From the sequence record NC_023693.1: 64,000 bases of DNA; one strand, given 5' to 3'. The number at the start of each line of letters is the position of its first letter. Positions within the stretch are counted from its first letter, which is position 1. This document shows positions 1-64,000 of this stretch, piece by piece. The position numbers and the translations under genes were made by a program. Origin of the DNA: Escherichia phage phi92. Below the pieces are notes generated by a model. The model was given only the letters and a program-made list of their open reading frames with translations. It was not told the DNA's origin and did no database searches.

Positions 1-137
1 AGCCTACTTTCTTAAAAGCGCAATAAATCAGAATTATCTTGATTTTTAGTCGGTTTTATAGTATAGAAAATATGTAAATGATAATCATTATCAGCTATCT
101 TCCACGGGTGGCACTATTTCACGCCAGATCATTTCAT

Positions 138-166
138 TTGACAAGGTGTATATAGATGTTTAGACT
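138..166 (+). promoter_or_regulatory. sigma70-like promoter (TTGACA-N17-TAGACT)
   Basis: TTGACA 138-143, 17 bp spacer, TAGACT 161-166; same architecture recurs about 10 times in the window. Confidence 0.35.
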
Positions 167-698
167 TGCCAAGCCATTGATTTACTTAGAATTTATCTGT
201 TTTGTTGTGAGTAGTACCTTTCTTGCTCAGAAAATAATCAAAAGTCTTATAAGTCATTGAATGATAATGCAAATGATAATTATTCTCATTGATATTTGAG
301 GGGGACGGTCGGCAGAAATCGGGGGGCGCTGAAAATCGCGTTAAGCACCTCTCGCAAGCGAGCAGTATTTTGCGGCAAGTTATTGATATTATTGACTTTA
401 CGCTTATGAAAAGGGGGGTGTGTCGAAATAAATCGGGTATACCGGAAAATTTTTGTGGCATAGATATTTATTTGTCTATATTATGTACAAAGGGGGTGTG
501 TTAAAAATATTAGGTATATATAGAATAATTGATAGGGAAATCCTATACTAATTCCTTCATTATTGCAGTGGGTGAAAGACAGAATTGAAGATGCAAATAA
601 TGCTTGCATTGAATAAAAATGTCTGTATAGTGGTTTGCATACCGCGCACGACGCGTTTCCATTTTCAATAAAATGTTAGCATTATGGGGAGGTAGAAA

Positions 699-1160
699 AT
701 GAGACAACTATCTATACTGGAAGCACATGTGCAATGTGTTGCAGATTATGTCAAAGAACACTCAAGTTTGTTGGATGTAACCTGTGCAGTGCAAAATGAT
801 GTAGGTATTGTCTGTGTGCGACATATCTTATCTGAAACTCGTTATGAAGTATTTCGTGCCAAGTTGTTTGGATGTGATCAAGTGCATGTAAACTTCTTGG
901 ATTCCAATTTTCGTTATGCTTTAGAAAATATTGATGATTATCTTCCTTGCTCTCCGACCGGATATGTGATGATAGCAGCAAATGAAGTAACACCAAACAA
1001 CAGTGAGCGGGAAACTTTGTTACGGAAGAAAATACGCCAACTGCAAGTGTTGAATGAACTGAAAGAAGAGATTGAAAAAGAACTGAAAGAAGATTTTGGT
1101 ATGCTTCCAAAAGACGCTTTGAAATGGTATGATGAACTAGGAGAGGAAAGTTATGAATAA
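699..1160 (+). CDS. hypothetical early protein (paralog of 6912-7163 product)
   Basis: 153 aa ORF; GGGGAGG SD 7 nt upstream; shares HxSLL..V....G...V.H.LS.T.Y.VF block with the 6912-7163 protein. Confidence 0.6.
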   Translation: MRQLSILEAHVQCVADYVKEHSSLLDVTCAVQNDVGIVCVRHILSETRYEVFRAKLFGCDQVHVNFLDSNFRYALENIDDYLPCSPTGYVMIAANEVTPNNSERETLLRKKIRQLQVLNELKEEIEKELKEDFGMLPKDALKWYDELGEESYE

Positions 1161-1329
1161 AGAAACTACTGTGTACTTAGTAACAAAGAATACCCCAGGC
1201 TGGAGCCAATGCAGCACTGTCCCTTACAAGATCTGTGCAACATTAGAACTAGCACAACGTGCAGAAGCAGAAGTGAATGCCATGCAATACAGCTATGGTG
1301 AAATCATTCCTTTTACTCTTGAACAATAA
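1153..1329 (+). CDS. small hypothetical protein (58 aa)
   Basis: ATG overlaps upstream stop (ATGAATAA), AGGAAAG SD; below the ORF-track length cutoff. Confidence 0.3.
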   Translation: MNKETTVYLVTKNTPGWSQCSTVPYKICATLELAQRAEAEVNAMQYSYGEIIPFTLEQ

Positions 1330-1340
1330 GGAGTTGTGTA

Positions 1341-1793
1341 ATGTTTGAAATTGGTAAAGTGTATCGTTTTAAGAACCCATCTTATATCCGTAAGTTTGCT
1401 AACGTGTCTGAGTGCAATAGCAGGATTGCTTCTTTTTTAGGTGATTCCTATTTTCGTGTATTAGATGTGGATGATTGGTATGGTGTCACTGCTTTGCAAT
1501 CCTTAGCAGGAGAACAAGAAATTATCGCTCAAAATGAAGGAGACTTTCTTCAGTGTTACACGTTGCTTGCAAAAAGTGAGTTTGAGTATTTTGTAGAAGT
1601 CTTAGAGGAAGCACCAAAAAGTAAACACGAAGAGAAATACTTGCTTGTAGTGGATGGAGTTCCAATCATGGAAACCATCTCCCGTGAGGAAGTTGAAAAA
1701 GAGGCGAAACGTTACAAGCTGGATCGTACACAGAGTGTAGTTGAAGTCTATTCTCTTGTTGGTGTTGCAGATATTAGTGTGAACATCGTATAA
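1341..1793 (+). CDS. hypothetical early protein
   Basis: 150 aa ORF, AAGGAG SD upstream. Confidence 0.6.
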   Translation: MFEIGKVYRFKNPSYIRKFANVSECNSRIASFLGDSYFRVLDVDDWYGVTALQSLAGEQEIIAQNEGDFLQCYTLLAKSEFEYFVEVLEEAPKSKHEEKYLLVVDGVPIMETISREEVEKEAKRYKLDRTQSVVEVYSLVGVADISVNIV

Positions 1794-1796
1794 TAT

Positions 1797-2009
1797 ATGT
1801 GTAATGACAGATACATTCTTCGTGTATCTGATAAGTCTCCTATGTTTGACTGGCGGGGCTGGTGGTTACTAGCTCCGATGCAAGGTCTGATAGACGTGGA
1901 AAAGGAGGCTTATGTGTATACAAAAGAAGAGATAGAAGATAGTCTTTATTTGACAGATAGCATTAAGAGTGGTATCTTTGAGTGTAAATTGAAAGGAGAG
2001 GAAGAATGA
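1797..2009 (+). CDS. hypothetical protein
   Basis: 70 aa ORF in same-strand array; weak SD, start uncertain. Confidence 0.4.
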   Translation: MCNDRYILRVSDKSPMFDWRGWWLLAPMQGLIDVEKEAYVYTKEEIEDSLYLTDSIKSGIFECKLKGEEE

Positions 2010-2305
2010 CTGTTACAGAAAAACTGCGCTGTATTGCAAAGCAAAGTGGAGAAGGTTTATGGTTTCCTATTGAGGAAATTATTCAGGACTGTTATGATCA
2101 GGCTAAGACTGGCAAATACTCCAAAGCATTTAAACCGTCTGTTTTCGGTTTGGATGACTATCCAAAAAATGAACAAGCAAAGAAACGACAAGTTGATTTG
2201 ATTGATCTTGCTATGGAAGCACTACGAGAGCATGGGCTTAGTAAGGTGTATGCTTTAAACACCAAAGAGGGCTTTGTAGATTCAGTGATCGTAGACTGGT
2301 ATTAA
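2006..2305 (+). CDS. hypothetical protein
   Basis: 99 aa ORF, GAAAGGAGAGG SD, start overlaps upstream stop. Confidence 0.55.
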   Translation: MTVTEKLRCIAKQSGEGLWFPIEEIIQDCYDQAKTGKYSKAFKPSVFGLDDYPKNEQAKKRQVDLIDLAMEALREHGLSKVYALNTKEGFVDSVIVDWY

Positions 2306-2314
2306 GGAGAAGTC

Positions 2315-2683
2315 ATGCAAGAGAATAGTAAAGTGTGTAGCATGAAAAGCAGCCCTTATTTGCTACAATTTTATGAGTGGTGGTTAGAACAAGAAGATAC
2401 AAACTTTAGCAAAAAGCATTATGGTCTTTGCACGTGTCTTGTAGACTTCTTATACAATATTGCTTGGATAAAAGATGTTGAGAGTGTATCAAAGCTCCAA
2501 TCCTCTGTACGAGAGGAAATGAAGGAACAGTTTAAGAAAGCGGGTTTGAACCATTTACATCCGTTTAATACGGATTTCTCGCACTACTTTACGGAAACAG
2601 AGCTAGGCATTGCACACCTTAATAAAGAACGTGTACAATGGGTGATTGATCGTATTCGTGATATGGAGGAATACAATGGTTAA
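2315..2683 (+). CDS. hypothetical protein (paralog of 3307-3891 product)
   Basis: 122 aa; AAGGAGAAG SD; shares LLQFY..W, LHPFN and HLNxxRxxWV blocks with the 3307-3891 protein. Confidence 0.6.
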   Translation: MQENSKVCSMKSSPYLLQFYEWWLEQEDTNFSKKHYGLCTCLVDFLYNIAWIKDVESVSKLQSSVREEMKEQFKKAGLNHLHPFNTDFSHYFTETELGIAHLNKERVQWVIDRIRDMEEYNG

Positions 2684-2894
2684 GTTTAAAACTTTCTGTG
2701 CAATCTCTGTTTGTCTTATTCTTGCATACGTGTTATTCTCTGGTATCATTCGTTTAGGTGAGTATATGGCAAGAGAAGCTCGTGAAAGTGAAGCTAAAAA
2801 AGAACAGTGTATTGTGTTCAAGCATCAAAGAGATGCTGAAAAGTTTCTCGCACTTGATTGCAATCGTTATGTATCTTATCAAATGTATGAGTAA
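2676..2894 (+). CDS. small membrane protein (paralog of 7387-7611 product)
   Basis: 72 aa from ATG 2676 (GGAGG SD); N-terminal hydrophobic helix; KEQCIVFKHQRDAEKFL block matches KEKCIILKHNKQAEDFL at 7387-7611. Confidence 0.55.
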   Translation: MVKFKTFCAISVCLILAYVLFSGIIRLGEYMAREARESEAKKEQCIVFKHQRDAEKFLALDCNRYVSYQMYE

Positions 2895-2903
2895 GGAGGA
2901 TTT

Positions 2904-3128
2904 ATGGTAAAACGTCTGGAATGGGATGCGTGTACTGCTCACGCTTGTCACTGTGATATTGTTGAAGATCCTAATGGAGAGATGGTGTATTATGAGGATT
3001 ACGAAGCATTGCACAATGCTGTGATTGCTTTACTGGATGATATTAGCTCACGCTATCCAGGACAACAGTTTACGTGTCCACATATCCAACTATTAGCCAA
3101 ACTTACGGAGTATCCAAGTGTTTCATAA
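2904..3128 (+). CDS. hypothetical Cys-rich protein (paralog of 8272-8535 product)
   Basis: 74 aa; AAGGAGG SD; CDIVEDPNGEMVYYEDYEAL matches CDIVPDPEGDYVLLADYNKL in the 8272-8535 protein. Confidence 0.55.
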   Translation: MVKRLEWDACTAHACHCDIVEDPNGEMVYYEDYEALHNAVIALLDDISSRYPGQQFTCPHIQLLAKLTEYPSVS

Positions 3129-3306
3129 TATGGGTGTCCCTGAACAACTCCTCTTTATTGTAGGATTAGTAGGCTTACTGGCGGCTGGCGCTAAAGCCGC
3201 TTCTCACACGCATCACATAATGTTAAGATTTCTATTCCTACTCCCTTCTATCCTCGTACTATTAGTCATACTGATCGATAACATTTTGCACAATTAAGGA
3301 GAGGTT

Positions 3307-3891
3307 ATGAGTAAAGTTATACCAAGCAGTTATGAATTATTGCAGTTTTATGTATATTACTTAGACTGGGTTAATAGATCGAATGTTAAAGACAATGCGA
3401 TGTTTAGTAAAAACATCTGTTTAACAGAAAGTATCTTCCGTTACTGGCACACAGGTAGAAAGTGTACACACAGTGAAGCTATGCGCATTGTAGGAGAATA
3501 TCTGGAGCAATTGCAAAAAGCAGAGCTACCTGTCCTTCACCCATTCAATGAATCTAAAGAAGAATTAGAACAAGAGTGTAGAGAAGGTAAGTGCCATTTG
3601 AATGAAAAACGTATCGAATGGGTGAGGCAACGTTTAGCCGATGCAGGAAAGACTCCTAGTGACTCTGACTATACGTGGTATGATGTAGAGGGTTTAGTTC
3701 AAGGTTTTGAGGCTTGTGCTATAGATAATACCAACTTTGCCAAAGTTTTATGCGAGGCTTATGACCTGGCAGATAAAATCCGAAATCATGGATGGAAACA
3801 AGAGCATAAAGAATCATATGAACGCCTTGACAAGATTTTCAAACAGATCTATTCTAACCACAAGAAGATGTTCCAAATGGAGGATGTGTAA
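3307..3891 (+). CDS. hypothetical protein (paralog of 2315-2683 product)
   Basis: 194 aa, AAGGAGAGG SD. Confidence 0.6.
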   Translation: MSKVIPSSYELLQFYVYYLDWVNRSNVKDNAMFSKNICLTESIFRYWHTGRKCTHSEAMRIVGEYLEQLQKAELPVLHPFNESKEELEQECREGKCHLNEKRIEWVRQRLADAGKTPSDSDYTWYDVEGLVQGFEACAIDNTNFAKVLCEAYDLADKIRNHGWKQEHKESYERLDKIFKQIYSNHKKMFQMEDV

Positions 3892-4577
3892 TGAAAGAGA
3901 TTATGTTTGAAGGGCATCGTTACGAAGTTCCAGACAATGCAAATTTCATGGCTCGTGATATCACTGGAGATGTGTTCTGGTTTGAAGATGAACCTGTGTT
4001 TTCTTCGAACAAACACTGGTTTTCACAACAATCTTCTTCGGAAAATATGACTTTTGGTTATGTAGAACCTAAAGTGCGCTGCAAAGCAGCTTCTTCTTTG
4101 GTAAAAATTTCCCAAGATGATCAAGAAAATACTCAAGATGTTGTTAGTGCGCTACTGAAGTACATTGCAGAACTTGAGAAGAAAATTAAAGAAGCAGAAA
4201 CTAAGGTGAAAGCACGATCAGCCATCATTGAAGCTATGTCTGAACGTATCTTAGAGCTAGAAGATTTGTGTGGAGAGGCTTATCAAGTGGTCGGTGCACT
4301 GGCTTATGAAGCACAAATGTTTGAAACTTCAGAACAAGTTTCACATATGTTAGATAATTTAAGTGAATGTAAAATGATTCATGATGATGTATTGCCATTT
4401 TGTTGCAATGTTAACAAAACAGAGCAAACAGAAGATTCAGAAACAGTTTATGTTCCGCTGATGTGTGTTCCAGATCATCTAAAAGGTGTATTCTCTTGTA
4501 AATGGTCACTGTTGAGCGTTACTAATTGTGGTGAAAACTATTCTGCCAACATTGAATTGCTAAAACACGTTAAATAA
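3891..4577 (+). CDS. hypothetical protein
   Basis: 228 aa, ATGA start/stop overlap with upstream gene. Confidence 0.6.
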   Translation: MKEIMFEGHRYEVPDNANFMARDITGDVFWFEDEPVFSSNKHWFSQQSSSENMTFGYVEPKVRCKAASSLVKISQDDQENTQDVVSALLKYIAELEKKIKEAETKVKARSAIIEAMSERILELEDLCGEAYQVVGALAYEAQMFETSEQVSHMLDNLSECKMIHDDVLPFCCNVNKTEQTEDSETVYVPLMCVPDHLKGVFSCKWSLLSVTNCGENYSANIELLKHVK

Positions 4578-4587
4578 GGAGAGTAAT

Positions 4588-4992
4588 ATGTGGTCTGTTA
4601 AAATCAAATATAATGCGCAGTATTATGGTGGAAAGCCTTACGAAGTTGTTATTTGTGACTGTATCTCTAAAGAAGTTGCACAGCTTTGTGGCGCTGGGGT
4701 TAGTGAAGCTATGAACAAAATGCATAACTCGACTGTGCGTTACCTGGATCAAGATATTCCAGAAGATGTAAATGATTATGCTTACGAAGTTATTTACAGT
4801 GAAGGTAAGAAGCTCTCTATTGAAGATGCACTTAAAGCACTACCTGCTATGTGCAACCCGACACCAGAAGCAGTTAAAGAGATTTCACCAGAATCCAACC
4901 CCGATGAATATGCTGCTATGGTTGCTTCGGACATGTGGAATCTCTGTCGAGAAACTATGATTAAAAATCTGGTGGAAATGGCGCATGAGTAA
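4588..4992 (+). CDS. hypothetical protein
   Basis: 134 aa, AAGGAGAG SD. Confidence 0.55.
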   Translation: MWSVKIKYNAQYYGGKPYEVVICDCISKEVAQLCGAGVSEAMNKMHNSTVRYLDQDIPEDVNDYAYEVIYSEGKKLSIEDALKALPAMCNPTPEAVKEISPESNPDEYAAMVASDMWNLCRETMIKNLVEMAHE

Positions 4993-5203
4993 AACACACT
5001 TTATACATCCGTTTGATCCAAAGAACAAGGCGGTTATACACCGCCGTTGGACTGAAACGCGCATTACAAAATGTCCTGTGCCAGCAGCACAGGAATATAA
5101 CAAAACATATAAAGCAGAATTTGTGGAGTACACCTTTGTAAATAACAAAGGGAAGGAGGTTTATGTTCCAGAATACTGCCTTTGGATAAAATGGGAGGAA
5201 TAA
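4985..5203 (+). CDS. hypothetical protein
   Basis: 72 aa, overlaps upstream stop. Confidence 0.5.
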   Translation: MSKTHFIHPFDPKNKAVIHRRWTETRITKCPVPAAQEYNKTYKAEFVEYTFVNNKGKEVYVPEYCLWIKWEE

Positions 5204-5204
5204 T

Positions 5205-5370
5205 GCAAACATTTTTTATCGACAAGTTCAATAAAAGTATGAACACGTGGATGGCAACATTCACTATGCAATTTGCGTCATTTAAAGAAGCTCAAGAATG
5301 GTGCGATCAACACAAGGATTTTGATTTTTACTATCAAGTTAATGCAAACCTTTCTCCAGAGGATAAATAA
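5205..5370 (+). CDS. hypothetical protein
   Basis: ATG at 5205 preceded by GGGAGG; in frame with track ORF 5182-5370. Confidence 0.4.
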
Positions 5371-5371
5371 T

Positions 5372-5716
5372 ATGTTGGCTGATATTGAAATCCTTATGTA
5401 CCGACAAGGTATGATCAAAATGTGGCTAGATTCTTTTAGCAACATATACTGCACAGTACGATCAGCAGACGAGCGTAAAACGCTTATTTTATCTGCTATT
5501 GTTGATAAACAACGTTTCTTCAAAGAAATTTTGCAAACAGGCTTCTCCGATGCAGGAGTAGAGATTGCAACGCTTAGTCTTGGAGTGCTGTCTTACTTGG
5601 AATCCGTTGTTTTATATGTCTTCTCTTTAGAGGAAGACTTGCAATTCGAAGCATTAAAACTTATCTTAGATGCTGCAATTGACATAGAACAAAATCGAAT
5701 TGATTCTTTTGAATAA
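5372..5716 (+). CDS. hypothetical protein
   Basis: internal ATG of track ORF 5273-5716 chosen so it does not overlap upstream gene; GAGGA SD. Confidence 0.5.
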   Translation: MLADIEILMYRQGMIKMWLDSFSNIYCTVRSADERKTLILSAIVDKQRFFKEILQTGFSDAGVEIATLSLGVLSYLESVVLYVFSLEEDLQFEALKLILDAAIDIEQNRIDSFE

Positions 5717-5731
5717 AATAAGGAGAAAACT

Positions 5732-6190
5732 ATGAAAGAGGTTAAACATTATCCACATGGTCGTAGTTTTGTAGCTGTATGGCATGTTCCTGCTCGTAAT
5801 GAACTATTTTGTGCATCTTTTCATTACAAAGATGGACAATATTTCACCTATGACGAAACGATGGATGATTTTATCCCAGAGTGCGATCATGGGTATACAC
5901 CAATGTTCTTTAAACGTATGAAAGCTCGTTTCTTCGTTACAGATGTTGATGGTGAACCTACTTGGCACATCGAAGAAGATTGGCAAGATTCTGTGGATAT
6001 TAAAGAAGCCCCAGAATGGGCTACATTACTGGTACACGTCAAAACCCCTACTCTTGACGTTATGGCGTGGGTTAATCATGATGATACCCATTACCAATAC
6101 ATAAATGGTAGCACAGAGATTTCTGGTGAGATTATTGGTCGTTGGAAGCCTACAAATCAGGTTGCTATTGTCGGGTATAAGACAGTATAA
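5732..6190 (+). CDS. hypothetical protein
   Basis: 152 aa, AAGGAGAA SD. Confidence 0.6.
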   Translation: MKEVKHYPHGRSFVAVWHVPARNELFCASFHYKDGQYFTYDETMDDFIPECDHGYTPMFFKRMKARFFVTDVDGEPTWHIEEDWQDSVDIKEAPEWATLLVHVKTPTLDVMAWVNHDDTHYQYINGSTEISGEIIGRWKPTNQVAIVGYKTV

Positions 6191-6191
6191 T

Positions 6192-6386
6192 ATGAAAAAT
6201 AGTGTAGATTGGGATGATTTATCCGATTTTGAAAAATGGTTCTTAGGTAGTGGTTGTTATGCAGATGGGGATCTCGAAAGAGATCCTTCTGGAAACTACA
6301 CTATGCCATTAACCCAAGGTTTTTATGAGTGCTGGTGCGCAGCACAAAACAACGTACTGAATAAGGAGACAACACAATGCAATTAA
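6192..6386 (+). CDS. hypothetical protein
   Basis: internal ATG of track ORF 6105-6386, abuts upstream stop. Confidence 0.4.
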   Translation: MKNSVDWDDLSDFEKWFLGSGCYADGDLERDPSGNYTMPLTQGFYECWCAAQNNVLNKETTQCN

Positions 6387-6616
6387 ACATCGGACAACCC
6401 ATTTTTGATGCAGATACTGGTCAATATGCAGTGATTGTTGCTCGTATGAGCGGTGATGACCTTATTGTTTCAGAACTACTCGGATCAGATCCGCAACTGC
6501 GCGTAGTATGTGACCTATATCTTCGAGACGAAAGTGATCGCATTGCACTGAAAGAAGATGGTATGCTCTACTATACCTGGACTAGAGATCCTGGGGTAAC
6601 GGAGGTAGAGGTATAA
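6377..6616 (+). CDS. hypothetical protein
   Basis: 79 aa, AAGGAGA SD. Confidence 0.5.
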   Translation: MQLNIGQPIFDADTGQYAVIVARMSGDDLIVSELLGSDPQLRVVCDLYLRDESDRIALKEDGMLYYTWTRDPGVTEVEV

Positions 6617-6915
6617 TGGTAAGGAATAGGGGTTTACATAAAAGAAGACACCTTACTTACTGGCATCGTAAAGTACATGAACCTGTATCAAAGAAAGAAT
6701 GGCAATATCTGCCTTATGGGAAGGAGCGAAGAAAGTATCTGTTAGCTCACTTAAGGGTACATGGTTCTCTTCCTGTTAACAGTAAGTGGCAATTGCAAAC
6801 AGCTTATGACGAAGATATGAAATATCTGTTAAAGAGAGGCATTATTTGCCTTGTTAAGATAGGACGATGGAAATCTCGTCAATCTTATATCGTACTTAAA
6901 CAGGAGAAACGATGA
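6616..6915 (+). CDS. hypothetical basic protein
   Basis: 99 aa, GGAGG SD, Lys/Arg rich. Confidence 0.5.
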   Translation: MVRNRGLHKRRHLTYWHRKVHEPVSKKEWQYLPYGKERRKYLLAHLRVHGSLPVNSKWQLQTAYDEDMKYLLKRGIICLVKIGRWKSRQSYIVLKQEKR

Positions 6916-7163
6916 ATATCAAAGATGTTGTAGCATACGTAGAAGATGAAGTTAAAAACCATACAAGTTTACTGAAAGTAATGGTTGTGGTTAAAGATGG
7001 TATTGGACAAGTAAACGTACAACATGTCTTATCTGACACTGTATATAATGTGTTTGAATGTAAAGAAACACCTCATGGAGTACGTGTGGTTTATATTGAT
7101 AACAATTTCAAAGAATGTGTGAGACATACCTTAGAAAATGAACTAAGGATCACAATCTTATGA
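6912..7163 (+). CDS. hypothetical protein (paralog of 699-1160 product)
   Basis: 83 aa, AGGAGA SD; paralog block as for 699-1160. Confidence 0.55.
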   Translation: MNIKDVVAYVEDEVKNHTSLLKVMVVVKDGIGQVNVQHVLSDTVYNVFECKETPHGVRVVYIDNNFKECVRHTLENELRITIL

Positions 7164-7333
7164 GTTATTATGTTGTACCTTATGCCAATAAGTGGAGAGT
7201 AAGAGAAACTTGTTTTCTATTCTCCTGGTGGGCTACGTTCGGAGATGGTTGTGGAAATGATACAGGAAAGCCTGTAGAGTACGACACAAAAGAAGAATGT
7301 GAACAGTGGATAAAATTAACACAAAGATGTTGA
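7160..7333 (+). CDS. small Cys-rich hypothetical protein (57 aa)
   Basis: ATGA overlap with upstream stop; below ORF-track cutoff. Confidence 0.3.
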   Translation: MSYYVVPYANKWRVRETCFLFSWWATFGDGCGNDTGKPVEYDTKEECEQWIKLTQRC

Positions 7334-7358
7334 CACGATCTTAACTTCTTGTTAGTAT
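7330..7358 (+). promoter_or_regulatory. sigma70-like promoter (TTGACA-N17-TAGTAT)
   Basis: TTGACA 7330-7335, TAGTAT 7353-7358, upstream of 7387 gene. Confidence 0.4.
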
Positions 7359-7386
7359 CAATGTGTACTAACGATAAGGAGGGTTT

Positions 7387-7611
7387 ATGAAGTCTGTAAA
7401 CAAGTTGCAACAATTTTTGTTATCAACAGCAATCTCTTTGCTTTTGTTAATTGGTATTCTGTATGGTGAATCTAACTTGTACAATCTACATAATGATGTA
7501 GAACAGAACAAAGAGAAGTGCATCATTCTAAAACACAATAAACAAGCAGAAGATTTCTTAAAGAATAAGTGTTACAACTACATTGATTATGAGGAGACAA
7601 ACAATGATTAA
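7387..7611 (+). CDS. small membrane protein (paralog of 2676-2894 product)
   Basis: 74 aa, AAGGAGGG SD, N-terminal hydrophobic helix. Confidence 0.5.
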   Translation: MKSVNKLQQFLLSTAISLLLLIGILYGESNLYNLHNDVEQNKEKCIILKHNKQAEDFLKNKCYNYIDYEETNND

Positions 7612-7846
7612 AGAATTAGGTATGCGAGTATACAGTGAGTGGACTCCAAGCAATGGCCCAGGAGTTGTTGCAGCTAAATGTATCAATGGTCGTATTGAGT
7701 ACCTGGAAGGGTATGAAGATAATGAAGAGTTAGTAGACTATGCTAAATCTTTTATTGAAGATGATACAGACTTTATTGTATTATATGATACAGGAGAGTT
7801 AGAGTATGGATATGATGGAGATGGGGATATCTTTGAACTTCAATAA
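7604..7846 (+). CDS. hypothetical acidic protein
   Basis: ATG 7604 with GAGGAGA SD; in frame with track ORF 7583-7846. Confidence 0.5.
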   Translation: MIKELGMRVYSEWTPSNGPGVVAAKCINGRIEYLEGYEDNEELVDYAKSFIEDDTDFIVLYDTGELEYGYDGDGDIFELQ

Positions 7847-8053
7847 GAGTAGTAAGTAAGGTATAAAGAGTATATAGTTAGTTATAGAGTTAGTAACATT
7901 ACATATACTCTTTCCATGTATAACATGGAATATTCTCTACCTCGCTATCGCTCGGTATATAAGATTAGGGTAGCATGTTTTTTACGAAAAGTAAAACTGT
8001 TTATACCGATTGATAGCAGGTTTTTAATAGATTCTATCTATGAGGAGTAGAAA

Positions 8054-8272
8054 GTGTACAAATTATATAAAGGAAAAGATAAGTTTACGGGTAATACATC
8101 TGGTTTCTATGTAACACCACGTGGCGTTGCCGTATTTGATTGGATTCCTGGTACTCCAGATCGTGAAATGATCTCTCTTGTAAAACTGTCGGAACAAGAG
8201 TACACTTACGGTGACATTACAACATTCTATTCTCGTGCAGAAAATCCAAAACTGATCGCGGAGTGGGAATAA
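8054..8272 (+). CDS. hypothetical protein
   Basis: 72 aa, GTG start with GAGGAG SD. Confidence 0.5.
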   Translation: MYKLYKGKDKFTGNTSGFYVTPRGVAVFDWIPGTPDREMISLVKLSEQEYTYGDITTFYSRAENPKLIAEWE

Positions 8273-8535
8273 TGGTTACACGATATGGTTTAGAGGTGTA
8301 CAGCCAAGGTGCTGCTGGTCAATGTGATATTGTACCAGATCCAGAAGGAGACTATGTTCTTCTTGCTGATTACAACAAGCTAGAAGAAAGACTTCTGGCT
8401 GTGTATGCTAAAGAGAACAAAACAATCTGTCCTTATTGCAATGGAATGGGTTGGGTGGTTGCAGATGTTGGACAAATGTATGAATGTGTACCTTGTAAAA
8501 CCACAGGCTTTATTGAAAAGGATACTGACAAATGA
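8272..8535 (+). CDS. hypothetical Cys-rich protein (paralog of 2904-3128 product)
   Basis: ATG 8272 overlapping upstream stop; CPYC...CVPC motif. Confidence 0.5.
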   Translation: MVTRYGLEVYSQGAAGQCDIVPDPEGDYVLLADYNKLEERLLAVYAKENKTICPYCNGMGWVVADVGQMYECVPCKTTGFIEKDTDK

Positions 8536-8780
8536 CTGTAGCAGATAAAATGAGAGAACTGGCAGAAAACGCAGAACTTAACAAAGCAAAGGAGAGTTTA
8601 CAAAACATCTACGCGTATATTGAAAGAGCAGCTAAAGATGGAGACAGAGAAGCTGCTATATACACGCTTTATCCAACTTTTGTAAAAGTTAGCTTGGATG
8701 CTGAAGGTTTTTCAACTTTTATTGATACAGAAACATCTCATTATGATGAAAACTTTACTCGAATAGTTATTCGATGGTAA
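8532..8780 (+). CDS. hypothetical protein
   Basis: 82 aa, ATGA overlap. Confidence 0.5.
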   Translation: MTVADKMRELAENAELNKAKESLQNIYAYIERAAKDGDREAAIYTLYPTFVKVSLDAEGFSTFIDTETSHYDENFTRIVIRW

Positions 8781-8885
8781 ATTTCTGACATTTATGCGCC
8801 CTGGCTACCTGGGCGTAATAAATTCAGCTTATATTTGATCCGCGCCTTCGGCGCTTAGGCAAAGCCACGCCACATAGGAGAGTTT

Positions 8886-9296
8886 ATGTTCAAATGGTTA
8901 AAAGAGTTTCTAACATCTTTGGCAGAACCTAAGCAAGATGTTATTAAAAGCTCTATCACAGGAAAACCGCTTGTTATAGTTACAGGCGGCTTTGGTCATG
9001 GGTTTTCTCTTAAACAAACAGATATAGGTTTACAAGGGTGTCTGATTAGTTTTAGAATCACTCAATTAGGAGATAATAGACAAACAATCTTAGATCTTTT
9101 CAATGGGGAGTTTGATGATTATTTATCTAAGAGTGATAAAGAACGTCTGATCGAGCATATAAAACATCGCTATGAGCATGGTGGTTACTATTTAGAGACA
9201 AAACGTAATTCACAAGGTAATCTTGACATAGTTAGCACAGCGTGGGATAATGAATTTAAAACTAAACTTGGTAAACTTCTGGAGGAGTTATGGTAA
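8886..9296 (+). CDS. hypothetical protein
   Basis: 136 aa, AGGAGAG SD. Confidence 0.55.
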   Translation: MFKWLKEFLTSLAEPKQDVIKSSITGKPLVIVTGGFGHGFSLKQTDIGLQGCLISFRITQLGDNRQTILDLFNGEFDDYLSKSDKERLIEHIKHRYEHGGYYLETKRNSQGNLDIVSTAWDNEFKTKLGKLLEELW

Positions 9297-9472
9297 ATAT
9301 TAAAACAGGTGATATTGTACGTCTTGCCAGTGAAGAAATGTTAATGACTGTAATGGTATCTACTTATGATACTTGCGAAGTAGTGTGGTTTGATGTTAAT
9401 GAGCAACTACAGAAAGCTACATTTGATAAACGTATGCTTCGTAAAGTTGAAGAAGTGAAGGAGGAAGAATAA
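9290..9472 (+). CDS. hypothetical protein
   Basis: 60 aa ORF overlapping upstream stop. Confidence 0.45.
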   Translation: MVNIKTGDIVRLASEEMLMTVMVSTYDTCEVVWFDVNEQLQKATFDKRMLRKVEEVKEEE

Positions 9473-9473
9473 T

Positions 9474-9686
9474 ATGGGAATGTTGCTTCGTGTTTTTGTG
9501 TTTCTTATGTTCTGGATTATCGTTGGTAACGGTATTGTATTTTTGATTTTTCCTGAAGTAATGACAGGTAATGGAAATAAAGCAGTGCCTTACATTATGC
9601 TTATCGGTTACGGCATTGGTACACTTGGATTACTGTTTGCTGACTGGTTAGTCAATACTTTGTTCCTTAAGTACAGGAACAACTAA
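9474..9686 (+). CDS. small membrane protein
   Basis: 70 aa, AAGGAGGAAG SD, two hydrophobic segments. Confidence 0.5.
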   Translation: MGMLLRVFVFLMFWIIVGNGIVFLIFPEVMTGNGNKAVPYIMLIGYGIGTLGLLFADWLVNTLFLKYRNN

Positions 9687-9687
9687 T

Positions 9688-9960
9688 ATGTCGGAAAAAT
9701 TACCTAATGTTTTCTTTTGTTTTGTAGATTGTGTTACACAAGAAATTATAGTTGACGAAGAAGGTATGTTTACTTATTTTGCATCTGAAGAAGAGGCAAA
9801 ACTATCAGCTATGAAATGTATAAGCCAATTGTCAGTACCTGCTGTCAACAGGTTCGGTATTGCACAGGTGTATAAAACAGTAACAGAGTTTACACCAGAT
9901 CGAAAACTAACTTTTCTTAACGTTCACTTTGTTTGTAAGTTTAGTGAACTACGACATTAA
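9688..9960 (+). CDS. hypothetical protein
   Basis: 90 aa ORF. Confidence 0.5.
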   Translation: MSEKLPNVFFCFVDCVTQEIIVDEEGMFTYFASEEEAKLSAMKCISQLSVPAVNRFGIAQVYKTVTEFTPDRKLTFLNVHFVCKFSELRH

Positions 9961-9973
9961 ATCAGGAGTAAAA

Positions 9974-10573
9974 ATGAAAGAATATTGGAGTGGTGAGAAG
10001 GGCTTACTAAAGCCAGGAATGCTTTTACGAGTAAAGAACATGTTGATCACACAAGATTACATAATGCCTAATCCTGGAGCATTAGTAGAATTCCTTACTG
10101 CGCGAGATCAACCTGGGGTTGGTGAAATGTGGATTGTAACGTGGATATCTCTCGATGGTAAATTGCGCGTTGCTCCTATTGACCCAAAACACCTAGAATC
10201 TCCTTACGCCAGTATTGATCCTCGGATCATAGATTTGGCTAGAGTTTATAAAGCTCGGACTGGTGTAGAATTAAATGTGGAAATTTTAAATCAATGTATT
10301 GACTTCTTACCGGAAAAAGTGCATAATGCTCAACAAGAAGGTAACGGTTTAGAAGTTGTTCTTCTTAATGATGGGATGTTCTCTGGTTTGGCATCCGTAG
10401 ATTTTCCAATAACATTAAGATTGTTACCTGGAGAATATGTACTGGATGAAGATACTATTGCTATATCCTCTAAAATTTTAGAACTCATTCCAGGTGCAAG
10501 GTGTGTTGGTGATACATCTTCCTTGCTGTTTACTCTGAATGAAGAAGCCATTATAGTTAAAAAGGAGAAGTAA
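9974..10573 (+). CDS. hypothetical protein
   Basis: ATG 9974 with AGGAG SD; in frame with track ORF 9929-10573. Confidence 0.55.
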   Translation: MKEYWSGEKGLLKPGMLLRVKNMLITQDYIMPNPGALVEFLTARDQPGVGEMWIVTWISLDGKLRVAPIDPKHLESPYASIDPRIIDLARVYKARTGVELNVEILNQCIDFLPEKVHNAQQEGNGLEVVLLNDGMFSGLASVDFPITLRLLPGEYVLDEDTIAISSKILELIPGARCVGDTSSLLFTLNEEAIIVKKEK

Positions 10574-10728
10574 ATGATGACGTTTATTGTTGGTGTTGTT
10601 GTTGGTTATTTTGGTCACAAGTATCAGGATGTTATCATCGCTAAAGTTGACGAAGTAATCGAAAAATTTAAACACTAATTTTTAAAAGGCTGTACTGCTG
10701 TGCAGCCTATCTTTCAAAGGAGAGTAAA

Positions 10729-10902
10729 ATGTTCAAAGATACCCATTATAAATGTGTACATTGTGGTAAATCTTTTGGTGATCACAAAGCTAAAACATTC
10801 AATTGTCCACGAAAAGGGCGGGGTAGCTTTAAAGGTTTTAATCCATCCCACGTTTATTCTCCCAACTACGAGAAACCAGAAGAAGAAAAATTTGTAATCT
10901 GA
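10729..10902 (+). CDS. small zinc-ribbon-like protein (57 aa)
   Basis: AAGGAGAG SD then ATG; CxxC...C pattern (YKCVHCGK...FNCPRKG); preferred over SD-less track ORF 10700-10897. Confidence 0.4.
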   Translation: MFKDTHYKCVHCGKSFGDHKAKTFNCPRKGRGSFKGFNPSHVYSPNYEKPEEEKFVI

Positions 10903-10911
10903 GGAGGCAAT

Positions 10912-11199
10912 ATGGAACTAGTGCAAGAAGTTTATGAAAAACTGAAAGAAGAGAATCTTGATTGGCCTGAACATGCTCTTATTGTCGTCAAAGATACTAA
11001 TGGTGAAATAAAATTCTCAAGTGTAAGTGAAGATGATGTTGTTTTAAGTCCTACAGGATATTATATGAGAGGTGTTACGTGTCTATTCAACACCAAAGTG
11101 TATCCTGAAGTTAAACTTAGTTACGGTGAACCTGATCATCCAGAAATCGTTACACGTAATGAATATGAAAATTATTATTTTGCTCGTGAAAGCAAATAA
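10912..11199 (+). CDS. hypothetical protein
   Basis: 95 aa, GAGGAGG SD. Confidence 0.55.
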   Translation: MELVQEVYEKLKEENLDWPEHALIVVKDTNGEIKFSSVSEDDVVLSPTGYYMRGVTCLFNTKVYPEVKLSYGEPDHPEIVTRNEYENYYFARESK

Positions 11200-11207
11200 G
11201 GAAAACT

Positions 11208-11531
11208 ATGCAAAAAATAAACACTGGTTCTCGTCCTAAACAGAAGCAAACAAAAGCAAGGGTATCTTATATTGATAACTCTTGTTATAATTTCAAAAAT
11301 GTTAAAGAAGTCATCATTGATGAAAAAGAAGGTTTGATTCACATTTCATCTGAACGTTTGAAAGGTAGTGTTACTCTTCGTGAGAATGTATCTATACCTA
11401 TGAAAGTTGTGGCTACACTCTGTGTTGATAAACCAGATGTTGCTAACTATTATGTGTTCCGTGATAATCGTATTTCATTACATAATAAGATTTTTAAATC
11501 TTCACACGTTAAAACAAAACACCTTGTATAA
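11208..11531 (+). CDS. hypothetical protein
   Basis: 107 aa, AAGGAAA SD. Confidence 0.55.
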   Translation: MQKINTGSRPKQKQTKARVSYIDNSCYNFKNVKEVIIDEKEGLIHISSERLKGSVTLRENVSIPMKVVATLCVDKPDVANYYVFRDNRISLHNKIFKSSHVKTKHLV

Positions 11532-11536
11532 CACAT

Positions 11537-11560
11537 AAACCCGCTTCGGCGGGTTTTCTT
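11537..11560 (+). terminator. rho-independent terminator
   Basis: AAACCCGC-TTCG-GCGGGTTT hairpin followed by TTCTT. Confidence 0.5.
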
Positions 11561-11618
11561 GTATGTGTGTTCTTTATTTGTTATAAGTATTTTCTTAGCA
11601 TAAACAATAGGAGGTATT

Positions 11619-11840
11619 ATGTCTGTAGTTGTAGAAGGTAGTATTGGTTTCTTAGTAGATAACCCTCACCCTTTCGTGGTTAAGGTTCATATTCAAGAAA
11701 AGGTAAGCAACAATACGTGGTTGTGTTTGTTAGATAGTAAGATACACTCTTATACAGAGGTTTATCTTCACACTTGGCAAATTGGTACGATAACAGCAGA
11801 GGATGAATTGATAATTGAACTATATGAACGAGATCTATAG
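11619..11840 (+). CDS. hypothetical protein
   Basis: 73 aa, AGGAGG SD. Confidence 0.5.
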   Translation: MSVVVEGSIGFLVDNPHPFVVKVHIQEKVSNNTWLCLLDSKIHSYTEVYLHTWQIGTITAEDELIIELYERDL

Positions 11841-11914
11841 ATGACTTTACTAGAGAGTATCGTAGTGTTAATCATCTTTATCATTGTTGTCATAGGATAT
11901 TTTACAGAAGACTA

Positions 11915-11953
11915 AAATAAAGCCCCTAGAATCGCTTCTAGGGGCTTTTGTTT
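11915..11953. terminator. bidirectional rho-independent terminator at the plus/minus convergence point
   Basis: perfect 10 bp stem GCCCCTAGAA-tcgc-TTCTAGGGGC flanked by A-run upstream and TTTTGTTTG downstream. Confidence 0.6.
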
Positions 11954-12015
11954 GCATTAGATAGGGAAACGTATTACTAAAATAAAAAGTGCGTTAGAAT
12001 GCGTTACAGGAGGTT

Positions 12016-12273
12016 TTAGGAATGCATAAAATCTTCTTCAGGGCAGGTTGAGAGATAAGAGATGCACGTTGGGACAACAACAACATTATCTTTAAGGTTT
12101 GCAACCAAGCCTTTTGTAATTCCAGCCACTGCTCCGTTAATATCTGCTTGACGGATACCAAAACCTTGTTGTGCGGATAGATAACAAAATCCCTCACCTT
12201 TCTGTTGATTATTATTGAAGTAATAAACGTAGTGCATCATAAAATGGTCTTTAACGATTTGTTCTGTGGTCAT
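12016..12273 (-). CDS. hypothetical protein
   Basis: 85 aa, AGGAGA SD. Confidence 0.5.
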   Translation of the reverse strand: MTTEQIVKDHFMMHYVYYFNNNQQKGEGFCYLSAQQGFGIRQADINGAVAGITKGLVANLKDNVVVVPTCISYLSTCPEEDFMHS

Positions 12274-12285
12274 AATATTCTCCTA

Positions 12286-12310
12286 TAAGAAAAGGGGCTT
12301 TCGCCCCCTT
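12286..12310 (-). terminator. rho-independent terminator downstream of Sir2-like gene
   Basis: AAGGGGGCGAAAGCCCCTT hairpin then TTTTCTT on minus strand. Confidence 0.45.
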
Positions 12311-12317
12311 GGTTAAG

Positions 12318-13130
12318 TTATTTAGTCAAATGATCTTCTATCATTTTTATGAAAGCAGGATTGCTAAAAGCATCTGCGGCCTTTTCTCGATAAACAAAGA
12401 CTCCTCTATCTTCGTAAAGAAGAGTTTCTTCGTAATTAATTCCTGGGTTAACAACAATCATTTTTGTACCCATATTAAGTGCAGGGAATAATTCCCAATT
12501 AAAATTGATAACTTGGTTTGAACATCCTACTACAACAACCAAATCTTGCATGGTCAAAGTATCAAACAAGTGAGCCATATCTGCATACAAAGGTGCAGCC
12601 TCACCAAAAAATACAACATTAGGCTTCACCCAGTTGTAATCATCTATGTTTATACTGTTGTAACCAATATCTACCAGTGTTTTGTAATCCCCAGGATGCA
12701 TACGGTAAACTACTTCAGGAAGATATCCGTGCACGTGGATAACAGAATCCCTGTCTACACCTGCTCGCTCTAGTAGATCATCAACGTTTGTTGTCAAGTT
12801 TACTACTTGGTTAGGATATTCCTTAAACCACTTTGCTATTTGAATATGTGCAGCATTAGGTTGTACATCTTTAAGCTCAACACGTCTTTTGTTATAAAAT
12901 TCGTGTGTTTTGGCATACAAATCCATACCGTTTTCATCTACACCACCAACCACTGGAAGATCTGGTGATGTTCTCACACGATAACCTGCTTGGAAAGCTC
13001 CAATATCGCAGATCTCTTCTAAATCCCATTCTTCCCATAGGGCACGACCACTATCTGTGTCTGTTCGGAATGTTCGAATCCCACTATCTGCACTTAAACC
13101 AGCTCCACTAACAAAAATTACTCTTCGCAT
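12318..13130 (-). CDS. Sir2-family (sirtuin-like) NAD-dependent protein
   Basis: GAGLSADSGIRTFR NAD-binding motif, NAAH...TTNVDDL...HVHG catalytic-His block, VVFFGE, VVVGCS, VVNPG; no CxxC zinc ribbon seen; GAGGA SD. Confidence 0.75.
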   Translation of the reverse strand: MRRVIFVSGAGLSADSGIRTFRTDTDSGRALWEEWDLEEICDIGAFQAGYRVRTSPDLPVVGGVDENGMDLYAKTHEFYNKRRVELKDVQPNAAHIQIAKWFKEYPNQVVNLTTNVDDLLERAGVDRDSVIHVHGYLPEVVYRMHPGDYKTLVDIGYNSINIDDYNWVKPNVVFFGEAAPLYADMAHLFDTLTMQDLVVVVGCSNQVINFNWELFPALNMGTKMIVVNPGINYEETLLYEDRGVFVYREKAADAFSNPAFIKMIEDHLTK

Positions 13131-13687
13131 TCAATATCCTCTTCGTAATCATCATCCCAAGAAGATGCGTCGTAACGCTCTTCCTCTTCGAAATCCCAGT
13201 TAATTTCTACCCCAAAATCTAAAAACAATTTAACAATGTTTTCTGTAGAGTAGTATTTATCATAAGCATTAGCTAGTTCCCAATACTTATCACTCAATTT
13301 TTTATAAGTAGGATCATTATAGTCATAATCTACTTTATAACCATAGTCATACATCTCTTGTTCAGCTTTAAGCATAGCTTCTGGTGTAAGAAGATTAGGG
13401 AACGGACGATTTCTTTCTTTTAACTTAGAAGCGATCCAGTTTGCAACATTCGCCACTTCACCATCTCGATTATCACCTAAACAACTTGCATAATCTCCAT
13501 CTTCGTAAGTGCCTAAATCCCCACTTACTTCATGTACAATAGATGAATACGATCCACACGTTTCACAATCTGAAAAAGTGTCTACTGTTGTAATATCAAT
13601 AGATAAAACTGGTAAAGCCATAGCTTCTTTCACACAAGCCTCCTCATATAATAACATGTCATCAAAACCCATATATCCTCCAGACAA
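13118..13687 (-). CDS. hypothetical acidic protein
   Basis: 189 aa, very acidic C-terminus. Confidence 0.55.
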   Translation of the reverse strand: MSGGYMGFDDMLLYEEACVKEAMALPVLSIDITTVDTFSDCETCGSYSSIVHEVSGDLGTYEDGDYASCLGDNRDGEVANVANWIASKLKERNRPFPNLLTPEAMLKAEQEMYDYGYKVDYDYNDPTYKKLSDKYWELANAYDKYYSTENIVKLFLDFGVEINWDFEEEERYDASSWDDDYEEDIECEE

Positions 13688-13712
13688 ATAAAGCCCCTGC
13701 TTGGGGGCTTTG
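13686..13712 (-). terminator. rho-independent terminator
   Basis: AGCCCCCAAGCAGGGGCT hairpin then TTATTTG on minus strand. Confidence 0.4.
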
Positions 13713-13727
13713 GTTAAGTTTTACGGA

Positions 13728-14339
13728 TTATACCAGACTTTTAAGGTACTTGTCAAGGGCTTCTTGATCACCTTGACAAACATAGCAACGGAAGTCTTGA
13801 GCAGAAGGTTCTTTGTCCTCGTCCCAATCCCAATAGACAGTACCTTTATAGCGTGAGCCTGGGAACTCGAAGTATGCCACATGAGTAATATGGTGTGGGC
13901 CACCCCAAAACTCTGTAAAAGTAAATTGAGGATACGCTGCTTTAACTGTATTTTCAAACCAAGTTTTACGATCTAATGCTTCGTTTATAAAATAAGCATG
14001 GCGTTCCATTTCATCCCAATCTTTCCAAACGCATTTTTCATCCAGAGAGAAAACAAAATTTTCACTGTTAAACTCGTCTGTATCTGATTCCAAAATATCA
14101 TAGTCATGTGCACTAGGTATCCACCATCCAGCTTCTAATAGTGCTTTTGCAGGTACAAAACCTTTTTCAGCGTATTGGTCAAATTCTTTTACTCTACGTA
14201 CAGTGCAGTATTCATCTTCACCACCAATGTCCAATAGACAAGCGCCTCTGCGTCTTGCTGCAAGACCATGTGTATCAAAAACTACAACGCTACCTTCACC
14301 ATCTTCACGATCTACTTGATATGCAACTTTTTGAGTCAT
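13728..14339 (-). CDS. hypothetical protein
   Basis: 203 aa ORF. Confidence 0.55.
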   Translation of the reverse strand: MTQKVAYQVDREDGEGSVVVFDTHGLAARRRGACLLDIGGEDEYCTVRRVKEFDQYAEKGFVPAKALLEAGWWIPSAHDYDILESDTDEFNSENFVFSLDEKCVWKDWDEMERHAYFINEALDRKTWFENTVKAAYPQFTFTEFWGGPHHITHVAYFEFPGSRYKGTVYWDWDEDKEPSAQDFRCYVCQGDQEALDKYLKSLV

Positions 14340-14462
14340 ATTACCCCCAATGTATATGGGAAATTACCCAAAAGATAAATTCCCAAAAACACCAACCAAG
14401 AAAAGTTAATGGAATTATAAAAGCTATCAGAACAGTTTTCCAGCCTTTCCACAATGTTTCCA

Positions 14463-15452
14463 TTATTCCCCCATAGATTTAAGAATATGTGCAATGACAG
14501 GTATAGTCCAACCGTTGCCTAACATCTTATATGCTTGTGTGTTACTACTCACTTTAAAGTAATCGTCTGGAACACCTTGTAAGCGGCAACACTCTTTAAC
14601 CGTTAACTTTCTATAATGTACGCCTTCACTCAATTTTTCAAAAGCATCTAGATATCTTCCAGGTGGAATGTAGGCTAATAGTACGTCTTTAGGCACAGTC
14701 GTGAGGCAACGAGTTTTTTCACTGTTCTGAACTTCCAAACAATGTACCAAACGATCAGTTTTAGATGTACTACGTTTGCCATTTTCATTAATTCTACGCC
14801 CATATATTGCTGCTGGATAAAAAACCAGTTGTCTGCGACTCTTTTCAAAATACTGTTCTATATTACCACCTTTGGCATAATTTGCATCTATGCAATAAGC
14901 CTTATCTCTGTCTACAATACTATCATCTTCAATGATATCTTGCAACACTTCATTGGTAATATCCCAGGGTTTTATTTCCCAGTTGCACCAGTATAAACGT
15001 TGTCTATTCTGTGCCGTGAAATCTGCGGAGTTAATGAATACGGGATCAACACCTAAGTAACTTGTGATCACGTTTTCCCACTCCACTTTCATCTTAACGT
15101 TTTCAAGCATGAACTTAACATTAGGGTTAAACTTTTTAATATGTTCAAGAATCTCAACATATTCGAAGAATAGCTTAGATCGCGGATCTTGAAAGTTCAA
15201 ACCTTTACCAGAAGAAGAGAAGCCTTGACACGGACTACCACCTAACAAAAGATCAATTTCTCCCCACGGAATATCCCATTCTCTCCATTTTGTAACATCA
15301 CCTAACTGAATAATATCTGGAAAATTTGCTTGGCTTTCAGCTATGGCGAATTTGTCTAATTCTGAAGCATAATATGTATCTACTTCAATACCTGCACTTT
15401 TTAGCGCAAGCATTCCTCCTGACATACCATCAAAAAGACTTAAAACTTTCAT
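14463..15452 (-). CDS. DNA (cytosine-5)-methyltransferase
   Basis: motif I LSLFDGMSGG, motif IV GSPCQGFS, motif VI ENV, motif VIII QNRQR. Confidence 0.85.
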   Translation of the reverse strand: MKVLSLFDGMSGGMLALKSAGIEVDTYYASELDKFAIAESQANFPDIIQLGDVTKWREWDIPWGEIDLLLGGSPCQGFSSSGKGLNFQDPRSKLFFEYVEILEHIKKFNPNVKFMLENVKMKVEWENVITSYLGVDPVFINSADFTAQNRQRLYWCNWEIKPWDITNEVLQDIIEDDSIVDRDKAYCIDANYAKGGNIEQYFEKSRRQLVFYPAAIYGRRINENGKRSTSKTDRLVHCLEVQNSEKTRCLTTVPKDVLLAYIPPGRYLDAFEKLSEGVHYRKLTVKECCRLQGVPDDYFKVSSNTQAYKMLGNGWTIPVIAHILKSMGE

Positions 15453-15865
15453 TATTGCTTCTTCTCCTTAACACTAGCTGGTAATTCTGCCTTGAGGCAG
15501 AAGTTTAAACGGTAAGCCTCATTTTCATTTAAAAGTACAGATTCACACGATAACCAGAACAAGAGATCCTCAATACCAGGGCTGTTAAGCCAACAGTGCA
15601 GAAGAGAATGTTGTTCTATATCAATGTAATTTAGTAACAAGGCTTGTAAGGCGTAACTAGTTCCTGTCGTTTTTGCTTTTTCAAGGATGATATTGTGTTT
15701 ACTAACAACTTTCTTCCTAAGACCAAACCATTTATTAACAACAACAGTCTCCTCTTGTAGTTGTTTTCTTATTTTCTCACATTCTTTAACTACAATCTGC
15801 ATCTTATCCACTGCCGATTGAAGTTGTTCTTTTGTTGGGTTTACAAAATAATCACTATAATACAT
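15452..15865 (-). CDS. hypothetical protein
   Basis: 137 aa, start overlaps methyltransferase stop. Confidence 0.5.
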   Translation of the reverse strand: MYYSDYFVNPTKEQLQSAVDKMQIVVKECEKIRKQLQEETVVVNKWFGLRKKVVSKHNIILEKAKTTGTSYALQALLLNYIDIEQHSLLHCWLNSPGIEDLLFWLSCESVLLNENEAYRLNFCLKAELPASVKEKKQ

Positions 15866-15920
15866 GCTAATCTCCTCTTCTGTTTTTCTGTAGTTTATTC
15901 GAAAAAACTGGTGTTGTCAA

Positions 15921-15944
15921 CAAAAAACCCGCCGAAGCGGGTTT
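15921..15944 (-). terminator. rho-independent terminator
   Basis: ACCCGC-CGAA-GCGGGT hairpin then TTTTTTG on minus strand. Confidence 0.5.
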
Positions 15945-15947
15945 ATA

Positions 15948-16205
15948 TTATTCTACAGGAACTTCTTCACCAAGAGAGACTTCTAAACGGAATGCTTTAC
16001 TTTCAATACACTCACTACCTTTTAGAAAATCAAATTGCACTATAGACTGACTTAATAGAATAGATAGAATCACATCGCAATCTTCACTAGGGGCTAGATG
16101 TTTGTATTCTTCCTTCAAAGTAACATCATAAAAACATAAATCCCCTACTCCTAGTTCATCCCATCCTTCCCACGCATCTACAAAGTTAAACTCTAAACCT
16201 TTCAT
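15948..16205 (-). CDS. hypothetical acidic protein
   Basis: 85 aa. Confidence 0.5.
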   Translation of the reverse strand: MKGLEFNFVDAWEGWDELGVGDLCFYDVTLKEEYKHLAPSEDCDVILSILLSQSIVQFDFLKGSECIESKAFRLEVSLGEEVPVE

Positions 16206-16726
16206 ACAACCTCCTCGTAGTTGTTATTGTGTTTTACTGTCTCAACATACAATAAAGATTCCATCTGTAATACATTACCAGAAACAATAAACCCATAAGC
16301 CATTTCAGATGTGTCTATATCATATGCCCCGTCTTCCGGTTTAGCAAAGTGTAAAACTATTTCATCTGGGTTTTCTTCATCCCATAGTTTAGAAATTTTC
16401 CGAACCAGAATGTTAGCTAAAATAGTTGACATTCGGGATAAAGCTGTATCCTCATATCTTTTAAAACCTAGCCAATAGAGGTTAAGAATTTCTACTTCTT
16501 CTTGTGTTAAGTTTTTGTCTAAAGTAATCAGATCTGTAGAGCACGGCGTTTTTGTTGAACCTACTGTTACAAAACCTGGAGTATTATGAAAAACAATCTT
16601 AACTTTATCACGTATAAAGTTTAAACCTTGTGCCTCAACTATATATTGTATTGTAGGTACAATATCGTTTGTTACATCAATAAAACTATCTTTAATGACG
16701 CTTATATTATTTCTGGACAAGACCAT
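16202..16726 (-). CDS. hypothetical protein
   Basis: 174 aa. Confidence 0.55.
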   Translation of the reverse strand: MVLSRNNISVIKDSFIDVTNDIVPTIQYIVEAQGLNFIRDKVKIVFHNTPGFVTVGSTKTPCSTDLITLDKNLTQEEVEILNLYWLGFKRYEDTALSRMSTILANILVRKISKLWDEENPDEIVLHFAKPEDGAYDIDTSEMAYGFIVSGNVLQMESLLYVETVKHNNNYEEVV

Positions 16727-17285
16727 TCTCCTCTAAAATAGGCTTAATAAATTCGAAAATTTGTTTTTTACTTTTACCTCGAATATTAAAACAAGGAACA
16801 TTAAACTTTTTAGCCAACATCCAAGCTGTTCTTGTACCACCTAAAGGATCTCCATTTTTATCTGTATTTGCACAAGCTAAAAGAAAACAAGATGGTTTTG
16901 GATTCTCAAGATCTCTTCCAAGAACTTGGTGGATATTTCTTTGATGTAATTTTTTAGCACCTTGAGATAATCTGTCCCAAGCTGGATGCAATTCTTTTGC
17001 ATATTGCAAGGTTAGAGCATAGTTTACACTATCTGGTCTGTCAAGAACAATAACCTCTCCCTCTATTTCATTACCTTTAAACGAGAGCCAAGGGATGTAT
17101 ATTTCTTTCTTTGTATTGTTCCCACTATCATATACACCGCATTCAAATGCGGAATCTGCACCTTCTGCTTTACCAGATCGCAAAATGAACCATGTAGATA
17201 GCCATTTTGCAACAGATACCATAGTATCCCATTCTTCGTCTGTAATATCTCTGCTACCAACACCTGTGTAGAATAAATCGCTCAT
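16707..17285 (-). CDS. DprA/Smf-like (SLOG-type Rossmann) nucleotide-binding protein
   Basis: start set at internal ATG 17285 (AAGGAG SD); GVGSRDIT...SGKAEGADSAFECGV resembles DprA/SLOG glycine-rich signature. Confidence 0.4.
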   Translation of the reverse strand: MSDLFYTGVGSRDITDEEWDTMVSVAKWLSTWFILRSGKAEGADSAFECGVYDSGNNTKKEIYIPWLSFKGNEIEGEVIVLDRPDSVNYALTLQYAKELHPAWDRLSQGAKKLHQRNIHQVLGRDLENPKPSCFLLACANTDKNGDPLGGTRTAWMLAKKFNVPCFNIRGKSKKQIFEFIKPILEENGLVQK

Positions 17286-17295
17286 GGTTTTCTCC

Positions 17296-17616
17296 TTAAC
17301 AAGTAATATTGGGAGTAACAATTGGATTAACAATTGGAGTGATAGGGTACGTAAACCAAGGGCTTCCAATTTCCCAAGGACTATAAGGTCTACGAGGATC
17401 AAATGGAGGAGTTACTTCAGGCTTTTTCCAAATCTCCGCTAGTTGTTTCTTCCATTTATCCCTTGCTGTCTCATTATCTTCATCCAACTGTTCATCATTA
17501 TCTTTTATTTCTGGTTTTGGAAATAAAAGCTCTTTGACTAACTCAACATCTTCCGTCTCAATAGTAGTTTCTTTCGTAAGTTCTCCTACTGTTTCTTTAA
17601 TTGTGATTTTATACAT
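17296..17616 (-). CDS. hypothetical protein
   Basis: 106 aa. Confidence 0.5.
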   Translation of the reverse strand: MYKITIKETVGELTKETTIETEDVELVKELLFPKPEIKDNDEQLDEDNETARDKWKKQLAEIWKKPEVTPPFDPRRPYSPWEIGSPWFTYPITPIVNPIVTPNITC

Positions 17617-18362
17617 TAATCCTCCTCTAAAGTAGAATAAAATTGTAACGTATTTGAATCATCAAAATATGCAAAGGTTAAATTACCATTGAAGCAAGAT
17701 CCTGTGTCCATATATACCCTATTACTGCTAATCACAGGTTTAGGAACATAAGAATGCCCGTGAAATACATAATCTACTCCTGAAACCCTAGGAAGAAGAA
17801 TCCCTTCAAGTGCGCAATCTATCATATCACGATCCCACATTAAAGATTCTGTGAATCGAGATACTTGCTCTTTATTCATATTCAAACAAAATGGCAAAAC
17901 TTCTGTCACTGGTAAATGTTCCAAAACTGAAGGATACCCACCGTGAATAAAGCCTAGTTTCATATCACGATAATTGACAACAAGTACAACAGGTAAATCT
18001 TCTAGCATCAAAGCAAGAGCAGTTGCACCCTCTTCTCCACACTCGTCTAGAACTGTATGGCCTCCGTTCTGAAACCAACATTCGTAATATCGTCTATCAC
18101 CTTCTAGCAACCCTTTAATCATCATATCTTCATGATTTCCACGAATACCATAACGATTTAGCTTTCTGGTGAATTCAACAACACAACGAAAATTCTGCTT
18201 GCCGCGATCTGTAAGATCTCCTAAAGATACAACAACATCTTGATCTCGGATACCTAAAGTATTAACACCTTTCTGGTACAAATCAAAGCAACCATGTAAA
18301 TCACCAATAATAAACAGGTCTTGATCATCTTTTACACTAATTTCTTGATATACTAGCATCAA
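17616..18362 (-). CDS. Ser/Thr protein phosphatase (calcineurin-like metallophosphoesterase)
   Basis: GDLHG, GDLTDRG, GNHE metallophosphatase motifs. Confidence 0.75.
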   Translation of the reverse strand: MMLVYQEISVKDDQDLFIIGDLHGCFDLYQKGVNTLGIRDQDVVVSLGDLTDRGKQNFRCVVEFTRKLNRYGIRGNHEDMMIKGLLEGDRRYYECWFQNGGHTVLDECGEEGATALALMLEDLPVVLVVNYRDMKLGFIHGGYPSVLEHLPVTEVLPFCLNMNKEQVSRFTESLMWDRDMIDCALEGILLPRVSGVDYVFHGHSYVPKPVISSNRVYMDTGSCFNGNLTFAYFDDSNTLQFYSTLEED

Positions 18363-18685
18363 CTCTCCTCAAAATCCATAAGTATAAAGATATTAACTTT
18401 ACCTTCTATATTATGTTCTACAACAAGATCTGCAAATTCTTTGTAGGCTTTTTCTTCTATTTGTTCAATGTGAGACGCTACATCTTTGTATATAGCGTCA
18501 CCATCTACTTTAACAAGGAGGAATAGAGATCTTACTTCAATCTCTTTATTTTTACGGGGTAGAAAATCGACGGCTTCTTGTATACGCCAGCCGAGATACC
18601 CTGGAGTCCTTTGAATATCCTCCAAATGACTTTCTAAGATTTCCCTTCCTTTGTCTATTAAAGCCTGTTCTGTCGTTATTTTCAT
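18359..18685 (-). CDS. hypothetical protein
   Basis: 108 aa. Confidence 0.5.
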   Translation of the reverse strand: MKITTEQALIDKGREILESHLEDIQRTPGYLGWRIQEAVDFLPRKNKEIEVRSLFLLVKVDGDAIYKDVASHIEQIEEKAYKEFADLVVEHNIEGKVNIFILMDFEES

Positions 18686-18695
18686 CCCCTTCTCC

Positions 18696-19268
18696 TTAAT
18701 GTGTTAATGAAACTGCGTAACTAAACACAGGTTCAGATATTACATCGGCTACAGTAATAAAAACGTCTTCGTCTTGAGTTGTTTCTACACGACATACAGT
18801 TACACCATTCACCACGAATTCAACGCAATGTGGAATATCTTCACAAACGAAGGTAGTGTAAGTAACACCCAAAGCATCATACAAAGATTTAACAGTGTTT
18901 GCAAGTGCCGCAGTTTCTTCTTTTTCTGAGACAATGAATGCTGTAACAACAAGATTGTTTGCATAGTTTAGACTGTCCTCTATAGCCAATGATTTACAAG
19001 GTAGTAATGCAAAATATTTACCTGGTTTAATCAGACCTGCTTCCCATTGATTCAAAATTGCTTGGGATGGTTTAGTAATATAAAACAGATTTTCACTTGG
19101 GTTATCAATATTACTTCTGGCGATACAACGTGAAGGATTATTAATATCAAACACATGATCAAAATCTACACAAACTGGTAAACTGAAAGGTGTGAATTTT
19201 TTACCTAATAATCCTACTGCTGACAATATGTTTGCTGTGCTTATCTTCCCGTTAAAAGCTAAACGCAT
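18696..19268 (-). CDS. hypothetical protein
   Basis: 190 aa. Confidence 0.55.
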   Translation of the reverse strand: MRLAFNGKISTANILSAVGLLGKKFTPFSLPVCVDFDHVFDINNPSRCIARSNIDNPSENLFYITKPSQAILNQWEAGLIKPGKYFALLPCKSLAIEDSLNYANNLVVTAFIVSEKEETAALANTVKSLYDALGVTYTTFVCEDIPHCVEFVVNGVTVCRVETTQDEDVFITVADVISEPVFSYAVSLTH

Positions 19269-19279
19269 ATTTAACTCCT

Positions 19280-19483
19280 TTAACTAGCAACCGTAACTTC
19301 CGAACTTTCTTCTTTCGTACTGTCTACGATATGCCTGGTGGCAATATACGAGACTTGCCAGTTACCATCTGGTGTAGTCTCAATAAGTACCCTATCTACT
19401 TCGAGAAAATGCAAAAATTCAACCATCGCTCGCTTCGATAGGAATTGTTTTTTAACAGTCTCCTCAAAAGATTGAACTGCCAT
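19280..19483 (-). CDS. hypothetical protein
   Basis: 67 aa. Confidence 0.45.
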   Translation of the reverse strand: MAVQSFEETVKKQFLSKRAMVEFLHFLEVDRVLIETTPDGNWQVSYIATRHIVDSTKEESSEVTVAS

Positions 19484-19492
19484 GTTTCCTCC

Positions 19493-20155
19493 TTATTTAA
19501 TATTCAATTTTGCACAAAGACGTTGTACCGCTTTGGCATCGAACAAACTCCCACGAATAGTTCTCTTTCCTGATTCATTCAGATGTTTTGCAATCGTCAT
19601 ATATGGCGTTTTACAAGCTCTGTATGCAACTAAAGAATCTTTTAAAGAAAGCGCAAACTCTTTTGAGCGTTTTGCTTCTTCCGTTTTCGTATAATCTGTT
19701 CTTTTGTATTTAGGGTTTGCTGCACCAAGAAGCGTTCCCTTCGCTTTTGCTACTTTAAGGCTCTTCTTAACACGATCAGATATTGCACGAGCCTCTTCTT
19801 CTGCCAGAACTGCTAAAATATTTATTATCATATTTTCAGCGGAGGGCATAGTTGCTATTCGTACATTAATCATCTCTAACAAGGTTGCAACAGAAGCTGT
19901 GTTACGTCCAAGACGGTCAACCTTAGCAACAACAAGTGTAGCACCTGTTTCTTTGCAAAGATTAACAGCTTTTACAAGCTCTCTACGTTGCTTCCAATCG
20001 CCTTTACCCGAATAAAACTCTGCAAAGCTACCTACAATAGTATAATTTTCTTGTGAATCCAGGAAGCGTTGAATATCTGCTTCCTGTGACTCTATACCAT
20101 ACTGGTTGCCTTGTTGTTTCTTCTTAGAAAGTCGATGATATAGTACAAACTTCAT
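19493..20155 (-). CDS. serine recombinase (resolvase/invertase family)
   Basis: N-terminal YHRLS...Q, LVVAKVDRLGRN, ILAVLAEEEARAISDRVK...AKG blocks typical of resolvase catalytic domain; basic C-terminus. Confidence 0.6.
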   Translation of the reverse strand: MKFVLYHRLSKKKQQGNQYGIESQEADIQRFLDSQENYTIVGSFAEFYSGKGDWKQRRELVKAVNLCKETGATLVVAKVDRLGRNTASVATLLEMINVRIATMPSAENMIINILAVLAEEEARAISDRVKKSLKVAKAKGTLLGAANPKYKRTDYTKTEEAKRSKEFALSLKDSLVAYRACKTPYMTIAKHLNESGKRTIRGSLFDAKAVQRLCAKLNIK

Positions 20156-20212
20156 AATACCCTCCTGTTCTGTTACAGGAAGTATGCACTACCTTAATGT
20201 TAAAGTCAACAG

Positions 20213-20416
20213 TTAAGTAGTGGTAATATCATCCTCTTGAATACTAGGGTCAACTTCTGCAAAGATAGCCTCTACAGGAATTTCTTCACCTGCTATTCTA
20301 GAAAGAAGCACGGAACCAATAGCTTTTGCGTGTTCTTCGGATTCCGCATAAACATTAGTTCCTGTGTCTTTTTTCTTAGTTTCGTTAAAATATACCAGAT
20401 AGTAATTGTATGCCAT
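20213..20416 (-). CDS. hypothetical protein
   Basis: 67 aa. Confidence 0.4.
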   Translation of the reverse strand: MAYNYYLVYFNETKKKDTGTNVYAESEEHAKAIGSVLLSRIAGEEIPVEAIFAEVDPSIQEDDITTT

Positions 20417-20667
20417 TATTCATCCCAATCGCCGTTACGAGCACTTTCAAGAACCTTGACAACTTCTGCATACTCTACAGCTAAACCAGCACATACTTCA
20501 GCTTGTTTTGCAATTGCTTGTTTAAAGAACATAGCGATTGCAACACTCTGTGTTGTGTGAATGTTATCTGCTTTAGTTGATACATGAAGATCAAAATCTT
20601 CTTCATCAAAGGTGAGTTCCATAGTAACAATAAATTTCTCGGTCATAAAAATGCTCCTCTTAAACAA
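20416..20667 (-). CDS. hypothetical protein
   Basis: 83 aa. Confidence 0.45.
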   Translation of the reverse strand: MFKRSIFMTEKFIVTMELTFDEEDFDLHVSTKADNIHTTQSVAIAMFFKQAIAKQAEVCAGLAVEYAEVVKVLESARNGDWDE

Positions 20668-21169
20668 AATAGAAAGGTTGAGTTAAACCCAGCCTGTTTT
20701 TTGGGTCGTAGACGTACCAAGCATATGCTGTCTTATCAGTACCACCTGCAACAAAAGATGGTCGTTCAGAAAGAACAATCAAATTTGTTGGTGGATTCTG
20801 TTTATGGAATTCCCTTCGTTTAATAGACTCTAGGAACCCAAGACGCAACAAGTATATGCAAACGTCTGCTTCTTTTAAGCTCTTTTGCAAGAACTCAAGT
20901 GCAAGTCTGAATGGTGGATTTGTGATTATAATATCCGGCTTAGTATGCCATTCGTGGTTAAAATAATCCTTCCCTTCTTCTAACTCACAATATTCTGATC
21001 CTTCTGGAAAATGTTGATAAATTGCAGCAGCAGCACCTTTACACGGTTCTGCAAAAATAAAACCTTCTTCTTTAAGGTTATTAAAATCTATTACACTAAA
21101 TAATGCATTTATACATTTTTGTGGAGTAGGATAGTAATCAGTTGGTGGACGATCATACTTATTTGCCAC
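20660..21169 (-). CDS. DNA N6-adenine methyltransferase (phage Dam-like)
   Basis: DYYPTP and IITNPPF (motif IV) in a 169 aa protein. Confidence 0.65.
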   Translation of the reverse strand: MANKYDRPPTDYYPTPQKCINALFSVIDFNNLKEEGFIFAEPCKGAAAAIYQHFPEGSEYCELEEGKDYFNHEWHTKPDIIITNPPFRLALEFLQKSLKEADVCIYLLRLGFLESIKRREFHKQNPPTNLIVLSERPSFVAGGTDKTAYAWYVYDPKNRLGLTQPFYFV

Positions 21170-21587
21170 TACTTAAAATCTCCTCTTTTGTGATTTCAGG
21201 GTCTTCTTCAAAAACCATAATATCTCTTAAGAACGTTAATTCTTCCATAGATACTGGTATTGTATCTTCTTCTGTTTTTCGTTTACATAAATCGTCAAGA
21301 AAGTTTTTAAAGTTTTCTGACAAATCGTAAAATTTCAACAGTTGATAATCACAGGAGGAGATCCTATCCAGTTCTAACATTCTTTCTAAGATATTTTCTG
21401 TGTTGCCATACAGCACACGAACTTCTCCGAAAGGGTTGACTGAATATTGTGAAGTTCTGAACCATCCCTTTTTAGATACAGTGTAACGCTGTTCTGCTAA
21501 ACTTTCAATAAAATTTTTAGCTCTTTTACAGTTTTGTTCTAAAGAGTAGTAGGCTTTTTCTACAAAGGTTACAGGTACTGGTAACAT
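21159..21587 (-). CDS. hypothetical protein
   Basis: 142 aa. Confidence 0.5.
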   Translation of the reverse strand: MLPVPVTFVEKAYYSLEQNCKRAKNFIESLAEQRYTVSKKGWFRTSQYSVNPFGEVRVLYGNTENILERMLELDRISSCDYQLLKFYDLSENFKNFLDDLCKRKTEEDTIPVSMEELTFLRDIMVFEEDPEITKEEILSSGK

Positions 21588-21627
21588 ATCTCCTCCTAAT
21601 AACCCCCTTGCGGGGGTTTATACTAGA

Positions 21628-22281
21628 TTAATTATCAGAGGACACTTTATCAAGTTTTTCAGAGACTGTCAATACTTTTTCTTGTGATTCTTTCATTTCT
21701 GCTAAAATACTTTCAGCTTCATCACTATCAGGATCACCAGTCAACAGCATACTAATTAGTTGCTCCTTGCTGAAGTTCAGAATATCTTCCGCTGTTAACT
21801 CCAGTTGTTCTTCGATCTCTTCGATAAAAGTTTCACCGCCTGAAAAAGCATCTCGCAGTTTTGCAACTTCCATCGCTTCTTCTGGGGTTGCCCCAGCGTC
21901 TAAAGCTGCTAAAGCAAAATCTGCCCCACTACCAACAGCATAATAATCTTCAGTTAAAGGATATGCTCGCGTTGGATTGTTACCCTCGTGCATATAAATT
22001 TTACCATCTGGGTGAACAACTAATGCCACAAACTCTTCATCTTCTTTATCAGGATTTGACTGGATCACCAAACCTGGGATTGTCTCTTGTGCTGCTTGGC
22101 ATTGTAAGTTTTGTTCGAACCAAGAAAAGAAAGTCAGGATAGAAGACAGACGTCCTGCACCACCAACAAGGTAATCCCCAATTTTACGCACTTTCTTGAA
22201 ATTTAAAGTGTCTACTCGATTACCTACTGTTACTTTACCGTCAGACAGAATTTTGTTACGTGTTGCAATAATTGTTGTCAT
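21628..22281 (-). CDS. HslV/proteasome-like Ntn-hydrolase peptidase
   Basis: N-terminal MTTIIATRN (Thr nucleophile after Met), KKVRKIGDYLVGGAG and YAVGSGADFALAA align to HslV blocks. Confidence 0.55.
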   Translation of the reverse strand: MTTIIATRNKILSDGKVTVGNRVDTLNFKKVRKIGDYLVGGAGRLSSILTFFSWFEQNLQCQAAQETIPGLVIQSNPDKEDEEFVALVVHPDGKIYMHEGNNPTRAYPLTEDYYAVGSGADFALAALDAGATPEEAMEVAKLRDAFSGGETFIEEIEEQLELTAEDILNFSKEQLISMLLTGDPDSDEAESILAEMKESQEKVLTVSEKLDKVSSDN

Positions 22282-22772
22282 TGTACTTCCTCCTGTAGTG
22301 TTTTAAGGACTGCTTTACCACCGCTTACATATTTACGGAGGTAATCAATAGCTCTTAGTGTTTCTTTATCCACAAGAATTTTATTAGTTCTTGTTAGTGG
22401 ATGATTTAGTAAATCACTGCAATTTCTTACTAACATAGATTTCTTGTGAAAGATACTGCTAAGAAAAAGAAGTTTAGAATCTTCTTCATCAATCAGGAGT
22501 AATTCTGAATTAGACCCAGCTATATTTATTATACACTCAAACAAGCCTTCTTGACTATCAGATAATTCCTGGTAATATTTAGTTAGCCAATCCTCTCCTT
22601 TTAACCAACTAAAAAACATCTGAACTTTTTGCAAAGTTGTCATGTTCTCTAAACGAAGAGATATTTCTTTTTCAATCTTGTCAATATAAATCTGTCTAAA
22701 CTCATTCGGCTTAACTAAGCCAGCTTGATAGCATTCATCAATACCATTGCGATCAATCTCAATTAGCGTCAT
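22278..22772 (-). CDS. hypothetical protein
   Basis: 164 aa. Confidence 0.5.
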   Translation of the reverse strand: MTLIEIDRNGIDECYQAGLVKPNEFRQIYIDKIEKEISLRLENMTTLQKVQMFFSWLKGEDWLTKYYQELSDSQEGLFECIINIAGSNSELLLIDEEDSKLLFLSSIFHKKSMLVRNCSDLLNHPLTRTNKILVDKETLRAIDYLRKYVSGGKAVLKTLQEEVQ

Positions 22773-22808
22773 TTAACCTCCATAATAGGCATCCTTGCCT
22801 TGTAATTA

Positions 22809-23561
22809 TTAATATACTTCCGTGATGAACTGAGACAAACGGGAACGTTGGTTATCAGCAGTTGTCATTTCAACATAACCAATAAAATCTACAATAGCTT
22901 CCCTTTCTCCTTCTTCGTTAATAGGAACAACACGATCTAACAAATCACCTAACCCGTTAGCTCTTCGTTTAATTGCATATGTTTGATTAACATCGCCCAT
23001 AATGACAATACGTGTATTAAGACCTGCTCGCTCAAGGAGAAGTTTTACTGTGTTTGGTGACATAAGTTGAACTTCATCAATAAGAATAATGCTGTTATCC
23101 CACGTAGCACCTAGTGCATAGTTTGGAATATTAAGTTCAATTTTGCCACTTGCAATATCGTTTTCCAATTTATTTGCAGTCATAAACTGTTGGAAAATTC
23201 TTTTAGTTGATTCGTAGTGTGCTGCTAGTTTATCAGTCTTATCTCCAGATAAGAAACCAATTTGATCATCACCTACTTCTGTCGGGTTTTTAAGGAAAAT
23301 CAACTTTCTGAAATCACCAGCTTTAAGCATTTGCAATGCTTTCCACAGTGCTGTTGTCGTTTTTCCTGTTCCTGCTGGGGCATTAACAATGGTTAAATCA
23401 TTCCAAACCATGCTTCTTACAATAGCTTCTTGATTCCCAACAGGGGTAAATTCATCAAGACGGTAATCATCATTTCCTACTGCTTTAGCCGCATAACGAC
23501 TGGCACGTTTGTCATCATTGGCTGCTGATTGACGACGAGCCTTTGCGGTTTTATTTCCCAT
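22809..23561 (-). CDS. phoH: PhoH-like ATPase
   Basis: Walker A VNAPAGTGKTT and PhoH-like overall layout. Confidence 0.8.
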   Translation of the reverse strand: MGNKTAKARRQSAANDDKRASRYAAKAVGNDDYRLDEFTPVGNQEAIVRSMVWNDLTIVNAPAGTGKTTTALWKALQMLKAGDFRKLIFLKNPTEVGDDQIGFLSGDKTDKLAAHYESTKRIFQQFMTANKLENDIASGKIELNIPNYALGATWDNSIILIDEVQLMSPNTVKLLLERAGLNTRIVIMGDVNQTYAIKRRANGLGDLLDRVVPINEEGEREAIVDFIGYVEMTTADNQRSRLSQFITEVY

Positions 23562-23569
23562 GTTTGCAC

Positions 23570-23598
23570 TCCTTATAAAAGGGGCTTTCGCCCCTTTG
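23570..23598 (-). terminator. rho-independent terminator
   Basis: AAAGGGGCGAAAGCCCCTTT hairpin then TTTTATAAGG on minus strand. Confidence 0.5.
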
Positions 23599-23599
23599 T

Positions 23600-24100
23600 T
23601 TAGTTATAAGCGTCTAATGTTCCAGTTTTAAGCACCTGAATTACACGCTCTGCGCGATTAGGCGTTTGGCGATACCATTTACTTTTACGTAAATTTATAG
23701 AGGCTTGAGTATAATATGAATTACTCACTAAAGTCAAGCTATTTTTGAAAGATTCTGCACCTTTCAATCCCATTTGAAATACCATATTAATAATAGCCAT
23801 TTTACGATTAGGACTTACTTTATCGTAAATAGGAGATAATATGGTACTTGAATGGATTTGTTGTATCGCTTTCTTTACGTCACTTTCAAAGATTCTTCTA
23901 GCTTCCGCTTCAGTAATAACTCCATTGGTTTTTCTACCTACTAAGTTATCAAGAATGCGTATAGCTTCTGCTTTATCTTTGAGTTTTGTCAGAAGGTGTC
24001 CAATACCAACTGTCCAATACCCTTCGGTATCAGGATATACAGTTAGCTTTAGTCCTTCATCAAAACGTAACATATCAAACACATCAACTACTTTAGCCAT
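23600..24100 (-). CDS. endolysin, T4-type lysozyme (GH24)
   Basis: FDMLRFDEGLKLTVYPDTEGYWTVGIGHLL matches T4 lysozyme N-terminus including catalytic Glu/Asp/Thr spacing. Confidence 0.85.
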   Translation of the reverse strand: MAKVVDVFDMLRFDEGLKLTVYPDTEGYWTVGIGHLLTKLKDKAEAIRILDNLVGRKTNGVITEAEARRIFESDVKKAIQQIHSSTILSPIYDKVSPNRKMAIINMVFQMGLKGAESFKNSLTLVSNSYYTQASINLRKSKWYRQTPNRAERVIQVLKTGTLDAYN

Positions 24101-24260
24101 GTTTTCCTTATATTAGTCGCCCTCCCCATGATCTAGCTCTTGAAACAGTAGGTGTTCAGGAGACATTTCACGTTTAGGCTTCGTCTTTTTAGTTTGGGAC
24201 TTAAGCTCTGTTGCCAAAGCACGAGAAAAGATCTTACGTTTCTGTTTACCTTTCATATTG

Positions 24261-24527
24261 TTACTCCGCAATCTGAGCCATGAATTCACGTAGTTCAGAA
24301 AAACCTCCTACGTGGGTTAGCTGTTCACCATCTTCCACAAAAATCTGAGGAAATGTGCGTGGTAGAACACCTGTTTTCTCTAAAACCAGATTCTGAATCT
24401 GATCTAAAGAATAGTCTTCATCTAAGGTAAGGTATTTAAAATCCTGTTCACGCTGTTCTAGTAGAATCTTAGCGTTAGTGCAGAAAGGACAATTTGGTTT
24501 ACCGTAGATAATAAAATTCATTTTCAC
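24261..24527 (-). CDS. glutaredoxin (NrdH/Grx-like)
   Basis: CPFC active site near N-terminus, 88 aa. Confidence 0.75.
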   Translation of the reverse strand: MKMNFIIYGKPNCPFCTNAKILLEQREQDFKYLTLDEDYSLDQIQNLVLEKTGVLPRTFPQIFVEDGEQLTHVGGFSELREFMAQIAE

Positions 24528-25354
24528 TCCTTGTTTAAAAGTATAGTTAAAGTTCTTACAATACCGCTATCAACACTTCGCGGATTTAAAGTAGGATCTG
24601 TTTTTAAATAAGATGTTGCTGGTCTGACTGCTTTGGAATTATAGGTTGAAGCAGATACAGGATTAACTGTAACAGACAAATCTATAACAAGAAATATCTT
24701 TCGTGCAAAATCATACCAAGAAATATAATCTGCACCTGCATAGTGTACAATTTTACTATTTACACCATCTTTTACAAGTTTAAAAATTGTTTCTGCAAGA
24801 TCAGGTGCATAAGTAGGACATGATAAATGATCACATACTACATTAAATTCTTTTTGACCACCGTTGTAGCGTTCCAACATAGTTTTCAAAAAGTTATGTC
24901 CAAATTCACTATAAACAGAAGCTGTTCTGATAATAAGTGCTGTAGGACAAACTGCTTGTACTAAAGTTTCACCTAATTGTTTACTGTAACCGTAGGTGTT
25001 CAAGGGGTTTGTTTTACTCTCTTCTGTGCCAGCAACATGTCCATCAAAAACATAGTCTGTTGAAATATGTACAAACTGTATCAGTAAATCATTACATGCT
25101 TTGGCAATGTTTGTTGCACCGTATGCATTAACATTTATACAGGTGTTAACATCTTCTTCAGCTTTATCTACTGCCGTGTAAGCCGCACAATTCACAACAA
25201 CATCAGGCACATGCTGTACAAGACTATTCATAACATCTTTAAAGTTGGTAATGTCTATATCACTTGCTTCAATCAAAACAACATCTTCTGGTGCAACTTT
25301 TGCCAAAGATTGTCCTAATTGACCTTTTGAACCAAAGACTAAAAATTTTGTCAA
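24524..25354 (-). CDS. rmlD: dTDP-4-dehydrorhamnose reductase
   Basis: N-terminal Rossmann FGSKGQLGQ and RmlD-like length; last gene of rml operon order. Confidence 0.75.
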   Translation of the reverse strand: MTKFLVFGSKGQLGQSLAKVAPEDVVLIEASDIDITNFKDVMNSLVQHVPDVVVNCAAYTAVDKAEEDVNTCINVNAYGATNIAKACNDLLIQFVHISTDYVFDGHVAGTEESKTNPLNTYGYSKQLGETLVQAVCPTALIIRTASVYSEFGHNFLKTMLERYNGGQKEFNVVCDHLSCPTYAPDLAETIFKLVKDGVNSKIVHYAGADYISWYDFARKIFLVIDLSVTVNPVSASTYNSKAVRPATSYLKTDPTLNPRSVDSGIVRTLTILLNKE

Positions 25355-25905
25355 AATATGATCTCCTTTAGTGTTTTGGCTTCCTGATCTTTTTGTGACA
25401 AGATAGGTTTAAAATTAATATCATTAAAGATTAAATCAAAACCCCAATCTATATTGATATCTGGATCATTCCACGCAAGACTACACTCTGAAGTCGGATC
25501 GTAATATTCTGTACATTTGTATTCAAAATCAGCAATATCACTAATCACAACAAAGCCATGAGCGAAACCAGGAGGAATCCAAAATTGTGTTTTATTCTTT
25601 TCAGATAAGAGAACACCTACCCATTCTCCAAATGTTGGACTACCAACCCTAATATCTACAGCAACATCATAAACTTCACCACGAACACAGCGTACCAACT
25701 TCCCTTGTGGGTTTTTCTTTTGAAAATGAAGCCCACGTAGAACTCCTCGGATAGAACGTGAATGGTTATCTTGGACAAAGTTTTGTTTACCTATGTATTG
25801 ATCATATAAAGCCTGATTAAAACTTTCTAAGAAAAAGCCACGTTCATCTCCGTAAACGTCAGGTTGAATGATCAACAAATCTTCGATTTTTGTTGCTTGA
25901 ATCAT
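25351..25905 (-). CDS. rmlC: dTDP-4-dehydrorhamnose 3,5-epimerase
   Basis: RGLHFQ cupin signature, 184 aa. Confidence 0.8.
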   Translation of the reverse strand: MIQATKIEDLLIIQPDVYGDERGFFLESFNQALYDQYIGKQNFVQDNHSRSIRGVLRGLHFQKKNPQGKLVRCVRGEVYDVAVDIRVGSPTFGEWVGVLLSEKNKTQFWIPPGFAHGFVVISDIADFEYKCTEYYDPTSECSLAWNDPDINIDWGFDLIFNDINFKPILSQKDQEAKTLKEIIF

Positions 25906-25917
25906 TTAATTCCCCTT

Positions 25918-26787
25918 TTATTTTAATTTAAGTAAATACTTACCGTAGTCTGTTTTACTTAAAACCTCTCCAGAACTTTTTACAGAGTCTAAAGTAATCC
26001 ATTCATTTTTAAAAGCAATCTCTTCCAGGCATGCAACCTTCATACCTTGTTGCTTCTCTATTGCATGAACAAATTGAGATGCTTCCATAAGACTTTCATG
26101 TGTTCCTGTATCCAGCCAAGTGAAACCTCTTCCTAGTTTACAGACACGTAAAGTCTTTTCTTTCCAGTACATCTCATTTATATCCGTAATCTCTAACTCC
26201 CCTCTAGCAGAAGGTTTAACGCTCTTAGCTTTCTGTATAACAGAATTATCGTAAAAGTACAAGCCTGTGATTGCGTAGTTGCTTTTTGGTGTTTTTGGTT
26301 TTTCTTCAATACTCACCACTGTACCTTCAGAATCAAACTCAACAACACCAAATCTTTCAGGATCATTTACGTGATACCCAAAGATATTAGCTCCACCATT
26401 CTTTTCAATATGTTCTTTAGCAGAATCTAAAATGCTACCAAAACTCTGACCAAAGAATAAATTATCACCTAGCACAAGTGCTACAGAATCTTCACCAATA
26501 AAGTTCTCACCAATAATAAACGCTTCTGCTAAACCTTTTGGGCTATCCTGTATTGCATACTGTAGGGAAATACCAAAAGAAGAACCATCACCTAGAAGAT
26601 TTACAAAATTAATTTGATCTTCTGGTGTTGTAATTATTAGTATTTCCCTAATTCCAGAAAGCATTAGGACAGAGAGTGGATAATAAATCATAGGTTTATC
26701 GTAAATTGGTAATAGTTGTTTACTAACCCCTTTAGTAACTGGGTAAAGCCTTGTTCCACTACCACCTGCTAAGATAATACCTTTCAT
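25918..26787 (-). CDS. rmlA: glucose-1-phosphate thymidylyltransferase
   Basis: [18 protein letters not shown] nucleotidyltransferase signature, 289 aa. Confidence 0.85.
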
Positions 26788-26795
26788 ACTCCTCC

Positions 26796-27785
26796 TTAAA
26801 CTTTATTTTCCCACCACTCTTTGTTATCTACATACCAATCAATGGTTGAATAAAGTTTTTCTTCAAATGTGCCTTTAGCTTTCCACCCTAATTCCTTTTC
26901 AATCTTATAAGGATTCACTTCATATCTTAAATCATGCCCAGGCCTATCTGTAACCATCTCAATGAGGCTACAAGCATCTGTTTCAGATGGATATACCGCA
27001 TCCATATAATCACAAATCATATAGATTACATCAATATTAGTTCTAGGGTTTCTGCTCCCAATATTATATGTCTCTCCAGATTTGCCTTTAGTTACTACTA
27101 GGTGTAATGCCTCTGCGTGATCGTCAACGTATAACCAGTCTCTTACTTGAAGACCATTACCATAAACAGGGATTGGTTTATGCATTAAGATATTTGTTAT
27201 CGTTTTAGGTATTAGTTTTTCTGGATGATGATATGCTCCAAAATTATTTGAACAATTTGTTATAACTGTCGGAATACCATAAGTACGATGCCACGCTCTT
27301 ACCAAATGATCGCTTGCAGCTTTAGATGCAGCATATGGACTACTTGGTTTATAAGGATTCTGTTCTGTAAACGGATAATCTCCTTCTTCCAGATCACCAT
27401 ACACTTCATCTGTTGAAATATGATGGAACATTTTAAGATTTGATTTATCTCCCATTAAACGAACAGCTTCTAGAAGATTAAATGTCCCAACAATATTTGA
27501 ATTTATAAAAACACTCGGTGATGCTATTGAATTATCTACGTGACTCTCTGCTGCAAGATGCATTATATAATCTGGATTAACATCTGCCACAATCTTAGCA
27601 GTTAACTGCGCATTTGTCAAGTCAACACGACAAAACTTTACATTAGGTGTTTCTGATAAATTCCTAGGGTCTGAAGCGTAACCCCATTTATCTATAACGT
27701 AAATATCATTCTTAGTATTTTTAGCTAGGAAACGAACTACCGCACTTCCAATAAAGCCTAAACCACCTGTTACTAAGTATTTCAT
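26796..27785 (-). CDS. rmlB: dTDP-glucose 4,6-dehydratase
   Basis: [12 protein letters not shown]-binding motif, SDR-type YxxxK region, 329 aa. Confidence 0.85.
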
Positions 27786-27979
27786 TTAGTCTCCTTCCAA
27801 TTATTCCCTTCAGTAAAAATAATACCTTCATAAAACAACCATCTGGAACCTTTTTCAACAGGAACAGGAAGCTCTTCTTCAGTAAAGTTATAAACCTCTC
27901 TAGCATCTTCTAAAAGTGATGCAAATGTTTTTGGACTTACTGTTACGCGAGGAGCATTGATCAGTTGATCTAGCATCAT
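27782..27979 (-). CDS. hypothetical protein
   Basis: internal ATG 27979 with AAGGAGG SD; avoids overlap with next gene. Confidence 0.4.
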   Translation of the reverse strand: MMLDQLINAPRVTVSPKTFASLLEDAREVYNFTEEELPVPVEKGSRWLFYEGIIFTEGNNWKETK

Positions 27980-27992
27980 TCTACTATCCTCC

Positions 27993-28319
27993 TTACCAAA
28001 CGTGTTGAGAAATAATAGTTTCCGTTTCAATGTTATATTTTTCAAGAAGTTGTGCATAGGCTTCTTTTGCATTTTTATTTAGTTGCTCAAGATCTACAGC
28101 TACACTTCCTTCGTCACCTTCTAAATAAATGCCATATATGCAATAAGATTCATCAGCGTCATAGAAAGGAGAGATACGACTTAAATCAAGACCTTCTTGT
28201 AAGAACCAGTTAAAGTCTCCATCAAATTCTTCTTCAATTCTAGGATCTTCTCCTACAGCTTCTTCCCATTTATTAAAAGGTGCGCCCTGTAACATACGCC
28301 ATTCAATATTAGTCCCCAT
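27993..28319 (-). CDS. hypothetical protein
   Basis: 108 aa. Confidence 0.5.
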   Translation of the reverse strand: MGTNIEWRMLQGAPFNKWEEAVGEDPRIEEEFDGDFNWFLQEGLDLSRISPFYDADESYCIYGIYLEGDEGSVAVDLEQLNKNAKEAYAQLLEKYNIETETIISQHVW

Positions 28320-28449
28320 TATCTTCCTCTTCTTCTTCAGTATGAACGAAACCTAAACCGTTACAATTCCAACAAGGAATAAATTGTTCCATACTAACAA
28401 TAAAATTCCCAGTACCACCGCAGATAGGACAAATACTTACATCATCCAT
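28309..28449 (-). CDS. small zinc-ribbon protein (46 aa)
   Basis: CPICGG...CWNCNG double CxxC, acidic tail; below ORF-track cutoff. Confidence 0.3.
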   Translation of the reverse strand: MDDVSICPICGGTGNFIVSMEQFIPCWNCNGLGFVHTEEEEEDNGD

Positions 28450-28451
28450 TA

Positions 28452-28658
28452 TTAAAGCTCCTCAATCTTTTCTAACATCTGTTTTAACTCATTCTCTGTT
28501 AACAGAATTTCTGTGATACCATCATAAGTTTCTACCATCAGAGTAAAACATTTCTCTCCATCTGAACACACAAAAGCACCACCTTCATCTTCTGTTAAGT
28601 CAGAATTAATATCTACATCAACAAAATCAATCATCTTTTTCTCCTTTGATAATTTCAA
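28452..28658 (-). CDS. hypothetical protein
   Basis: 68 aa. Confidence 0.45.
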   Translation of the reverse strand: MKLSKEKKMIDFVDVDINSDLTEDEGGAFVCSDGEKCFTLMVETYDGITEILLTENELKQMLEKIEEL

Positions 28659-28845
28659 ACTTGGCTACACCATTAACTATAATGTGACCGCAAGACATAA
28701 CTCCTAGCCAATGATCACCATTCTTTTTTAAACGTTTACCGTAAACATCACAGAAACCATTCTGTAATTCGGAAGCCTCATAAGAGGCTCCCTTTTCGAA
28801 AACGTCTTTGAAGTCAGAAATTAATCCAACACAAAGTAGTTTCAT
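28627..28845 (-). CDS. hypothetical protein
   Basis: 72 aa; start may be internal. Confidence 0.4.
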   Translation of the reverse strand: MKLLCVGLISDFKDVFEKGASYEASELQNGFCDVYGKRLKKNGDHWLGVMSCGHIIVNGVAKFEIIKGEKDD

Positions 28846-29930
28846 TAAAAGTCTAACTCCTCGTCATCACTTACATCTTTATTTGCTGAATTCAGTTTGT
28901 AAGCTGTAATTTGGATCTCCTGTGCTGCTGCTTGAATTTGATCTGGATTTAACCAAACATCCATCCAAGGCAGTGGACTTTTCTTCGGTGCACGGAATTT
29001 GTGTTTCATTTTCAGTCTGCGATAGATAGGCGCAGCATTGAAGTAAACCCAAAGTTTGAACAGCTCTGCGTTACCACCAACAATAATCCTTCCTTCACTA
29101 AACAGATAGTCACACCAATCTTCCTCTTGTCCAACTACCGTGTCAAGAATTTCTGTCAGAACGTCGATATTATCTTCGTATACTTTTCTCCAGACAGGAT
29201 CTTTCAGCAGTGCATCAATAATAGCATAATCCATTTTAACGTGCAATAGTTCATCCAACATAATTTTTTGAATGAGTTTAGCTGCACCTACAAACAGTTG
29301 CTGCTCTGCTAAGGCAAATGTTGCAGCAAAAGATGATATGAATTGAATGCCTTCCAGACCGATAAGTGCAATCATTCCTTTCAGAATCAGTAGACGAAGG
29401 TTATCATCCTTCTCAATCAGACCTAGAGCATATTTATGCCCTGCCTCTGCCAGATCACTCATTATCTCTTCAACTATACCCATCCTCTGGAAGATTCTTT
29501 CGTTCTCCATAATCTGATCGATAACTTCATTTGGATTAGGGATACACTGACGAATAATTTCAGAATATGTCAAAGCGTGTAAAACTTCCATTTCTGATTG
29601 CTTCATCATCATTGCACATGCTTCGTTGTTGCTTAAAAATGGTGCAAACAAAGTGATGATTGATTTAGCAAGTGAATCATTTTCCCATTGGAAAGATAGG
29701 TTTTTGATCATAACATCATAGTTGCTTTTAGAACAAGCTACGAAATCTTTTCGTGTCTGATCTAAGTTTACTTCGTTTTCATCCCAGTCTTGCTGTTTTT
29801 GTAGTTTGTACAGACGATGCATTTCTGGGTATGTTACATTAATAGAATCAAAAATACCTAACTGTTCTCCCAAAAATACAGGGTAGAAACCTTCTTTGTA
29901 AGTGTCGTTGTATAAGTTAATTGCTGCCAT
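28845..29930 (-). CDS. nrdB: ribonucleotide reductase small subunit
   Basis: di-iron/tyrosyl-radical R2 blocks (EACAMMMKQSEMEVLHALTYSE; GLEGIQFISSFAATFA). Confidence 0.85.
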   Translation of the reverse strand: MAAINLYNDTYKEGFYPVFLGEQLGIFDSINVTYPEMHRLYKLQKQQDWDENEVNLDQTRKDFVACSKSNYDVMIKNLSFQWENDSLAKSIITLFAPFLSNNEACAMMMKQSEMEVLHALTYSEIIRQCIPNPNEVIDQIMENERIFQRMGIVEEIMSDLAEAGHKYALGLIEKDDNLRLLILKGMIALIGLEGIQFISSFAATFALAEQQLFVGAAKLIQKIMLDELLHVKMDYAIIDALLKDPVWRKVYEDNIDVLTEILDTVVGQEEDWCDYLFSEGRIIVGGNAELFKLWVYFNAAPIYRRLKMKHKFRAPKKSPLPWMDVWLNPDQIQAAAQEIQITAYKLNSANKDVSDDEELDF

Positions 29931-29931
29931 T

Positions 29932-29960
29932 TAAAAATTCTCCTCAATAAAAAGGGGCCG
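29932..29960 (-). terminator. rho-independent terminator
   Basis: AAGGGGTTTCGGCCCCTT hairpin then TTTTATTG on minus strand. Confidence 0.5.
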
Positions 29961-29974
29961 AAACCCCTTGATGT

Positions 29975-30631
29975 TTAGCCTTGGAACACTGTTTTTGTTT
30001 CTGCCAAGTGATAGTATAAATCTGCCTTGTTTATAAGAGTGTTGTATACCTCTTGACAAAAATGTTCTTCCTCTTTGTAACGATTCGCTGTTTCCCTGAT
30101 CGACTTGGCTTTATCTTTTAACCAAGCGAAGTGTGCCTCTTCCTCTGTAGCGAAATAGCCTAAATGCTTGCTTTTGCTTCCAGAAGTTTTGGCATAAATC
30201 TTGCCATCTTTCCTAATATGCGCTCCGAGTAAGTATTTCCTTTTATGTCTCTTGGCATAACTTAAAAGTGTATTGATATAGGGAGGAACAAACCTACAAT
30301 ATTCAGGACAATAGACAGTATTTCCCTCAAGAACAAGATCTTTGTCTAAAACAAAACCTTCGACATTGTGTTCTTGATACCAATTATCAAAATTTGAAAA
30401 AGTAAACCAAGCATCACAGACGGTAACATCTTTATACCCTGGTCTAATATCTTCCATCTTATATGCACGATGAAACATGCCTTTCCAAGCTGCATAGGAA
30501 GGGTCTATGAATGTGTTAACCCTTTTCCCGTTGACAACGCCACCTTCCCACAATCTACGTTCAACATCCACAATCAAGGGGATTTCTCCCCTCTCTGTGA
30601 GAACAGTAACTTTACGTTTACCCTTCTTCAC
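29975..30631 (-). CDS. putative homing endonuclease with AP2-type DNA-binding domain
   Basis: HLGYFATEEEAHFAW AP2-like block; free-standing ORF between nrdA and nrdB. Confidence 0.5.
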   Translation of the reverse strand: MKKGKRKVTVLTERGEIPLIVDVERRLWEGGVVNGKRVNTFIDPSYAAWKGMFHRAYKMEDIRPGYKDVTVCDAWFTFSNFDNWYQEHNVEGFVLDKDLVLEGNTVYCPEYCRFVPPYINTLLSYAKRHKRKYLLGAHIRKDGKIYAKTSGSKSKHLGYFATEEEAHFAWLKDKAKSIRETANRYKEEEHFCQEVYNTLINKADLYYHLAETKTVFQG

Positions 30632-30639
30632 CTGTCCTC

Positions 30640-32904
30640 CTACATTTTACAGGCGCTACACCCCTCGTCTTCAGAATCTTCTTGAGCGAGTGAGGATGCC
30701 GATTTTGTTCTGCTATTTAGATAGTACAAAGATTTACCACCAAGTTTTGCAAACTGAAGAATATATTGCATTTCTGATTTAATGGATAAACGACCACCTT
30801 CCATCTTAGAATAGTCAATCCACTTATCACATGATGCACCTTGATCTAAGAATTTAGTCAACAGTCCATATGCTTCAGCCATATCTTTATCTGGTGTATC
30901 CCAAGCCGATTGGTAAATATCTTTTAGTTTATCGTAGTCTGGCACAATAAACAGAACATTACCCTTTTGGCTTTGTTTATAAACTATAGTATCACGTACA
31001 GGATACACAGAGTTAGTCGTATTACTTACAAGACTACTGGACTCATTTGGAGCAATAGCTGCTAATACGCTATTTCGGATACCACCTTGTGCAATGATAT
31101 CTTGTCGTAAACCTTCCCAATCCATTTTAAGTTTAAAATTGCCAATATCGTCTACAGCTTTAGCGTAGGTATCAATAGGCAACCATCCTTCAGGCCATTT
31201 GGTTTTATGCATCCATTCTGCATTACCTTTCTCTTTTGCCAAACGAAGAGAAGCTCTTGCTAACCAGTAATAATGCCTTTCTGCTAATTCGTGAATTAGT
31301 TTTTTGCCGTAAGGATCTGAATAAGTAACAAAATTACTTGCCAGATAATGTGCAAGGTTTGTAATACCTACACCGATAGACCTACGTGCTTTAGCAGTGA
31401 TTTCGTTATGTTTAAACGGATACTGCATTGTTTCAATAACATTATCAATAGTTAGAACGGTATAGTATGCAACATCTTCATATTCTTCTGGTGTAACACG
31501 ACCAGCTACAATAGAAGACAGGAAGCATAATGCCAATTCTTGATCTTCTGTATTCTCACCTGTGAAAAGATCAGTCATATTGTGAAATGCTTTCGTAGGT
31601 AAGAAAATTTCTTGGCACAAGTTTGACTGATAAATAACATCCTTAAACGGGGTATGTTTATTAGCATTATCCGCAAAGAACATATAAATACGTCCTGTCT
31701 CTGCTCTTTGTGTAATAATTTCTGCCAGAAGATCTCGTGCTTTTACAAACTTTTTCTTAATTCGTTTGCGACTAACTTTTTCATATACTTCTTCAAACTC
31801 TTCCTCGCTTTTATAAAGCGCATCATAGAGTTCTGGTGCTTCGTCATAACTAACTAGCATCCAATCTTTACCTTTTGCTGCACGGCGCAGGAAAGCATTG
31901 TTTACTACGATAGAGTAATCAAGTTTATCTACTCGTTTTTCACTAACAGTAGTTGGGTTTTTCAAACGTACCAGATCTTCAAAATCAGGTTCTAGTATTG
32001 TAAACGTTACTGTTGCACTTCCACCACGACTTGCTTGTTTTGATGCTCCAACACTTGTCTCCATCCATTTCAGATATGGTAAAAGACCACCGTGAACGAT
32101 ACGGTTGTTCTTAACACCTTGTCCTGTGGCACGGGTTTGAAGGTTAACACCAATACCTGCATTATTCAATGTATATTCATGCGCAAGATAGTTAGCAATT
32201 GCTAAAGATTCTGCTGTATCGTCTGCTCTAAACAGACAACAAGAAGCACTACCTTTAATCTTAGTACGCAAAGTTGTTAAATAAGGCGATGGTAAATTAA
32301 TCTTAAGATCACTTACGTAGGTATATAGACGTTTAATGTCTTCTACTCTGCGATCTTTTGGTTGGATTTCCATTACCTTCATTGCTACACCAATGAATAA
32401 AAACTGTGGTGATTCAAAAACAACATCATTGATCGCATCTTTCACAAGATACTTATCAACCATCTGGCGCAGTACGGAATAACCATAAGTTAGGTTTTTA
32501 TCGTGATTGACAATTTTACCAATCTCAATAATTTCTTCTTCTGTATAATCCATTTTTCCCCAATAGCCTTTACTTACAGACATATTGTAGAAATCCAGGA
32601 GGGAGGGGATATTGTGATATCCCCCATGAGCCTGTTTATAAATCATACCAAGAAGTAACCGACCTGCCATATCACTATATGCCTGATCTTTCTTATCAAT
32701 ACATGCTGCTATCATAGCTTTATGTAAATCACGAGTAGGCACACCGTCGTAACAACGTTTAACAGCTTCGAGTTCAATTTCAGACCAATTTAATTTACCA
32801 GCAGCAAACTCTGACCATTTACGAAGTTTTTCTGGATTAAATTCTTCTTTCTTGCCGTTTGTTTTTGTTACATAACGGATAGATTTGCTTAGATACTGAG
32901 TCAC
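30640..32904 (-). CDS. nrdA: ribonucleotide reductase large subunit (class Ia)
   Basis: 754 aa; SNLCQEIFLP active-site Cys block, N-terminal ATP-cone-like region. Confidence 0.9.
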   Translation of the reverse strand: MTQYLSKSIRYVTKTNGKKEEFNPEKLRKWSEFAAGKLNWSEIELEAVKRCYDGVPTRDLHKAMIAACIDKKDQAYSDMAGRLLLGMIYKQAHGGYHNIPSLLDFYNMSVSKGYWGKMDYTEEEIIEIGKIVNHDKNLTYGYSVLRQMVDKYLVKDAINDVVFESPQFLFIGVAMKVMEIQPKDRRVEDIKRLYTYVSDLKINLPSPYLTTLRTKIKGSASCCLFRADDTAESLAIANYLAHEYTLNNAGIGVNLQTRATGQGVKNNRIVHGGLLPYLKWMETSVGASKQASRGGSATVTFTILEPDFEDLVRLKNPTTVSEKRVDKLDYSIVVNNAFLRRAAKGKDWMLVSYDEAPELYDALYKSEEEFEEVYEKVSRKRIKKKFVKARDLLAEIITQRAETGRIYMFFADNANKHTPFKDVIYQSNLCQEIFLPTKAFHNMTDLFTGENTEDQELALCFLSSIVAGRVTPEEYEDVAYYTVLTIDNVIETMQYPFKHNEITAKARRSIGVGITNLAHYLASNFVTYSDPYGKKLIHELAERHYYWLARASLRLAKEKGNAEWMHKTKWPEGWLPIDTYAKAVDDIGNFKLKMDWEGLRQDIIAQGGIRNSVLAAIAPNESSSLVSNTTNSVYPVRDTIVYKQSQKGNVLFIVPDYDKLKDIYQSAWDTPDKDMAEAYGLLTKFLDQGASCDKWIDYSKMEGGRLSIKSEMQYILQFAKLGGKSLYYLNSRTKSASSLAQEDSEDEGCSACKM

Positions 32905-32915
32905 TTCCTCTCCTA

Positions 32916-33176
32916 TTAATTATGCATATTTAGAACATCTACATCATAACCGCCACGCATCTCATTATATAAGCCATTTGCGTATAGAAAACCTTCAAAA
33001 TGATCTATACCTTCAAAACCTTTTGCCTTTGCTTTGCGGTCTGCTTCTTGTCTTTTTGGAGATAATCTTTTAGATGTATCAAGGATAACTGTTACATTGC
33101 AACCTAATGTTTCATCAAAATAGACTTCAATTTCACAGCCTTCATATTTATTACTTTCTGTCATTTGGCCTCTCAA
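32916..33176 (-). CDS. hypothetical protein
   Basis: 86 aa. Confidence 0.5.
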   Translation of the reverse strand: MRGQMTESNKYEGCEIEVYFDETLGCNVTVILDTSKRLSPKRQEADRKAKAKGFEGIDHFEGFLYANGLYNEMRGGYDVDVLNMHN

Positions 33177-33587
33177 TTAGAATTCAGAATCATCATCTCG
33201 TGATGGATCATGTTCATTTCCGAAGTCTTCCATTTTGATATGAGAGCTACCCCAACCTGTAAAATCTTCTTCTCCAAAGTGCAAAATATCTACACCTTGA
33301 TAGATTCGCTTATATTTATAGTCCTGTCGAACTGGGAAAGTATACAATGTAGTATTTGCAAACACCACACGTCGATTGTTGTTACTACGAATATTAACAC
33401 CACGTTCTACTGTATAATGTCCATCGGTAGACATACCAAGCATTACTAATGCTGCTCGCAATGTAGTGTTATGATACTCGTGAGGAATTTTTCCTCCGTG
33501 TTTTTTAGCCATTTCTTTCCAGATCGGTGTAGCCTTAATGGTAGACATACTTACGGTCGCCCAAATGGTTGTATTAATTAGTGACAT
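33177..33587 (-). CDS. hypothetical protein
   Basis: 136 aa. Confidence 0.5.
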   Translation of the reverse strand: MSLINTTIWATVSMSTIKATPIWKEMAKKHGGKIPHEYHNTTLRAALVMLGMSTDGHYTVERGVNIRSNNNRRVVFANTTLYTFPVRQDYKYKRIYQGVDILHFGEEDFTGWGSSHIKMEDFGNEHDPSRDDDSEF

Positions 33588-33685
33588 AAATTCTCCTTCT
33601 CTCTTTTTAAGGAGAGCTACGCTCTCCTAACGTTAGCCTATACTACACGAATCTCAATTAAAAGTCAACTATAATTTTAAGTTGA

Positions 33686-34657
33686 TCACCATTTTGTATG
33701 GTTAGTCAAAAGTTGACGATGTTGAATCCAACCACAGAAGTTTCCACTCCACAAACGATGTTTACGATCCATATGTGTAATACCTTCTTCCCAAGAGGTA
33801 GGGAACGGAGGAATATTAATACCACCTTTCTGTTGTTTTAATCCTGACAAATCCATTTCTTTCATTGGCGTTGCCTGGTGTTCAAACGGAGATGCATGTA
33901 CCTTTTGTCCAGACAGCAAACGAGAATAGATATCCAATGCTTTATCTTTGGTATCATTCAATTTACGATAACTTACCTGAGCGCAACAAGAAGCTGAAAT
34001 AGCTTTTGCTTCATCTTCTGTCAACATTTTCTCGTTGGAGAAGGTTTCACCCAAGAAATAACGGATCATACCAGTTTCTGGATCTCGATCACGATTAACG
34101 TAAGGTGTATGCCATTCCCCTGGGAAAAGAAGATATGGTTCAGAAGATTCATACAGTTTTTTAATTTCTTTAGCAAGAGCCTCAATAGTAGGATCTGCAT
34201 CAGCATCTACGCGCAACCACAAGAAGTTTTCTAGCTCTGTAGTGGTTACTACAGTCTTCATACGCTGGAATGGTTCTAGTAGGCGGTTTGCAACCTGTTT
34301 ATGATAACCAGCAAGGGCAAACTCTTCTGCAAAACGTGCAGCACTTAGCGCAGCCAAGTCCCACCATTCTTTTGCAGTGTAACCTGCATCAATCAGGGCA
34401 TCGTGATCTGTGCCTTTATCTTGCATACCTGGTTGGTTAGCACCAAAACGATAAGGACGTGCTGGAGATTGCCGTACCATTTCAATTAGAGTTTTAACAG
34501 GGATAGCTCGACTTGATGCGGCATTACGAGAAAACAAACGATGCGTCATCAATTCAGAGTGAATGATTCGAGGATATTCAAGTTCAAAGGTAACAATATC
34601 CTTACCTTCAGATGTTTGAGAGTGTGCAATAATTTTTGCTGAAATAGAGTTTGTCAT
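33686..34657 (-). CDS. ThyX-like flavin-dependent thymidylate synthase (tentative)
   Basis: HRLFSRNAASSR resembles ThyX RHRx7S signature; no ThyA PCH motif; longer than typical ThyX. Confidence 0.4.
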   Translation of the reverse strand: MTNSISAKIIAHSQTSEGKDIVTFELEYPRIIHSELMTHRLFSRNAASSRAIPVKTLIEMVRQSPARPYRFGANQPGMQDKGTDHDALIDAGYTAKEWWDLAALSAARFAEEFALAGYHKQVANRLLEPFQRMKTVVTTTELENFLWLRVDADADPTIEALAKEIKKLYESSEPYLLFPGEWHTPYVNRDRDPETGMIRYFLGETFSNEKMLTEDEAKAISASCCAQVSYRKLNDTKDKALDIYSRLLSGQKVHASPFEHQATPMKEMDLSGLKQQKGGINIPPFPTSWEEGITHMDRKHRLWSGNFCGWIQHRQLLTNHTKW

Positions 34658-34666
34658 TATTTCTCC

Positions 34667-35257
34667 TTAAGGTAGTAAAATACTTTCAATTTCTTCCCAC
34701 TGATTATCTAAACCAGTGATAATTACATTAGGAAGTTTCTTTAACTCTTCCAAGTATGGATCTTCGTAAATAGTGTTGAAATATATTTTCAACGTTTCAT
34801 CTGGAAATAGGACAAGATTTTCAGCCCTATCGTCAATAGTTACGTCGCAAGGTAATAAGTATTTTTCTTTTGTTGCGAAAAAGCCATTACCAGATGTTCT
34901 ACTAAAGTCCACTTTATCTAAAGATCGTGTTACGTGTCTATATTTAGAACTAAGGTGTCCACCCTTAGTGTGGCTTGCTATAGATATATTAGCGCCATTT
35001 GCAATTATACGATGAACAACATCTGTACTATTAGGTACTACTCCCATAGTATCATATAGATGTTGGTTATCCCAAAAAGAGTAAGGATCTACACCAAATT
35101 GCTTTTTAAAATCAGGAAAATATTTCGTAATATCATAATGCACAGTCTTTTGTGTCTTATCAAACTTGATATTAGATCTACTTACCGCATTTAACCAACT
35201 CAACCATTCTATATCGGCAGGAGCTATTACTAAATCCCAATCACATACTAGACGCAT
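34667..35257 (-). CDS. HAD-family 5'(3')-deoxyribonucleotidase-like protein (tentative)
   Basis: start at internal ATG 35257 (AGGAGA SD); CDWDLVIA (DxD-like) and VTIDDRAENL blocks. Confidence 0.4.
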   Translation of the reverse strand: MRLVCDWDLVIAPADIEWLSWLNAVSRSNIKFDKTQKTVHYDITKYFPDFKKQFGVDPYSFWDNQHLYDTMGVVPNSTDVVHRIIANGANISIASHTKGGHLSSKYRHVTRSLDKVDFSRTSGNGFFATKEKYLLPCDVTIDDRAENLVLFPDETLKIYFNTIYEDPYLEELKKLPNVIITGLDNQWEEIESILLP

Positions 35258-35804
35258 TATTTCTCCTGTTATAACATTTTCTACACATTGTTTCGTAAAT
35301 GTCTTCTCCTCCAATAACAATCTGTTCTTTAGAGTCGATAAGTCTAGCATTGAAAATAGCTTTTCTTCCACATTTACAAATGCTTTTCAATTCTGTAATT
35401 GAATCTGCTATGGCTAATAACCGTTCAGAACCTTCAAACAATTCTGTAGCAAAATCTGTTTTAAGCCCATAACAGAATACAGGAATATCGTAATTATCTA
35501 CCACATCTCCAAGAATGTCAACCATATCTTTAGTTAGGAATTGTGATTCGTCAACAAATACTGCATCTACTGGATTTTCTTTAAGCTGTGTATAAATTTC
35601 CAGCATATCTTCTTTTGTTTTAACTGGTTTTGCTTCCTCTTTAATACCTATCCTAGAAGCAATAGCACAACCAGATCTGGTATCTAAAGCTGAAGTTAAA
35701 AGAAGAACTTTCATATTTCTTTCTTTATAGTTCCAAGCTGTTTGTAGCAGGTGTGTGCTTTTACCACTGTTCATCGGACTGTATCGGAAATAAAGTTTAG
35801 CCAT
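35241..35804 (-). CDS. tdk: thymidine kinase
   Basis: P-loop MNSGKST and C-terminal zinc ribbon CxxC...CxxC typical of Tdk. Confidence 0.85.
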   Translation of the reverse strand: MAKLYFRYSPMNSGKSTHLLQTAWNYKERNMKVLLLTSALDTRSGCAIASRIGIKEEAKPVKTKEDMLEIYTQLKENPVDAVFVDESQFLTKDMVDILGDVVDNYDIPVFCYGLKTDFATELFEGSERLLAIADSITELKSICKCGRKAIFNARLIDSKEQIVIGGEDIYETMCRKCYNRRNNASSM

Positions 35805-35849
35805 ATTTTCTCCTCTAACGCTCCCATTTGTGGGAGCGATAATACTTTA

Positions 35850-36425
35850 TTATTTCTCTTCGTCAAGAAGAATTTTTACTATTTGTTTTCTTCGCTTACT
35901 TACTGTACTTTCTGGTGAAATTCCGCGCTTCGTTAGCCAATTTTTATCCTTTTTAGACTGGCATAAAGCTATCGCTTCCTTCTCCGCTTTTGCTTCCCTG
36001 AATGTCATATCGTGCTTGTCAGCGTAAGCCAGGATAGCGTTACACTGCTTACAAACTACACGCAGGTCGTCTTCTGTTACGTACAATAGGCGTAAAACAA
36101 AACTTGGGATATCTTCATAACAGGTTAATGTACCTGCTGCATTAATATGGTCTACTTGAAAGTCTTTCATACCTCCTGTATGTCCACACAATTCACACTT
36201 ACAATTCCAAACCTGTTTCGGTTTGCCTGTTTTCTTATCTAAAACTATATTTCCATCTTTATCCAACCTATCAGCTTTAAACCGTACAGATTGAATCTTT
36301 TTTATCTTATTCGGGTGTCTCACCCATGCTTTCCTTAAGCAACCCCTTAAATATGTATAAAAGGCTGCTTGAGTTTTCCAAGGTGTTCCATCTCCCCAAA
36401 TAACTTTAGGTTCTTTATTTTCCAA
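35850..36425 (-). CDS. HNH endonuclease (homing-type)
   Basis: CELCGHTGG...VDHINAAG...CKQCN HNH motif. Confidence 0.7.
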   Translation of the reverse strand: MENKEPKVIWGDGTPWKTQAAFYTYLRGCLRKAWVRHPNKIKKIQSVRFKADRLDKDGNIVLDKKTGKPKQVWNCKCELCGHTGGMKDFQVDHINAAGTLTCYEDIPSFVLRLLYVTEDDLRVVCKQCNAILAYADKHDMTFREAKAEKEAIALCQSKKDKNWLTKRGISPESTVSKRRKQIVKILLDEEK

Positions 36426-36609
36426 TAGTGCTCACCTTTTTAGCTACATAATCTCCTGGTGGAATGTTATATTTAAAGAAAAGCATACGGTCTAAACCAG
36501 CTTTACACATGTTTTCTGGGATTGTGATTGTATATAGGAGTTTATCTCCACGCTTATTGTATATTTTATATACTTCACCCTCTCCGTATTGTTTACCGTG
36601 AGAAGCCAT
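36415..36609 (-). CDS. hypothetical protein
   Basis: 64 aa. Confidence 0.4.
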   Translation of the reverse strand: MASHGKQYGEGEVYKIYNKRGDKLLYTITIPENMCKAGLDRMLFFKYNIPPGDYVAKKVSTIGK

Positions 36610-36994
36610 CTACACTCTCCTTCAATGCTTCAATAGCATCTGCTGCTTCAATATACTTACCTTTGTACATTGCTTTTAAAGCCTTACGAACAAGATCATC
36701 GTCTGTGTATAAATCAATTAGCTGATTAGCTAACTCAATTTTTACAGGATTTTTTAAGTTAGGGTAGGCTTCATACAACATATTGTAATACTTATCACTT
36801 AATTCTTTTTCAATATGAATAACGTGAATCGCTTTGTTTAGGTTGATCACACGATCACCTTTGTTTCGACAAGCATACTTAGCTAACTTAGTGAAACAAG
36901 GAGTTGCACCAATTAGATATGCAAGTTCCAAAGGTTGCATACGCATACGTTTGTAGTGATCACCATCAATTTGAATATCCAGTGCTGTAGTCAT
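36593..36994 (-). CDS. hypothetical protein
   Basis: 133 aa. Confidence 0.5.
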   Translation of the reverse strand: MTTALDIQIDGDHYKRMRMQPLELAYLIGATPCFTKLAKYACRNKGDRVINLNKAIHVIHIEKELSDKYYNMLYEAYPNLKNPVKIELANQLIDLYTDDDLVRKALKAMYKGKYIEAADAIEALKESVDGFSR

Positions 36995-37000
36995 AAATCC

Positions 37001-37033
37001 TCCAAAAATAAAGGGGCTTTCGCCCCTTTTTAT
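37001..37033. terminator. rho-independent terminator (hairpin with T-runs on both sides)
   Basis: AAAGGGGCTTTCGCCCCTTT flanked by A-run and TTTTTATT. Confidence 0.5.
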
Positions 37034-37995
37034 TAAATTCCAATAACAGTGTTTACACGCTTCTCTTTGCTACGCAAATTAACACGTCCACGAGACAGGC
37101 TATTACATGATGTGCATCTTAGCACTTGGAATGTACTAACCGCTGTTGTGTAAACCTTACCAGGAACAAATTCAAGGTGCTCTTTACCGCAACGAGGACA
37201 ACGAAGTTTTTCATCGTCATAGAATGCAGATACGTTAGGATGTTGTGGAATCCATGCACGAAGTTTGATGTAAAGATCTCTAAGAGAAACAACATCACCA
37301 TCGTTGTATGTTTGCATACGGAAGAAGGCATGTCTATCTCCTTCACAACATGCTTTCCACAAAGGAAAACCTTCATTATCAAGTTTAAAGTTTTCTGTAT
37401 CAAAATACAAACACATTTCTTTAAGCGCATTAGAAGGTAGTGCAAACTGCTTCTTAGCTGCCTTGAGTGTATCAATTACAACATAATGTGATGGTGGCTC
37501 CATACCGTGAAAAGCAAAACGTTGGTTAATATAAGCCTTATCAAACTTAATACCGTTGTGCGCGATCACAATATCTGCATCGTCAAGCAAGTGCCAGAGA
37601 TCTTGACATAATTCCCAATCATCTGTATGATCTATGTCAAACAAAGGGTAATTGCTAAGGTTCTTACCTTCTACTTCCCCTGTTTCTAAATCAGCAGATG
37701 AATAGGAAAGCAAGTAACCTCGACGAATAACTTGTTCAGGTGCAATAAAGGCTTTGAAACGTGAGAAGCTATACACAATCTCCGGTGCTGTCTCTACGTC
37801 AATAATTTTAATTACTGGCCCACCTTTATCTTGCGGAGCACCGCGATGTGGTGAATTTACACGAGCTAAGTAATCATTTACTGTGCTCTTCTTAGTAGAA
37901 CTTCCCAACACCTCTTGTGCAATCTTACGCGAAGAATAACCTTGTGCTTTCATAGATACAATCAAGGCTTTCTGTTCGTCTGTTAATTTACTCAA
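37033..37995 (-). CDS. DnaQ/RNase-H-fold 3'-5' exonuclease with C-terminal zinc ribbon
   Basis: IIDVETAP (Exo I-like), IAHNGIKFDKAYI (Exo II-like), CPRCGK...CTSCN. Confidence 0.55.
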   Translation of the reverse strand: MSKLTDEQKALIVSMKAQGYSSRKIAQEVLGSSTKKSTVNDYLARVNSPHRGAPQDKGGPVIKIIDVETAPEIVYSFSRFKAFIAPEQVIRRGYLLSYSSADLETGEVEGKNLSNYPLFDIDHTDDWELCQDLWHLLDDADIVIAHNGIKFDKAYINQRFAFHGMEPPSHYVVIDTLKAAKKQFALPSNALKEMCLYFDTENFKLDNEGFPLWKACCEGDRHAFFRMQTYNDGDVVSLRDLYIKLRAWIPQHPNVSAFYDDEKLRCPRCGKEHLEFVPGKVYTTAVSTFQVLRCTSCNSLSRGRVNLRSKEKRVNTVIGI

Positions 37996-39026
37996 TGTTC
38001 CTCCTGCTCTGAAATATATGCTTGTAGCATACTTTCAAAAGTTGTTTCATCATTCGCCCAACGTTTCATATATACCAACTGAAAAATTGTCTCTATCCAT
38101 TCATCAGTTGTCATTTCTACTTCTTCACCATCCCAAGAAGTAAATTTAACGCCATCTGGGAACCATTCATAATACTGATCTTTAACTGTCTGAAAAAGTT
38201 CAGCCTGTGTTTTACATTTGGAAATAAGATTAAAGCAAGTAATATCTCCAAATTTAACATCGAAGTCTTGGTAAGGTCGAATACTATCTGTCTTATCACC
38301 CATTAGCATTTGATAAGCTAACCAGTAACTACCCCAACCCTTAACTTCTTTTTTCTTACCTTTTTCTACGATCCAGATATCACCGATAGATTCATCAATC
38401 AGAATAACACAAGGATTTTTATAAACACCATCCTCTTTATAAAAGTTAAAGAGTAAACTTGGTGTATGTAAGCTATCTTTGTCGATAGATGCTACAATAT
38501 GAGAAAACTTACCAGTTTCCTTGTAGGCTTTATACCCTGCATATCCATAGATTTCTAAAGCATCATCTGCCTCAATACCAGTAACAACGTCACCGTTATG
38601 TTTTTCAACTAGATAATCTTTAGTATCTGATAATTGGATTGGTCTTAAATCTGATCGTTCTGATTTATATTCTTTTGGCATTTTGAAAGAATGCCGGAAG
38701 GTTTTTCCTACCCCGATGACACCGCAATACTTTTGAAGTTTTAGGTGATCCACCATCTGGGTTATTTTTGTCTTTGCAGCTTGAAACGTAAAAGAAATAT
38801 TCTCTGGGACTATTTGAACATCTTTTATTTCAAAATCTTCCTTGGAGAACAACTTCTTACCAGCAGCTTCGCGTTGCGCGTTAAGTGCTCCTAACCATCC
38901 TCCAATGTTTTTTGAAGATTTACCCCAAAAATCTGTTCTTGTTTCAAACTCTTTTACATTACCGGAAGCCTTGTGTACAGCGTGGATTTTTCTTTGTTCT
39001 AAAGCTGAAGACGCTTGGAACGCCAC
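37992..39026 (-). CDS. 5'-3' exonuclease / flap endonuclease family (T4 RNase H / T5 D15-like)
   Basis: TGIEADDALEIYGY and LMGDKTDSIRP match FEN blocks GYEADD and GDxSDNIPG. Confidence 0.55.
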   Translation of the reverse strand: MAFQASSALEQRKIHAVHKASGNVKEFETRTDFWGKSSKNIGGWLGALNAQREAAGKKLFSKEDFEIKDVQIVPENISFTFQAAKTKITQMVDHLKLQKYCGVIGVGKTFRHSFKMPKEYKSERSDLRPIQLSDTKDYLVEKHNGDVVTGIEADDALEIYGYAGYKAYKETGKFSHIVASIDKDSLHTPSLLFNFYKEDGVYKNPCVILIDESIGDIWIVEKGKKKEVKGWGSYWLAYQMLMGDKTDSIRPYQDFDVKFGDITCFNLISKCKTQAELFQTVKDQYYEWFPDGVKFTSWDGEEVEMTTDEWIETIFQLVYMKRWANDETTFESMLQAYISEQEEH

Positions 39027-39118
39027 TTGATCGTAGTCTATTGCAAGAATTGTGTTCTCGTCAACATATTTGTGCAGGTCTTCCGGTTGGATTAAAATGT
39101 AACCGCTAATATTACCTC

Positions 39119-39331
39119 CTATTCGTCATCTGAACTCTCTGTTGAGAATGTTCGTGTGTAGGGACACTGACGACTTGCAGAAACCTCTATAACCTTGTCG
39201 TACATACCGTTAGAGTAAAAACAGTATTTTGTACTTCCAGAAACTTGTTCTCCAGAATTAATTAAAGTTATTTGACCAGCATAAGAATAAGAACTGATTA
39301 CTAAAAGTAAACCGACAAGAAGTTTTTTCAT
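39119..39331 (-). CDS. small secreted protein
   Basis: N-terminal signal peptide MKKLLVGLLLVISSYSYA. Confidence 0.5.
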   Translation of the reverse strand: MKKLLVGLLLVISSYSYAGQITLINSGEQVSGSTKYCFYSNGMYDKVIEVSASRQCPYTRTFSTESSDDE

Positions 39332-39406
39332 TGGTGTGTCTCCTTAAAAGCCCACCTAACTAAGTAGGTAGGCATATTAACACATATTAAATTAGTAAGT
39401 CAAGTG

Positions 39407-40291
39407 TTATTTTTGAATAGTTGACTTAATAAGGTCTTGCATAATACCCCGGATTTCATTAAAGCACAGAAGGACAGATGCTTCAAAAGATCCTTCTTCA
39501 TCGTTAAAGTATTTAGGGAATTTAATACCACTCAACTTAAATTCTTTATCAACAATAAAGTTAACGAAACCGTCATATTCCAGGCCAATGGCAACAACGT
39601 GTTTACCATCTTCCATAAGTTCTACTGCACGAGATTCATAAAGGGACTCTTTACTCCATACAACCACACCTTCAGAATCTTCAAGTTTAATATAATTACC
39701 AAGGGTCAGTCGTTCAGCCTCATGTTCTTCTAAGATGGTATCAAAACCTTTAATAATGGCTTCTTCGTGTACACTAAACGGCAGGACTGGGAAAGTACCC
39801 AACACCTCACGAAGAAACACAGCAATATCTTCACTAATTTTCTTAGTACCATTAAGAACGTAGGTAATACTGTTTTCAGTGTCTACAACAACATAGTTAT
39901 AGAAATCATCTGCCTCTGTTTCTGGGAGCAGAGAAAACACGATATCAGCCTCAATTGCTTTTTTACTTTCTTTGTCCAAGAAGAACTCTTTAGTAGGATT
40001 TGCAGCAATAAACTCTTGTTCCATCTCTTGGAGTTTTTCATTAAGAATGCGTTTAACTTTTTTCTTGTTAACTTTCTTAACAGATTGCCCTACTTTAATA
40101 ACCTCTAAACCAGAGAACACTTTTACATAGGAACCATCGTCTTCAAAACGAACAAGACCAATGGTATGTGCTTGTTGACCCTGTGCCACAACAAAATCCA
40201 GCGGTTTATCTGTTACTGTGTTCAGTGCGGAAATAGACAGACCATCACCAGAAATCAGGGTTACGCAAGATTTGAAATTTTTAGCAAACAT
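39407..40291 (-). CDS. hypothetical protein
   Basis: 294 aa. Confidence 0.55.
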   Translation of the reverse strand: MFAKNFKSCVTLISGDGLSISALNTVTDKPLDFVVAQGQQAHTIGLVRFEDDGSYVKVFSGLEVIKVGQSVKKVNKKKVKRILNEKLQEMEQEFIAANPTKEFFLDKESKKAIEADIVFSLLPETEADDFYNYVVVDTENSITYVLNGTKKISEDIAVFLREVLGTFPVLPFSVHEEAIIKGFDTILEEHEAERLTLGNYIKLEDSEGVVVWSKESLYESRAVELMEDGKHVVAIGLEYDGFVNFIVDKEFKLSGIKFPKYFNDEEGSFEASVLLCFNEIRGIMQDLIKSTIQK

Positions 40292-40301
40292 AGTTTTCTC
40301 C

Positions 40302-40580
40302 TCAAATAATAACTACAAAATATTTTACACCATCATATTCGACAATATGATCAGGATATTTAAATCCTTTATAAGATTTACCAAACAGACTAACAGCTTC
40401 ATTAGCTTTGTTTTGCGGATTACTCAGCCACTGTTCTTCTGTGTAAAACTTAAACTCTGTTCTCTTACCTTCTTTTTCTAAACCAACAATTTCCTGTGTG
40501 ATATCTTCAATACCTGCATTCTTCAAGGATTTGATTACCTGACGCAAACCGTGTTTAAAGATATCTTCTGCTGTTAACAT
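40302..40580 (-). CDS. hypothetical protein
   Basis: 92 aa, GGAGG SD. Confidence 0.5.
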   Translation of the reverse strand: MLTAEDIFKHGLRQVIKSLKNAGIEDITQEIVGLEKEGKRTEFKFYTEEQWLSNPQNKANEAVSLFGKSYKGFKYPDHIVEYDGVKYFVVII

Positions 40581-40593
40581 AATACCTCCAATA

Positions 40594-40620
40594 AGCCCCC
40601 GAAGGGGCTTTATTTCTTAA
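40594..40620 (+). terminator. hairpin with plus-strand T-tract (antisense to surrounding genes)
   Basis: AAGCCCCCGAAGGGGCTT then TATTTCTT on plus strand; no T-tract on minus strand. Confidence 0.3.
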
Positions 40621-41339
40621 GCAATGATTGCTGCGATATTAGGTTTAACAAAGGTAGATGGTTTCATAATTTTACCTTTGTCATCAAAGAATACGTACAC
40701 CTTTTGAACTTCGTTATATACAGCATGTACCCCAGTATAAGAACCTTCTGCACGATCTTTGCTTCGCATCTCGATAGCATCGCACTCTTTTTCAAGAGCT
40801 TCAATAATATCCTTAGTTTCCCAAATAGCCAGGAGTTGCTTCTTGGTAGGATACTTGGACTCATTACTATTCAACACTTCACGCATAACCTTCTTCTCGT
40901 TATAAACAGAACGCACCAAAGTATCTCGTGCCATACGTGTAAGTGTAAGAGACATTAGGGCAAATTGCAAGTCATTTTCTACCATTTTATCAAATTCAAT
41001 GATAACATCGTAGATGTTTTCTGCCAGAACATCTCCTGTCGGCATTTCCAGAGCTTTATCAACACCTTCTTTACCAAAGAACATAAATGCCAGGTAGGAT
41101 GCTACCACAAAAATATCTGCTGCTGCATCAAGTAATTCAACGTGATCATTTTCCTGTGCTGCTGCTTGGAACTCTTTTAGTTCTTCGCGTACAAAAGAAA
41201 GTTGAGCTTCAAACATCTCTTGAGTAAATTCTGGAGTTACTCCACCGCGTGCCTTAGCATTCCAAGCAACAATTTGATCGGCAGCTTTGATAAAGAAGCT
41301 ATTGTCCACTTTTACTTGTTTGAAAAAATTCTCGATCAT
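40617..41339 (-). CDS. MazG-like all-alpha NTP pyrophosphohydrolase (tentative)
   Basis: EMFEAQLSFVREELKEF....ELLDAAADI resembles MazG/HisE helical metal-binding motif. Confidence 0.4.
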   Translation of the reverse strand: MIENFFKQVKVDNSFFIKAADQIVAWNAKARGGVTPEFTQEMFEAQLSFVREELKEFQAAAQENDHVELLDAAADIFVVASYLAFMFFGKEGVDKALEMPTGDVLAENIYDVIIEFDKMVENDLQFALMSLTLTRMARDTLVRSVYNEKKVMREVLNSNESKYPTKKQLLAIWETKDIIEALEKECDAIEMRSKDRAEGSYTGVHAVYNEVQKVYVFFDDKGKIMKPSTFVKPNIAAIIA

Positions 41340-41348
41340 TGTTTCTCC

Positions 41349-41555
41349 TTATTTAAAATATTGTTCTAACAAAACACTAATGCGAACTACCGATTCGCCC
41401 ATATACGCCCCAGCACAGAGGAAAACAACAAATCTACAAAAATTGCAGTACCATTTGTCCACCGGAAACGAGGCTAACATTATAATTGCAATAGCAATTA
41501 ACATCATAAGAACTGTTACTAATACCATATTATCTCTTACTCTGCTGGTTCCCAA
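41349..41555 (-). CDS. small membrane protein
   Basis: 68 aa, hydrophobic. Confidence 0.4.
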   Translation of the reverse strand: MGTSRVRDNMVLVTVLMMLIAIAIIMLASFPVDKWYCNFCRFVVFLCAGAYMGESVVRISVLLEQYFK

Positions 41556-42700
41556 GTACCTGGAATCATCTTACGTAAACGGACACCTGTTGGTTTTGTA
41601 GGTATTCCACCATCGGAAAATTCTTCGTACTCTATTTCAACAAATTGACCAATAAGTGTCAAAGCATTTTCTTCTTTACGATAGTTAATGGTTTCATCTG
41701 AATCCTTACGCATCAGGAATTCGACTACTTTACCATTTTCCATCTCACCTGTCAATACCCCGTCACCATTTTTATCACGTTTTGCACTTACCACTTTAAC
41801 TTCAAGCGTCTGACGTGGTTTACGTTTAATAACATCATAAGAACGTTTATCAAACTCGTAAACACCTTGTGCGTTACGATACACCACACCTTCCGCTTTC
41901 TCACGTAGAGCTTTTGCATAGAAAGCATCAAACTGCTCTTGGTTTTCAATGTACTCTGTATGTACTACACAAATAAGTTCATCTAAACCTTTATCTTCAA
42001 CAACGTCTTTTAGAGCAGCCAAAACTTCAACCCTCTTCTCAAATGGTACAGATGGCACAGGAACATCATATACATAGTATTTAAGAAGCGGAGTGTTAGC
42101 ATTATGCTTTTTCCACGCACTATTAATTTGTTGAAGGCTAAGGACACCCAAACCAGCAAAAACTTCACCGTCAAGAGGATGACCAACTACTTCTTTAATG
42201 AAGGTTGGAATTTCTTTCCAGTGAGGTGGAAGTTTATATACTTCCCCAGCTTTAGATAAACATTCACCTTGCATGTTAATCATTGAACGTAGACCATTCA
42301 ATTTATATTGTGCATAACCTGGGAACAAAACACGATCAGCATAATCTTTATAATCCTGACATTTCATGGGTGTGGAAGGAACATGGTTTTCAGCTTCCTC
42401 TTTTGTTTTATAATACCCATTCTTAAGTTGTTTTGTCCATTTGGCAAGAGCTTCTATTTCAGCTTGTTCTTCTGCTGTTGTTTCATTTGAGCGACCAATA
42501 TTTTTAGGTTCTGCTGTGTAAGATTTGCTAGTAATCTTTCCACCTAATTGACCATGAGCAACAGTTACAACACTACCTTCGGTATAGACTGACCACTGTT
42601 TAATTTTACCTGTAGAAGTTTTACCATACAATGTAGGATTAGTTTGTTTCATCTTTAACCTCCAGTTGCGAAAGAACCCATTTAGCCATTTCAATTTCAC
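41537..42700 (-). CDS. ATP-dependent DNA ligase
   Basis: motif I KLNGLR (KxDG-type), DGEVF, EGVVYR, DVIKRK nucleotidyltransferase motifs; true start may be internal. Confidence 0.7.
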   Translation of the reverse strand: MKLKWLNGFFRNWRLKMKQTNPTLYGKTSTGKIKQWSVYTEGSVVTVAHGQLGGKITSKSYTAEPKNIGRSNETTAEEQAEIEALAKWTKQLKNGYYKTKEEAENHVPSTPMKCQDYKDYADRVLFPGYAQYKLNGLRSMINMQGECLSKAGEVYKLPPHWKEIPTFIKEVVGHPLDGEVFAGLGVLSLQQINSAWKKHNANTPLLKYYVYDVPVPSVPFEKRVEVLAALKDVVEDKGLDELICVVHTEYIENQEQFDAFYAKALREKAEGVVYRNAQGVYEFDKRSYDVIKRKPRQTLEVKVVSAKRDKNGDGVLTGEMENGKVVEFLMRKDSDETINYRKEENALTLIGQFVEIEYEEFSDGGIPTKPTGVRLRKMIPGTWEPAE

Positions 42701-42842
42701 CGTGTAGTCTGCCTAGTTCATAGGCATCATCAATATTACCACCAGTGTAATCATCCACCATAAAGTAAGGATCTTCACTACTGTTAGGCGCGTTTGCAAT
42801 TCTCGTTAGTTCTTCAATAAATGTCATAGTTAACCTTACCAA
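42639..42842 (-). CDS. hypothetical protein
   Basis: 67 aa. Confidence 0.4.
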   Translation of the reverse strand: MVRLTMTFIEELTRIANAPNSSEDPYFMVDDYTGGNIDDAYELGRLHGEIEMAKWVLSQLEVKDETN

Positions 42843-43060
42843 TTATACACAAGAGTTTGAATTTCTTCCATCAAATCTTCAAGATCTGTATCAACATATT
42901 CAGAAGATGTTGCCATAAAGTATGTAATCATTGTGAACCCTTCCGAAGAAAGGGCATCAAGGATATCATTAAACATATCTTCCATTTCAGTATTCTCACC
43001 AAATGAAAATAACATTTGTTGATCTTCGCTTACACCTTTAACATAGATAGCTGTGCTCAT
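42836..43060 (-). CDS. hypothetical acidic protein
   Basis: 74 aa. Confidence 0.45.
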   Translation of the reverse strand: MSTAIYVKGVSEDQQMLFSFGENTEMEDMFNDILDALSSEGFTMITYFMATSSEYVDTDLEDLMEEIQTLVYNW

Positions 43061-43063
43061 ATA

Positions 43064-43384
43064 TTAATCCTTAAGACGTTCATTTAAATCTGCAATAACA
43101 TCACCTAAATCTTCACATTCCAGTGTTAACTCTGAAACTTGTCCACTCAAATAACAAACTTCTTCATTTAGATCTGAAATAATGTTTTCTAATGAATCTA
43201 CTTGGTCATCATATGAACGTTTTGTTTCTTCAAGTTCTTCCGTAAGATCATTAATCAAACGGAGCAAAGATAAGATATAACCGTCTCCTGTCTCGTTCCT
43301 CCACTCACTTCCGTAGCGATAAATAATAATTTCACCATTATCGACTACTGTAAAATACTTACCTTCACCAGAATAAATTTCCAT
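43064..43384 (-). CDS. hypothetical coiled-coil protein
   Basis: 106 aa. Confidence 0.5.
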   Translation of the reverse strand: MEIYSGEGKYFTVVDNGEIIIYRYGSEWRNETGDGYILSLLRLINDLTEELEETKRSYDDQVDSLENIISDLNEEVCYLSGQVSELTLECEDLGDVIADLNERLKD

Positions 43385-43393
43385 AAACTCTCC

Positions 43394-43798
43394 TTATTGT
43401 AGCTTAAGTGAACTGCGAAGACGTTCCTCTTGCTGATCACGAATATGTTGTGGAACCTCATGAATTGAATCGTTACCGTGCCTATTCTCCACAACTAAAG
43501 AAATAACTTGATAACCAAACTCTTCAGCAAGAGTTAAATAGGGTTTAAGTTCTTTTTCTGTAGTAGAGGTATTAGAAACAATAATCTTTTCAACACCATA
43601 CTGCATATATTTTTGTACTTTGACACGACACCATTGGTGTGCTTTATGGATATTCTCTTGTTTCCACTCATACACACCATCTTCAGTGTAGTGGTATTGA
43701 TCTGCCTCACAAATAGGCCAATGATTTTCAGAGATAATTTCTGCTACTGTAGATTTACCTGCACCTGAAACACCACGTAAAATGATAAGTTGTTTCAT
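43394..43798 (-). CDS. P-loop kinase (polynucleotide kinase-like)
   Basis: Walker A GVSGAGKST at N-terminus, 134 aa; resembles kinase domain of T4 Pnk. Confidence 0.6.
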   Translation of the reverse strand: MKQLIILRGVSGAGKSTVAEIISENHWPICEADQYHYTEDGVYEWKQENIHKAHQWCRVKVQKYMQYGVEKIIVSNTSTTEKELKPYLTLAEEFGYQVISLVVENRHGNDSIHEVPQHIRDQQEERLRSSLKLQ

Positions 43799-44731
43799 TT
43801 AGCCTCCAAAGAAGTTTTCTATTTCTTTACGTCGCTCTTGTGGATCTAAAGCAGCCCATTGAGTCTTAGTAAAGTTGTTTCGAAGCCATTCTAGCAAAGT
43901 ATAATATTCTTCGTCAACAATTTGTTTAGCATTGTTTGGGTTGTCCCAAATCATATCCCACTTCTTATTGCCACCACGCATAAGGAATTTTTTAGCAAGA
44001 TAGTATGGTGACTTAATCTTTAACAGTAAGTTAAACGGGTAGTTTGTTTCACGAACAACAAACCCTTCGTGTTTACAATGTTTAGACATTTCAACAACAT
44101 CTGAAAATTTAATCATCGGATAAACTTCAGGACGTTTAAATTTTGTAACAGATGCAATCCCATCAAGAACACCTTCAGGTAACATGAAACTTGTCCCATC
44201 AAGATTTTGAATTCTTGCTCCAATTAAGTATGCGCCTGGTTCTTCTTCGACAATATGTGGGTCAGAAGGATCACAGATTTCAAAAAGAAAAGTTGCTTTT
44301 GCACTTTCTGTCCACTTAATGAAATACTCTATGTCGTCACACTCGGAAACAATACGGTTCTTTGCCATAATTGCGAAATCTGATTCTAGGCTCCCTGTTG
44401 TTGATACAACAAGTTTCCCTTTGTACACACCTACAGATGCCACAAAACCGTTTACTTTACGGACAGCATCTACAATTTCGTCTGCTGGAAGATCTGTACC
44501 ATTTTCAAAACGATTAAAGATTTTAGTAAAAGGCCAAATAACAACATTGTCTTCTGAGTCAACAACCAACCCACGACAATCTAAAAGTCGTTTGTCAACG
44601 TTCCACAAGTTATCCCAGAATACATTGTTTTTGTATTTAAGTACAGCAAGACCAGCATACTCTCCAGATTTAACTTCTTTTTTATGCACTAAACCTTTTG
44701 CAATCAGGTCATCACAATTGAACTTAGCCAC
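43799..44731 (-). CDS. ligase-family nucleotidyltransferase (RNA-ligase-like)
   Basis: motif I VRKVNGF (Kx[ND]G), motif IV EGFVVRE, motif V LLLKIK; second ligase besides the DNA ligase at 41537-42700. Confidence 0.55.
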   Translation of the reverse strand: MAKFNCDDLIAKGLVHKKEVKSGEYAGLAVLKYKNNVFWDNLWNVDKRLLDCRGLVVDSEDNVVIWPFTKIFNRFENGTDLPADEIVDAVRKVNGFVASVGVYKGKLVVSTTGSLESDFAIMAKNRIVSECDDIEYFIKWTESAKATFLFEICDPSDPHIVEEEPGAYLIGARIQNLDGTSFMLPEGVLDGIASVTKFKRPEVYPMIKFSDVVEMSKHCKHEGFVVRETNYPFNLLLKIKSPYYLAKKFLMRGGNKKWDMIWDNPNNAKQIVDEEYYTLLEWLRNNFTKTQWAALDPQERRKEIENFFGG

Positions 44732-44732
44732 C

Positions 44733-45284
44733 TTAATCTCCTTTGATTATCTTATGATGATCTACAACAATAATATCACGCTTATCCATAATAGAGATGA
44801 TTTCGTCAAAATGCAAGATTTTCCCGTGTGCATCCCAACCAACATCCAACATTTTCCCATACAAATGATCAGGGAATGATCCGTGAGAGTGTCCGTGTAG
44901 CATGATTGATCCATGCCCTTGTTTATTCCAGGCAGCCATAGGGTAATGACTTAAGACGAAGAACAGCTTCTGATATTTCACTTCGTCATAATACAAAACT
45001 TCTCCATACTCTGCAAGCACTTTTCTGTGTTTGCTGTAATCATGGTTCCCAACACAGTAAGTAATATCCCCTTGGAGACGGGAAGCAATCTTACGGGTAT
45101 CTTCTTCAGTCCCGAAACAGAAGTCCCCAAGATGGTACATCTTTACTCCTGGTGTTGTGGCACATTTATTCCATGCTTCGATCAGTGCTTCTGTCATATG
45201 CTCCATATCTTCCCACGGACGATATTCAGGAGCAAACTCTCGGATACGTTTGTGCATAAAATGCAAATCACTTGTAATAAACAT
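44733..45284 (-). CDS. metallophosphoesterase (calcineurin-like phosphoesterase)
   Basis: SDLHF, GDF, GNHD, HGHSH motifs. Confidence 0.75.
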   Translation of the reverse strand: MFITSDLHFMHKRIREFAPEYRPWEDMEHMTEALIEAWNKCATTPGVKMYHLGDFCFGTEEDTRKIASRLQGDITYCVGNHDYSKHRKVLAEYGEVLYYDEVKYQKLFFVLSHYPMAAWNKQGHGSIMLHGHSHGSFPDHLYGKMLDVGWDAHGKILHFDEIISIMDKRDIIVVDHHKIIKGD

Positions 45285-45646
45285 TAGTATAATCCCTCGC
45301 TGAATAGTTCACTGTTGTGACCATTTCTTTCGTAGTTAATTTGTTTGGCGTTATCTGCAATGATATAAGCATCTTTGCGACTCCACCAGTTATAATACTG
45401 ATCAATAAACCCTTGATTATCAGGTAAGCAAAACAGTTTATCGATCAATCCTGCATCTTTTAAAACATTAAGTTGTGCAGATAGTACAGGATTTGCATGC
45501 CTAACACAAGGAATAATTAACTCTTCGCCATTGTTAAGAATATACTTATTCGCAGCGCATACTATAACACGTTGAGCATAGTGATCCTCACCAATCCAAG
45601 TAAGAGGTTGGTAACAAATATCATGTTGATTAGTAGCGCACATCAA
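45284..45646 (-). CDS. hypothetical protein
   Basis: 120 aa. Confidence 0.5.
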   Translation of the reverse strand: MMCATNQHDICYQPLTWIGEDHYAQRVIVCAANKYILNNGEELIIPCVRHANPVLSAQLNVLKDAGLIDKLFCLPDNQGFIDQYYNWWSRKDAYIIADNAKQINYERNGHNSELFSEGLY

Positions 45647-45801
45647 TTTTCTCCGTACTCTTTTAATCTATCAGCGAAAAAACTGTAATCAGGAAGTAAA
45701 AGATCATTACTCATATCGTTACAGTTTTCTTCCTCTTTATAGATAAAACGCCCTTCATCCTCTTCTTGCTCTGACCAAACTGAGTAATGCATAATACCTA
45801 C

Positions 45802-46143
45802 TTAATAATTAACACGTTTAATTTCAACACCATAGGATGAAATAAAATTTTCCTTAGCTAACATATATTTACCAGCAGCAGAAGGATTTGATGTATGAAC
45901 ATAGATAGTTTTAAGAGCATCCCATTCACCCGCGTACAACATACATTCTACGTCTAAGAACGCATGATATCCTTCTTGATCTTCTCCAAGATCATTATCG
46001 AAGTGTATCTCTGAGATATTATTGAAATTATCTTCATCTGAAACAAAAGATAACCAATCCTCAAAAGATTTTAACCAAATGGCATCCTCATAACCATAAT
46101 CTTTAGGATCTCTTAAATCGTCTAACCAAAGAATTTTAGCCAC
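45802..46143 (-). CDS. hypothetical protein
   Basis: 113 aa. Confidence 0.5.
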   Translation of the reverse strand: MAKILWLDDLRDPKDYGYEDAIWLKSFEDWLSFVSDEDNFNNISEIHFDNDLGEDQEGYHAFLDVECMLYAGEWDALKTIYVHTSNPSAAGKYMLAKENFISSYGVEIKRVNY

Positions 46144-46337
46144 TATCTACCCCCTTCCTGTTTCTCTTCTTTCCAAGTTTTACCATTATCTACCAACTTC
46201 TTAGAAACAGCAAATCTTTCTCCATTGATATAAAACAAATAAAGAATAAAGGATTTTCCTATAGTTACAGTATCTGCTACTTCTACACGCTTTACACCTT
46301 GCATGTATTTGGCTTTACCTGAATAAATAAGAAACAT
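46143..46337 (-). CDS. hypothetical protein
   Basis: 64 aa. Confidence 0.45.
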   Translation of the reverse strand: MFLIYSGKAKYMQGVKRVEVADTVTIGKSFILYLFYINGERFAVSKKLVDNGKTWKEEKQEGGR

Positions 46338-46615
46338 TACTTATTCCTTTTGTTGTTGATCACATCTAAAGCTGTGTAAGGTTTGTTTGTACCGCTGTAT
46401 TCAAGAATAATTGGTACATATTCATAGACCAACTCAAAAGTACCATACACAGAATCTGCAACTGAAATAAGCATTTCAGTGCCTTCGTCGTTCTTAATTA
46501 ATGAAAATCTTGCCCCTGGTTTATTGAGCACTTCATATTTCTTACCTGCTGTCAGCAAACCTGAATACCATTCATTTTGCACAACAGACAAACACTTCAG
46601 ATAAGTTTTTCTCAT
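46337..46615 (-). CDS. hypothetical protein
   Basis: 92 aa. Confidence 0.5.
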   Translation of the reverse strand: MRKTYLKCLSVVQNEWYSGLLTAGKKYEVLNKPGARFSLIKNDEGTEMLISVADSVYGTFELVYEYVPIILEYSGTNKPYTALDVINNKRNK

Positions 46616-46953
46616 TTCTTTTTGCTCCTTCTTTTAGGCTTCTCGTATAAACCTAACACAGCCGATTCTTTTGCACAAATAGGAACTGACTTCATTCCTC
46701 GTTTTTTAGCTTCTGGTAGATTCAAAACCCACCAGCCAAACCAGTACAATTCATCTTCTGTGAAAGGATCTGCCATAGGATCTGCATCACGTGCTTCAAA
46801 TTTAGCAAGAGCTTCTTCTATCTTTTCTATTGGAGTATCAAAGACAAAAGCCTCTGTGTCAAATTTTTGTTTCTTAGGAGCGGCTTTTGCCGCCCCATCT
46901 TTAGATGCGCGCTTTGTTACGGATCGCTTCTTCGGTGTTTTCGCCATCAACAA
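46612..46953 (-). CDS. hypothetical protein with basic Lys-rich N-terminus
   Basis: 113 aa. Confidence 0.5.
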   Translation of the reverse strand: MLMAKTPKKRSVTKRASKDGAAKAAPKKQKFDTEAFVFDTPIEKIEEALAKFEARDADPMADPFTEDELYWFGWWVLNLPEAKKRGMKSVPICAKESAVLGLYEKPKRRSKKK

Positions 46954-47140
46954 CCTCCATGCGGTGTAAGAAATCTTGCTGGAATCGCCAATACTGTTGA
47001 CCAGTCCTTACATCTTCGTAGATCACAACAGGATCAAATACTTTAGATACACCCGCTGGTTTAGGAAAGCCAACTACACGATATAAACCGCCTTTGCTAA
47101 TACAAGAATATGTTACATCAGTTAAAATTTCTTTTTTCAT
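46901..47140 (-). CDS. hypothetical protein
   Basis: 79 aa. Confidence 0.45.
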   Translation of the reverse strand: MKKEILTDVTYSCISKGGLYRVVGFPKPAGVSKVFDPVVIYEDVRTGQQYWRFQQDFLHRMEVVDGENTEEAIRNKARI

Positions 47141-47334
47141 TTCTTAATAAACTCCAATACAGGTACGTGATCAGCAGTTAAAGTTACACAATTGTAACTT
47201 ACCTTTTCAACTTCAGAGAATGCTTCAACCCAAAGCAAGAAATTCTCTTTAGCTTCTTCATAATTCAATGTTGACTTAACAACATGGAACTCACCAAGAA
47301 TTACTCTATAGATTGTTTGCATAGTTTGATTCAT
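47137..47334 (-). CDS. hypothetical protein
   Basis: 65 aa. Confidence 0.45.
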   Translation of the reverse strand: MNQTMQTIYRVILGEFHVVKSTLNYEEAKENFLLWVEAFSEVEKVSYNCVTLTADHVPVLEFIKK

Positions 47335-47400
47335 TTATTTTTCCTTTGTTTAAAATGTGTTAAACAATCGCAAATGCTTGTGACGCACTTTGTGATTCCA

Positions 47401-47769
47401 CTAATTAATGTCAGCACTATGATTGTTGAAAGTATAGGATACTCCATCGCCCAAGTCAACATGAATCTCAACTCCTAACTGTCTTTCTAATGGTAAACGT
47501 TTTGAGAATTGATAATTACAAAGTTTACAGTCTAAGTCAAGCAATTCATGTTTGCTTAAACCTGCAACGATAACTTTGCTTCCCGCTGTCCACTCAATAC
47601 CTTCAAAGTTATCTCTTCTTTTCAAAATGTCAAGTAAGAAGATGATTTGTTGCCATTCCGTAGACAAGTCTTCTTCATAGAACGCAGAACAAAAAGTTTT
47701 ATCATCGTAGAAAGCATACATTATGCCTCCATCTATTGTTTCACTTCTAACGTAACGTGTGACCCTCAT
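47401..47769 (-). CDS. hypothetical protein (first gene of minus-strand block)
   Basis: 122 aa, GGAGGA SD. Confidence 0.5.
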   Translation of the reverse strand: MRVTRYVRSETIDGGIMYAFYDDKTFCSAFYEEDLSTEWQQIIFLLDILKRRDNFEGIEWTAGSKVIVAGLSKHELLDLDCKLCNYQFSKRLPLERQLGVEIHVDLGDGVSYTFNNHSADIN

Positions 47770-47900
47770 TATTTCCTCCTGTACGGCTCTGTAACGAGCT
47801 AATAGCCTCTAAGATATGCAATCACCTTACCTCACAGTAAAACTCGTTACAATCGTTTTTAGGAGGTTTAGGTTGTACTTAAAAATAATCTAAAAAGGTG

Positions 47901-47929
47901 TTGACAAACGCAAAAAAGTATGCTACCCT
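47901..47929 (+). promoter_or_regulatory. sigma70-like promoter (TTGACA-N17-TACCCT)
   Basis: TTGACA 47901-47906; weak -10. Confidence 0.3.
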
Positions 47930-48110
47930 AACCCCCGAAAAACGCCGAGCGCAGCGAGGGGGTGTTATCTAATCTTGTGATACATGATCTAACAGACAAC
48001 TGAGTAGTCTACATATAGCACTATGTTATGTCTATAATACTAACATACATACTCTATACTAACAATAGATTCTTTATTAATTTTATTATTAATTAAATAA
48101 TAAATATCTA

Positions 48111-48139
48111 TTGACTTTAGATCTATCTGTATGTAGAGT
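48111..48139 (+). promoter_or_regulatory. sigma70-like promoter (TTGACT-N17-TAGAGT)
   Basis: in AT-rich divergent region, about 40 nt upstream of the 48179 start. Confidence 0.45.
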
Positions 48140-48178
48140 AGAGAACATAAAGTCCTAACTCAACTAAGGAGATAAACA

Positions 48179-49072
48179 ATGAAAGTTAGTATTCTACATG
48201 GTGTTGGCTGTTATGTTACTGATGTAGACGTTAAAGTCTTTACATTCTCTGGTGGAGAACAACATGTTCAACTAGACACGAATCTATCAGGTTTCAATCA
48301 TGCTACAGACAGAATCTTACTCTCTTTAGAAGTAAGATCTGCTAAAGACTTGATGACTTTGGTTATGACTAAGAATGCATTGGACAATATGCTATATCAT
48401 AAACCATATTGTGTTGATTTGCTCATGTTGTATGTGCCATATGCACGACAAGACAGAGTGTGTGAACCTGGGGAAGCATTCGGAGTTAAAGCATTTGCTT
48501 CTATAATTAATTCATTAAATTTCTCACGTGTTATCGTTGCTGATCCACATAGTGATGTTACTCCAGCGGTGTTTGACAGACTCTGTGTAATACCTCAAGA
48601 AGAAATTGCTTACGAAACTTTAAAGTGGAAGTTACGTATGGAGAATTTTGCTCTTGTTAGTCCTGATGGTGGTGCTCTTAAGAAAATATTTAAATTATCT
48701 AAGAAAATGTCTTTAGATGTGTTCTGTGCAGAGAAGGTTAGAGATACTGCAACAGGTGCTATTGTTCGTACAGACATTTCTGTACAGGATTTCAATAAGC
48801 GTAACCTGATGATCGTAGATGATATCTGTGACGGCGGTAGAACTTTTATTGAATTGGCTAAAGTGCTACGTGCTCGTAACGCAGGTAAGATTGAGTTATA
48901 TGTTACACACGGTATCTTTTCTAAAGGTCTTAAAGAGTTAAGTGAGCACTTTGACTGCATTCATTCTCTTAATGTGTGGGAAGATAACATCCAAGAAGAT
49001 TCCGGTGTTCTTGTTAAGAATCAGTCAGATTTGCAACAACAAATTGTATCTCCATACGTGTGGAATTTTTAA
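48179..49072 (+). CDS. ribose-phosphate pyrophosphokinase (PRPP synthetase) family protein; candidate ADP-ribose pyrophosphate synthetase (Adps-like)
   Basis: VSPDGGALKK and PRPP-binding-type IVDDICDGGRT motifs; AAGGAG SD. Confidence 0.8.
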   Translation: MKVSILHGVGCYVTDVDVKVFTFSGGEQHVQLDTNLSGFNHATDRILLSLEVRSAKDLMTLVMTKNALDNMLYHKPYCVDLLMLYVPYARQDRVCEPGEAFGVKAFASIINSLNFSRVIVADPHSDVTPAVFDRLCVIPQEEIAYETLKWKLRMENFALVSPDGGALKKIFKLSKKMSLDVFCAEKVRDTATGAIVRTDISVQDFNKRNLMIVDDICDGGRTFIELAKVLRARNAGKIELYVTHGIFSKGLKELSEHFDCIHSLNVWEDNIQEDSGVLVKNQSDLQQQIVSPYVWNF

Positions 49073-49081
49073 ATAATAAGT

Positions 49082-49110
49082 GTTGACAATAGGGAGTATG
49101 CTTAGTAAGA
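49082..49110 (+). promoter_or_regulatory. sigma70-like promoter (TTGACA-N17-TAAGAT)
   Basis: between the PRPP-synthetase-like and NAMPT-like genes. Confidence 0.45.
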
Positions 49111-49143
49111 TACTCCCACACTAACAAACAAGGAGACATAACT

Positions 49144-50877
49144 ATGAATATTTTTGCACCTTTTGCTACTGATTGGTATAAACCTGGTCACAAGCAGATG
49201 TACAACCAAAATACAAAACTCATTTTCTCTAATTTAACTCCTCGTAATGATAAAAACTTTGCACACTATGCAGATCGTGAAGCACGTGGTGTGATTGTTT
49301 TAGGTATTCGTCGAGCAGTCACTGATGCTCTTGTAACTATGTGGGATAGCTTCTTTAAAATGTCTCGTAGTGCAGCAGTAAATAAATTTTATCGTATGTC
49401 TAAAAATGCATTAGGTGCTTCTGCTCCTTCTGCTGAATGTTGGGAAGAATTGCACGATTTAGGTTATCTTCCGCTAGAAGTTCGATCTCTGCCAGAAGGT
49501 GTTTTGTGTCCTATTGGTGTTCCTGTGTTTACTGTGCATAATACTTTAGAAAAATTCTTTTGGTTAACTAACTATGTGGAAACACTATTGTCAGATGAAA
49601 CTTGGAAGACAATGACTAATGCCACAGCAGCTTTTCAGTATAAGCGTATCGCTATGGCGTATGCGATGGCAACGTGTGATAACATTGATCACGTTAATTT
49701 CCAGTGTCATGACTTTAGCCTACGTGGTTTAAGCAATATCGAAGATGGTTATAAGAGTGGTATCGCTCATTTGGCATCTTTCACAGGAACAGATAACATT
49801 CTGGCTATTGAGACTGTGCATGATTATTATGGTATTGATTATGATCAGTTTGTTGCAGGTTCTATTCCGGCAACAGAACATTCAGTAGCAACGACTAACA
49901 TTGGAGCTATTGTTGAAGATCTGAAGAAACATTTCCCACATCTTAAAGATGATGTTGATGGGCTTCGTTATGTAGCAGAGAAAGAGTTTCTTCGCCGCTA
50001 TATTGAAGAAATTGTTCCAGAAGGTTTTTGTTCATATGTAGCAGATTCTTATGATTACTGGGCTGTCTTGACTCGCATTCTGGTAGAATTGAAAGAGTCC
50101 ATTATGTCACGAAATGGTCGTCTTGTTATTCGTCCAGATTCAGGAGATCCGGTTAAAGTTGTTGCAGGATACAATGTTGAATCTTTTGCTAACTATGAAG
50201 ACCTTTTAAATAATGGTATTGCTACAGCCACTGAAGTAGTTCATTTGGCTGATGTTAATAAGTATTACAATGTTCTTCAGGATTGCAGTGTTGCTGATTG
50301 TATTGATGAAACTTATGAGATTCCTTATTGTGAAGCAGTAGGTTCTATTCAAATCCTTTGGGAAGTGTTTGGTGGTACTATCAACCGAAAAGGCTACAAG
50401 GTTCTTGATCAGCACATCGGTATGATTTATGGTGATTCTATTACTGTTGAACGAGAATACGAGATCTTACGCCGACTGAAGAAGAAAGGTTTTGCAGCTT
50501 CCAATATTGTATTTGGTGTTGGTAGTTATACTTATCAGTTCAATACACGAGATACTTTTGGTTTTGCTGTTAAAGCAACAGGTAGTATCATCGGTGAACA
50601 CGAAATTTTGGTAAGTAAGGAGCCTAAAACTGATCCTGGTAAACGCTCTGCAAAAGGTTTTATTAAGGTTGTTAAGGATACAAATGGTAAACTTTCTCTT
50701 GTGGATAATCTTTCTTTTAAAGATATCCAAGATGAAGACAATGAGTTAAAAGTTATCTTCAGGGATGGTACGGTTATTACACCACAAGTAGAAGGACGTG
50801 ATGAAACATTTACTGATATCCGCAACCGTGTTGATGTAGAGGTTCTTCGTACTATGGGAACCATCCAGGTTGACTAA
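49144..50877 (+). CDS. nicotinamide phosphoribosyltransferase (NAMPT) family protein; candidate nicotinamide ADP-ribose transferase (Namat-like)
   Basis: N-terminal TDWYKPGH (DSYKxxH-like), RPDSGD, FGVGSYTYQFNTRDTFGFAVKAT blocks of NAMPT family; AAGGAGA SD. Confidence 0.8.
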   Translation: MNIFAPFATDWYKPGHKQMYNQNTKLIFSNLTPRNDKNFAHYADREARGVIVLGIRRAVTDALVTMWDSFFKMSRSAAVNKFYRMSKNALGASAPSAECWEELHDLGYLPLEVRSLPEGVLCPIGVPVFTVHNTLEKFFWLTNYVETLLSDETWKTMTNATAAFQYKRIAMAYAMATCDNIDHVNFQCHDFSLRGLSNIEDGYKSGIAHLASFTGTDNILAIETVHDYYGIDYDQFVAGSIPATEHSVATTNIGAIVEDLKKHFPHLKDDVDGLRYVAEKEFLRRYIEEIVPEGFCSYVADSYDYWAVLTRILVELKESIMSRNGRLVIRPDSGDPVKVVAGYNVESFANYEDLLNNGIATATEVVHLADVNKYYNVLQDCSVADCIDETYEIPYCEAVGSIQILWEVFGGTINRKGYKVLDQHIGMIYGDSITVEREYEILRRLKKKGFAASNIVFGVGSYTYQFNTRDTFGFAVKATGSIIGEHEILVSKEPKTDPGKRSAKGFIKVVKDTNGKLSLVDNLSFKDIQDEDNELKVIFRDGTVITPQVEGRDETFTDIRNRVDVEVLRTMGTIQVD

Positions 50878-50948
50878 ATAAAAACTTCGTGATAAGATTA
50901 AGGTAAGGAGAGCCTGCAACTGCCCTGGATGGGCTTCACGAAGGATTT

Positions 50949-51170
50949 ATGAAACAACATAATTTTTATTTTCGTTGCCGAGCCTGTAACAGACACTTGA
51001 CTAATCACTCCCGTAGAGACAGGAATGGTAATATTCAAGAGTCGGATCTATGCTCGATTTGTACAAGTTTGGCATTCGACGACAGTCCCGAAAGGGTTTA
51101 TCAACATCAAAGTGTAACTGATCTTCTTCTAAATTACACAGCACCAGAGGAGGAATTAGATTTAACATAA
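50949..51170 (+). CDS. small zinc-ribbon protein
   Basis: CRACNRH...CSIC, 73 aa. Confidence 0.45.
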   Translation: MKQHNFYFRCRACNRHLTNHSRRDRNGNIQESDLCSICTSLAFDDSPERVYQHQSVTDLLLNYTAPEEELDLT

Positions 51171-51183
51171 TTAAGGAAACAGT

Positions 51184-51294
51184 ATGTCTACAGAAATTAT
51201 TTTTGGCTTATCTGTTTTTATTGCTATTGTATCTTTTGTATGCGGTTATACACTAGGTTACAGATCAAGAAAAAATATTGTAAAAACTAGTTGA
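51184..51294 (+). CDS. small membrane peptide (36 aa)
   Basis: AAGGAAA SD; single hydrophobic helix. Confidence 0.3.
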   Translation: MSTEIIFGLSVFIAIVSFVCGYTLGYRSRKNIVKTS

Positions 51295-51320
51295 CAACAT
51301 AGCTAGTTATTTGCTAAGAT
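51291..51320 (+). promoter_or_regulatory. sigma70-like promoter (TTGACA-N18-TAAGAT)
   Basis: upstream of 51351 gene. Confidence 0.45.
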
Positions 51321-51350
51321 AAGCACAAGTTAAACAAAAAGGAGAAAACT

Positions 51351-51617
51351 ATGACAGAAAAGACTTATGGTAAAGAATTGATTGAGAAGCACGTATTGAT
51401 TGATAATAAAGGTGGAGCAATCTTTATTTTTGAACCTGAATCAGTTCTTACTGAAAACGAAAATGGTAGCGTTAGCCTTAAAACAGAAAGTTTGGTAATT
51501 GACTTCCTTGCTCTTCTGGATGAAATGGGGCTTCCTCACGAAGAAGAAGCAGCTATTGCTTTGATTGCAGTTCTTCTGGAGAAACGCGAAGCTGGTGAAA
51601 TGACCCAGTATGCTTAA
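51351..51617 (+). CDS. hypothetical protein
   Basis: 88 aa, AAGGAGAA SD. Confidence 0.5.
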   Translation: MTEKTYGKELIEKHVLIDNKGGAIFIFEPESVLTENENGSVSLKTESLVIDFLALLDEMGLPHEEEAAIALIAVLLEKREAGEMTQYA

Positions 51618-51624
51618 TATTCAA

Positions 51625-51700
51625 GGTTCCATAGCTCACTGACGAGAGCGCACACCTCATAAGTGTCGAGGGCAGGGATTGTAACCCTGGGGAACCACCA
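51625..51700 (+). tRNA. tRNA-Met/Ile2-like (anticodon CAT), non-canonical T-loop
   Basis: manual fold: acceptor GGTTCC/GGAACC, D-stem GCTC/GAGC, anticodon loop CTCATAA, T-stem CAGGG/CCCTG with loop ATTGTAA, CCA encoded. Confidence 0.5.
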
Positions 51701-51731
51701 TTTAAAAGGAGGTGCTATGCATCTCCTATAT

Positions 51732-51817
51732 GCAAGTGTGGTGGAATTGGTGATACACATTGTGCTTAAAACGCAACGCTTAAATGCTTGAGGGTTCGAA
51801 TCCCTCCACTTGCACCA
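51732..51817 (+). tRNA. tRNA-Leu (anticodon TAA)
   Basis: manual fold: acceptor GCAAGTG/CACTTGC, anticodon stem TTGTG/CGCAA, loop CTTAAAA, long variable arm, T-arm GAGGG-TTCGAAT-CCCTC, CCA. Confidence 0.7.
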
Positions 51818-51833
51818 ACACCTAAAAAATATC

Positions 51834-51862
51834 TTGACATTTACTTAGTTTTTTGTTATAGT
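51834..51862 (+). promoter_or_regulatory. sigma70-like promoter (TTGACA-N17-TATAGT)
   Basis: immediately upstream of tRNA-like element at 51874. Confidence 0.45.
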
Positions 51863-51873
51863 TACTATGAAAA

Positions 51874-51955
51874 CGGGGTGTATCTCACCTGACTTCTAAT
51901 CAGGCGTTAACCGAGTAATTGGAGTATGCAGGTTCGAATCCTGTCACCCCGGCCA
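51874..51955 (+). tRNA. tRNA-like element, identity unresolved (candidate anticodon loop CTTCTAA)
   Basis: acceptor CGGGGTG/CACCCCG, T-arm GCAGG-TTCGAAT-CCTGT, CCA; perfect hairpin CCTGA-CTTCTAA-TCAGG but no D-arm found by eye. Confidence 0.4.
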
Positions 51956-51973
51956 AAAAGTTTTAAAAACTAC

Positions 51974-52002
51974 TTGACAAGCAAGATAGTTTTATGTTAG
52001 AT
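51974..52002 (+). promoter_or_regulatory. sigma70-like promoter (TTGACA-N17-TTAGAT)
   Basis: upstream of tRNA-Ser at 52019. Confidence 0.4.
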
Positions 52003-52018
52003 TTAAAGTATGATAACT

Positions 52019-52108
52019 GGAAGGTAGGGCGCAGCGGTGCGCAACCAGGTTTGAACCCTGGCCCATTGTAGCGATACGGTGATGGTTCGACTCCATTATC
52101 TTCCTCCA
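52019..52108 (+). tRNA. tRNA-Ser (anticodon TGA)
   Basis: manual fold: acceptor GGAAGGT/ATCTTCC, anticodon stem CCAGG/CCTGG loop TTTGAAC, long variable arm, T-loop TTCGACT, CCA. Confidence 0.65.
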
Positions 52109-52114
52109 AATTCA

Positions 52115-52279
52115 ATGAGTGATTTTATGAATTATAAAACTATTGGACAGGTTGTTACCGGAGTTAAGATTGTAAATAATAAAGTTGTTTATGAGTATTC
52201 TAATCTTCAACAATCTGAAGATGGTAAGAATATTCGTATGGTAAAAACAGAACAAAAAGATTCCGGTTGTTTTGAATAA
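52115..52279 (+). CDS. small hypothetical protein inside tRNA cluster
   Basis: ORF between tRNAs; start uncertain (ATG 52115 or 52127); weak SD. Confidence 0.3.
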   Translation: MSDFMNYKTIGQVVTGVKIVNNKVVYEYSNLQQSEDGKNIRMVKTEQKDSGCFE

Positions 52280-52287
52280 TTAAAAAC

Positions 52288-52373
52288 GGTAGATTGGTGA
52301 AATGGTAGCCACAACAGTTTGCTAAACTGTCGTCGGAAACGGCGTGTAGGTTCAAGTCCTACATCTACCGCCA
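52288..52373 (+). tRNA. tRNA-Ser (anticodon GCT)
   Basis: manual fold: acceptor GGTAGAT/ATCTACC, anticodon stem ACAGT/ACTGT loop TTGCTAA, long variable arm, T-arm GTAGG-TTCAAGT-CCTAC, CCA. Confidence 0.7.
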
Positions 52374-52507
52374 AGTTATCTTTAATGTAGCTTGTAATCT
52401 TACTTTAGCAGAGTAAACTTTCGGCAGATGGTGGCAGCCATTTTACCGATACCCCAATACTTCATAGCTAAGTGCCGCAAACACTGGCTATTTTAAAGAT
52501 AATTTAT

Positions 52508-52583
52508 ACATCGTTAGCTTAGTTGGTAGAGCAAGGGTCTTTTAACTCCAAGGTCGAAGGTTCGAATCCTTCACGATGTACCA
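52508..52583 (+). tRNA. tRNA-Lys-like (anticodon TTT), weak anticodon stem
   Basis: perfect acceptor ACATCGT/ACGATGT, D-arm GCTTAGTTGGTAGAGC, loop CTTTTAA, T-arm GAAGG-TTCGAAT-CCTTC, CCA; anticodon stem only about 3 bp. Confidence 0.55.
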
Positions 52584-52588
52584 AACAT

Positions 52589-52675
52589 GTAGGTATCGCA
52601 TAGCGGCAATTGCTGGAGACTGTAAATCTCTTGCCCTTCGGGGCTTCGTTGGTTCGAGTCCAACTACCTGCACCA
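52589..52675 (+). tRNA. tRNA-Tyr (anticodon GTA)
   Basis: manual fold: acceptor GTAGGTA/TACCTGC, anticodon stem GGAGA/TCTCT loop CTGTAAA, long variable arm, T-loop TTCGAGT, CCA. Confidence 0.65.
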
Positions 52676-52682
52676 AATTAAA

Positions 52683-52767
52683 GATGGATTGGCCTAGTGG
52701 TTGGGCGACGGACTGTTAATCCGTGAACGAAAGTTCTAGCAAGGTTCAAATCCTTGATCCATCGCCA
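52683..52767 (+). tRNA. tRNA with Asn anticodon (GTT) on a class-II (long variable arm) body
   Basis: manual fold: acceptor GATGGAT/ATCCATC, 3 bp D-stem, anticodon stem ACGGA/TCCGT loop CTGTTAA, variable arm hairpin GAAC-GAAA-GTTC, T-arm CAAGG-TTCAAAT-CCTTG, discriminator G, CCA. Confidence 0.55.
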
Positions 52768-52772
52768 TATAG

Positions 52773-52840
52773 TGCTTGTAGAGTTAATAGAAACCTCTAG
52801 AATTTTCTAGAATTGTAGGTATCAAATCCTACCAAGCAAA
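52773..52840 (+). tRNA. degenerate tRNA-like remnant (possible pseudo-tRNA)
   Basis: T-arm-like GTAGG-TATCAAAT-CCTAC with 8 nt loop, no CCA, overlapping TCTAGA inverted repeats instead of a clean anticodon arm. Confidence 0.2.
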
Positions 52841-52846
52841 TATTTT

Positions 52847-52921
52847 GCTCCTATCGTATAACGGCTATTACGGTTGCCTTGTAAGCAACTTATCAGGGTT
52901 CGAGTCCTTGTGGGAGCACCA
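52847..52921 (+). tRNA. tRNA-Thr (anticodon TGT)
   Basis: manual fold: acceptor GCTCCTA/TGGGAGC, anticodon stem GTTGC/GCAAC loop CTTGTAA, T-loop TTCGAGT, CCA. Confidence 0.7.
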
Positions 52922-52943
52922 ATTTAACTCTAAAGGAGTGTAT

Positions 52944-53267
52944 GTGACAGAAAAAGAGTTAGAGAAATATTTTAATATCAATGTTTTCGATGGTTTTGAT
53001 GATATTGAAGATGTTGAAAGATATTATGAAGTAGAGTTAGATAAGGATAACATTGTAATTCTTTCTGCCACTTATGATTGTGCATATTATGAAGGTGAAT
53101 CTCACGTTTATTTCTATGATATGAAAACATCTTTGTTTTATGAAGTACACGCATATCATTGTTCTTGTTATGGCTTAGAAGGTCAGTGGGAACCTGAAGA
53201 AATAGGTGATTTGGACTTTACTATTGCATATCTAAACAGACGTGGTGCATCTACTATTTTAAAATAA
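52944..53267 (+). CDS. hypothetical protein inside tRNA cluster
   Basis: GTG start after AAAGGAG SD; in frame with track ORF 52845-53267, whose 5' part overlaps tRNA-Thr. Confidence 0.45.
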   Translation: MTEKELEKYFNINVFDGFDDIEDVERYYEVELDKDNIVILSATYDCAYYEGESHVYFYDMKTSLFYEVHAYHCSCYGLEGQWEPEEIGDLDFTIAYLNRRGASTILK

Positions 53268-53281
53268 ATATTAAAAGCCTC

Positions 53282-53311
53282 TTGACAAAGGGGCTAATAA
53301 TATGTTAGAGT
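53282..53311 (+). promoter_or_regulatory. sigma70-like promoter (TTGACA-N18-TAGAGT)
   Basis: upstream of tRNA-Gly. Confidence 0.45.
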
Positions 53312-53322
53312 AATATTGTTAA

Positions 53323-53397
53323 GCGGGTATAGTGTTAATGGTAGCATATGAGGTTTCCACCCTCCAGGTGCAGGTTCAAGTCCTGTTACTCGCTCCA
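53323..53397 (+). tRNA. tRNA-Gly (anticodon TCC)
   Basis: manual fold: acceptor GCGGGTA/TACTCGC, anticodon loop TTTCCAC, T-arm GCAGG-TTCAAGT-CCTGT, CCA. Confidence 0.6.
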
Positions 53398-53828
53398 AGA
53401 TTATTTAAATGGAATCGCTAGAGAAAATTTCTCTTTTCGCTCATGGTTTTCTCCTTCAAACTCTAGCGGTTCTTTTTAAGTGATTTTTTAGTTTATTGGA
53501 GATTCACTGCCTTAGTGTGAGCTAAAATCGAGGAGCCATCGAACTGTCTGATTAATGATTTGCGAATCATTATAGTTTTAAGACCCCGGCAGTTTTATGG
53601 TGTACCTCTTGAATGTGAATGATGACGGGTTTATGGTTATCCTGGTCGTTAAATATCCAAAAACCTATGTTCCCCTTGAGGGCTTGCGCAGGCAATGCCA
53701 ATAAGTCCTGCATTTTCATTTAAAAGAGAATTTATAATGGAAAAAGATGAACTTAAGTATGCTAAGCCTCTGGCTTCTGCTGCACGAAAAGCAGTTCGTC
53801 ACTTTGTGGTAACACTGAAGTAATTTAT

Positions 53829-53903
53829 TGGAGATTGGCCTAGTGGGAAGGCAACGGCCTTTGAAGTCGTGATGACTAGGTTCGATTCCTAGATCTCCAG
53901 CCA
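53829..53903 (+). tRNA. tRNA-Gln (anticodon TTG)
   Basis: manual fold: acceptor TGGAGAT/ATCTCCA, anticodon stem ACGGC/GTCGT loop CTTTGAA, T-arm CTAGG-TTCGATT-CCTAG, CCA. Confidence 0.65.
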
Positions 53904-53910
53904 AGATTTA

Positions 53911-53986
53911 CAGTGCGTAGCGCAGTTGGTAGCGTGGGAGCCTTGGACGCTTCAGGTCGCAGGTTCGAGTCCTGCCGCACTGACCA
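53911..53986 (+). tRNA. tRNA-Pro (anticodon TGG)
   Basis: manual fold: acceptor CAGTGCG/CGCACTG, anticodon loop CTTGGAC, T-arm GCAGG-TTCGAGT-CCTGC, CCA. Confidence 0.65.
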
Positions 53987-53991
53987 AATTT

Positions 53992-54066
53992 GCAGAGATA
54001 GCTGAGACGGATTAGTGCTACCCTGAAAAGGTAGAAAGGATGGATCGTTACCATCTCTCTGCACCA
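53992..54066 (+). tRNA. tRNA-Phe (anticodon GAA), atypical T-loop
   Basis: manual fold: perfect acceptor GCAGAGA/TCTCTGC, anticodon stem CTACC/GGTAG loop CTGAAAA, T-arm GATGG-ATCGTTA-CCATC, CCA. Confidence 0.6.
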
Positions 54067-54143
54067 AATAACACCATCCAAGGAGAATACTTGGTTAACT
54101 GTCAATAGCACATTGAGGCTTCTTACAGTGGTGTACTTATTAT

Positions 54144-54228
54144 GGCTAAGTGGTGGAATGGTATACACGATACGCTTAGAACGTATTGCCCCAAGGGATT
54201 GTGAGTTCGAGTCTCACCTTAGCTACCA
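54144..54228 (+). tRNA. tRNA-Leu (anticodon TAG)
   Basis: manual fold: acceptor GGCTAAG/CTTAGCT, anticodon stem ATACG/CGTAT loop CTTAGAA, long variable arm, T-arm GTGAG-TTCGAGT-CTCAC, CCA. Confidence 0.7.
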
Positions 54229-54243
54229 AATTATTACAAGTTT

Positions 54244-54322
54244 CGCGGGATAGAGGAGTCTGGTCGTCCTCGCCAGTTTCATATGCTGGAGATCGTAGGT
54301 TCAAATCCTACTCCCGTTACCA
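54244..54322 (+). tRNA. tRNA-Met (anticodon CAT), initiator-like
   Basis: 5' CGCGGGA with unpaired position 1-72 (as in bacterial tRNA-fMet), anticodon stem CCAGT/GCTGG loop TTCATAT, T-arm GTAGG-TTCAAAT-CCTAC, CCA. Confidence 0.6.
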
Positions 54323-54387
54323 ACAAATACCTCCCTTCTGGTGTAATGATTAAATTACATTGACACTTCAAGGAACTCATAGCCGGG

Positions 54388-54463
54388 TAGATTTAAAAGA
54401 GTATGGTACTCAATATGGCTCCAAACCATAGATCAGGGGGTTCGATTCCTCACCTTGCTGCCA
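54388..54463 (+). tRNA. tRNA-Trp-like (anticodon CCA), acceptor stem not resolved
   Basis: perfect anticodon arm TATGG-CTCCAAA-CCATA, D-stem GAGT/ACTC, T-loop TTCGATT, 3' CCA; 5' acceptor strand does not pair well by eye. Confidence 0.4.
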
Positions 54464-54468
54464 ATTAT

Positions 54469-54544
54469 TGTGGTATCGTACAGATGGTTAGTACACTCGA
54501 CCGATAATCGAGAAACAACGGTTCGACTCCGTTTACCACGACCA
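54469..54544 (+). tRNA. tRNA-Ile (anticodon GAT)
   Basis: manual fold: acceptor TGTGGTA/TACCACG, anticodon stem CTCGA/TCGAG loop CCGATAA, T-arm AACGG-TTCGACT-CCGTT, CCA. Confidence 0.65.
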
Positions 54545-54656
54545 AACTCCGTGCCAGCGGTGTCTTCGAAGAACAAGCCTAGTTCCTTCTGAGATGGAGG
54601 GGTGCGACTCCTTAACGCACAATATACTACTACTAAATACTTATCAGGAGATATCA

Positions 54657-54925
54657 TGTATACTTTAAAAGTAATTCGCAAGTTTCCTCAAGAAGAGGAA
54701 GTAAGAATTTATAACACTGTACCATTCGTAGTAAATGAAGAAGAATTCTTTTATTGCTTAGAAGATGAAGTAATTATTCAATATCATTGGGAAGGTTACG
54801 ACAGACAAGATGGTGTTGTAGCTTCTGTGCTTGCTGGTGATAGAGTGTTATTCATTCACAAAACTGAATCAGCATATTTAATGAATGATAAAGGACAAAC
54901 TGTTAAAGTAATTAACAGACCATAA
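54657..54925 (+). CDS. hypothetical protein
   Basis: ATG 54657 with AGGAGA SD; in frame with track ORF 54602-54925. Confidence 0.5.
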
Positions 54926-54936
54926 AGAATTTTATA

Positions 54937-54964
54937 AAAGCCTCCTTTTTGGAGGTTTTTTATT
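54937..54964 (+). terminator. rho-independent terminator
   Basis: AAAAGCCTCC-TTTTT-GGAGGTTTTT then T-run. Confidence 0.6.
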
Positions 54965-55031
54965 ATCTATAAAATAAAGATCTTTACAAAACGTATAAAA
55001 TATGTTATCCTTAAGTAAGGAGGTGCATATT

Positions 55032-55322
55032 ATGCCTAAATTGAAAAGAGGTCGAGGTAGACCTACAGCCGAAATGCAACAGATTTATGCTATGGATGCT
55101 GCACAGGCGCAAGTAAAAGAAATTTTTGCTGGTCGTTATTTAGATGCTATGCGTTACATTGCAGATCTTGTTGTGGATGAAAAGGCTTCTGCTAATATTA
55201 AGTTGACTGCTTCTAAGATCATCAAAGAACAAGTAGAAGAATGGCTGGAAGAACATTATGAATCTATGGAAGAAGAAGATATTCTTCCAGAAAATTCTCC
55301 CCCTCAAAAAATCGTTATCTAA
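55032..55322 (+). CDS. small AT-hook-like basic protein (possible DNA-binding regulator)
   Basis: ATG 55032 after AAGGAGG SD; N-terminal KRGRGRPT. Confidence 0.45.
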   Translation: MPKLKRGRGRPTAEMQQIYAMDAAQAQVKEIFAGRYLDAMRYIADLVVDEKASANIKLTASKIIKEQVEEWLEEHYESMEEEDILPENSPPQKIVI

Positions 55323-55368
55323 TTCTCCTCTCTTGGGAACTTTGTTCCCCCTCTCCTTGTTAATTAAC

Positions 55369-55400
55369 ACCCCTTTCCGAAAGGTTAGGGGGTTTTTTAT
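55369..55400 (+). terminator. rho-independent terminator
   Basis: CCCCT...AGGGGG hairpin followed by TTTTTTATTTT. Confidence 0.6.
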
Positions 55401-55460
55401 TTTATACCTATTGCTTTTATATATGTTTTTATGATATGATTAATACAGGAGGACTATAAA

Positions 55461-55634
55461 ATGAGAAACTATGTAGCTAAACACGATTTCAATAGGGCTT
55501 CTTATCACAGAGATAAGAAGAACAGTTATTCGCGTAAATGGGATCTGGAGGAAGAGTTAGACTATGATTACAGAAGAACAATGGAAGGAGATTTTGGAGA
55601 ATGCACAACCGATGGTAGTGAAGAAGATAGTTAA
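55461..55634 (+). CDS. small hypothetical protein (57 aa)
   Basis: AGGAGG SD 8 nt upstream; below ORF-track cutoff. Confidence 0.3.
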   Translation: MRNYVAKHDFNRASYHRDKKNSYSRKWDLEEELDYDYRRTMEGDFGECTTDGSEEDS

Positions 55635-55669
55635 TAATTCACCAAATCTGCCTAAAGTAAAATTTAAAG

Positions 55670-56101
55670 ATGATGATACTGACTATGTTAATAAACCTAC
55701 TGAAGAATAAATGGGTTAGGTATTTTGTTCTTATTATAGCACTGTTTGGTGGTTTGTATGTTGGTTTAAACAAATTACACGATGACGTGTATGCACAAGG
55801 CTACAACGCAGGTATTGCTAAACAAGAACAAATATTACAACAAAACCAAATTAAAGCAAAACAGCAGTTCGATATCTTACAAGCAAAAGCAGATTCAGAA
55901 AGATCTAAATTGAATGAAAAAATTCATTCATTAACGAAACAAAGAAATGATCTTCTTACACAACTGGATAAGAAGAGTAATAACATAACACAAGAGAGAA
56001 TAGATTATGCGAAAACATCTTCTGGCGCTATGTCTTGTTTTAGCCCTAATGATGACGGGTTGCGCATCATCAACAACAGCTTCCCAGCCTCTATTGATTG
56101 A
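55670..56101 (+). CDS. i-spanin-like protein (inner-membrane spanin, Rz-like)
   Basis: N-terminal TM segment VRYFVLIIALFGGLYVGL then Gln/Lys-rich coiled-coil; next gene embedded in its 3' end. Confidence 0.5.
   Translation: MMILTMLINLLKNKWVRYFVLIIALFGGLYVGLNKLHDDVYAQGYNAGIAKQEQILQQNQIKAKQQFDILQAKADSERSKLNEKIHSLTKQRNDLLTQLDKKSNNITQERIDYAKTSSGAMSCFSPNDDGLRIINNSFPASID

Positions 56102-64000: not shown

Follow-up and report, generated by a model that had tools for sequence, protein, structure and literature searches.

Results

The analysed window is a 64,000 nt stretch of the genome of Escherichia phage phi92 (NC_023693.1), a Justusliebigvirus (phi92-like coliphage) with about 98% identity to phages Eryne, BME3 and EmilieFrey. 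Three closely packed ORFs on its minus strand specify a calcineurin-like phosphoesterase of 183 aa (nt 45284–44733), a predicted ATP-dependent RNA ligase of the Rnl1 family (310 aa, GTG start, nt 44731–43799) and a stand-alone P-loop kinase of 134 aa that is related to polynucleotide 5′-kinases (nt 43798–43394). The spacers between the three genes are 0–1 nt, and their Shine-Dalgarno sites fall within the genes of the upstream neighbours (AAAGGAGATTAAGGTG and GGAGGCTAAATG). A scan of the 40–48.5 kb region for promoters and terminators returned no excess over shuffled sequence (33 vs 28.8 and 6 vs 3.6, respectively) and is therefore uninformative on the transcription unit. The preliminary description of this DNA reported three consecutive minus-strand genes, and all of the ORFs are present at the positions it gave, as separate genes. 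Every motif it quoted is found in the translations: the P-loop MKQLIILRGVSGAGKST in the kinase, RKVNGF, HEGFVVRE and LLLKIKS in the ligase, and LGDFCF, VGNHD and LHGHSHG in the phosphoesterase. The GenBank labels of these genes are RNA ligase, RNA repair and polynucleotide kinase, with phosphoesterase also used in near-identical phages, while an NCBIfam search with the three proteins gave no useful names.

The ligase matched Pfam family PF09511 (RNA_lig_T4_1; E-value 3.8e-14, 53.5 bits, cut-off 28.3) and phrog_562 (3e-68), and has about 2,500 homologs in the protein database. A search of the PDB with the single sequence gave no match and a profile made from viral homologs was required; the profile of 31 homologs detected the T4 Rnl1 sequence at 3.8e-10, in an alignment that pairs the motifs ECRG, PxxKxFN, KxxG, FE, EG(F/Y)V and KIKS. 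Residues R53, G54, K70, F72, K92, G95, E151, E222, G223, K238 and K240 are invariant across the 31 homologs. The nucleotidyltransferase motifs I (K92-V-N-G95), III/IIIa (E151), IV (E222-G223) and V (K238/K240) are all present and align with K99/G102, E159, E227-G228 and K240/K242 of T4 Rnl1, while R53, K70 and F72 align with R54, K75 and F77, which belong to upstream elements specific to Rnl1. The T4 Rnl1 counterparts of these conserved residues are reported to be essential in mutagenesis by the Shuman laboratory. The predicted adenylylation lysine is K92 of the KVNG motif. At the position of T4 Rnl1 K119, the profile alignment places an invariant threonine (Thr112) in the phage ligase family.

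An AlphaFold2 (AF2) model of the ligase (pLDDT 91.6) was compared with known structures using Foldseek. The best matches were T4 Rnl1 (2.9e-13) and Trl1-LIG (1.6e-12), followed by Rnl3 (1.8e-10), Rnl2 (8e-7), Rnl5 (9e-6) and DNA ligases (6e-5 or weaker). By its Pfam match, conserved catalytic residues and predicted fold, the protein is a member of the T4 Rnl1 family, which agrees with the earlier suggestion that it is probably directed at RNA. Its C-terminal helical region (model residues 242–307, ~65 aa) carries the conserved basic residues K247, K248, R252, K257 and R300 and is about half the length of the tRNA-specificity domain of T4 Rnl1 (~120 aa, residues ~255–374), so that a tRNA preference of the ligase is only putative. 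No Rnl2-like ligase, as a second RNA ligase, was found in the window at E ≤ 1. The distinct ATP-dependent DNA ligase previously noted nearby (nt 41537–42700, minus strand) was confirmed by matches to PF01068 (DNA_ligase_A_M, 1.2e-10) and phrog_114 (2.9e-75), and the Rnl1-type enzyme is therefore not the DNA ligase of the phage.

The kinase matched Pfam AAA_33 (1.8e-10, 41.7 bits, cut-off 27) and phrog_505, 'polynucleotide kinase' (1.3e-9). As with the ligase, a profile from viral homologs was required for the PDB search, the single sequence returning marginal matches only. The profile matched T4 Pnk (2.6e-9, positions 3–130), Pnkp1 (5.5e-8), PSTK (4e-7), CthPnk (1.7e-6) and mammalian PNKP (3e-6), the top solved relatives being polynucleotide or tRNA kinases throughout. 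Residues R8, G9, G14, K15, D33, Y43, Y87 and H113 are invariant in the family, and D33 aligns with D35 of T4 Pnk. At the positions aligned with R38 and R126, arginines of the acceptor and lid sites of T4 Pnk, however, the family has no invariant arginine; R106 is confined to the clade of the phi92-like window, while H113 (in S-I-H-x-V-P) is invariant family-wide, and the acceptor specificity is for this reason not assured. The protein consists of the kinase domain only, with no fused C-terminal HAD (DxDxT) 3′-phosphatase domain. From these similarities it is proposed to be a 5′-OH RNA kinase.

The calcineurin-like metallophosphoesterase fold of the third protein was confirmed. The protein matched phrog_547 (2e-54) and PDB entry 1xm7 (1.8e-6), with a match to Metallophos_2 (3.8e-4, 20.9 bits) that falls under the Pfam gathering cut-off of 27. 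Its metal-binding motifs (DxH, GD, GNH(D/E), H, GH and GHxH) are intact: in a set of 45 homologs, D6-x-H8, G53-D54, G79-N80-H81-D82, H113, G131-H132 and H134 show either no variation or conservation above 90%. The protein, which has about 2,500 homologs in the protein database, belongs to an aq_1665/COG4186-like clade. Because this clade has no characterised member and lies outside that of CthPnkp and lambda phosphatase, it is from gene linkage alone that the enzyme is proposed to heal RNA 3′ ends by converting a 2′,3′-cyclic phosphate or 3′-phosphate to 3′-OH. An alternative role for the protein, as one of the 'phage phosphatases' described in the aRES/NARP1 preprint, was considered and rejected, because those enzymes have a Macro domain. 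The kinase, ligase and phosphoesterase activities put forward in the preliminary description are each backed by homology, i.e., a T4 Pnk-like sequence, an Rnl1-type sequence and intact metal motifs, respectively, and remain predictions of that kind.

Conservation of the gene cluster was assessed in 80 diverse viral loci in which the ligase shares 40–96% identity, and the triad was counted as present if the genes lay within 6 kb. All three genes occur together in 59 of the 80 loci, in the orders MPE>LIG>KIN (36 loci; MPE, LIG and KIN denote phosphoesterase, ligase and kinase), KIN>LIG>MPE (21), LIG>MPE>KIN (1) and a divergent arrangement (1). When the loci were clustered at 70% ligase identity, the triad was retained in 33 of 42 clusters, and a phosphoesterase was present in the flanks of 65 of the 80 loci. 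Gene fusions were also found. Kinase and ligase are joined in one ORF in 11 loci (in locus L053, Pfam identifies the fusion as AAA_33 plus RNA_lig_T4_1), and two proteins, P0246 and P0273, are phosphoesterase-kinase fusions that match both of the corresponding window proteins (3e-41 and 3e-20), with an orthologous ligase gene located 1 nt upstream of the P0246 gene. The fusions are pairwise only, and none unites kinase, phosphoesterase and ligase in a single polypeptide. In the 11 kinase-ligase fusion loci no recognisable phosphoesterase was found nearby, and the upstream proteins of 229–236 aa, examined as a substitute phosphatase, have no Pfam match or obvious 2H motifs. The persistence of linkage despite a permuted gene order, together with two kinds of pairwise fusion, strongly backs the view that the three proteins work together, and linkage is the strongest evidence for the triad.

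Several neighbouring genes are less constant. Immediately upstream is a gene for a 120-aa protein of unknown function (nt 45284–45646, minus strand; phrog_839, 3.9e-47), the stop codon of which overlaps the phosphoesterase start codon (TAATG). Its homologs carry PF26092, and some records name them 'putative anti-restriction nuclease'. It is present in only 3 of the 80 loci and is a doubtful member of the module. Further upstream is a gene for a cyclic-phosphate-processing receiver-like protein (cREC, 113 aa, nt 45802–46143, minus strand; PF20274, 2.3e-14), a predicted cyclic phosphodiesterase (PMC7824862, PMC9503650) found in the flanks of only 10 of the 80 loci; it is a lineage-specific accessory gene. 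On the other side of the triad lies a MazG-like nucleotide pyrophosphohydrolase gene (nt 40617–41339, minus strand; PRA-PH, 3.2e-7; phrog_671, 6e-28), which was seen in 12 of the 80 loci and as a neighbourhood member is limited to the rV5/phi92 lineage. The genes for ligase, cREC, kinase, MazG and the calcineurin-like protein thus all lie within nt 40617–46143 and on one strand.

A sirtuin (SIR2) homolog is absent beside the module and is instead displaced by about 30 kb (nt 12318–13130, minus strand; PF02146, 2.8e-22). It is 55% identical to the sirtuin that adjoins the kinase in rV5-like phages (tblastn, 2.4e-100 against SIR2 of locus L004), where the gene order is MPE-x-x-LIG-cREC-KIN-SIR2, with SIR2 directly after the kinase. 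Among the 80 loci, SIR2 occurs in the flanks of only 11, and the comparison of this figure and that for cREC with the 65 loci carrying a phosphoesterase indicates that the triad persists without either. The triad forms the conserved core, to which cREC, MazG and the sirtuin have been added in the rV5/phi92 lineage. The window also carries a pair of NAD+-rebuilding genes (nt 48179–50877) and a plus-strand cluster of 15–16 tRNA genes (nt 51625–54544). ARAGORN detected 15 tRNAs and Rfam 14, one of them additional, to give a union of 16, which is below the approximately 18 claimed beforehand. The cluster includes tRNA-Lys(UUU), Tyr, Asn and Gln, of which the Lys(UUU), Tyr and Asn tRNAs are known nuclease targets (PMC10264068). 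Of 50 loci scanned for tRNA genes, only 14 have such genes at 6 kb or less from the module.

Discussion

The three genes probably represent a T4-style RNA healing-and-sealing pathway that is divided among three polypeptides, and to judge from their sequences the triad most likely mends cut tRNAs. We infer the enzymatic activities, their substrate and the host nuclease that they would counter as follows. A metal-independent host ribonuclease would cut tRNA or other RNA to leave a 2′,3′-cyclic phosphate together with a 5′-OH. The metallophosphoesterase would then generate a 3′-OH by opening and removing the cyclic or 3′ phosphate, a step suggested by linkage and by the activities of other calcineurin-fold enzymes. 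Homology to T4 Pnk, in which K15 of the P-loop and D33, a candidate for the catalytic base, are both conserved, suggests that the P-loop kinase would next phosphorylate the 5′-OH using an NTP. Finally, the ligase would self-adenylylate on K92, activate the 5′-phosphate and seal the break, consistent with the conservation of Rnl1 catalytic residues and fold. Together with the tRNA genes of the phage, the products of which could be either substrates of repair or a counter-measure in their own right, the module is likely to serve in reversing the damage done to tRNA by nucleases of host defence. The analogy of T4 and PrrC suggests that host anticodon nucleases may be the ones that it counters. 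No biochemical or genetic test of the split module was found in the literature.

The T4 Pnkp and Rnl1 proteins, which repair tRNA-Lys after cleavage by PrrC, are likewise phage-encoded, and the predicted chemistry is alike, with healing followed by sealing. The phi92 ligase shares the family, catalytic residues and fold of T4 Rnl1, and its kinase shows homology, including the P-loop and the aspartate aligned with D35, with the kinase domain that forms the N-terminal part of T4 Pnkp. In T4, however, the kinase is fused to a HAD/DxDxT phosphatase, whereas phi92 has a stand-alone kinase and an unrelated, calcineurin-fold phosphatase. The phi92 kinase does not conserve the lid arginines of T4 Pnk and has the invariant His113 instead, and the phi92 ligase is 64 aa shorter than T4 Rnl1, with a reduced C-terminal domain and the threonine replacement of K119 described above. 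The bacterial Pnkp-Hen1 (Clostridium thermocellum Pnkp) and Pnkp1-Rnl-Hen1 (Capnocytophaga) systems also combine a P-loop kinase, a binuclear metallophosphoesterase and an ATP-dependent ligase, and both of their kinases (CthPnk and Pnkp1) were among the matches of the phi92 kinase profile. They differ in that bacterial Pnkp is one polypeptide rather than the product of three genes, its ligase domain is of a different type from the Rnl1-type ligase of phi92, and its phosphatase is of the lambda-phosphatase-like clade, to which the phi92 enzyme does not belong. No methyltransferase domain, as would be expected of a Hen1-like protein, was found among the neighbours scanned at 40.6–47.8 kb. For the Trl1 proteins of fungi and plants, Foldseek scores the ligase domain as highly (~1e-12) as T4 Rnl1, and their kinase falls into the same class of P-loop polynucleotide kinases as that of phi92. 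Trl1, however, works through a 2H cyclic phosphodiesterase, with a 2′-phosphate left behind and a requirement for Tpt1, while no 2H domain was found in the phi92 module.

Essentially the same genes as in phi92 make up the sirtuin-centred neighbourhood that Iyer, Burroughs, Anantharaman and Aravind (2022; PMC9503650, section 3.7.3) described in rV5/Mydo-type phages, which includes a T4-like tRNA ligase, cREC, a nucleotide kinase, MazG and a calcineurin-like phosphoesterase and was already predicted in rV5-like phages to function in RNA repair. In phi92, the sirtuin is unlinked and the order is rearranged to cREC-x-x-MPE-LIG-KIN. Iyer et al. described the phosphoesterase as 'occasional', whereas across the 80 loci examined here it is near-constant and it is the sirtuin, cREC and MazG that vary. 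The healing-and-sealing reading is supported by the sequence comparisons; since existing annotation and the published prediction agree with it, it is not new, and the module, while genuine, repeats that annotation and that comparative-genomics prediction.

The model published by Iyer et al. (PMC9503650) is an NAD+-dependent, Trl1-like route, in which cREC or the phosphoesterase would open the cyclic phosphate to a 2′-phosphate, the kinase and the Rnl1/Trl1-like ligase would then seal the break, the sirtuin would strip the 2′-phosphate by ADP-ribosyl transfer, as Tpt1/KptA do, and MazG, cREC or the phosphoesterase would clear the ADP-ribose by-products. Such a route fits the similar Foldseek scores of the ligase model with fungal Trl1 and T4 Rnl1, the presence of cREC at 0.5 kb on the upstream side of the module and of MazG at 2 kb on the downstream side, the SIR2 homolog in the window and its position next to the kinase in locus L004, as well as the NAD+-rebuilding gene pair. 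It nevertheless appears unlikely, as SIR2 and cREC are rare beside a phosphoesterase-containing triad, the window sirtuin is remote from the module, no sirtuin is known to remove RNA 2′-phosphates and a metallophosphoesterase, as in CthPnkp and lambda phosphatase, can by itself fully heal a cyclic end (PMC2190708). A broader reading, that RNAs other than damaged tRNA are the substrates of the module (it could, for example, mature or join phage transcripts, circularise RNA, or repair mRNA or rRNA after cleavage by toxin RNases) and that it is not specifically directed against anticodon nucleases, draws on the short C-terminal region of the ligase, the inconsistent proximity of tRNA genes, and the fact that any break with a 2′,3′-cyclic phosphate plus a 5′-OH is open to the same chemistry. 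It is improbable, given that tRNA ligation is the function of both T4 Rnl1 and Trl1, the nearest enzymes to have been characterised, and that the phage carries its own tRNA genes, nuclease targets among them.

Two further readings detach the ligase from its neighbours. If the kinase and phosphoesterase cleaned 5′-OH/3′-phosphate DNA ends for the nearby DNA ligase, the Rnl1-like protein would be incidental. T4 Pnkp is active on DNA as well as RNA, in 27 of the 80 loci a homolog of the DNA ligase is located within 6 kb, and exonuclease and recombination genes are found downstream; most loci, however, have no DNA ligase, the fusions and tight linkage are with the Rnl1-type ligase, and its fold is distant from those of DNA ligases, which together make DNA-end processing highly improbable. 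That the ligase is mainly a tail fibre attachment catalyst (the second activity of T4 gp63), with neighbours that are unrelated enzymes of nucleotide metabolism, would fit its PHROG/Pharokka label, 'RNA ligase and tail fiber protein attachment catalyst', but is hardly credible: the label derives from T4 gp63, the gene sits amid replication and nucleotide-metabolism genes and not structural genes, and its conserved linkage and fusion with the kinase and phosphoesterase would be left unexplained.

Repair of cleaved tRNA by the triad, if correct, would represent a second widespread answer to the problem that T4 meets with Pnkp and Rnl1, and would help to explain how large coliphages of the rV5 and phi92 groups survive tRNA cutting by PrrC, RloC and Schlafen-type nucleases, beyond the provision of their own tRNAs. 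A more elaborate scheme can be envisaged, in which the aq_1665-type phosphoesterase is a new class of RNA 3′-healing enzyme (2′,3′-cyclic phosphodiesterase/phosphatase) at the core of a very widespread triad, together with a Pnk-like kinase that is minimal and contains the His and with an Rnl1 of compact form, coupled in the rV5/phi92 lineage to cREC and to the sirtuin as an NAD+-dependent RNA 2′-phosphotransferase, to give a Trl1/Tpt1-like tRNA ligation fed by the NAD+-rebuilding genes of the phage. Taken with all of its parts, this scheme is possible, if doubtful. The repair function would also be the first to be assigned to the aq_1665/COG4186 phosphoesterase clade, for which a structure has been solved and a role has been lacking since 2004.

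Gene arrangement

The source of the window is an Escherichia phage of the genus Justusliebigvirus (phi92-like, Stephanstirmvirinae), and nt 43000-46000 are 97-98.5% identical to the corresponding DNA of phages Eryne, BME3, phiWec187 and EmilieFrey. Three consecutive minus-strand ORFs, specifying a phosphoesterase (MPE; nt 45284-44733, 183 aa), an Rnl1-type ligase (LIG; nt 44731-43799, 310 aa, GTG start) and a P-loop kinase (KIN; nt 43798-43394, 134 aa), lie exactly where the preliminary description placed them, and all motifs quoted for their products are present. The gaps are 1 nt (phosphoesterase/ligase) and 0 nt (ligase/kinase), and the Shine-Dalgarno sequences are embedded within the upstream gene. 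The phosphoesterase gene is itself preceded by a 120-aa ORF (nt 45284-45646, minus strand), whose stop overlaps the phosphoesterase start (TAATG). The distinct ATP-dependent DNA ligase (nt 42700-41537, minus strand) was also confirmed. GenBank labels in near-identical phages include 'RNA ligase', 'putative RNA ligase/RNA repair', 'polynucleotide kinase' and 'phosphoesterase'.

The 120-aa protein belongs to phrog_839, which PHROGs leaves without an assigned function; its homologs carry Pfam PF26092, some being recorded as 'putative anti-restriction nuclease', and a distant homolog occurs near the module in viral locus L072. Just downstream of the kinase (nt 43064-43384, minus strand) is a 106-aa coiled-coil protein, labelled 'hol-like chemotaxis' by PHROGs (phrog_18076, 2.9e-57), which gave no convincing Pfam match and was limited to close relatives in the flank search of viral loci.

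Conserved linkage and gene fusions

The 6-kb flanks of 80 viral loci encoding ligase relatives (40-96% identity) were searched. Kinase homologs were found in 71 and phosphoesterase homologs in 65, with all three present as separate genes in 59 (MPE>LIG>KIN, 36; KIN>LIG>MPE, 21; LIG>MPE>KIN, 1; divergent, 1). After clustering of the ligases at 70% identity, the triad was kept in 33 of 42 clusters. The other neighbours are lineage-specific, namely DNA ligase (27 of the 80 loci), MazG (12), sirtuin (11), cREC (10) and the 120-aa protein (3).

At eleven loci kinase and ligase form one protein of 421-432 aa; in that of locus L053, Pfam places AAA_33 at residues 16-115 and RNA_lig_T4_1 at residues 184-367. 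In two further proteins, P0246 and P0273, a phosphoesterase is fused to a kinase. The window phosphoesterase aligns with residues 14-188 of P0246 (43% identity, 3e-41) and the window kinase with its residues 192-315 (33% identity, 3e-20), and the P0246 gene starts 1 nt past an ortholog of the ligase gene (39% identity, 1e-65). Enzymes of one pathway would be expected to show both features, a linkage kept despite changes of gene order and fusion in either pairing, and that the three proteins act together is the best-supported point of the analysis.

Relationships of the three proteins

The ligase passes Pfam RNA_lig_T4_1 (53.5 bits, threshold 28.3). As a single-sequence query it found nothing in the PDB, while a profile of 31 homologs matched T4 Rnl1 (3.8e-10), with ECRG, PxxKxFN, K-x-x-G, FE, EG(F/Y)V and KIKS of the two superposed. 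Residues R53, K70, F72, K92, G95, E151, E222, G223, K238 and K240 are invariant in these homologs and correspond, in order, to R54, K75, F77, K99, G102, E159, E227, G228, K240 and K242 of T4 Rnl1, residues reported to be essential by mutagenesis; K119 of T4, however, lies opposite an invariant Thr. Among PDB structures, the confident AlphaFold model (pLDDT 91.6) best matched T4 Rnl1 (2.9e-13) and the ligase domain of Trl1, the fungal tRNA ligase (~1e-12), followed by archaeal Rnl3, Rnl2 and Rnl5, DNA ligases being at least two orders of magnitude weaker than Rnl2. The C-terminal helical part (residues 242-307) has conserved basic residues and is roughly half as large as the tRNA-specificity domain of T4 Rnl1.

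The kinase matches AAA_33 (1.8e-10) and a PHROG 'polynucleotide kinase' family (1.3e-9). Searched against the PDB, a profile of 48 homologs from viral loci matched T4 Pnk best (2.6e-9, full length), then adenylate kinase 9 (3.6e-9, P-loop segment only, positions 3-35) and Pnkp1 of the Pnkp1-Rnl-Hen1 complex (5.5e-8), followed by Ser-tRNA(Sec) kinase, CthPnk and mammalian PNKP. The P-loop lysine and the Asp aligned with catalytic D35 of T4 Pnk are invariant, whereas R38 and R126 of T4 Pnk are without conserved counterparts, the lid arginines being replaced by an invariant His113. The enzyme is therefore Pnk-like but belongs to a divergent clade, and its presumed acceptor is a polynucleotide.

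The phosphoesterase retains all binuclear-metal motifs across 45 homologs and gave a confident model (pLDDT 94.5). It is of the aq_1665 type and not related to the phosphatase clade known from Pnkp; the calcineurin fold was recruited here independently. Its genomic association and calcineurin-fold precedent suggest that it may act at RNA 3' ends; hydrolysis of 2',3'-cyclic phosphates is reported for CthPnkp and lambda phosphatase, both of this fold (PMC2190708).

Proposed pathway and alternatives

Homology and context support the RNA-repair interpretation. The neighbourhood was described and read in this way in 2022 (Iyer et al., PMC9503650), so as a prediction the system is not new; a literature search for an experimental study of the module found none. 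To this the present analysis adds the triad as conserved core, the two fusion types, the class of the phosphoesterase and the His that replaces the lid arginines in the kinase clade. As a prediction, the module is at present of modest interest.

The simplest interpretation is a healing-and-sealing pathway like that of T4, in which we infer every activity. The phosphoesterase would convert a 2',3'-cyclic phosphate end to a 3'-OH, the kinase a 5'-OH to a 5'-phosphate, and the ligase would seal them via ligase-AMP (K92) and then an AppRNA intermediate. Its chief competitor is the NAD+-dependent route of Iyer et al. for the rV5/Mydo neighbourhood, which comprises a sirtuin, a T4-like tRNA ligase, cREC, a nucleotide kinase, MazG and 'occasionally' a calcineurin-like enzyme (PMC9503650, section 3.7.3). 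Consistent with that route, cREC (PF20274, 2.3e-14) is 0.5 kb upstream and MazG 2 kb downstream of the window triad, and a sirtuin directly follows the kinase in the rV5-like locus L004. However, the window sirtuin homolog (nt 12318-13130, minus strand) is 30 kb off, and most loci keep the triad with neither sirtuin nor cREC in their 6-kb flanks, a sirtuin farther away being possible. The triad is therefore regarded as the core, to which sirtuin and cREC are accessory. DNA-end repair, non-tRNA substrates and tail-fibre attachment are weaker alternatives, the last going back to a label inherited from T4 gp63.

The window sirtuin (PF02146, 2.8e-22) is at the far end of a long minus-strand gene block, near a C-5 cytosine DNA methyltransferase (nt 14463-15452, minus strand; PF00145, 3e-44). 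A PRPP-synthetase-like gene (nt 48179-49072, plus strand; TIGR01251, 2e-34) and a following NAMPT/NAPRTase-like gene (nt 49144-50877, plus strand; NF006629, 1e-137) immediately precede the tRNA cluster, are transcribed away from the repair genes, and resemble NARP1 (Adps + Namat), a pathway of NAD+ reconstitution in phages (Osterman et al.). Locus L042, from a kinase-ligase fusion phage, has a second ligase of Rnl2 type (PF09414 plus PHA02142 OB domain) and a PRPP-synthetase-like gene 1.7 kb downstream, the two occupying nt 8530-9609 and 9612-10454 (both plus strand).

tRNA genes

By analogy with T4 and PrrC, the healing-and-sealing module may counter host anticodon nucleases. The phage tRNA genes, put earlier at about 18, number 15 by ARAGORN and 14 by Rfam (union 16, nt 51625-54544) and include tRNA-Lys(UUU), Tyr, Asn, Gln and others. 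In 14 of 50 diverse loci (raw count) the module has tRNA genes no more than 6 kb away, in several cases as clusters, which is suggestive of a tRNA link.

ARAGORN gave the tRNA at nt 52508-52583 (plus strand; Rfam 63.7 bits) a two-base anticodon, 'tt'. Inspection of the sequence shows tRNA-Lys(UUU), the classic PrrC target, with a normal loop (CUUUUAA) and an anticodon stem weakened by 27A.43A and 31U.39C mismatches. The tRNA at nt 51874-51952 (plus strand) was found by Rfam only (38.6 bits), and tRNA-Met (nt 51625-51700) and tRNA-Ser (nt 52019-52108; both plus strand) by ARAGORN only. Among unrelated viral contigs, L053 carries a phage-borne tmRNA gene (nt 12189-12591, plus strand), and L025 (nt 11546-11621) and L081 (nt 10671-10743, plus strand) carry CTA-anticodon tRNAs (amber-suppressor type, ARAGORN 'Pyl'), each no more than a few kb from the repair genes.

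Follow-up and report, generated by a model that had tools for sequence, protein, structure and literature searches.

A gene pair predicted to encode a minimal NAD+ reconstitution pathway 1 (NARP1) in a phi92-like Escherichia coli phage

The NAD+ reconstitution pathway 1 (NARP1) comprises two enzymes, Adps, which forms ADPR-pyrophosphate (ADPR-PP) from ADP-ribose (ADPR) and ATP, and Namat, which forms NAD+ from ADPR-PP and nicotinamide (Osterman et al. 2024, bioRxiv 10.1101/2024.02.11.579819). By these two previously undescribed reactions phages rebuild a metabolite that is destroyed by host immunity. The evidence for the pathway comes from the operon of phage Bas63 in vivo and from the Adps and Namat of SPbetaL1 in vitro (bioRxiv 10.1101/2024.02.11.579819). 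Enzyme activities have also been published for the homologs from P. foliorum and DyoEdafos, and an anti-defence phenotype that is independent of the host NadR and PncC has been published for the phages Bas63 and FADO.

In the current analysis we have considered a stretch of 64,000 nucleotides, referred to as the window, from a phi92-like E. coli myophage (Justusliebigvirus, Stephanstirmvirinae). Two neighbouring genes in it, adps and namat, very probably constitute a minimal NARP1 module, as judged from their sequences, and the mechanism envisaged for them is an already known and published pathway. Defences of the host, for example SIR2-HerA, DSR1/2, type I Thoeris and SEFIR, would cleave NAD+ into ADP-ribose and nicotinamide. 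Adps, a diverged Prs, would move pyrophosphate from ATP onto the free ribose C1'' of ADP-ribose to give ADPR-PP, and Namat, a divergent Nampt whose 'selectivity clamp' binds adenine, would exchange the pyrophosphate of ADPR-PP for nicotinamide, giving NAD+ directly. Such a route would involve neither an NMN intermediate nor an NMN adenylyltransferase. The original prediction had proposed that the PRS homolog pyrophosphorylates ADPR and that the NAMPT homolog converts the product to NAD+ as a counter-defence; the proposal corresponds to the published NARP1 mechanism, and the identical phi92 entries in the published tables and the Adps and Namat sequence comparisons given below argue for it. The activities and the anti-defence phenotype of the orthologous pair in the phi92-like genus are predicted by homology. 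No biochemical or genetic test of a Justusliebigvirus NARP1 was found in the literature.

The adps gene (48179..49072, + strand) encodes a homolog of ADPR-pyrophosphate synthetases with a Prs fold (297 aa), and namat (49144..50877, + strand) a homolog of nicotinamide ADPR-transferases with a Nampt fold (577 aa), both assigned by homology. The two genes are co-oriented neighbours separated by a gap of 71 bp, an arrangement that agrees with the gene adjacency by which NARP1 is recognised (Adps next to Namat, within 10 genes). The four peptides quoted for the two genes in the original prediction (VSPDGGALKK, IVDDICDGGRT, RPDSGD and FNTRDTFGFAVKAT) are all present in these reading frames. Each start codon is preceded by a Shine-Dalgarno sequence AAGGAG, read from the sequence at 48166..48171 (+ strand) for adps, with the ATG at 48179 lying 7 nt downstream, and at 49130..49135 (+ strand) for namat, with the ATG at 49144 lying 8 nt downstream. 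A cluster of 15 tRNA genes (51625..54544, + strand, ARAGORN) forms the context of the pair outside the pathway. The pair had been placed directly upstream of this cluster, which is roughly right as to position, but namat and the first tRNA genes are about 750 bp apart, and small ORFs of 73 and 88 aa lie between them. The same tRNA arrangement downstream of the gene pair is seen in the annotation of phage alia, whose complete genome is 96-99% identical to the window. The pair occurs at a DNA identity of at least 95% in 54 phage records. Its recent horizontal acquisition was considered and set aside, the GC content (0.35-0.38) being that of the flanks.

Sigma70-like promoters had also been proposed for both genes, and hexamers matching the consensus are indeed present upstream of each. 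The candidate 5' of adps (48111..48139, + strand; TTGACT-17-TAGAGT, 9/12 consensus positions, a consensus match alone) lies within a divergent intergenic region of about 400 bp that marks a switch in both coding strand and GC skew. The candidate 5' of namat (49083..49111, + strand) reads TTGACA-17-TAAGAT and agrees with the consensus at 10/12 positions. A generic sigma70 promoter scan of the window revealed no enrichment (17 matches as against 13.7 +/- 4.0 in shuffles). The specific pattern TTGACW-N17/18-TAAGAT is found in 4 copies in the window with 0.16 expected, a number reached by none of 100 shuffles, and three of the four copies, the namat promoter candidate belonging to this family, are intergenic and on the + strand between 49083 and 51320. 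An intergenic stem-loop (49079..49122, + strand; -15.3 kcal/mol, z = -2.8) overlaps the namat promoter candidate, and 1 of 200 shuffled sequences reaches an equal folding energy. An intrinsic terminator between the two genes was considered and rejected, as the hairpin lacks a T-run and the terminator scan gave none here. The two genes may each have a promoter of their own, and their status as an operon is therefore putative.

The homology of the two products to PRS-like and NAMPT-like proteins, as originally proposed, is far beyond chance in profile searches. The first gene product matches phrog_619 (5.9e-91), TIGR01251 (2.3e-34) and PF00156/PF14572. It is identical at 297 of 297 residues to the phi92 protein FR775895_00103, which is listed in Table S1 of Osterman et al. 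with the entry 'Namat within 10 genes: Yes'. It shares 35% identity with the Adps of Bas63 (E 6e-43, 134 bits), a protein whose support is operon-level evidence in vivo. The Adps of SPbetaL1, the sole Adps characterised in vitro, is almost as distant (65 bits) as E. coli Prs (58.7 bits), and the assignment as Adps therefore leans on Bas63, on the adjacency of Namat and on the published phylogeny. Our neighbour-joining tree comprises 14 phage proteins of the Adps clade with E. coli Prs as the single outgroup, so that the monophyly of the clade rests on the published tree. There is no structure of an Adps in the PDB, where canonical Prs give the best matches (about 58 bits).

The catalytic lysine K162 of SPbetaL1 Adps aligns to K186 of the protein of the window, which is part of a K-x-R-[DN]-x-x-T-G loop absent from E. 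coli Prs. The features that place a protein among the Adps, namely a Prs fold, a closer similarity to a validated Adps than to canonical Prs and the catalytic lysine, are all found in it. Its scores with the models TIGR01251 and NF002320 (119 and 100 bits) are comparable to those of the Adps of Bas63 (139 and 101) and SPbetaL1 (106 and 74), and the scores of canonical E. coli Prs (422.7 and 532.6) are 4-5 times higher. The protein barely passes the broad TIGR01251 model (118.7 against a cutoff of 113) and falls below the cutoff of all 10 of the curated NCBIfam models specific for Prs, for instance NF002320 (99.6 against 297) and NF002095 (97.8 against 296).

The second gene product matches PF04095 (2e-37), phrog_448 (1.6e-187) and NF006629 (1.1e-137). 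Over the first 399 aa, the part compared, it is identical (399/399) to the phi92 protein FR775895_00104, which is labelled 'Adps-associated' in the published Table S2. It scores 399 bits with the solved SPbetaL1 Namat (PDB 9w5x/9w5w) as against about 168 bits with human NAMPT, and is 40% identical to the Namat of Bas63 (E 5e-138). The NCBIfam model NF006629 was rejected as a discriminator of Namat from Nampt, since it is passed by the Namat of the window, by Bas63 Namat and by KVP40 Nampt alike. The selectivity-clamp helix (SCH), which has the signature GS-X-Phi1-X-Phi2-X-Phi3-TRD with aromatic residues at X (PMC12774641), was used in its place. The signature is present at residues 460-470 as GSYTYQFNTRD, in which X is Y, Y and F and Phi is T, Q and N. 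The PRPP-using controls lack it, the corresponding segments being GGGLLQQLDRD in KVP40 Nampt and GGALLQKVDRD in Xanthomonas Nampt.

Residues were mapped through an alignment to 9w5x. Of the 19 NAD+-contact residues of the SPbetaL1 Namat structure that were mapped, 15 are identical and 18 identical or conservatively replaced in the protein of the window, the conservative changes being A362 to S, F392 to Y and Y396 to F. The catalytic core is conserved, with F189, R192, D215, R306, D308 and D13'/Y15' of SPbetaL1 represented by F191, R194, D217, R330, D332, D10 and Y12. The selectivity-clamp loop (SCL) of Namat is an extended beta1-beta2 loop with Arg, Lys or Tyr at the third position that supplies the adenine-stacking residue. 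The loop in the window protein is long like that of Bas63, with Lys37 third, Asn38 fourth (Trp in Bas63) and Phe39 next, so the stacking residue is ambiguous from sequence; the SCL residue R40 of SPbetaL1 has no clear equivalent.

The same family matches to Prs and to NAPRTase/Nampt, and the annotation of the gene pair in more than 50 database records, would also agree with a classical salvage, in which a true PRPP synthetase and a true Nampt produce NMN that is converted to NAD+ by host routes dependent on NadR or PncC. It is further in favour of such a salvage that Namat homologs produce NMN from PRPP in vitro, but when Namat is offered both substrates only NAD+ is formed (published). SPbetaL1 Adps gives no product from ribose-5-phosphate and ATP (figure legend) and converts ADPR to ADPR-PP. 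The Prs-like protein of the window lies, like the validated Adps, far under the curated Prs equivalog cutoffs that E. coli Prs passes, and its neighbour has the adenine clamp specific for Namat. A classical salvage is hence considered improbable, and NARP1 remains the preferred assignment.

The window also encodes a CobB-type Sir2 (12318-13130, - strand) that matches PF02146 (1.6e-22) and scores 68 bits with E. coli CobB. The NAD-binding motif is kept in this phage Sir2, as is a His aligned to the catalytic HG.

The presence of this CobB-like protein is compatible with a housekeeping role for the same NARP1 chemistry, mainly the recycling of ADP-ribose and nicotinamide from the NAD+ consumers of the phage itself, such as a CobB-type sirtuin. 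Pairs resembling NARP1 are known from non-mobile bacterial regions, for which housekeeping roles have been suggested in the literature. The Sir2 gene is, however, 35 kb away from the pair and on the opposite strand. Deacylation by sirtuins yields O-acyl-ADPR rather than free ADPR, so an extra step would be required. In Bas63 infections ADPR-PP has been seen only with the SIR2-HerA defence and was absent in defence-free infected cells (published). We regard a mainly housekeeping function as unlikely to a high degree, and a NARP1 directed against host defence is favoured.

The original prediction had found no NMN adenylyltransferase (NMNAT) or Nudix partner, and both motif and homology searches agree with it. 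Regular expressions for HxGH, ISST and the Nudix box revealed no NMNAT or Nudix protein in six-frame translations of the window and of the complete alia genome, and phmmer --max identified none in the same sequences when E. coli NadD and NadR served as queries (best E = 2.7). A single 'ISSTIIR' match, which runs antisense to adps, was discarded. Among the annotated proteins of alia, the 'nucleotidyltransferase' gp038 was rejected as an NMNAT, having a weak PolyA_pol head of Pol-beta/CCA type below the cutoff (Pfam), and the 'nucleotide pyrophosphohydrolase' gp214 was rejected as a Nudix protein, being of the PRA-PH/MazG type (Pfam). The 71-aa 'phosphoribosylpyrophosphate synthetase' gp113 has no Pfam match and is probably an artefact of annotation. 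An arrangement of the NARP2 type, in which a PRPP-using Nampt acts with a phage NMN adenylyltransferase/Nudix protein encoded elsewhere in the genome as do NadV and NatV of KVP40, could draw on the Nampt-family fold, on the similar NF006629 scores of the window protein and KVP40 NadV and on the window being about 64 kb of a genome of ~147 kb, but it is most improbable, given that the complete alia genome has neither a NadD/NadR-type NMNAT homolog nor a Nudix box, that the protein has the Namat motif rather than that of KVP40 Nampt and that its phi92 counterpart is labelled 'Adps-associated' in the published table.

A homolog of Adpp, the phosphatase that acts on ADPR-1''-phosphate in NARP1-AP, is encoded in near-identical relatives of the phage, for instance in alia (gp066), outside the window and about 80 kb from the gene pair. 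Over its C-terminal 150 aa it shares 41% identity (E 2e-36) with a validated Adpp, and it has an extra N-terminus of about 85 aa. The gene adjoins those of a ComF-like PRTase (PF15610, 9e-42) and a HAD hydrolase, and genes annotated 'tellurite resistance' and 'TerC' are nearby. In the light of the literature on Ter clusters, such surroundings may point to a separate nucleoside-metabolite pathway. The Adpp homolog occurs in 53 phage records, a number close to the 54 records with the NARP1 pair.

It is tentatively suggested, as a rather doubtful extension, that the NARP1 of phi92-like phages forms the core of a dispersed NAD+/ADP-ribose network, into which the unlinked Adpp homolog could feed ADPR (a 'split' NARP1-AP) and to which the sirtuin may also be linked. 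The unlinked homolog is absent from Table S1 of the aRES paper, and a split NARP1-AP would for this reason have been missed by operon-based surveys. If true, it would imply resistance to aRES-type defence, and NARP1-AP would be commoner among NARP1 phages than the estimated 15%. The Adpp homolog and the phage sirtuin are the sole part of these observations that might repay more work.

The phi92-like pair adds nothing new to NARP1 as such, since the exact proteins are in the tables of the discovery paper and the system is detected by AntiDefenseFinder and similar tools. The value of the assignment is in annotation, as more than 50 GenBank/RefSeq records of the genus describe the products as 'ribose-phosphate pyrophosphokinase' and 'nicotinamide/nicotinate phosphoribosyltransferase', which denote wrong substrates and products. 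The correct mechanism had been reached in the original prediction from the sequence alone.

Among the known systems, the NARP1-AP of Vibrio phage Gary (Adps, a Macro-domain Adpp and Namat; bioRxiv 10.64898/2026.01.28.702374) has the same core of Adps and Namat, and RyDEP-associated NARP1 includes a cADPR glycosidase with a RyR domain (PF02026). The present pair differs from both, as neither a Macro nor a RyR domain was found in the eight flanking ORFs (Pfam, E <= 0.1) and no Macro-domain gene is in or beside the pair, which is bordered by small ORFs. The NARP2 of KVP40, made up of NadV (Nampt) and NatV (Nmnat-Nudix), also raises NAD+ through a phage enzyme of the Nampt fold, the catalytic core of which (DFxxRG, TEHS, RPDSG, xRD) aligns with that of the window protein. 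KVP40 Nampt differs in its short SCL loop and in an SCH segment devoid of aromatic residues, and NARP2 requires an NMNAT, not found here, and has no Adps partner.

Canonical Prs (E. coli, PDB 4s2u) resembles the Adps of the window in its fold, the RQDR motif and the PRPP-type loop, but its KRR loop is replaced by KVRDxxTG and its DLHA by DPHS. Human NAMPT and Xanthomonas Nampt share the fold and the catalytic core with the Namat of the window, and human NAMPT lacks the adenine clamp.

The Bacillus phage SPbetaL1 (Adps WIT26982.1; crystallography in PMC12774641) has an SCH of the sequence GSFTYQYNTRD, close to the GSYTYQFNTRD seen here, and its Adps shares the PHS and K-x-R-[DN]-x-x-T-G motifs. 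The two Adps are very distant (65 bits) and differ in the ribose-phosphate loop (DDLSSFGGT in SPbetaL1, DDICDGGRT here). The Namat of the window carries two insertions absent from the SPbetaL1 protein, at about residues 253-282 and 343-399, and an SCL loop of the Lys type in place of the stacking Arg40.

The NARP1 of Bas63 (JohannRWettstein, Felixounavirus; Adps bas63_0079, Namat bas63_0080) differs in belonging to a phage of the Ounavirinae rather than the Stephanstirmvirinae, and its proteins are only 35-40% identical to those described here. The fourth residue of its SCL is the stacking Trp as against Asn, and the promoter-like site within the 71-bp gap distinguishes the present locus. Both phages are myophages of E. 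coli and possess tRNA clusters, and their gene pairs are alike in gene order, orientation and the short gap. The two Namat share an SCH of the type GSYTYQ[FY]xTRD and a long SCL loop whose third residue is Lys, and both carry the two insertions that are missing from SPbetaL1 Namat and KVP40 Nampt.

The two adjacent plus-strand genes of the window, a Prs-like ORF (adps, 48179-49072, 297 aa) and a Nampt-like ORF (namat, 49144-50877, 577 aa), very probably constitute a NARP1 system, the predicted function being based on homology, family-specific residues, gene context and a published catalogue. The original prediction, that the PRS and NAMPT homologues rebuild NAD+ from ADP-ribose (ADPR), is supported by the homology, the residues and the catalogue. 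The mechanism proposed is that of the NARP1 pathway (bioRxiv 10.1101/2024.02.11.579819), in which an ADPR-pyrophosphate synthetase (Adps, a diverged Prs) and a nicotinamide ADPR-transferase (Namat, a diverged Nampt) act through ADPR-pyrophosphate (ADPR-PP). Supplementary Table 1 of that study lists phi92 FR775895_00103 with the entry 'Namat within 10 genes: Yes', and its Table 2 labels FR775895_00104 'Adps-associated' (bioRxiv 10.1101/2024.02.11.579819). The Adps of the window is identical to the former at 297 of 297 residues and the Namat to the latter over the 399 stored residues, from which the close relative muut shows three differences. This identity marks the window as phi92 or, at this locus, an indistinguishable phage, and places the pair among the NARP1 systems already catalogued; both the pathway and the membership of this pair in it are already known.

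The functional data come from other phages, the literature searched containing no enzyme assay or knockout in a phi92-like phage. E. coli phage Bas63 (JohannRWettstein) without genes 79-80, annotated as Prs and Nampt, is sensitive to SIR2-HerA and shows a collapse of NAD+; the effect of these genes is independent of host PncC and NadR, and ADPR-PP is seen only in infected cells with the defence (bioRxiv 10.1101/2024.02.11.579819). Set beside these observations, a role of the same NARP1 chemistry mainly in housekeeping is considered improbable for the pair in the window. Purified Adps of Bacillus phage SPbetaL1 converts ADPR and ATP to ADPR-PP with no Prs-type product, and purified SPbetaL1 Namat forms NAD+ from ADPR-PP and nicotinamide, preferring ADPR-PP to PRPP (bioRxiv 10.1101/2024.02.11.579819).

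Profile searches against the PRS and NAMPT families, which had been proposed as a check, gave strong matches for both ORFs, and the four peptides originally quoted are found in their translations. The first ORF matches PF00156, PF14572, TIGR01251 (2.3e-34) and phrog_619 (5.9e-91), and the second belongs to the Nampt/NAPRTase family (PF04095, 2e-37; phrog_448, 1.6e-187; NF006629, 1.1e-137). The Adps of the window shares 35% identity with that of Bas63 (E 6e-43). In phmmer comparisons it reaches 179-189 bits with members of the Adps clade from PVP-SE1 and Klebsiella phage 0507-KN2-1, 134 bits with Bas63 Adps, 65 bits with SPbetaL1 Adps and 58.7 bits with E. coli Prs; the in-vitro-characterised SPbetaL1 enzyme is very distant from it. 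The Adps tree has a single outgroup, and a search of the PDB for an Adps structure returned none. The catalytic lysine of SPbetaL1 Adps is K162, mutated in the published work (bioRxiv 10.1101/2024.02.11.579819). K186 of the window protein aligns with it, in a loop of the form K-x-R-[DN]-x-x-T-[GNL] that 14 of 14 aligned phage sequences share and that E. coli Prs (DKRRPR) lacks. Scores on the curated NCBIfam Prs models TIGR01251 and NF002320 (cutoff 297) are 118.7 and 99.6 bits for the window Adps, 138.5 and 100.8 for Bas63 Adps, 106 and 74 for SPbetaL1 Adps, and 422.7 and 532.6 for E. coli Prs. On these models the window protein resembles the validated Adps and is unlike Prs; plain salvage through PRPP and NMN, which the family matches by themselves would also accommodate, is given little credence.

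The absence of an NMNAT or Nudix partner from the window, noted in the original prediction, was borne out. HxGH, ISST and Nudix-box motifs occur in no real ORF of the window, and E. coli NadD and NadR queries (phmmer --max, against the six-frame window and the entire alia genome) returned noise, with a best E of 2.7. In alia, a near-identical relative with a complete genome, no gene is annotated as NMNAT, NadR or Nudix; by Pfam its three suspicious products are a Sir2, a pyrophosphohydrolase of MazG/PRA-PH type and a nucleotidyltransferase with a weak match of Pol-beta/CCA type. An NMNAT elsewhere in the genome, which would have told against the two-step route, was therefore not found, and a NARP2-type route through Nampt and Nmnat/Nudix is highly improbable, since no NMNAT is detected by motif, phmmer or annotation in window or alia. 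The NARP1 system encoded here is the minimal two-gene form, Macro (Adpp, NARP1-AP) and RyR (RyDEP) domains being absent from the ORFs flanking the pair. A 71-aa protein of alia, gp113 (31674-31889, +, in the alia stretch L004), is named 'phosphoribosylpyrophosphate synthetase' in RefSeq but shows neither a Pfam match nor, by phmmer, any resemblance to E. coli Prs; the name is likely to be an annotation artefact.

An AAGGAG Shine-Dalgarno sequence lies 7-8 nt before the ATG of both adps and namat. Each gene had been placed behind a promoter of its own, and promoter-like hexamers are indeed present at 48111-48139 (+, adps) and, as a second candidate, before namat, but a generic promoter scan of the window showed no enrichment over shuffled sequence. 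The namat candidate is a copy of TTGACW-N17/18-TAAGAT, a motif with four matches in the window where chance would give 0.16: three intergenic plus-strand copies cluster from namat to the tRNA cluster (49083-49111, 50870-50898 and 51291-51320), and a fourth motif match lies on the minus strand (27592-27620). Judging from the sequence, these are probably host-sigma70 promoters of one family. A stem-loop between the two genes (49079-49122, +; -15.3 kcal/mol, z = -2.8) covers part of the spacer and the -10 of the second candidate and is followed by no T-run. The pair does lie upstream of the tRNA cluster, which has 15 tRNA genes from 51625, with two small ORFs between. For the tRNA at 52508-52583 (+) ARAGORN gives an ambiguous two-base anticodon, 'tt', and its alia counterpart is annotated tRNA-Lys. 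In base composition adps and namat resemble the sequence around them, and at about 47.8-48 kb, where coding changes strand, the sign of the GC skew reverses.

The minus strand, some kilobases before the NARP1 pair and the tRNA genes, encodes a kinase-like protein of the AAA_33 family (43397-43798), an RNA ligase of T4 Rnl1 type (43802-44731; PF09511, 4e-14) and, by a weak match of 21 bits (below the cutoff), a member of the metallophosphoesterase superfamily (44736-45284). This trio (43397-45284) is likely to be involved in RNA/tRNA repair, and together with NARP1 and the tRNAs may form a counter-defence neighbourhood.

The window also encodes a CobB-type class III sirtuin (12318-13130, -, 270 aa; PF02146, 1.6e-22; phrog_2162), which scores 68 bits with E. 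coli CobB (1s5p) and keeps the NAD-binding motif GAGxSxxSGIxxFR and a His aligned to the catalytic HG. It is likely to consume NAD+; the same genome carries the predicted NAD+-rebuilding pair.

Outside the window, alia encodes an unlinked Macro-domain 'phosphatase', gp066 (L004:5853-6569, record 55853-56569, -), whose C-terminal 150 aa share 41% identity (E 2e-36) with the validated Adpp of Vibrio phage Gary and whose extra N-terminus of ~85 aa has no Pfam match. The gene occurs in 53 phage records, against 54 with the NARP1 pair, with a similar organism/host breakdown. Bas63_0095 (33279-34064 of the Bas63 stretch L001) is a more distant Adpp homologue (E 1e-13), about 8 kb from the Bas63 NARP1 operon. 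In a search of the supplementary files of the aRES paper, phi92, PaulScherrer and JohannRWettstein did not turn up, and the Adpp-like proteins are absent from its operon-based Table S1. Beside the alia gene, also outside the window, gp067-gp068 (L004:6562-8068, -) encode a ComF-like PRTase (PF15610, 9e-42; 'orotate phosphoribosyltransferase' in some records) and a HAD hydrolase, and the vicinity includes genes with the annotations 'tellurite resistance' and 'TerC'. These neighbours suggest that the Adpp-like gene may serve another pathway; the set resembles a Ter-associated nucleoside-metabolite cluster.

Megablast matches the locus, at 97-99.2% identity, to 54 phage records, almost all of them E. 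coli phages in Justusliebigvirus (phi92-like; Stephanstirmvirinae). Four records labelled 'Campylobacter phage' (A150, A145, C3 and A110a; MG065639, MG065645, MG065656 and MG065689), with C. jejuni as host, have 98.4-98.5% identity to the E. coli phage locus; mislabelling or contamination of these genomes is probable. Over its whole length the window is collinear with alia (NC_052655) 89207-147009 and 1-5218 at 96-99% identity. Five segments without megablast alignment to alia (562-1141, 3919-4550, 29949-30676, 52120-52397 and 53504-53824), two of them within the tRNA cluster, point to indels or replacements relative to it.

Namat is described, in a 2026 structural paper, as conserving the catalytic core of Nampt with an added adenine-binding 'selectivity clamp', made up of the SCH helix motif GS-X-Phi1-X-Phi2-X-Phi3-TRD (aromatic X) and a variable SCL loop (PMC12774641). 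The top PDB matches of the window Namat are 9w5x/9w5w (399 bits; human NAMPT about 168 bits), whose residue numbering agrees with the SPbetaL1 Namat of that paper, and the residues were mapped through this alignment. In SPbetaL1 numbering D13, Y15, F189, S190, R192, D215, R306, D308, G360, D361, G390, S391, T398, R399 and D400 are identical in the window, with conservative replacements at three more positions (A362->S, F392->Y, Y396->F). PDB 9ke8/9keo, a 'nicotinamide phosphoribosyltransferase' scoring 340 bits with the window Namat, has a hybrid clamp motif (GAQTYQRNTRD) with one aromatic X only and may, from its sequence, be intermediate between Namat and Nampt. Insertions at residues ~253-282 and ~343-399, unmentioned in the sections of PMC12774641 consulted, are common to the window and Bas63 Namat, whereas SPbetaL1 Namat and KVP40 Nampt are without them. 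The SCL loop of the window is long like that of Bas63 and has Lys at its third position, the fourth residue being Asn (N38), where Bas63 has Trp, and the next Phe (F39); either of these two may be the one that stacks on adenine. The SCH motif of the window, GSYTYQFNTRD, closely follows GSYTYQYMTRD of Bas63 and GSFTYQYNTRD of SPbetaL1, in contrast to the PRPP-using controls, which have GGGLLQQLDRD (KVP40 Nampt, a NARP2 enzyme) and GGALLQKVDRD (Xanthomonas Nampt) at this position.

What the first reader, a model, noticed from the sequence alone, without database searches (positions are those of the whole stretch)
51625..54544. Large tRNA cluster with several non-canonical members
About 18 tRNA-like genes are interleaved with promoters and small ORFs. 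Hand folding suggests: (1) 52683-52767 has an Asn anticodon (loop CTGTTAA) on a class-II body with a GAAC-GAAA-GTTC variable-arm hairpin, 3 bp D-stem and G73, features normally seen on Ser/Leu/Tyr tRNAs, so it might be charged by SerRS or be an unusual Asn isoacceptor; (2) 51874-51955 has acceptor, T-arm and a perfect CCTGA-CTTCTAA-TCAGG hairpin but no recognisable D-arm; (3) 54388-54463 has a perfect Trp anticodon arm but an unpaired acceptor stem; (4) 52773-52840 looks like a decayed tRNA with TCTAGA inverted repeats; (5) two CAT-anticodon tRNAs, one initiator-like with a 1-72 mismatch. Non-canonical phage tRNAs can be decoys or replacements for tRNAs targeted by host nucleases.
Basis: seen in the sequence. 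Interest (0 to 1): 0.5.

Follow-up and report, generated by a model that had tools for sequence, protein, structure and literature searches.

The report
Phage tRNA cluster with remodelled tRNAs
This is the tRNA gene cluster of an E. coli phage (genus Justusliebigvirus), and four of its 18 members are not decayed genes: they belong to conserved phage families of oddly shaped tRNAs, including an arginine tRNA with no D-arm, which has not been reported outside mitochondria in the literature I could search.

Summary
Positions 51625-54544 carry 18 tRNA-shaped genes on the + strand, with three near-consensus promoters and small ORFs between them. The window is about 98.6% identical to Escherichia phage phiWec187.

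All four odd members are conserved, and compensatory base changes support their structures.
1. 52683-52767 is a real tRNA-Asn(GUU) with an inserted 4-bp variable arm capped by GAAA. Similar genes occur in hundreds of phage genomes. The Asn identity set is invariant, and the Ser set is not conserved.
2. 51874-51955 is a D-arm-less tRNA with its own promoter. Its acceptor stem and T arm nearly match T5 tRNA-Arg(UCU). A 3-bp helix encloses the anticodon arm. The anticodon was UCU or CCU in all 70 copies found. The family is found almost only in phages and rarely co-occurs with a canonical tRNA-Arg(UCU).
3. 54381-54463 is a tRNA-Trp(CCA). It has an 8-bp acceptor stem, a 4-bp T stem and an extra closing helix.
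4. 52772-52840 is a homologue of T5 "RNA3", a tRNA-like RNA without an anticodon loop.
5. One of the two CAU tRNAs resembles the T5 initiator tRNA.

Function is inferred, not shown. Most likely these are working replacement tRNAs reshaped to escape host tRNA nucleases.

The parts
51625..51700 (+). tRNA(CAU), elongator Met or Ile2 type. Its elbow is degenerate: D loop ACUGACGA has no GG, and T loop AUUGUAA has no T-Psi-C.
   Evidence: ARAGORN finds it. It falls below the Rfam gathering score. Relatives Tr1 and phAPEC8 have canonical loops at this position.
51732..51817 (+). tRNA-Leu(UAA), canonical class II
51834..51862 (+). Promoter-like site TTGACA-17-TATAGT with TG, 11 of 12 matches. Its -10 hexamer ends 12 nt upstream of the D-arm-less tRNA.
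51874..51955 (+). D-arm-less tRNA-Arg(UCU), 82 nt. Layout: acceptor 51874-51880 paired with 51945-51951; U8-A9-U10; helix X (51884-51886 paired with 51913-51915) enclosing the anticodon arm 51888-51904 (loop CUUCUAA); invariant CGUUAA at 51905-51910; 12-nt connector UAAUUGGAGUAU at 51916-51927; T arm 51928-51944; G73; CCA.
   Evidence: Rfam tRNA, 38.6 bits. In a 41-sequence alignment, pair 12-41 is UA27/AU8/GC6 and pair 13-40 is CG34/GC4/UA3, with none unpaired. The acceptor stem and T arm nearly match T5 tRNA-Arg.
51974..52003 (+). Promoter-like site TTGACA-18-TAGATT with TG, upstream of tRNA-Ser(UGA)
52019..52108 (+). tRNA-Ser(UGA), similar to T5 tRNA-Ser1. It has U73 and a Sec-like D arm. 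Whether it is 7/5 or 8/4 is unresolved.
   Evidence: (Rfam tRNA-Sec 35.3 bits)
52127..52279 (+). Small ORF, 50 aa, PHROG 22441, unknown function
52288..52373 (+). tRNA-Ser(GCU), canonical class II
52508..52583 (+). tRNA-Lys(UUU) with a weakened anticodon stem of 3 pairs. Positions 39-41 differ from the host AriB cleavage motif.
   Evidence: ARAGORN reports '???'. Rfam scores it 63.7 bits. The cleavage motif comes from PMC12409363.
52589..52675 (+). tRNA-Tyr(GUA), class II
52683..52767 (+). Class-II-shaped tRNA-Asn(GUU), 85 nt. The variable hairpin GAAC-GAAA-GUUC is at 52725-52736, followed by 3 unpaired nt. The D stem is 3 bp. It has G73 and an encoded CCA.
   Evidence: ARAGORN and Rfam (56.5 bits) agree. 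The variable stem covaries across 20 phage sequences.
52772..52840 (+). tRNA-like RNA homologous to T5 RNA3. It has an acceptor-like stem, the motif UAGAGUUAAnnnAAAC, a hairpin UCUAGA-AUUU-UCUAGA in place of an anticodon arm, a T arm with an 8-nt loop, and no CCA.
   Evidence: ARAGORN -mt. Homologues in phAPEC8 and T5 sit in the same position, directly 3' of tRNA-Asn. Fold z-score -3.5.
52847..52921 (+). tRNA-Thr(UGU). Position 39 differs from the host AriB motif.
52944..53267 (+). ORF, 107 aa, PHROG 8792, unknown function
53282..53311 (+). Promoter-like site TTGACA-18-TAGAGT with TG, upstream of tRNA-Gly
53323..53397 (+). tRNA-Gly(UCC)
53829..54066 (+). tRNA-Gln(UUG) at 53829-53903, tRNA-Pro(UGG) at 53911-53986 and tRNA-Phe(GAA) at 53992-54066
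54144..54228 (+). tRNA-Leu(UAG), class II
54244..54322 (+). Initiator-like tRNA(CAU), 79 nt. It has a C1xU72 mismatch, A11:U24 and a 5-bp D stem. It lacks the three G-C pairs in the anticodon stem.
   Evidence: ARAGORN and Rfam (48.9 bits). The 1-72 mismatch is kept in phAPEC8, Klebsiella phage phi1_175008 and the T5 'initiator tRNA fMet'.
54381..54463 (+). Non-canonical tRNA-Trp(CCA), 83 nt. Layout: 8-bp acceptor 54381-54388 paired with 54452-54459; helix Y (54390-54392 paired with 54432-54434); mini D hairpin 54399-54411; anticodon arm 54414-54430; 4-bp T stem 54437-54440 paired with 54448-54451; G73; CCA.
   Evidence: ARAGORN -ps90 and -mt. Alignment and pair counts. RNAalifold independently predicts the 8-72 pair and the 4-bp T stem. 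The covariance model finds homologues in Felixounavirus and Seunavirus.
54469..54544 (+). tRNA-Ile(GAU)

Best explanation
**What it is.** The region is the tRNA gene cluster of a Justusliebigvirus (Stephanstirmvirinae) coliphage. It is transcribed rightward from several strong sigma-70-type promoters. Almost every product carries an encoded CCA.

**The members.** About 13 members are ordinary tRNAs. Four are structurally remodelled RNAs. Each belongs to a conserved phage family whose helices are kept by compensatory changes.
- tRNA-Asn(GUU) with a 4-bp, GNRA-capped hairpin inserted in the variable region.
- tRNA-Arg(UCU) that has lost the D hairpin. A 3-bp helix between the 5' connector and the strand 3' of the anticodon arm turns the anticodon arm into an extended, interrupted stem.
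- tRNA-Trp(CCA) with an 8-bp acceptor stem, a 4-bp T stem, a long 5' connector, a mini D hairpin, and a short helix between the connector and the variable loop.
- A T5-RNA3-type tRNA-like RNA without an anticodon loop.

**How it most likely works (inferred).** The first three are charged by host AsnRS, ArgRS and TrpRS and decode AAY, AGR and UGG. They would replace or supplement host tRNAs. Their altered shape would remove features recognised by host tRNA-cleaving defence nucleases. This extends to whole-arm architecture the known strategy of anticodon-stem-loop mutations in phage tRNAs.

**Shown versus inferred.** Shown here: the sequences, the structures, their conservation and phage restriction, promoter placement, homology to T5 tRNA-Arg and T5 RNA3, and mutual exclusivity with canonical tRNA-Arg(UCU). 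Inferred: expression, aminoacylation, decoding, and nuclease evasion as the selective reason.
For: **Identity of the region.** The window is 98.6% identical to phiWec187, whose record annotates 15 tRNAs here.

**Asn.**
- The variable stem is 92% paired across 20 diverse phage sequences. Three of its four pairs show 5 pair types each.
- The CUGUUAA loop is invariant and G73 nearly so. This matches the bacterial Asn identity set of anticodon plus G73 (PMC9976931).
- It is the only tRNA-Asn in these clusters. Only 1 locus holds both a long and a short form.
- Related sequences occur in 614 phage records, including T4-like and T5-like phages.

**Arg.**
- In the 41-sequence alignment the acceptor, anticodon and T stems are 96-99% paired. 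Helix X pairs 12-41 and 13-40 are never broken and show 14 and 7 double changes.
- An anticodon-blind scan found 70 copies. 69 have UCU and 1 has CCU, both Arg.
- The 5' strand CGGGGUGUA (9 of 9) and the 3' 28 nt (27 of 28) match canonical T5 tRNA-Arg(UCU).
- The GGA in the connector could supply the A20 determinant; C35, U36 and G/A73 are present.
- A near-consensus promoter ends 12 nt upstream.
- Among loci holding at least 8 tRNAs, a separate tRNA-Arg(tct) is present in 1 of 39 with the family against 18 of 29 without it (Fisher p = 4e-8).
- The window has no other tRNA-Arg. Relatives phAPEC8, Tr1, Klebsiella phage phi1_175008 and PVP-SE1 carry a canonical one instead.
- The motif occurs in only 2 short MAG contigs among 100,044 species genomes, against 65 viral contigs.

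**Trp.**
- The 8-72 pair is UA5/AU3/CG1/UG1. Helix Y pair 11-53 shows four pair types. The mini D stem and anticodon stem covary.
- RNAalifold independently gives the 8/4 arrangement.
- A1:U72 (9 of 10 aligned sequences), invariant G73 and the CCA anticodon fit the bacterial Trp identity set.
- The window has no other tRNA-Trp.

**Nuclease context.**
- PARIS AriB cleaves E. coli tRNA-Lys(UUU), Thr(UGU) and Asn(GUU). Phage tRNA variants rescue infection.
- P2 OLD targets Thr(UGU), and phage tRNAs resist it by shortening the anticodon stem.
- Retron-Eco7 PtuAB targets Tyr.
- The window's Lys-Tyr-Asn-Thr genes are adjacent. Lys and Thr are changed at positions 39-41. Asn keeps the host motif U36AAUC|C41 but carries the extra arm.
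Against: - I have no expression, end-mapping or aminoacylation data for any odd member.
- Helices X and Y are only 2-4 bp. Energy-based folding does not predict them. In the window's own sequence the MFE prefers the GNRA hairpin, which competes with helix X.
- No nuclease is known to me that targets tRNA-Arg(UCU) or tRNA-Trp in phage defence, apart from colicin D for Arg (from memory). The nuclease-evasion rationale for those two is by analogy only.
- The Asn tRNA keeps the AriB cleavage motif, so protection by the variable arm is speculative.
- A D-arm-less tRNA has not been shown to work with bacterial EF-Tu, ribosomes or ArgRS. ArgRS normally reads A20 in a D loop.
- The exclusivity statistic uses partial flanks of non-independent contigs that were retrieved by motif searches.
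Confidence: 0.62

Rival explanations
1. The odd members are decaying pseudo-tRNAs or chance tRNA-like sequences with no function.
For: - Standard ARAGORN misses the Arg, Trp and RNA3-like elements.
- phAPEC8 annotators labelled the homologue of the 79-nt CAU tRNA 'tRNA-Pseudo-CAT'.
- 51625-51700 has lost both partners of the elbow contact.
- The window-type version of element 4 is found only within one genus at 97-99% identity.
Against: - All stems of the Asn, Arg and Trp families are kept by many compensatory changes across very different phage groups.
- Loops and connectors are invariant while stems vary.
- The Arg element has its own near-consensus promoter.
- CCA is encoded.
- Element 4 keeps covarying acceptor and T stems in phAPEC8 and T5.
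Confidence: 0.04
2. The Asn, Arg and Trp elements are made as stable RNAs but do not decode. They would act as decoys or sponges for host tRNA nucleases, tRNA-modifying enzymes or other tRNA-binding factors, or as processing punctuation.
For: - T5 and T4 tRNA clusters are known to contain tRNA-like stable RNAs of unknown function (T5 annotation).
- Element 4 is clearly such an RNA.
- PMC12409363 raises the possibility that some viral tRNAs act beyond rescuing translation.
- A missing D arm might be incompatible with ArgRS or the ribosome.
Against: - Near mutual exclusivity with canonical tRNA-Arg(UCU) suggests the same job.
- The only anticodon change seen is to a synonymous Arg anticodon.
- Synthetase identity nucleotides, discriminators and CCA are conserved.
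- The acceptor/T minihelix read by RNase P and EF-Tu is intact, as 7/5 or as 8/4 totalling 12 bp.
- These are the only Asn, Arg and Trp tRNAs in the cluster.
Confidence: 0.17
3. The Asn-anticodon class II tRNA is charged by SerRS, which reads the long variable arm and G73, and inserts Ser at Asn codons.
For:
- Class-II-bodied tRNAs with non-cognate anticodons are known, namely the allo-tRNAs.
Against: - G2:C71, conserved in bacterial tRNA-Ser, is not kept: pair 2-71 is AU7/CG7/GC6.
- The anticodon GUU and G73, the AsnRS determinants, are invariant.
- Several family members have a D arm, anticodon arm and U1:A72 that look like E. coli tRNA-Asn as I recall it from memory, plus the inserted hairpin. 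This indicates descent from tRNA-Asn.
- The 3' linker of the variable arm has 3 nt, as in the phage tRNA-Tyr, not 1 nt as in its tRNA-Ser.
- It is the sole tRNA-Asn in these phage sets.
Confidence: 0.08
4. The tRNAs decode normally, but the remodelled shapes are not anti-nuclease adaptations. They could reflect tolerated drift, selection for processing or stability, escape from host modification or regulation, or binding sites for phage proteins.
For: - No nuclease data exist for these RNAs.
- The Asn tRNA keeps the AriB motif.
- Hairpin insertions in the variable arm are tolerated in translation (PMC7590224, abstract listed).
- The invariant connector sequences CGUUAA and UAAYUGGAGUAU suggest a specific ligand or tertiary fold.
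Against: - The same architectures persist across unrelated phage families and hosts, which argues for strong selection rather than drift.
- The known selective pressure on phage tRNAs of exactly these isoacceptors (Lys, Thr, Asn, Tyr) is nuclease attack.
Confidence: 0.25

Closest known systems
Phage T5 tRNA region: 24 tRNAs plus 'tRNA-like stable RNAs' RNA1, RNA2 and RNA3 (NC_005859 annotation)
   Same: - Both are clusters of tRNAs interleaved with promoters, small ORFs and tRNA-like RNAs.
- The window's element 4 shares sequence motifs with T5 RNA3 and the same position directly 3' of tRNA-Asn.
- The window's Arg element shares its acceptor and T arm with T5 tRNA-Arg.
- The 79-nt CAU tRNA resembles the T5 initiator tRNA, and Ser(UGA) is 80% identical to T5 Ser1.
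   Different: - T5 tRNA-Arg and tRNA-Asn are canonical class I tRNAs of 75 and 78 nt.
- The T5 RNA3 copy ends in CCA; the window copy does not.
- The phage belongs to a different family: a myovirus of Stephanstirmvirinae against Demerecviridae.
D-arm-lacking mitochondrial tRNA-Ser(AGY/AGN) of animals
   Same: - No D hairpin.
- A three-way junction of acceptor, anticodon and T helices.
- The anticodon stem is effectively extended.
- The anticodon reads AGR/AGY-box codons (GCU or UCU in mitochondria). This comparison rests on established knowledge and PMC9976931.
   Different: - This one is in phages of bacteria, not an organelle.
- It is 82 nt, not shortened.
- It is derived from tRNA-Arg, not tRNA-Ser.
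- It has conserved 6-7-nt and 12-nt connectors and a canonical T loop.
- It would have to work with bacterial EF-Tu, ribosomes and ArgRS.
8/4 and 9/3 tRNAs, including allo-tRNAs and the (8/4) tRNA-Ser and tRNA-His of phages (Mukai et al. 2017, PMC5389517)
   Same: - A 12-bp acceptor branch split 8 + 4 instead of 7 + 5.
- Found in phage tRNA clusters.
   Different: - The window's 8/4 tRNA has a Trp anticodon and the Trp identity elements A1:U72 and G73.
- It has no long variable arm.
- It has a 10-nt 5' connector, a mini D hairpin, and a closing helix between the connector and the variable loop. None of these appears in the passages of that paper I searched.
Class II (long variable arm) tRNAs: Ser, Leu, bacterial Tyr, Sec
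   Same: - A stem-loop variable arm with a GNRA or UUCG-type cap.
- A 3-bp D stem.
- 85 nt long.
   Different: - The anticodon and discriminator are those of Asn.
- The body of several family members is that of a class I tRNA-Asn with a hairpin inserted.
- The variable stem is only 4 bp.
Nuclease-resistant phage tRNAs (T5 tRNA-Lys, Thr and Asn against PARIS AriB; phage tRNA-Thr against P2 OLD; phage tRNA-Tyr against retron-Eco7 PtuAB)
   Same: - The same isoacceptors, clustered together in the window.
- The window's Lys and Thr carry changes at positions 39-41 and a weakened anticodon stem, like the published resistant variants.
   Different: - Published resistance rests on point changes in the anticodon stem-loop.
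- Here the departures are whole-arm changes: an added variable arm, a lost D arm, and an 8/4 branch. Their effect on nucleases is untested.

Membership tests
Canonical cloverleaf tRNA (applied to 51874-51955) | 7-bp acceptor stem, 5-bp T stem with a T-Psi-C-type loop, and a discriminator followed by CCA | tested here: met
   Acceptor 99% and T stem 99% paired in 41 sequences. The loop is TTCGAAT. G73 and CCA are present.
Canonical cloverleaf tRNA (applied to 51874-51955) | D arm: a hairpin between positions 10 and 25 with G18-G19 in its loop | tested here: not met
   Only 7 nt separate the acceptor and anticodon stems. RNAalifold predicts no D hairpin. Instead, 11-13 pair with 40-42 around the anticodon arm.
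Canonical cloverleaf tRNA (applied to 51874-51955) | 5-bp anticodon stem with a 7-nt loop containing U33 and a purine at position 37 | tested here: met
   The stem is 96% paired and 4 of its 5 pairs covary. The loop is CUUCUAA in 60 of 70 copies.
Bacterial tRNA-Arg identity (A20, C35, U/G36, A/G73; PMC9976931) | C35, U36 and A/G73 | tested here: met
   The anticodon is UCU in 69 of 70 copies and CCU in 1. The discriminator is mostly G or A.
Bacterial tRNA-Arg identity (A20, C35, U/G36, A/G73; PMC9976931) | A20 in the D loop after G18-G19 | tested here: inconclusive
   There is no D loop. A nearly invariant GGA sits in the 12-nt connector before the T arm. Whether it occupies the A20 position cannot be told from sequence.
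Bacterial tRNA-Arg identity | Charged with arginine by ArgRS | not testable with these tools
   Needs an aminoacylation assay.
D-arm-lacking tRNA (mitochondrial tRNA-Ser(AGY) type) | D hairpin absent, with the acceptor, anticodon and T helices retained | tested here: met
D-arm-lacking tRNA (mitochondrial tRNA-Ser(AGY) type) | Encoded in and used by animal mitochondria, with serine identity | tested here: not met
   The family occurs in phage genomes. Its acceptor and T arm are homologous to phage tRNA-Arg.
Class II tRNA (applied to 52683-52767) | Variable region longer than 10 nt that forms a stem-loop | tested here: met
   The variable region is 15 nt. The 4-bp stem is 92% paired and covaries.
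Class II tRNA (applied to 52683-52767) | Isoacceptor family is Ser, Leu, Tyr or Sec | tested here: not met
   The anticodon is GUU (Asn) according to ARAGORN and the Rfam-supported frame.
Bacterial tRNA-Asn identity (G34, U35, U36, G73) | Anticodon GUU and discriminator G73 | tested here: met
   The GUU anticodon is invariant and G73 nearly so in the family alignment. The identity set comes from PMC9976931.
Bacterial tRNA-Ser identity | G1:C72 and G2:C71 conserved, plus a long variable arm and G73 | tested here: not met
   Pair 2-71 is AU7/CG7/GC6 and pair 1-72 is GC12/UA6. The variable arm and G73 are present. The window copy has A2:U71.
8/4 tRNAs (Mukai 2017) (applied to 54381-54463) | 8-bp acceptor stem plus 4-bp T stem | tested here: met
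   Pair 8-72 is UA5/AU3/CG1/UG1 with none broken. The T stem 57-60:68-71 is 100% paired and 56/72 is unpaired. RNAalifold agrees. The FelixO1-type copy has a perfect 8-bp acceptor.
allo-tRNA | Long variable arm and serine identity | tested here: not met
   The variable region is 5-6 nt, and the identity elements are those of Trp: A1:U72, G73 and CCA.
Bacterial initiator tRNA (applied to 54244-54322) | Mismatch at 1-72 | tested here: met
   C1xU72 in the window. The mismatch is kept as AxC, UxC and UxU in phAPEC8, Klebsiella phage phi1_175008 and T5 tRNA-fMet.
Bacterial initiator tRNA (applied to 54244-54322) | Three consecutive G:C pairs at 29-31:39-41 of the anticodon stem | tested here: not met
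   The stem is CCAGU/GCUGG. The T5 copy annotated as initiator also lacks them.
T5 RNA3-type tRNA-like RNA (applied to 52772-52840) | Motif UAGAGUUAAnnnAAAC, a T arm with an 8-nt nAUCRAAU loop, a hairpin in place of the anticodon loop, and a position directly 3' of tRNA-Asn | tested here: met
T5 RNA3-type tRNA-like RNA (applied to 52772-52840) | 3' CCA end, as in the T5 copy | tested here: not met
   The window copy ends ...CAAGCAA-A-UAU and the phAPEC8 copy ends ...GAGUCC-C-AGC.

The most novel reading that the evidence does not exclude
Large virulent phages have evolved, and spread across unrelated phage families from E. coli to Streptomyces hosts, a working elongator tRNA-Arg with no D arm. 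Its anticodon arm is enclosed by a new 3-bp helix. They also carry an 8/4 tRNA-Trp with an analogous closing helix and a tRNA-Asn with an added arm. If these are charged and used on bacterial ribosomes, they would be the first non-organellar D-arm-less translating tRNA. They would also show that remodelling of whole tRNA arms, not just anticodon-loop point changes, is a phage counter-defence against tRNA-cleaving immunity.
Probability: 0.4. Interest if true: 0.85.

Novelty: new variant of a known kind. Interest (0 to 1): 0.66.

Why it matters
- **tRNA biology.** Cytoplasmic and bacterial tRNAs are held to a standard cloverleaf because they share RNase P, EF-Tu, synthetases and the ribosome. 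A conserved, phage-specific tRNA-Arg without a D arm, and a Trp tRNA with an 8/4 branch and an extra helix, would mark how far that standard can bend in bacteria.
- **Synthetic biology.** They would give natural scaffolds for orthogonal tRNA design.
- **Phage defence.** tRNA-cleaving systems such as PARIS, OLD, retron effectors, PrrC and Schlafen-type nucleases are now recognised as widespread. These genes are ready-made candidates for resistant tRNAs, and they suggest new nuclease targets (Arg-UCU and Trp) to look for.
- **Annotation.** The Arg and Trp genes are missing from most deposited annotations, including the FelixO1 reference record. The tRNA sets of many phages are therefore under-counted, and codon-usage analyses that rely on them are biased.

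Tried and rejected
- **GNRA hairpin in the Arg element.** I first read a variable hairpin CCGA-GUAA-UUGG, as in the single-sequence MFE. I rejected it because it has only 1 compensatory cell and the 41-46 pair is broken in 21 of 41 sequences.
- **CUC at 11-13 pairing with GAG at 49-51.** I dropped this once sequences with other triplets showed the partner is at 40-42.
- **Excising the anticodon hairpin or the connector to recover a cloverleaf.** No canonical fold results (reasoned from the sequence).
- **ARAGORN with relaxed thresholds.** It recovers the Trp and RNA3-like elements but never the Arg element. At -ps80 it adds obvious false positives on the minus strand.
- **blastn for distant homologues of element 4.** It found only the same genus. 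Homology to phAPEC8 and T5 RNA3 emerged only from direct inspection of syntenic spacers.
- **Is tRNA-Ser(UGA) 7/5 or 8/4?** I compared 29 homologues. The critical nucleotide can pair either way, so this stays unresolved.
- **Literature searches.** Eight full-text searches for a class II tRNA-Asn or a D-arm-less phage tRNA found no description. Absence from this library is not proof of novelty.
- **Is T5 tRNA-Asn, used in the PARIS work, class II?** It is not; it is 78 nt.

Full report
**What the window is.** A megablast of 51600-54600 finds 98.6% identity over the full length to Escherichia phage phiWec187 (Justusliebigvirus, Stephanstirmvirinae). Identity to about 50 other members of that genus is similar. 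The public records annotate 15 tRNAs here. Pharokka-annotated records add a "tRNA-OTHER" at the position of 51874-51955. So the cluster itself is already in databases. The open question is what its odd members are.

**Checking the observation.**
- ARAGORN finds 15 tRNAs between 51625 and 54544, all on the + strand.
- Rfam finds 14 above gathering. These include 51874-51952 (38.6 bits), which ARAGORN misses. Rfam misses 51625 (Met) and 52019 (Ser-UGA), which score only as tRNA-Sec-like.
- ARAGORN at 90% threshold adds Trp(cca) at 54386-54463. In mitochondrial mode it gives Trp at 54381-54463 and a tRNA-like call at 52772-52840.
- Three promoter-like sites with TTGACA, a 17-18 nt spacer, an extended -10 and 10-11 of 12 matches lie at 51834-51862, 51974-52003 and 53282-53311.
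- The small ORFs match PHROG families of unknown function.

**Asn (52683-52767).** Both tools read anticodon GUU in an 85-nt tRNA with a GAAC-GAAA-GUUC variable hairpin, a 3-bp D stem, G73 and an encoded CCA.
- Homologues occur in Phapecoctavirus, other Stephanstirmvirinae, Seunavirus (PVP-SE1), the T5-like Priunavirus PSTCR5, and many viral contigs.
- A T4-like version alone hits 614 phage records, including Klebsiella T4-like phages of about 166 kb and many T5-like phages of about 110 kb.
- In a 20-sequence alignment the variable stem is 92% paired. Pair 47-57 is AU10/UA4/GC3/GU1/UG1. Pair 49-56 is GC7/UA4/CG3/AU2/UG2. Pair 50-55 is CG8/AU3/UG3/UA2/GC1. The arm is therefore a selected structure.
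- The CUGUUAA loop is invariant and G73 nearly so. This is the bacterial Asn identity set.
- G2:C71, conserved in bacterial tRNA-Ser, is not kept.
- Several members (L093, L128, L090) have a D arm, anticodon arm and U1:A72 that look like E. coli tRNA-Asn, as I recall that sequence from memory, plus the inserted hairpin. This points to descent from tRNA-Asn rather than from a Ser or Tyr tRNA by anticodon mutation.
- It is the only tRNA-Asn in these clusters.
- I therefore read it as an Asn isoacceptor with an added arm. Charging by SerRS is not excluded, but I consider it unlikely.

**Arg (51874-51955).**
- blastn finds this 82-nt element at 83-86% identity in Felixounavirus, T5-like Klebsiella phages, jumbo Asteriusvirus, Mydovirus-like phages and Streptomyces phages (Genie2). 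It is nearly always unannotated.
- A motif scan of IMG/VR gave 70 loci and 41 distinct sequences.
- The acceptor, anticodon and T stems are 96-99% paired with abundant double changes.
- The apparent GNRA "variable hairpin" is not supported.
- A 3-bp helix is supported between the nucleotides just after U8-A9-U10 and the nucleotides just before an invariant UAA. C11-G42 is invariant. Pair 12-41 is UA27/AU8/GC6. Pair 13-40 is CG34/GC4/UA3. None is broken.
- This helix X encloses the anticodon arm. The anticodon domain is therefore one long hairpin, interrupted by a 1 x 6-7 nt internal loop containing the invariant CGUUAA. It joins the T arm through an invariant 12-nt connector, UAAYUGGAGUAU.
- RNAalifold predicts the three standard helices and no D hairpin. 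As expected for a 3-bp helix, it does not predict helix X on energy alone.

**Why I call it a tRNA-Arg.**
- The 5' nine nucleotides and 27 of the 28 3'-terminal nucleotides (T arm, acceptor strand, G73, CCA) are identical to canonical T5 tRNA-Arg(UCU).
- An anticodon-blind scan found 70 copies, 69 with UCU and one with CCU, both Arg.
- C35, U36 and A/G73 match the ArgRS determinants. A GGA in the connector could stand in for G18-G19-A20.
- Among held loci with at least 8 tRNAs, a separate tRNA-Arg(tct) occurs in 1 of 39 with the family against 18 of 29 without it (p = 4e-8).
- The window has no other tRNA-Arg. Its relatives phAPEC8, Tr1, Klebsiella phage phi1_175008 and PVP-SE1 have a canonical one.
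- A near-consensus promoter ends 12 nt upstream of the 5' end.
- The family motif occurs in only two short MAG contigs among 100,044 species genomes. One of those contigs carries 14 tRNAs and looks like phage DNA.

**Trp (54381-54463).** The "unpaired acceptor" was a boundary error.
- The 5' strand is AGCCGGGU (54381-54388). It pairs with 54452-54459, with one conserved C4xU69 mismatch.
- Homologues lie in Citrobacter phage Tr1, Klebsiella phage KP13-26, Hafnia phage SarahDanielle, "Listeria" phage LPML1, PVP-SE1 (where it is annotated tRNA-Trp), and FelixO1-type phages, where it is unannotated.
- Pair 8-72 is UA5/AU3/CG1/UG1 with none broken. The first T-stem position is unpaired. The acceptor branch is therefore 8 + 4, which RNAalifold also predicts.
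- A covarying mini D hairpin of 4-5 bp, with a 3-5 nt loop containing GG, sits after a 10-nt connector.
- Nucleotides 10-12 pair with variable-loop nucleotides 52-54. Pair 11-53 shows four pair types, and seven distinct complementary combinations appear across all subtypes.
- A1:U72 (9 of 10 aligned sequences), invariant G73 and CCA fit bacterial Trp identity.
- 8/4 tRNAs have been reported in phages for Ser and His. This Trp form with a closing helix does not appear in the passages of that paper I searched.

**Element 4 (52772-52840).** blastn finds the window-type sequence only in Justusliebigvirus.
- The syntenic spacer after tRNA-Asn in phAPEC8, and the T5 gene annotated "RNA3, putative tRNA-like RNA", share UAGAGUUAAnnnAAAC and an 8-nt nAUCRAAU T loop. 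Their acceptor and T stems covary.
- All three have a variable hairpin where an anticodon arm would be.
- It is thus a member of a known but uncharacterised class of tRNA-like RNAs in phage tRNA clusters. It is not a decoding tRNA, and it is not simply decay.

**CAU tRNAs.**
- 54244-54322 has C1xU72, A11:U24 and a long D stem. The 1-72 mismatch is conserved in relatives and in the T5 "initiator tRNA fMet". The three G:C pairs typical of initiator anticodon stems are absent, as they are in T5.
- 51625-51700 is an elongator Met or Ile2-type tRNA. In this genus it has lost both G18-G19 and the T-Psi-C sequence, although relatives keep them.

**Mechanism.** Published work shows the following.
- PARIS AriB cleaves host tRNA-Lys(UUU), Thr(UGU) and Asn(GUU) at 40|41. 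T5 versions of these tRNAs rescue infection.
- P2 OLD targets Thr(UGU). Phage tRNAs resist it by shortening the anticodon stem.
- Retron-Eco7 PtuAB targets Tyr(GUA).

In the window, Lys, Tyr, Asn and Thr are adjacent.
- Lys has only three anticodon-stem pairs and differs from the host at positions 39-41.
- Thr differs at position 39.
- Asn keeps the host motif but carries the extra arm, which emerges next to the cleavage site.

My best reading is that the remodelled tRNAs are working replacements whose shape defeats host tRNA-targeting nucleases. For Arg and Trp this rests on analogy only. Expression, charging, decoding and nuclease resistance remain untested.

**Novelty.**
- Already known: the cluster, the tRNA-Asn gene and the RNA3-like element are in databases. 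8/4 tRNAs and D-arm-less tRNAs are known kinds.
- Apparently new, as far as eight full-text searches show: a conserved class-II-shaped tRNA-Asn family; a phage-specific D-arm-less tRNA-Arg family with an enclosing helix; and an 8/4 tRNA-Trp with an analogous helix.
- I rate it a new variant of a known kind, with moderately high interest.

Noticed in passing
window 53492-53828: About 340 nt are 97-99% identical to T-even (Tequatrovirus) DNA at the rIII locus. The 28-aa ORF at 53737-53823 matches the C-terminal 27 residues of the 'lysis inhibition accessory protein' family. The segment is absent from some close relatives, such as Antha. It looks like a recent transfer from a T4-like phage into the tRNA cluster, and it explains the about 1200 records hit.
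   Followed up: partly
window 52374-52507: The 134-nt spacer between tRNA-Ser(GCU) and tRNA-Lys folds much better than shuffles (z = -2.95). The phAPEC8 homologue (L003:2784-2910) keeps the 11-bp closing helix and an inner hairpin through compensatory changes. This is a candidate stable RNA like those in the T5 and T4 tRNA clusters.
   Followed up: partly
window 53398-53491: A long interrupted hairpin (z = -5.06), followed by a U-run, lies directly after tRNA-Gly. It may be a terminator or a processing site.
   Followed up: no
window 52508-52583: tRNA-Lys(UUU) has an anticodon stem with only three pairs (A27xA43 and U31xC39 are mismatched), so ARAGORN reports '???'. Positions 39-41 differ from the host sequence cut by PARIS AriB, as in the resistant T5 tRNA-Lys.
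   Followed up: partly
window 51625-51700: The first CAU tRNA lacks both G18-G19 in the D loop and T-Psi-C in the T loop, whereas its homologues in Tr1 and phAPEC8 keep them. Both elbow partners have been lost together. It scores below the Rfam gathering threshold.
   Followed up: partly
window 52019-52108: tRNA-Ser(UGA) is 80% identical to T5 tRNA-Ser1. It has U73 and a Sec-like D arm, and it scores as tRNA-Sec (35.3 bits) rather than tRNA in Rfam. It may belong to the 8/4 tRNA-Ser type reported in phages, but 29 homologues could not decide between 7/5 and 8/4.
   Followed up: partly
L005:4270-4358, L008:3786-3874, L004:2848-2933, L004:4036-4117: Relatives carry other over-long tRNAs outside the Ser, Leu and Tyr families. 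There are 89-nt tRNA-Glu(UUC) genes with a GGAAAC-type variable hairpin in Tr1 and Klebsiella phage phi1_175008. PVP-SE1 has an 86-nt tRNA-Lys and an 82-nt CAU tRNA. Arm insertions seem to recur in these phages.
   Followed up: no
L009:2084-2166 and L009:1501-1584 (FelixO1, NC_005282): The reference FelixO1 record annotates neither the 8/4 tRNA-Trp homologue nor the D-arm-less tRNA-Arg. An annotated HNH endonuclease ORF overlaps the 3' end of the Arg gene.
   Followed up: partly
records MG065639, MG065645, MG065656, MG065689: Four records named 'Campylobacter phage' (A150, A145, C3, A110a) are 98% identical to this E. coli phage genus over the whole cluster. The host labels are probably wrong.
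   Followed up: no
L141:13018 and 13332-13429: One viral contig carries the only CCU-anticodon member of the D-arm-less family. About 300 nt downstream it also carries a 98-nt ARAGORN 'tRNA-Arg(tct)' call. This may be a second odd Arg tRNA, but I did not examine it.
   Followed up: no

Follow-up and report, generated by a model that had tools for sequence, protein, structure and literature searches.

A tRNA-cluster gap of phage phi92 holds a 332-bp insert of probable T4-like origin, in permuted order and with structured RNA modules

What occupies the gap between two neighboring tRNA genes of Escherichia phage phi92 in which few open reading frames (ORFs) are found? The window analyzed here, a stretch of 64,000 nucleotides of phi92 DNA, contains at least 15 tRNA genes clustered on the + strand according to ARAGORN and Rfam, and its closest public relatives are phi92-like myoviruses of the Stephanstirmvirinae, genus Justusliebigvirus (SD2, PD06, muut, and others). 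Both tools place tRNA-Gly(tcc) at 53323-53397 (+) and an intact tRNA-Gln(ttg) at 53829-53903 (+) at the left and right borders of the gap, which measures 431 bp (53398-53828). An earlier note on this DNA had singled out this ORF-poor gap, together with a second ORF-free stretch at 52374-52507, as candidate non-coding transcripts or decayed tRNA copies. The gap is real and has the limits given there. The ORFs of the region comprise one of 28 codons (53737-53823), an antisense ORF overlapping tRNA-Gln (53716-53904), which had also been listed, and several more of 20-49 codons.

When both stretches were searched with ARAGORN and, as the earlier note had proposed, with the Rfam covariance models (Rfam 15), neither matched a tRNA, a tmRNA or any Rfam family, even at E up to 10; for the window together with ten related loci, the gathering threshold and the relaxed limit (E up to 10) both returned tRNAs only. 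A simple consensus scan predicted a sigma-70-like promoter-like site upstream of tRNA-Gly at 53282-53311 (+), composed of TTGACA, 18 nt, TAGAGT and a TG extension (10 of 12 consensus matches). The same scan called neither a promoter-like nor a terminator-like site between 53492 and 53828, and for the insert described below an independent small-RNA gene with its own promoter and intrinsic terminator was rejected on this ground.

Sequence comparison indicates that the gap is composite, consisting of a native spacer (53398-53491) and a 332-bp insert (53492-53823, +) that is 98-100% identical to T4-like phages. Used as a query, the insert matched about 970 phage records, nearly all of them T4-like Straboviridae, with up to 99% identity, and a host or plasmid origin was rejected after blastn against PLSDB and 5,426 complete E. 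coli genomes found nothing. Positions 53505-53736 (+) correspond to a complete T4-like rIII-30.9 intergenic region, containing what we term modules A, B, D, E, and F and the ribosome-binding site (RBS) of gene 30.9. The collinearity with T4 extends to 53745, into the first bases of gene 30.9, and over these 241 nt the T4-like contigs L020 and L021 are 99.2% identical and T4 itself 97.9%. The remaining part, 53739-53823, aligns collinearly with the final 85 nt of rIII (98.8-100% identity). The insert is present in only 15 Justusliebigvirus records (the window, muut, SD2, and twelve others) and missing from close relatives, so that roughly one quarter of the phi92-like records bear it (15 versus about 60 carrying the native spacer). 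In JLBYU50 and most phi92-like phages, the first 94 nt of the gap are followed directly by tRNA-Gln.

The two T4-derived blocks do not stand in their T4 order. Pairwise BLAST aligned query positions 1-241 with positions 1299-1538 of the T4 locus and query positions 235-319 with positions 1201-1285; the rIII piece, which comes first in T4, comes last in the insert, which is thus a circular permutation of the T4 segment. The two alignments overlap by 7 nt, an imperfect repeat GG(A/C)AAAA that is common to rIII codons 55-57 and the start of gene 30.9. The head-to-tail junction (ATGG|AAAAAGATG) lies inside this repeat, at 53739-53745. We found the junction sequence only in the 15 Justusliebigvirus records and two matching IMG/VR contigs, and in none of the T4-like records, of which about 950 carry the rIII-30.9 region.

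The ends of the insert are equally well defined. The 13-mer TTTATTGGAGATT occurs exactly twice in the window, 332 bp apart, at 53492-53504 (+; 15 of 16 matches when extended to 53489) and at 53824-53836 (+), where it ends with the opening 8 nt of tRNA-Gln. The left copy had been described as a repeat of the tRNA-Gln leader and start at about 53494, which proved accurate apart from the exact position. A 13-nt direct repeat is expected 0.003 times within 431 bp, so its occurrence is not a matter of chance. In T4 this 13-mer directly follows the rIII stop codon, in phi92-like phages it starts 5 nt ahead of tRNA-Gln and reaches 8 nt into the gene, and in insert-free relatives it is found in a single copy. 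By these alignments the 13-mer is a short homology duplicated at both ends of a foreign insert, marking the left and right recombination junctions, and not a tRNA remnant. A transposon or MITE was rejected, given the lack of terminal inverted repeats and the prior existence of the duplicated 13-mer in the donor beside the rIII stop codon.

We conclude, with a probability of about 0.8, that the insert is a cassette recently acquired from a T4-like phage, lodged beside tRNA-Gln and next to a native, covarying spacer. The direction of transfer, from T4-like to phi92-like phages, is clear because the spacer is syntenic in every T4-like genus examined and because the insert holds rIII coding sequence.

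Two alleles of the insert were found among the phi92-like phages. The window type has its best match in L020/L021, and the A150 type in L025. The A150 group ("Campylobacter phage") consists of Justusliebigvirus records marked unverified, whose junctions are the same as those of the window. The A150-type insert contains a 44-nt extra hairpin, which L025 shares, together with several linked substitutions; in addition, the loss of 1 nt shifts the frame of the 28-codon ORF (four records). Between the alleles the left flank is 99.5% identical and the inserts 84% (blastn alignment, 44-nt indel included). This may reflect either two captures, in which the homologies dictated the same junctions, or one capture later converted by another T4-like phage. 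The alleles have different T4-like donors as their matches, and in either case exchange between these families is ongoing and repeated.

The native spacer (53398-53491, +), of about 94 nt, has a 23-bp outer stem, in which 53399-53423 pairs with 53461-53485, a conserved interior, and a T-run after the stem. The larger inverted repeat comprises 53397-53423 and 53461-53487. The earlier note had reported a small hairpin and T-run at the start of the gap; both are there (GAGAAAATTTCTC at 53421-53433, followed by TTTTCGC), nested within the larger repeat, and the small hairpin is just the tip of the native-spacer structure. The interior enclosed by the outer stem contains ...UCAUGGUUUUCUCCUUC... and is invariant. 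The fold has a z score of -4.4, and in a comparison of KP13-26, Tr1, and phAPEC8 the stem was 97.8% paired with double-sided changes in 6 of 23 pairs. The spacer occurs across the Stephanstirmvirinae, in phi92-like phages with and without the insert, and a search with it returned 128 records, with no T4-like phage among the matches listed. This comparison identifies it as a long covarying stem under selection. The stem and T-run could stop some transcripts upstream of the insert. Twelve nucleotides of the native spacer (53426-53437) are complementary to the 30.9 RBS (53722-53733), close to what would be expected by chance.

The second ORF-free stretch, 52374-52507 (+), likewise exists; it sits between tRNA-Ser(gct) and a tRNA that is annotated as tRNA-Lys(ttt) in relatives. 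It is a structured inter-tRNA element with an outer stem and three hairpins, that is, four helices (z = -2.95). Its homologues are unannotated, 73-85% identical, and always abut tRNAs, in Justusliebigvirus, Phapecoctavirus, Vequintavirus, and T5-like Tequintavirus; the search returned 182 records, and none of the matches listed was a T4-like phage. In the alignment 99.7% of the cells are paired, most pairs are invariant, and double-sided changes affect 4 of 37 pairs, which lends weak to modest covariation support to the structure. The same three variants of the second hairpin recur in different phage families, indicating exchange between families within tRNA clusters.

Turning to the T4-derived part, the rIII-30.9 spacer is annotated as empty in T4 and RB3. 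Across T4-like genera it is a mosaic of modules, namely A, B, an optional insertion that is 44 or 154 nt long and always placed at the same point, D, E, and F; the module order is shuffled in the T4-like phages of Klebsiella, of Yersinia, and of the genus Karamvirus. As a single sequence the whole T4-derived spacer folds no better than shuffled sequences (z = -0.81), and the case for structure therefore rests on comparative data, module by module.

Module B (53526-53616, +) forms an irregular hairpin, roughly 90 nt long, that combines the helices P1-P4 with conserved internal loops. Among 17 distinct sequences, 98.1% of the cells are paired and 14 of the 26 pairs show compensatory double changes. 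None of 500 shuffles reached this covariation, slid controls dropped to 25-63% paired, and RNAalifold predicted the same fold unaided. A covariance model built from the alignment (R1) scores the single copy in the window at 115 bits and detects no module B in the rIII-30.9 spacers of the Klebsiella, Karamvirus, and Yersinia T4-likes. The G-U pairs lie on the sense strand, which fits an RNA on the rIII/30.9 strand, in the window the tRNA strand.

The other modules are shorter. Module A (53505-53517, +) is a hairpin read from the sequence, CACUG-CCU-UAGUG, whose pairing is kept in the variant CGCUA-CCU-UAGUG of other T4-like genera; a tRNA ancestry of this module was rejected, as 676 of 5,000 shuffles match tRNA-Gln equally well outside the 13-mer. 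Module D (53619-53665, +) is a hairpin GACGGG...CCUGGUC flanked by conserved AUGAUG and GUUAAAUAUCCAAAAC; it is kept across T4-like genera and in the Vequintavirinae phage LTH01, with 93.1% pairing and double-sided changes in 3 of 6 pairs. Modules E and F (together 53672-53711, +) are present in all T4-like genera inspected, E as CCC-UUGA-GGG CUUG and F as a hairpin GCAGG...CCUGC just before the 30.9 RBS. The F stem, as read from the sequences, is swapped for unrelated complementary sequences in STML-198, MHG19, and Klebsiella phages.

By these comparisons, compensatory changes preserve the base pairing of modules B, D, E, and F among T4-like phages, and that of B in two further subfamilies as well. 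The modules are therefore functional structures, as RNA (or as a single strand), in at least some hosts. Judging from where they lie in T4, they would most likely act in cis within the 30.9 leader, in processing, in stability or by binding a protein. The window lacks gene 30.9, and a function specific to that gene would be orphaned here. Even with E values of up to 10, no Rfam family matched the T4 spacer or its LTH01, XT18, Klebsiella, Karamvirus, and Yersinia phage versions. In the literature we found no described RNA for the T4 rIII-30.9 spacer or for the tRNA clusters of T5 and phi92, a weak result given that older T4 and T5 papers lie mostly outside the coverage.

Module B also occurs outside the T4-like phages, in the Vequintavirinae and Gordonclarkvirinae, and it is an indel in Kuravirus and Vequintavirinae. 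LTH01 and A73, of the Vequintavirinae, have an 80%-identical copy directly 5' of the first tRNA of the cluster, which ends in AAGAGAATTTA, a sequence also found just before the 30.9 start of T4. Kuravirus XT18, SU10, and their relatives have module B between a hypothetical gene and the terminase gene. At this site phiEco32 and EK010 are empty, EP335 retains a P1-P2-only remnant, and NJ01 has a different hairpin. A metagenomic contig of Nieuwekanaalvirus type contains a full module B with further compensatory changes in P1. No module B-like sequence was found in E. coli chromosomes or plasmids (the 5,426 complete genomes and PLSDB). Pattern scans of IMG/VR for divergent versions returned T4-like and phi92-like copies and chance coding matches, and a metagenome scan added only T4-like and Kuravirus-type copies, neither revealing a new host lineage. 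This portability argues that module B is independent of gene 30.9.

We infer that read-through from the tRNA-Gly promoter would produce the insert as a long structured 5' leader of tRNA-Gln, from which RNase P would then release it. Nevertheless, the insert may be a selectively neutral scar, tolerated since tRNA-cluster spacers accept insertions, with modules that work only in T4-like phages; we hold this to be a serious possibility, of somewhat less than even probability. It agrees with the presence of the insert in only about a quarter of the phi92-like records, with the absence of gene 30.9 from the window, and with the extra tRNA found at the same site in KP13-26 and Tr1, which points to an insertion hot spot; moreover, the insert copies are too alike to show selection in the recipient. 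Against this, module B has been kept independently, with compensatory changes, in Kuravirus, Nieuwekanaalvirus, and Vequintavirinae, in none of them with 30.9 adjacent, suggesting that its function is portable, and two alleles that match different T4-like donors speak for repeated exchange rather than a single dead relic.

Regarding the route of acquisition, the permuted order makes it likely that the insert is the footprint of a small circle or head-to-tail duplication integrated by short homology. During co-infection, illegitimate recombination in T4-like DNA would give rise to a head-to-tail duplication or to a circle of about 330 bp, with the first crossover at the GG(A/C)AAAA microhomology between rIII codons 55-57 and the 30.9 start. 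This molecule would then integrate via a single crossover in the 13-16-nt homology just 5' of tRNA-Gln, keeping the tRNA intact. If formed in a T4-like infection, such a mini-circle would carry the junction ...TTTATAATGG|AAAAAGATGAAC.... By chance alone, a 330-bp circle and an AT-rich genome of 146 kb should have about three 13-mers in common, so the 13-mer need not carry any biological meaning. In T4-type phages, inverse PCR has revealed circles of 400-1400 bp whose crossovers lie near start codons, and a role as vectors of horizontal transfer was proposed for them (Arbiol et al. 2010, PMC2839356).

Excision of a circle followed by one crossover would be the simplest route, and we infer the circle itself from the permuted product. 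The same origin could have been reached with no free circle, if the donor had transiently duplicated the stretch from rIII codon 56 to the 30.9 start in tandem or if the replisome had changed templates three times at the short homologies, the unit between the two 13-mers finally being copied into the phi92-like genome. The product would be identical to that of circle integration, and T4 forms tandem duplications at short homologies. We nevertheless consider this route unlikely, since the duplication junction is seen in none of the T4-like records with the region, and since it requires more recombination events than excision and a single crossover.

A bolder proposal attaches a benefit to the transferred RNA. 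Module B, and perhaps other spacer modules, could be an undescribed functional RNA passed among at least four lineages of virulent coliphages (Straboviridae, Stephanstirmvirinae, Vequintavirinae, and Gordonclarkvirinae). The site 5' of a tRNA would be adaptive as a place from which RNase P releases a discrete RNA, with decoy or regulator of a host or competitor factor as candidate roles, and the insert would be a record of mini-circle-mediated gene flow. Taken as a whole, we regard this proposal as rather improbable.

The selected cargo could also be a micro-protein. The earlier note had judged the 28-codon ORF to lack a credible RBS; the ORF exists (53737-53823, +), and it does have one, that of T4 gene 30.9, whose translation start it uses. 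It is chimeric, running from the ATG(G) of 30.9 in frame into rIII codons 56-82 and the stop codon, and its product, MEKDELKYAKPLASAARKAVRHFVVTLK*, is exactly Met followed by RIII residues 56-82. RIII interacts with the holin T and with ribosomal protein S1 (PMC6832632, PMC9409239), and the peptide might, for example, act on the holin T/RIII/S1 of a co-infecting T4-like competitor or on host S1. The in-frame fusion behind a genuine T4 RBS and the fact that the retained part of rIII is still alignable as DNA in distant T4-like genera (hits to query 237-317) would fit such a role. We consider it very unlikely, however. The prior probability of an in-frame junction is one in three, the captures in Vequintavirinae and Kuravirus have the RNA modules with no rIII fragment, and neither full-length rIII (about 82 aa) nor gene 30.9 is found within the window, which retains residues 56-82 behind a foreign start codon. 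The frameshift in the A150-type records argues that the peptide, at least, is dispensable. The micro-ORF is therefore considered a by-product of the junction that could be translated.

Finally, a native small-RNA gene or decayed tRNA copy that evolved in place inside the tRNA cluster, as the scarcity of ORFs, the location on the tRNA strand, and the duplication of the first 8 nt of tRNA-Gln at the start of the interval had suggested, is for 53492-53823 already refuted by our comparisons and retains almost no probability, as this sequence is missing in most close relatives, is 98-100% identical to T4-like rIII-30.9 DNA with rIII coding sequence included, has no tRNA-model match, and shows no significant similarity to tRNA-Gln past the 13-mer. 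What survives of the earlier description is the non-coding character of the locus, its location on the tRNA strand, and a selected secondary structure, which comparative analysis indicates for the native spacer, for the T4-derived modules B and D, and for 52374-52507; the gap itself is mostly not native.

The insert provides a precise footprint of gene flow between phage families, in which non-coding T4-like DNA appears in a phi92-like phage with 99% identity. Its permuted order points to a small circular or head-to-tail intermediate, of a kind proposed for T4-type phages and for which there has been little natural evidence across families. In addition, the long spacer that follows rIII in T4, whose genome is among the most thoroughly studied, emerges as an overlooked mosaic of conserved structured RNA modules that are absent from Rfam and from all annotations seen; one of them recurs in three further coliphage lineages as an indel polymorphism. 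In several phage families the tRNA clusters have conserved, unannotated structured elements in their spacers, such as 52374-52507, and tRNA clusters may thus serve as expression platforms for other small RNAs. The processes are known ones (short-homology modular exchange and structured phage RNA), of which this locus is a new and well-resolved example; the RNA modules are apparently undescribed.

Several known systems resemble parts of this locus. Like mobile elements that reside in tRNA genes, the insert leaves the tRNA intact and has a short piece of the tRNA gene duplicated at its far end. It differs from them in lying at the 5' rather than the 3' end of the tRNA, in involving only 8 nt of it, in its size of 332 bp with no integrase encoded, and in a match at chance level. 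Stable non-tRNA RNAs are known from phage tRNA clusters, as exemplified by species 1 and 2 of T4 (rnaC and rnaD). These too are discrete structured elements between tRNA genes, and co-transcription with the tRNAs and release by tRNA-processing enzymes would be common to both cases. In contrast to these T4 RNAs, the searches with the native spacer and with 52374-52507 gave no T4-like phage among the matches listed, whereas the insert query gave mostly T4-like ones.

Phage intercistronic processing hairpins, e.g. the RNase III sites of T7, and structured mRNA leaders are likewise long irregular hairpins with conserved internal loops, placed between genes on the sense strand, and the G-U pairs of the modules are strand-specific in the same way. 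The modules are known from comparative sequence data, show no sequence or Rfam relationship to those sites in our searches, and include one, module B, that is mobile between phage families, a property undescribed for T7-type hairpins.

A further parallel is with the PeSL mini-circles of T4-type phages (Arbiol et al. 2010, PMC2839356; Comeau et al. 2014, PMC4122927), circles of a few hundred bp that arise from short-repeat recombination near gene starts and have been proposed as cassette vehicles with no dedicated integrase. A PeSL cassette has an early sigma-70-like promoter next to a terminator stem-loop, flanking the mobile segment; in the present case no such pair was called inside the insert by the simple consensus scan, and the crossover sites are a 6/7-nt microhomology and a fortuitous match of 13-16 nt. 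Furthermore, the cargo is a non-coding leader with a gene fragment instead of an ORFan gene, and the recipient is a phage of an unrelated subfamily. A mini-circle of this type would yield the permuted order and the duplicated short homology seen in the phi92 insert.

The boundary between the native spacer (53398-53491, downstream of tRNA-Gly) and tRNA-Gln is an insertion hot spot. In two other Stephanstirmvirinae, KP13-26 and Tr1 (loci L070 and L071), an additional tRNA, which has a long variable arm and the annotation tRNA-Glu, lies between these two elements and occupies the exact site of the T4 cassette of the window, the 332-bp insert from the T4-like rIII-30.9 region (53492-53823). The spacing from tRNA-Met to tRNA-Ile and downstream differs among SD2, muut, and JLBYU50, which suggests further insertion-deletion polymorphism within the tRNA cluster. 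A 107-aa ORF at 54602-54925 follows tRNA-Ile, and the annotation of its counterpart in phage SD2 is HNH homing endonuclease.

The segment 51874-51952 is a tRNA according to the Rfam tRNA model (38.6 bits), with no ARAGORN call, and 54386-54462 gives only a weak match to the tRNA-Sec model, contains GGTTCGATTCC, ends in GCCA at its 3' end, and is preceded by TTGACA; both may be unusual or degenerate tRNAs. ARAGORN reports 52508-52583 as "tRNA-???" with a two-base anticodon, and the counterpart of this gene is annotated as tRNA-Lys(ttt) in muut and JLBYU50. The interval between tRNA-Ser and tRNA-Lys (52374-52507) holds a conserved four-helix element, about 115-134 nt long, which has no match in Rfam and has unannotated homologs in the tRNA clusters of phi92-like, phAPEC8-like, rV5-like, and T5-like phages. 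Its second hairpin exists in three variants, which are common to different phage families.

Within the native spacer, the invariant interior (53447-53470) reads AUGGUUUUCUCCUUC, which could be the start of a mini-ORF (MVFSF...), the length of which varies among Stephanstirmvirinae; this interior also includes a CUCCUU run, an anti-Shine-Dalgarno-like sequence. Positions 53426-53437 of the spacer are complementary to the imported 30.9 ribosome-binding site (53722-53733) over 12 nt (11/12), which is about the chance level given the AT-rich interval.

Among the comparison loci, L003 (MG065639) and three sister records are labeled "Campylobacter phage" (A150, A145, C3, and A110a) and marked UNVERIFIED. 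All four genomes belong to Justusliebigvirus and are almost the same as those of E. coli phages; the Campylobacter host label looks doubtful.

In some phages, the T4-type rIII-30.9 spacer itself is interrupted at one fixed point by a conserved, roughly 154-nt module, GGCAAGTGCATGCTACCCCGAGG...CAGATAAGAGC, found in L007 (phage U115, 1010-1165) and also in L049, L050, L051, L015, L022, L024, and L085. It occurs alone in the rIII-30.9 spacers of Klebsiella and Karamvirus T4-like phages, sometimes carries the annotation of a 60-aa ORF, and has no match in Rfam. The pre-terminase site of Kuravirus takes different hairpin cassettes: NJ01 (L053, 215-260) has a hairpin, GCTGTATGGATGCTGG...CCAGATATGCAGC, unrelated to module B (the irregular hairpin of about 90 nt from the T4 rIII-30.9 spacer), at the position where XT18 carries module B.
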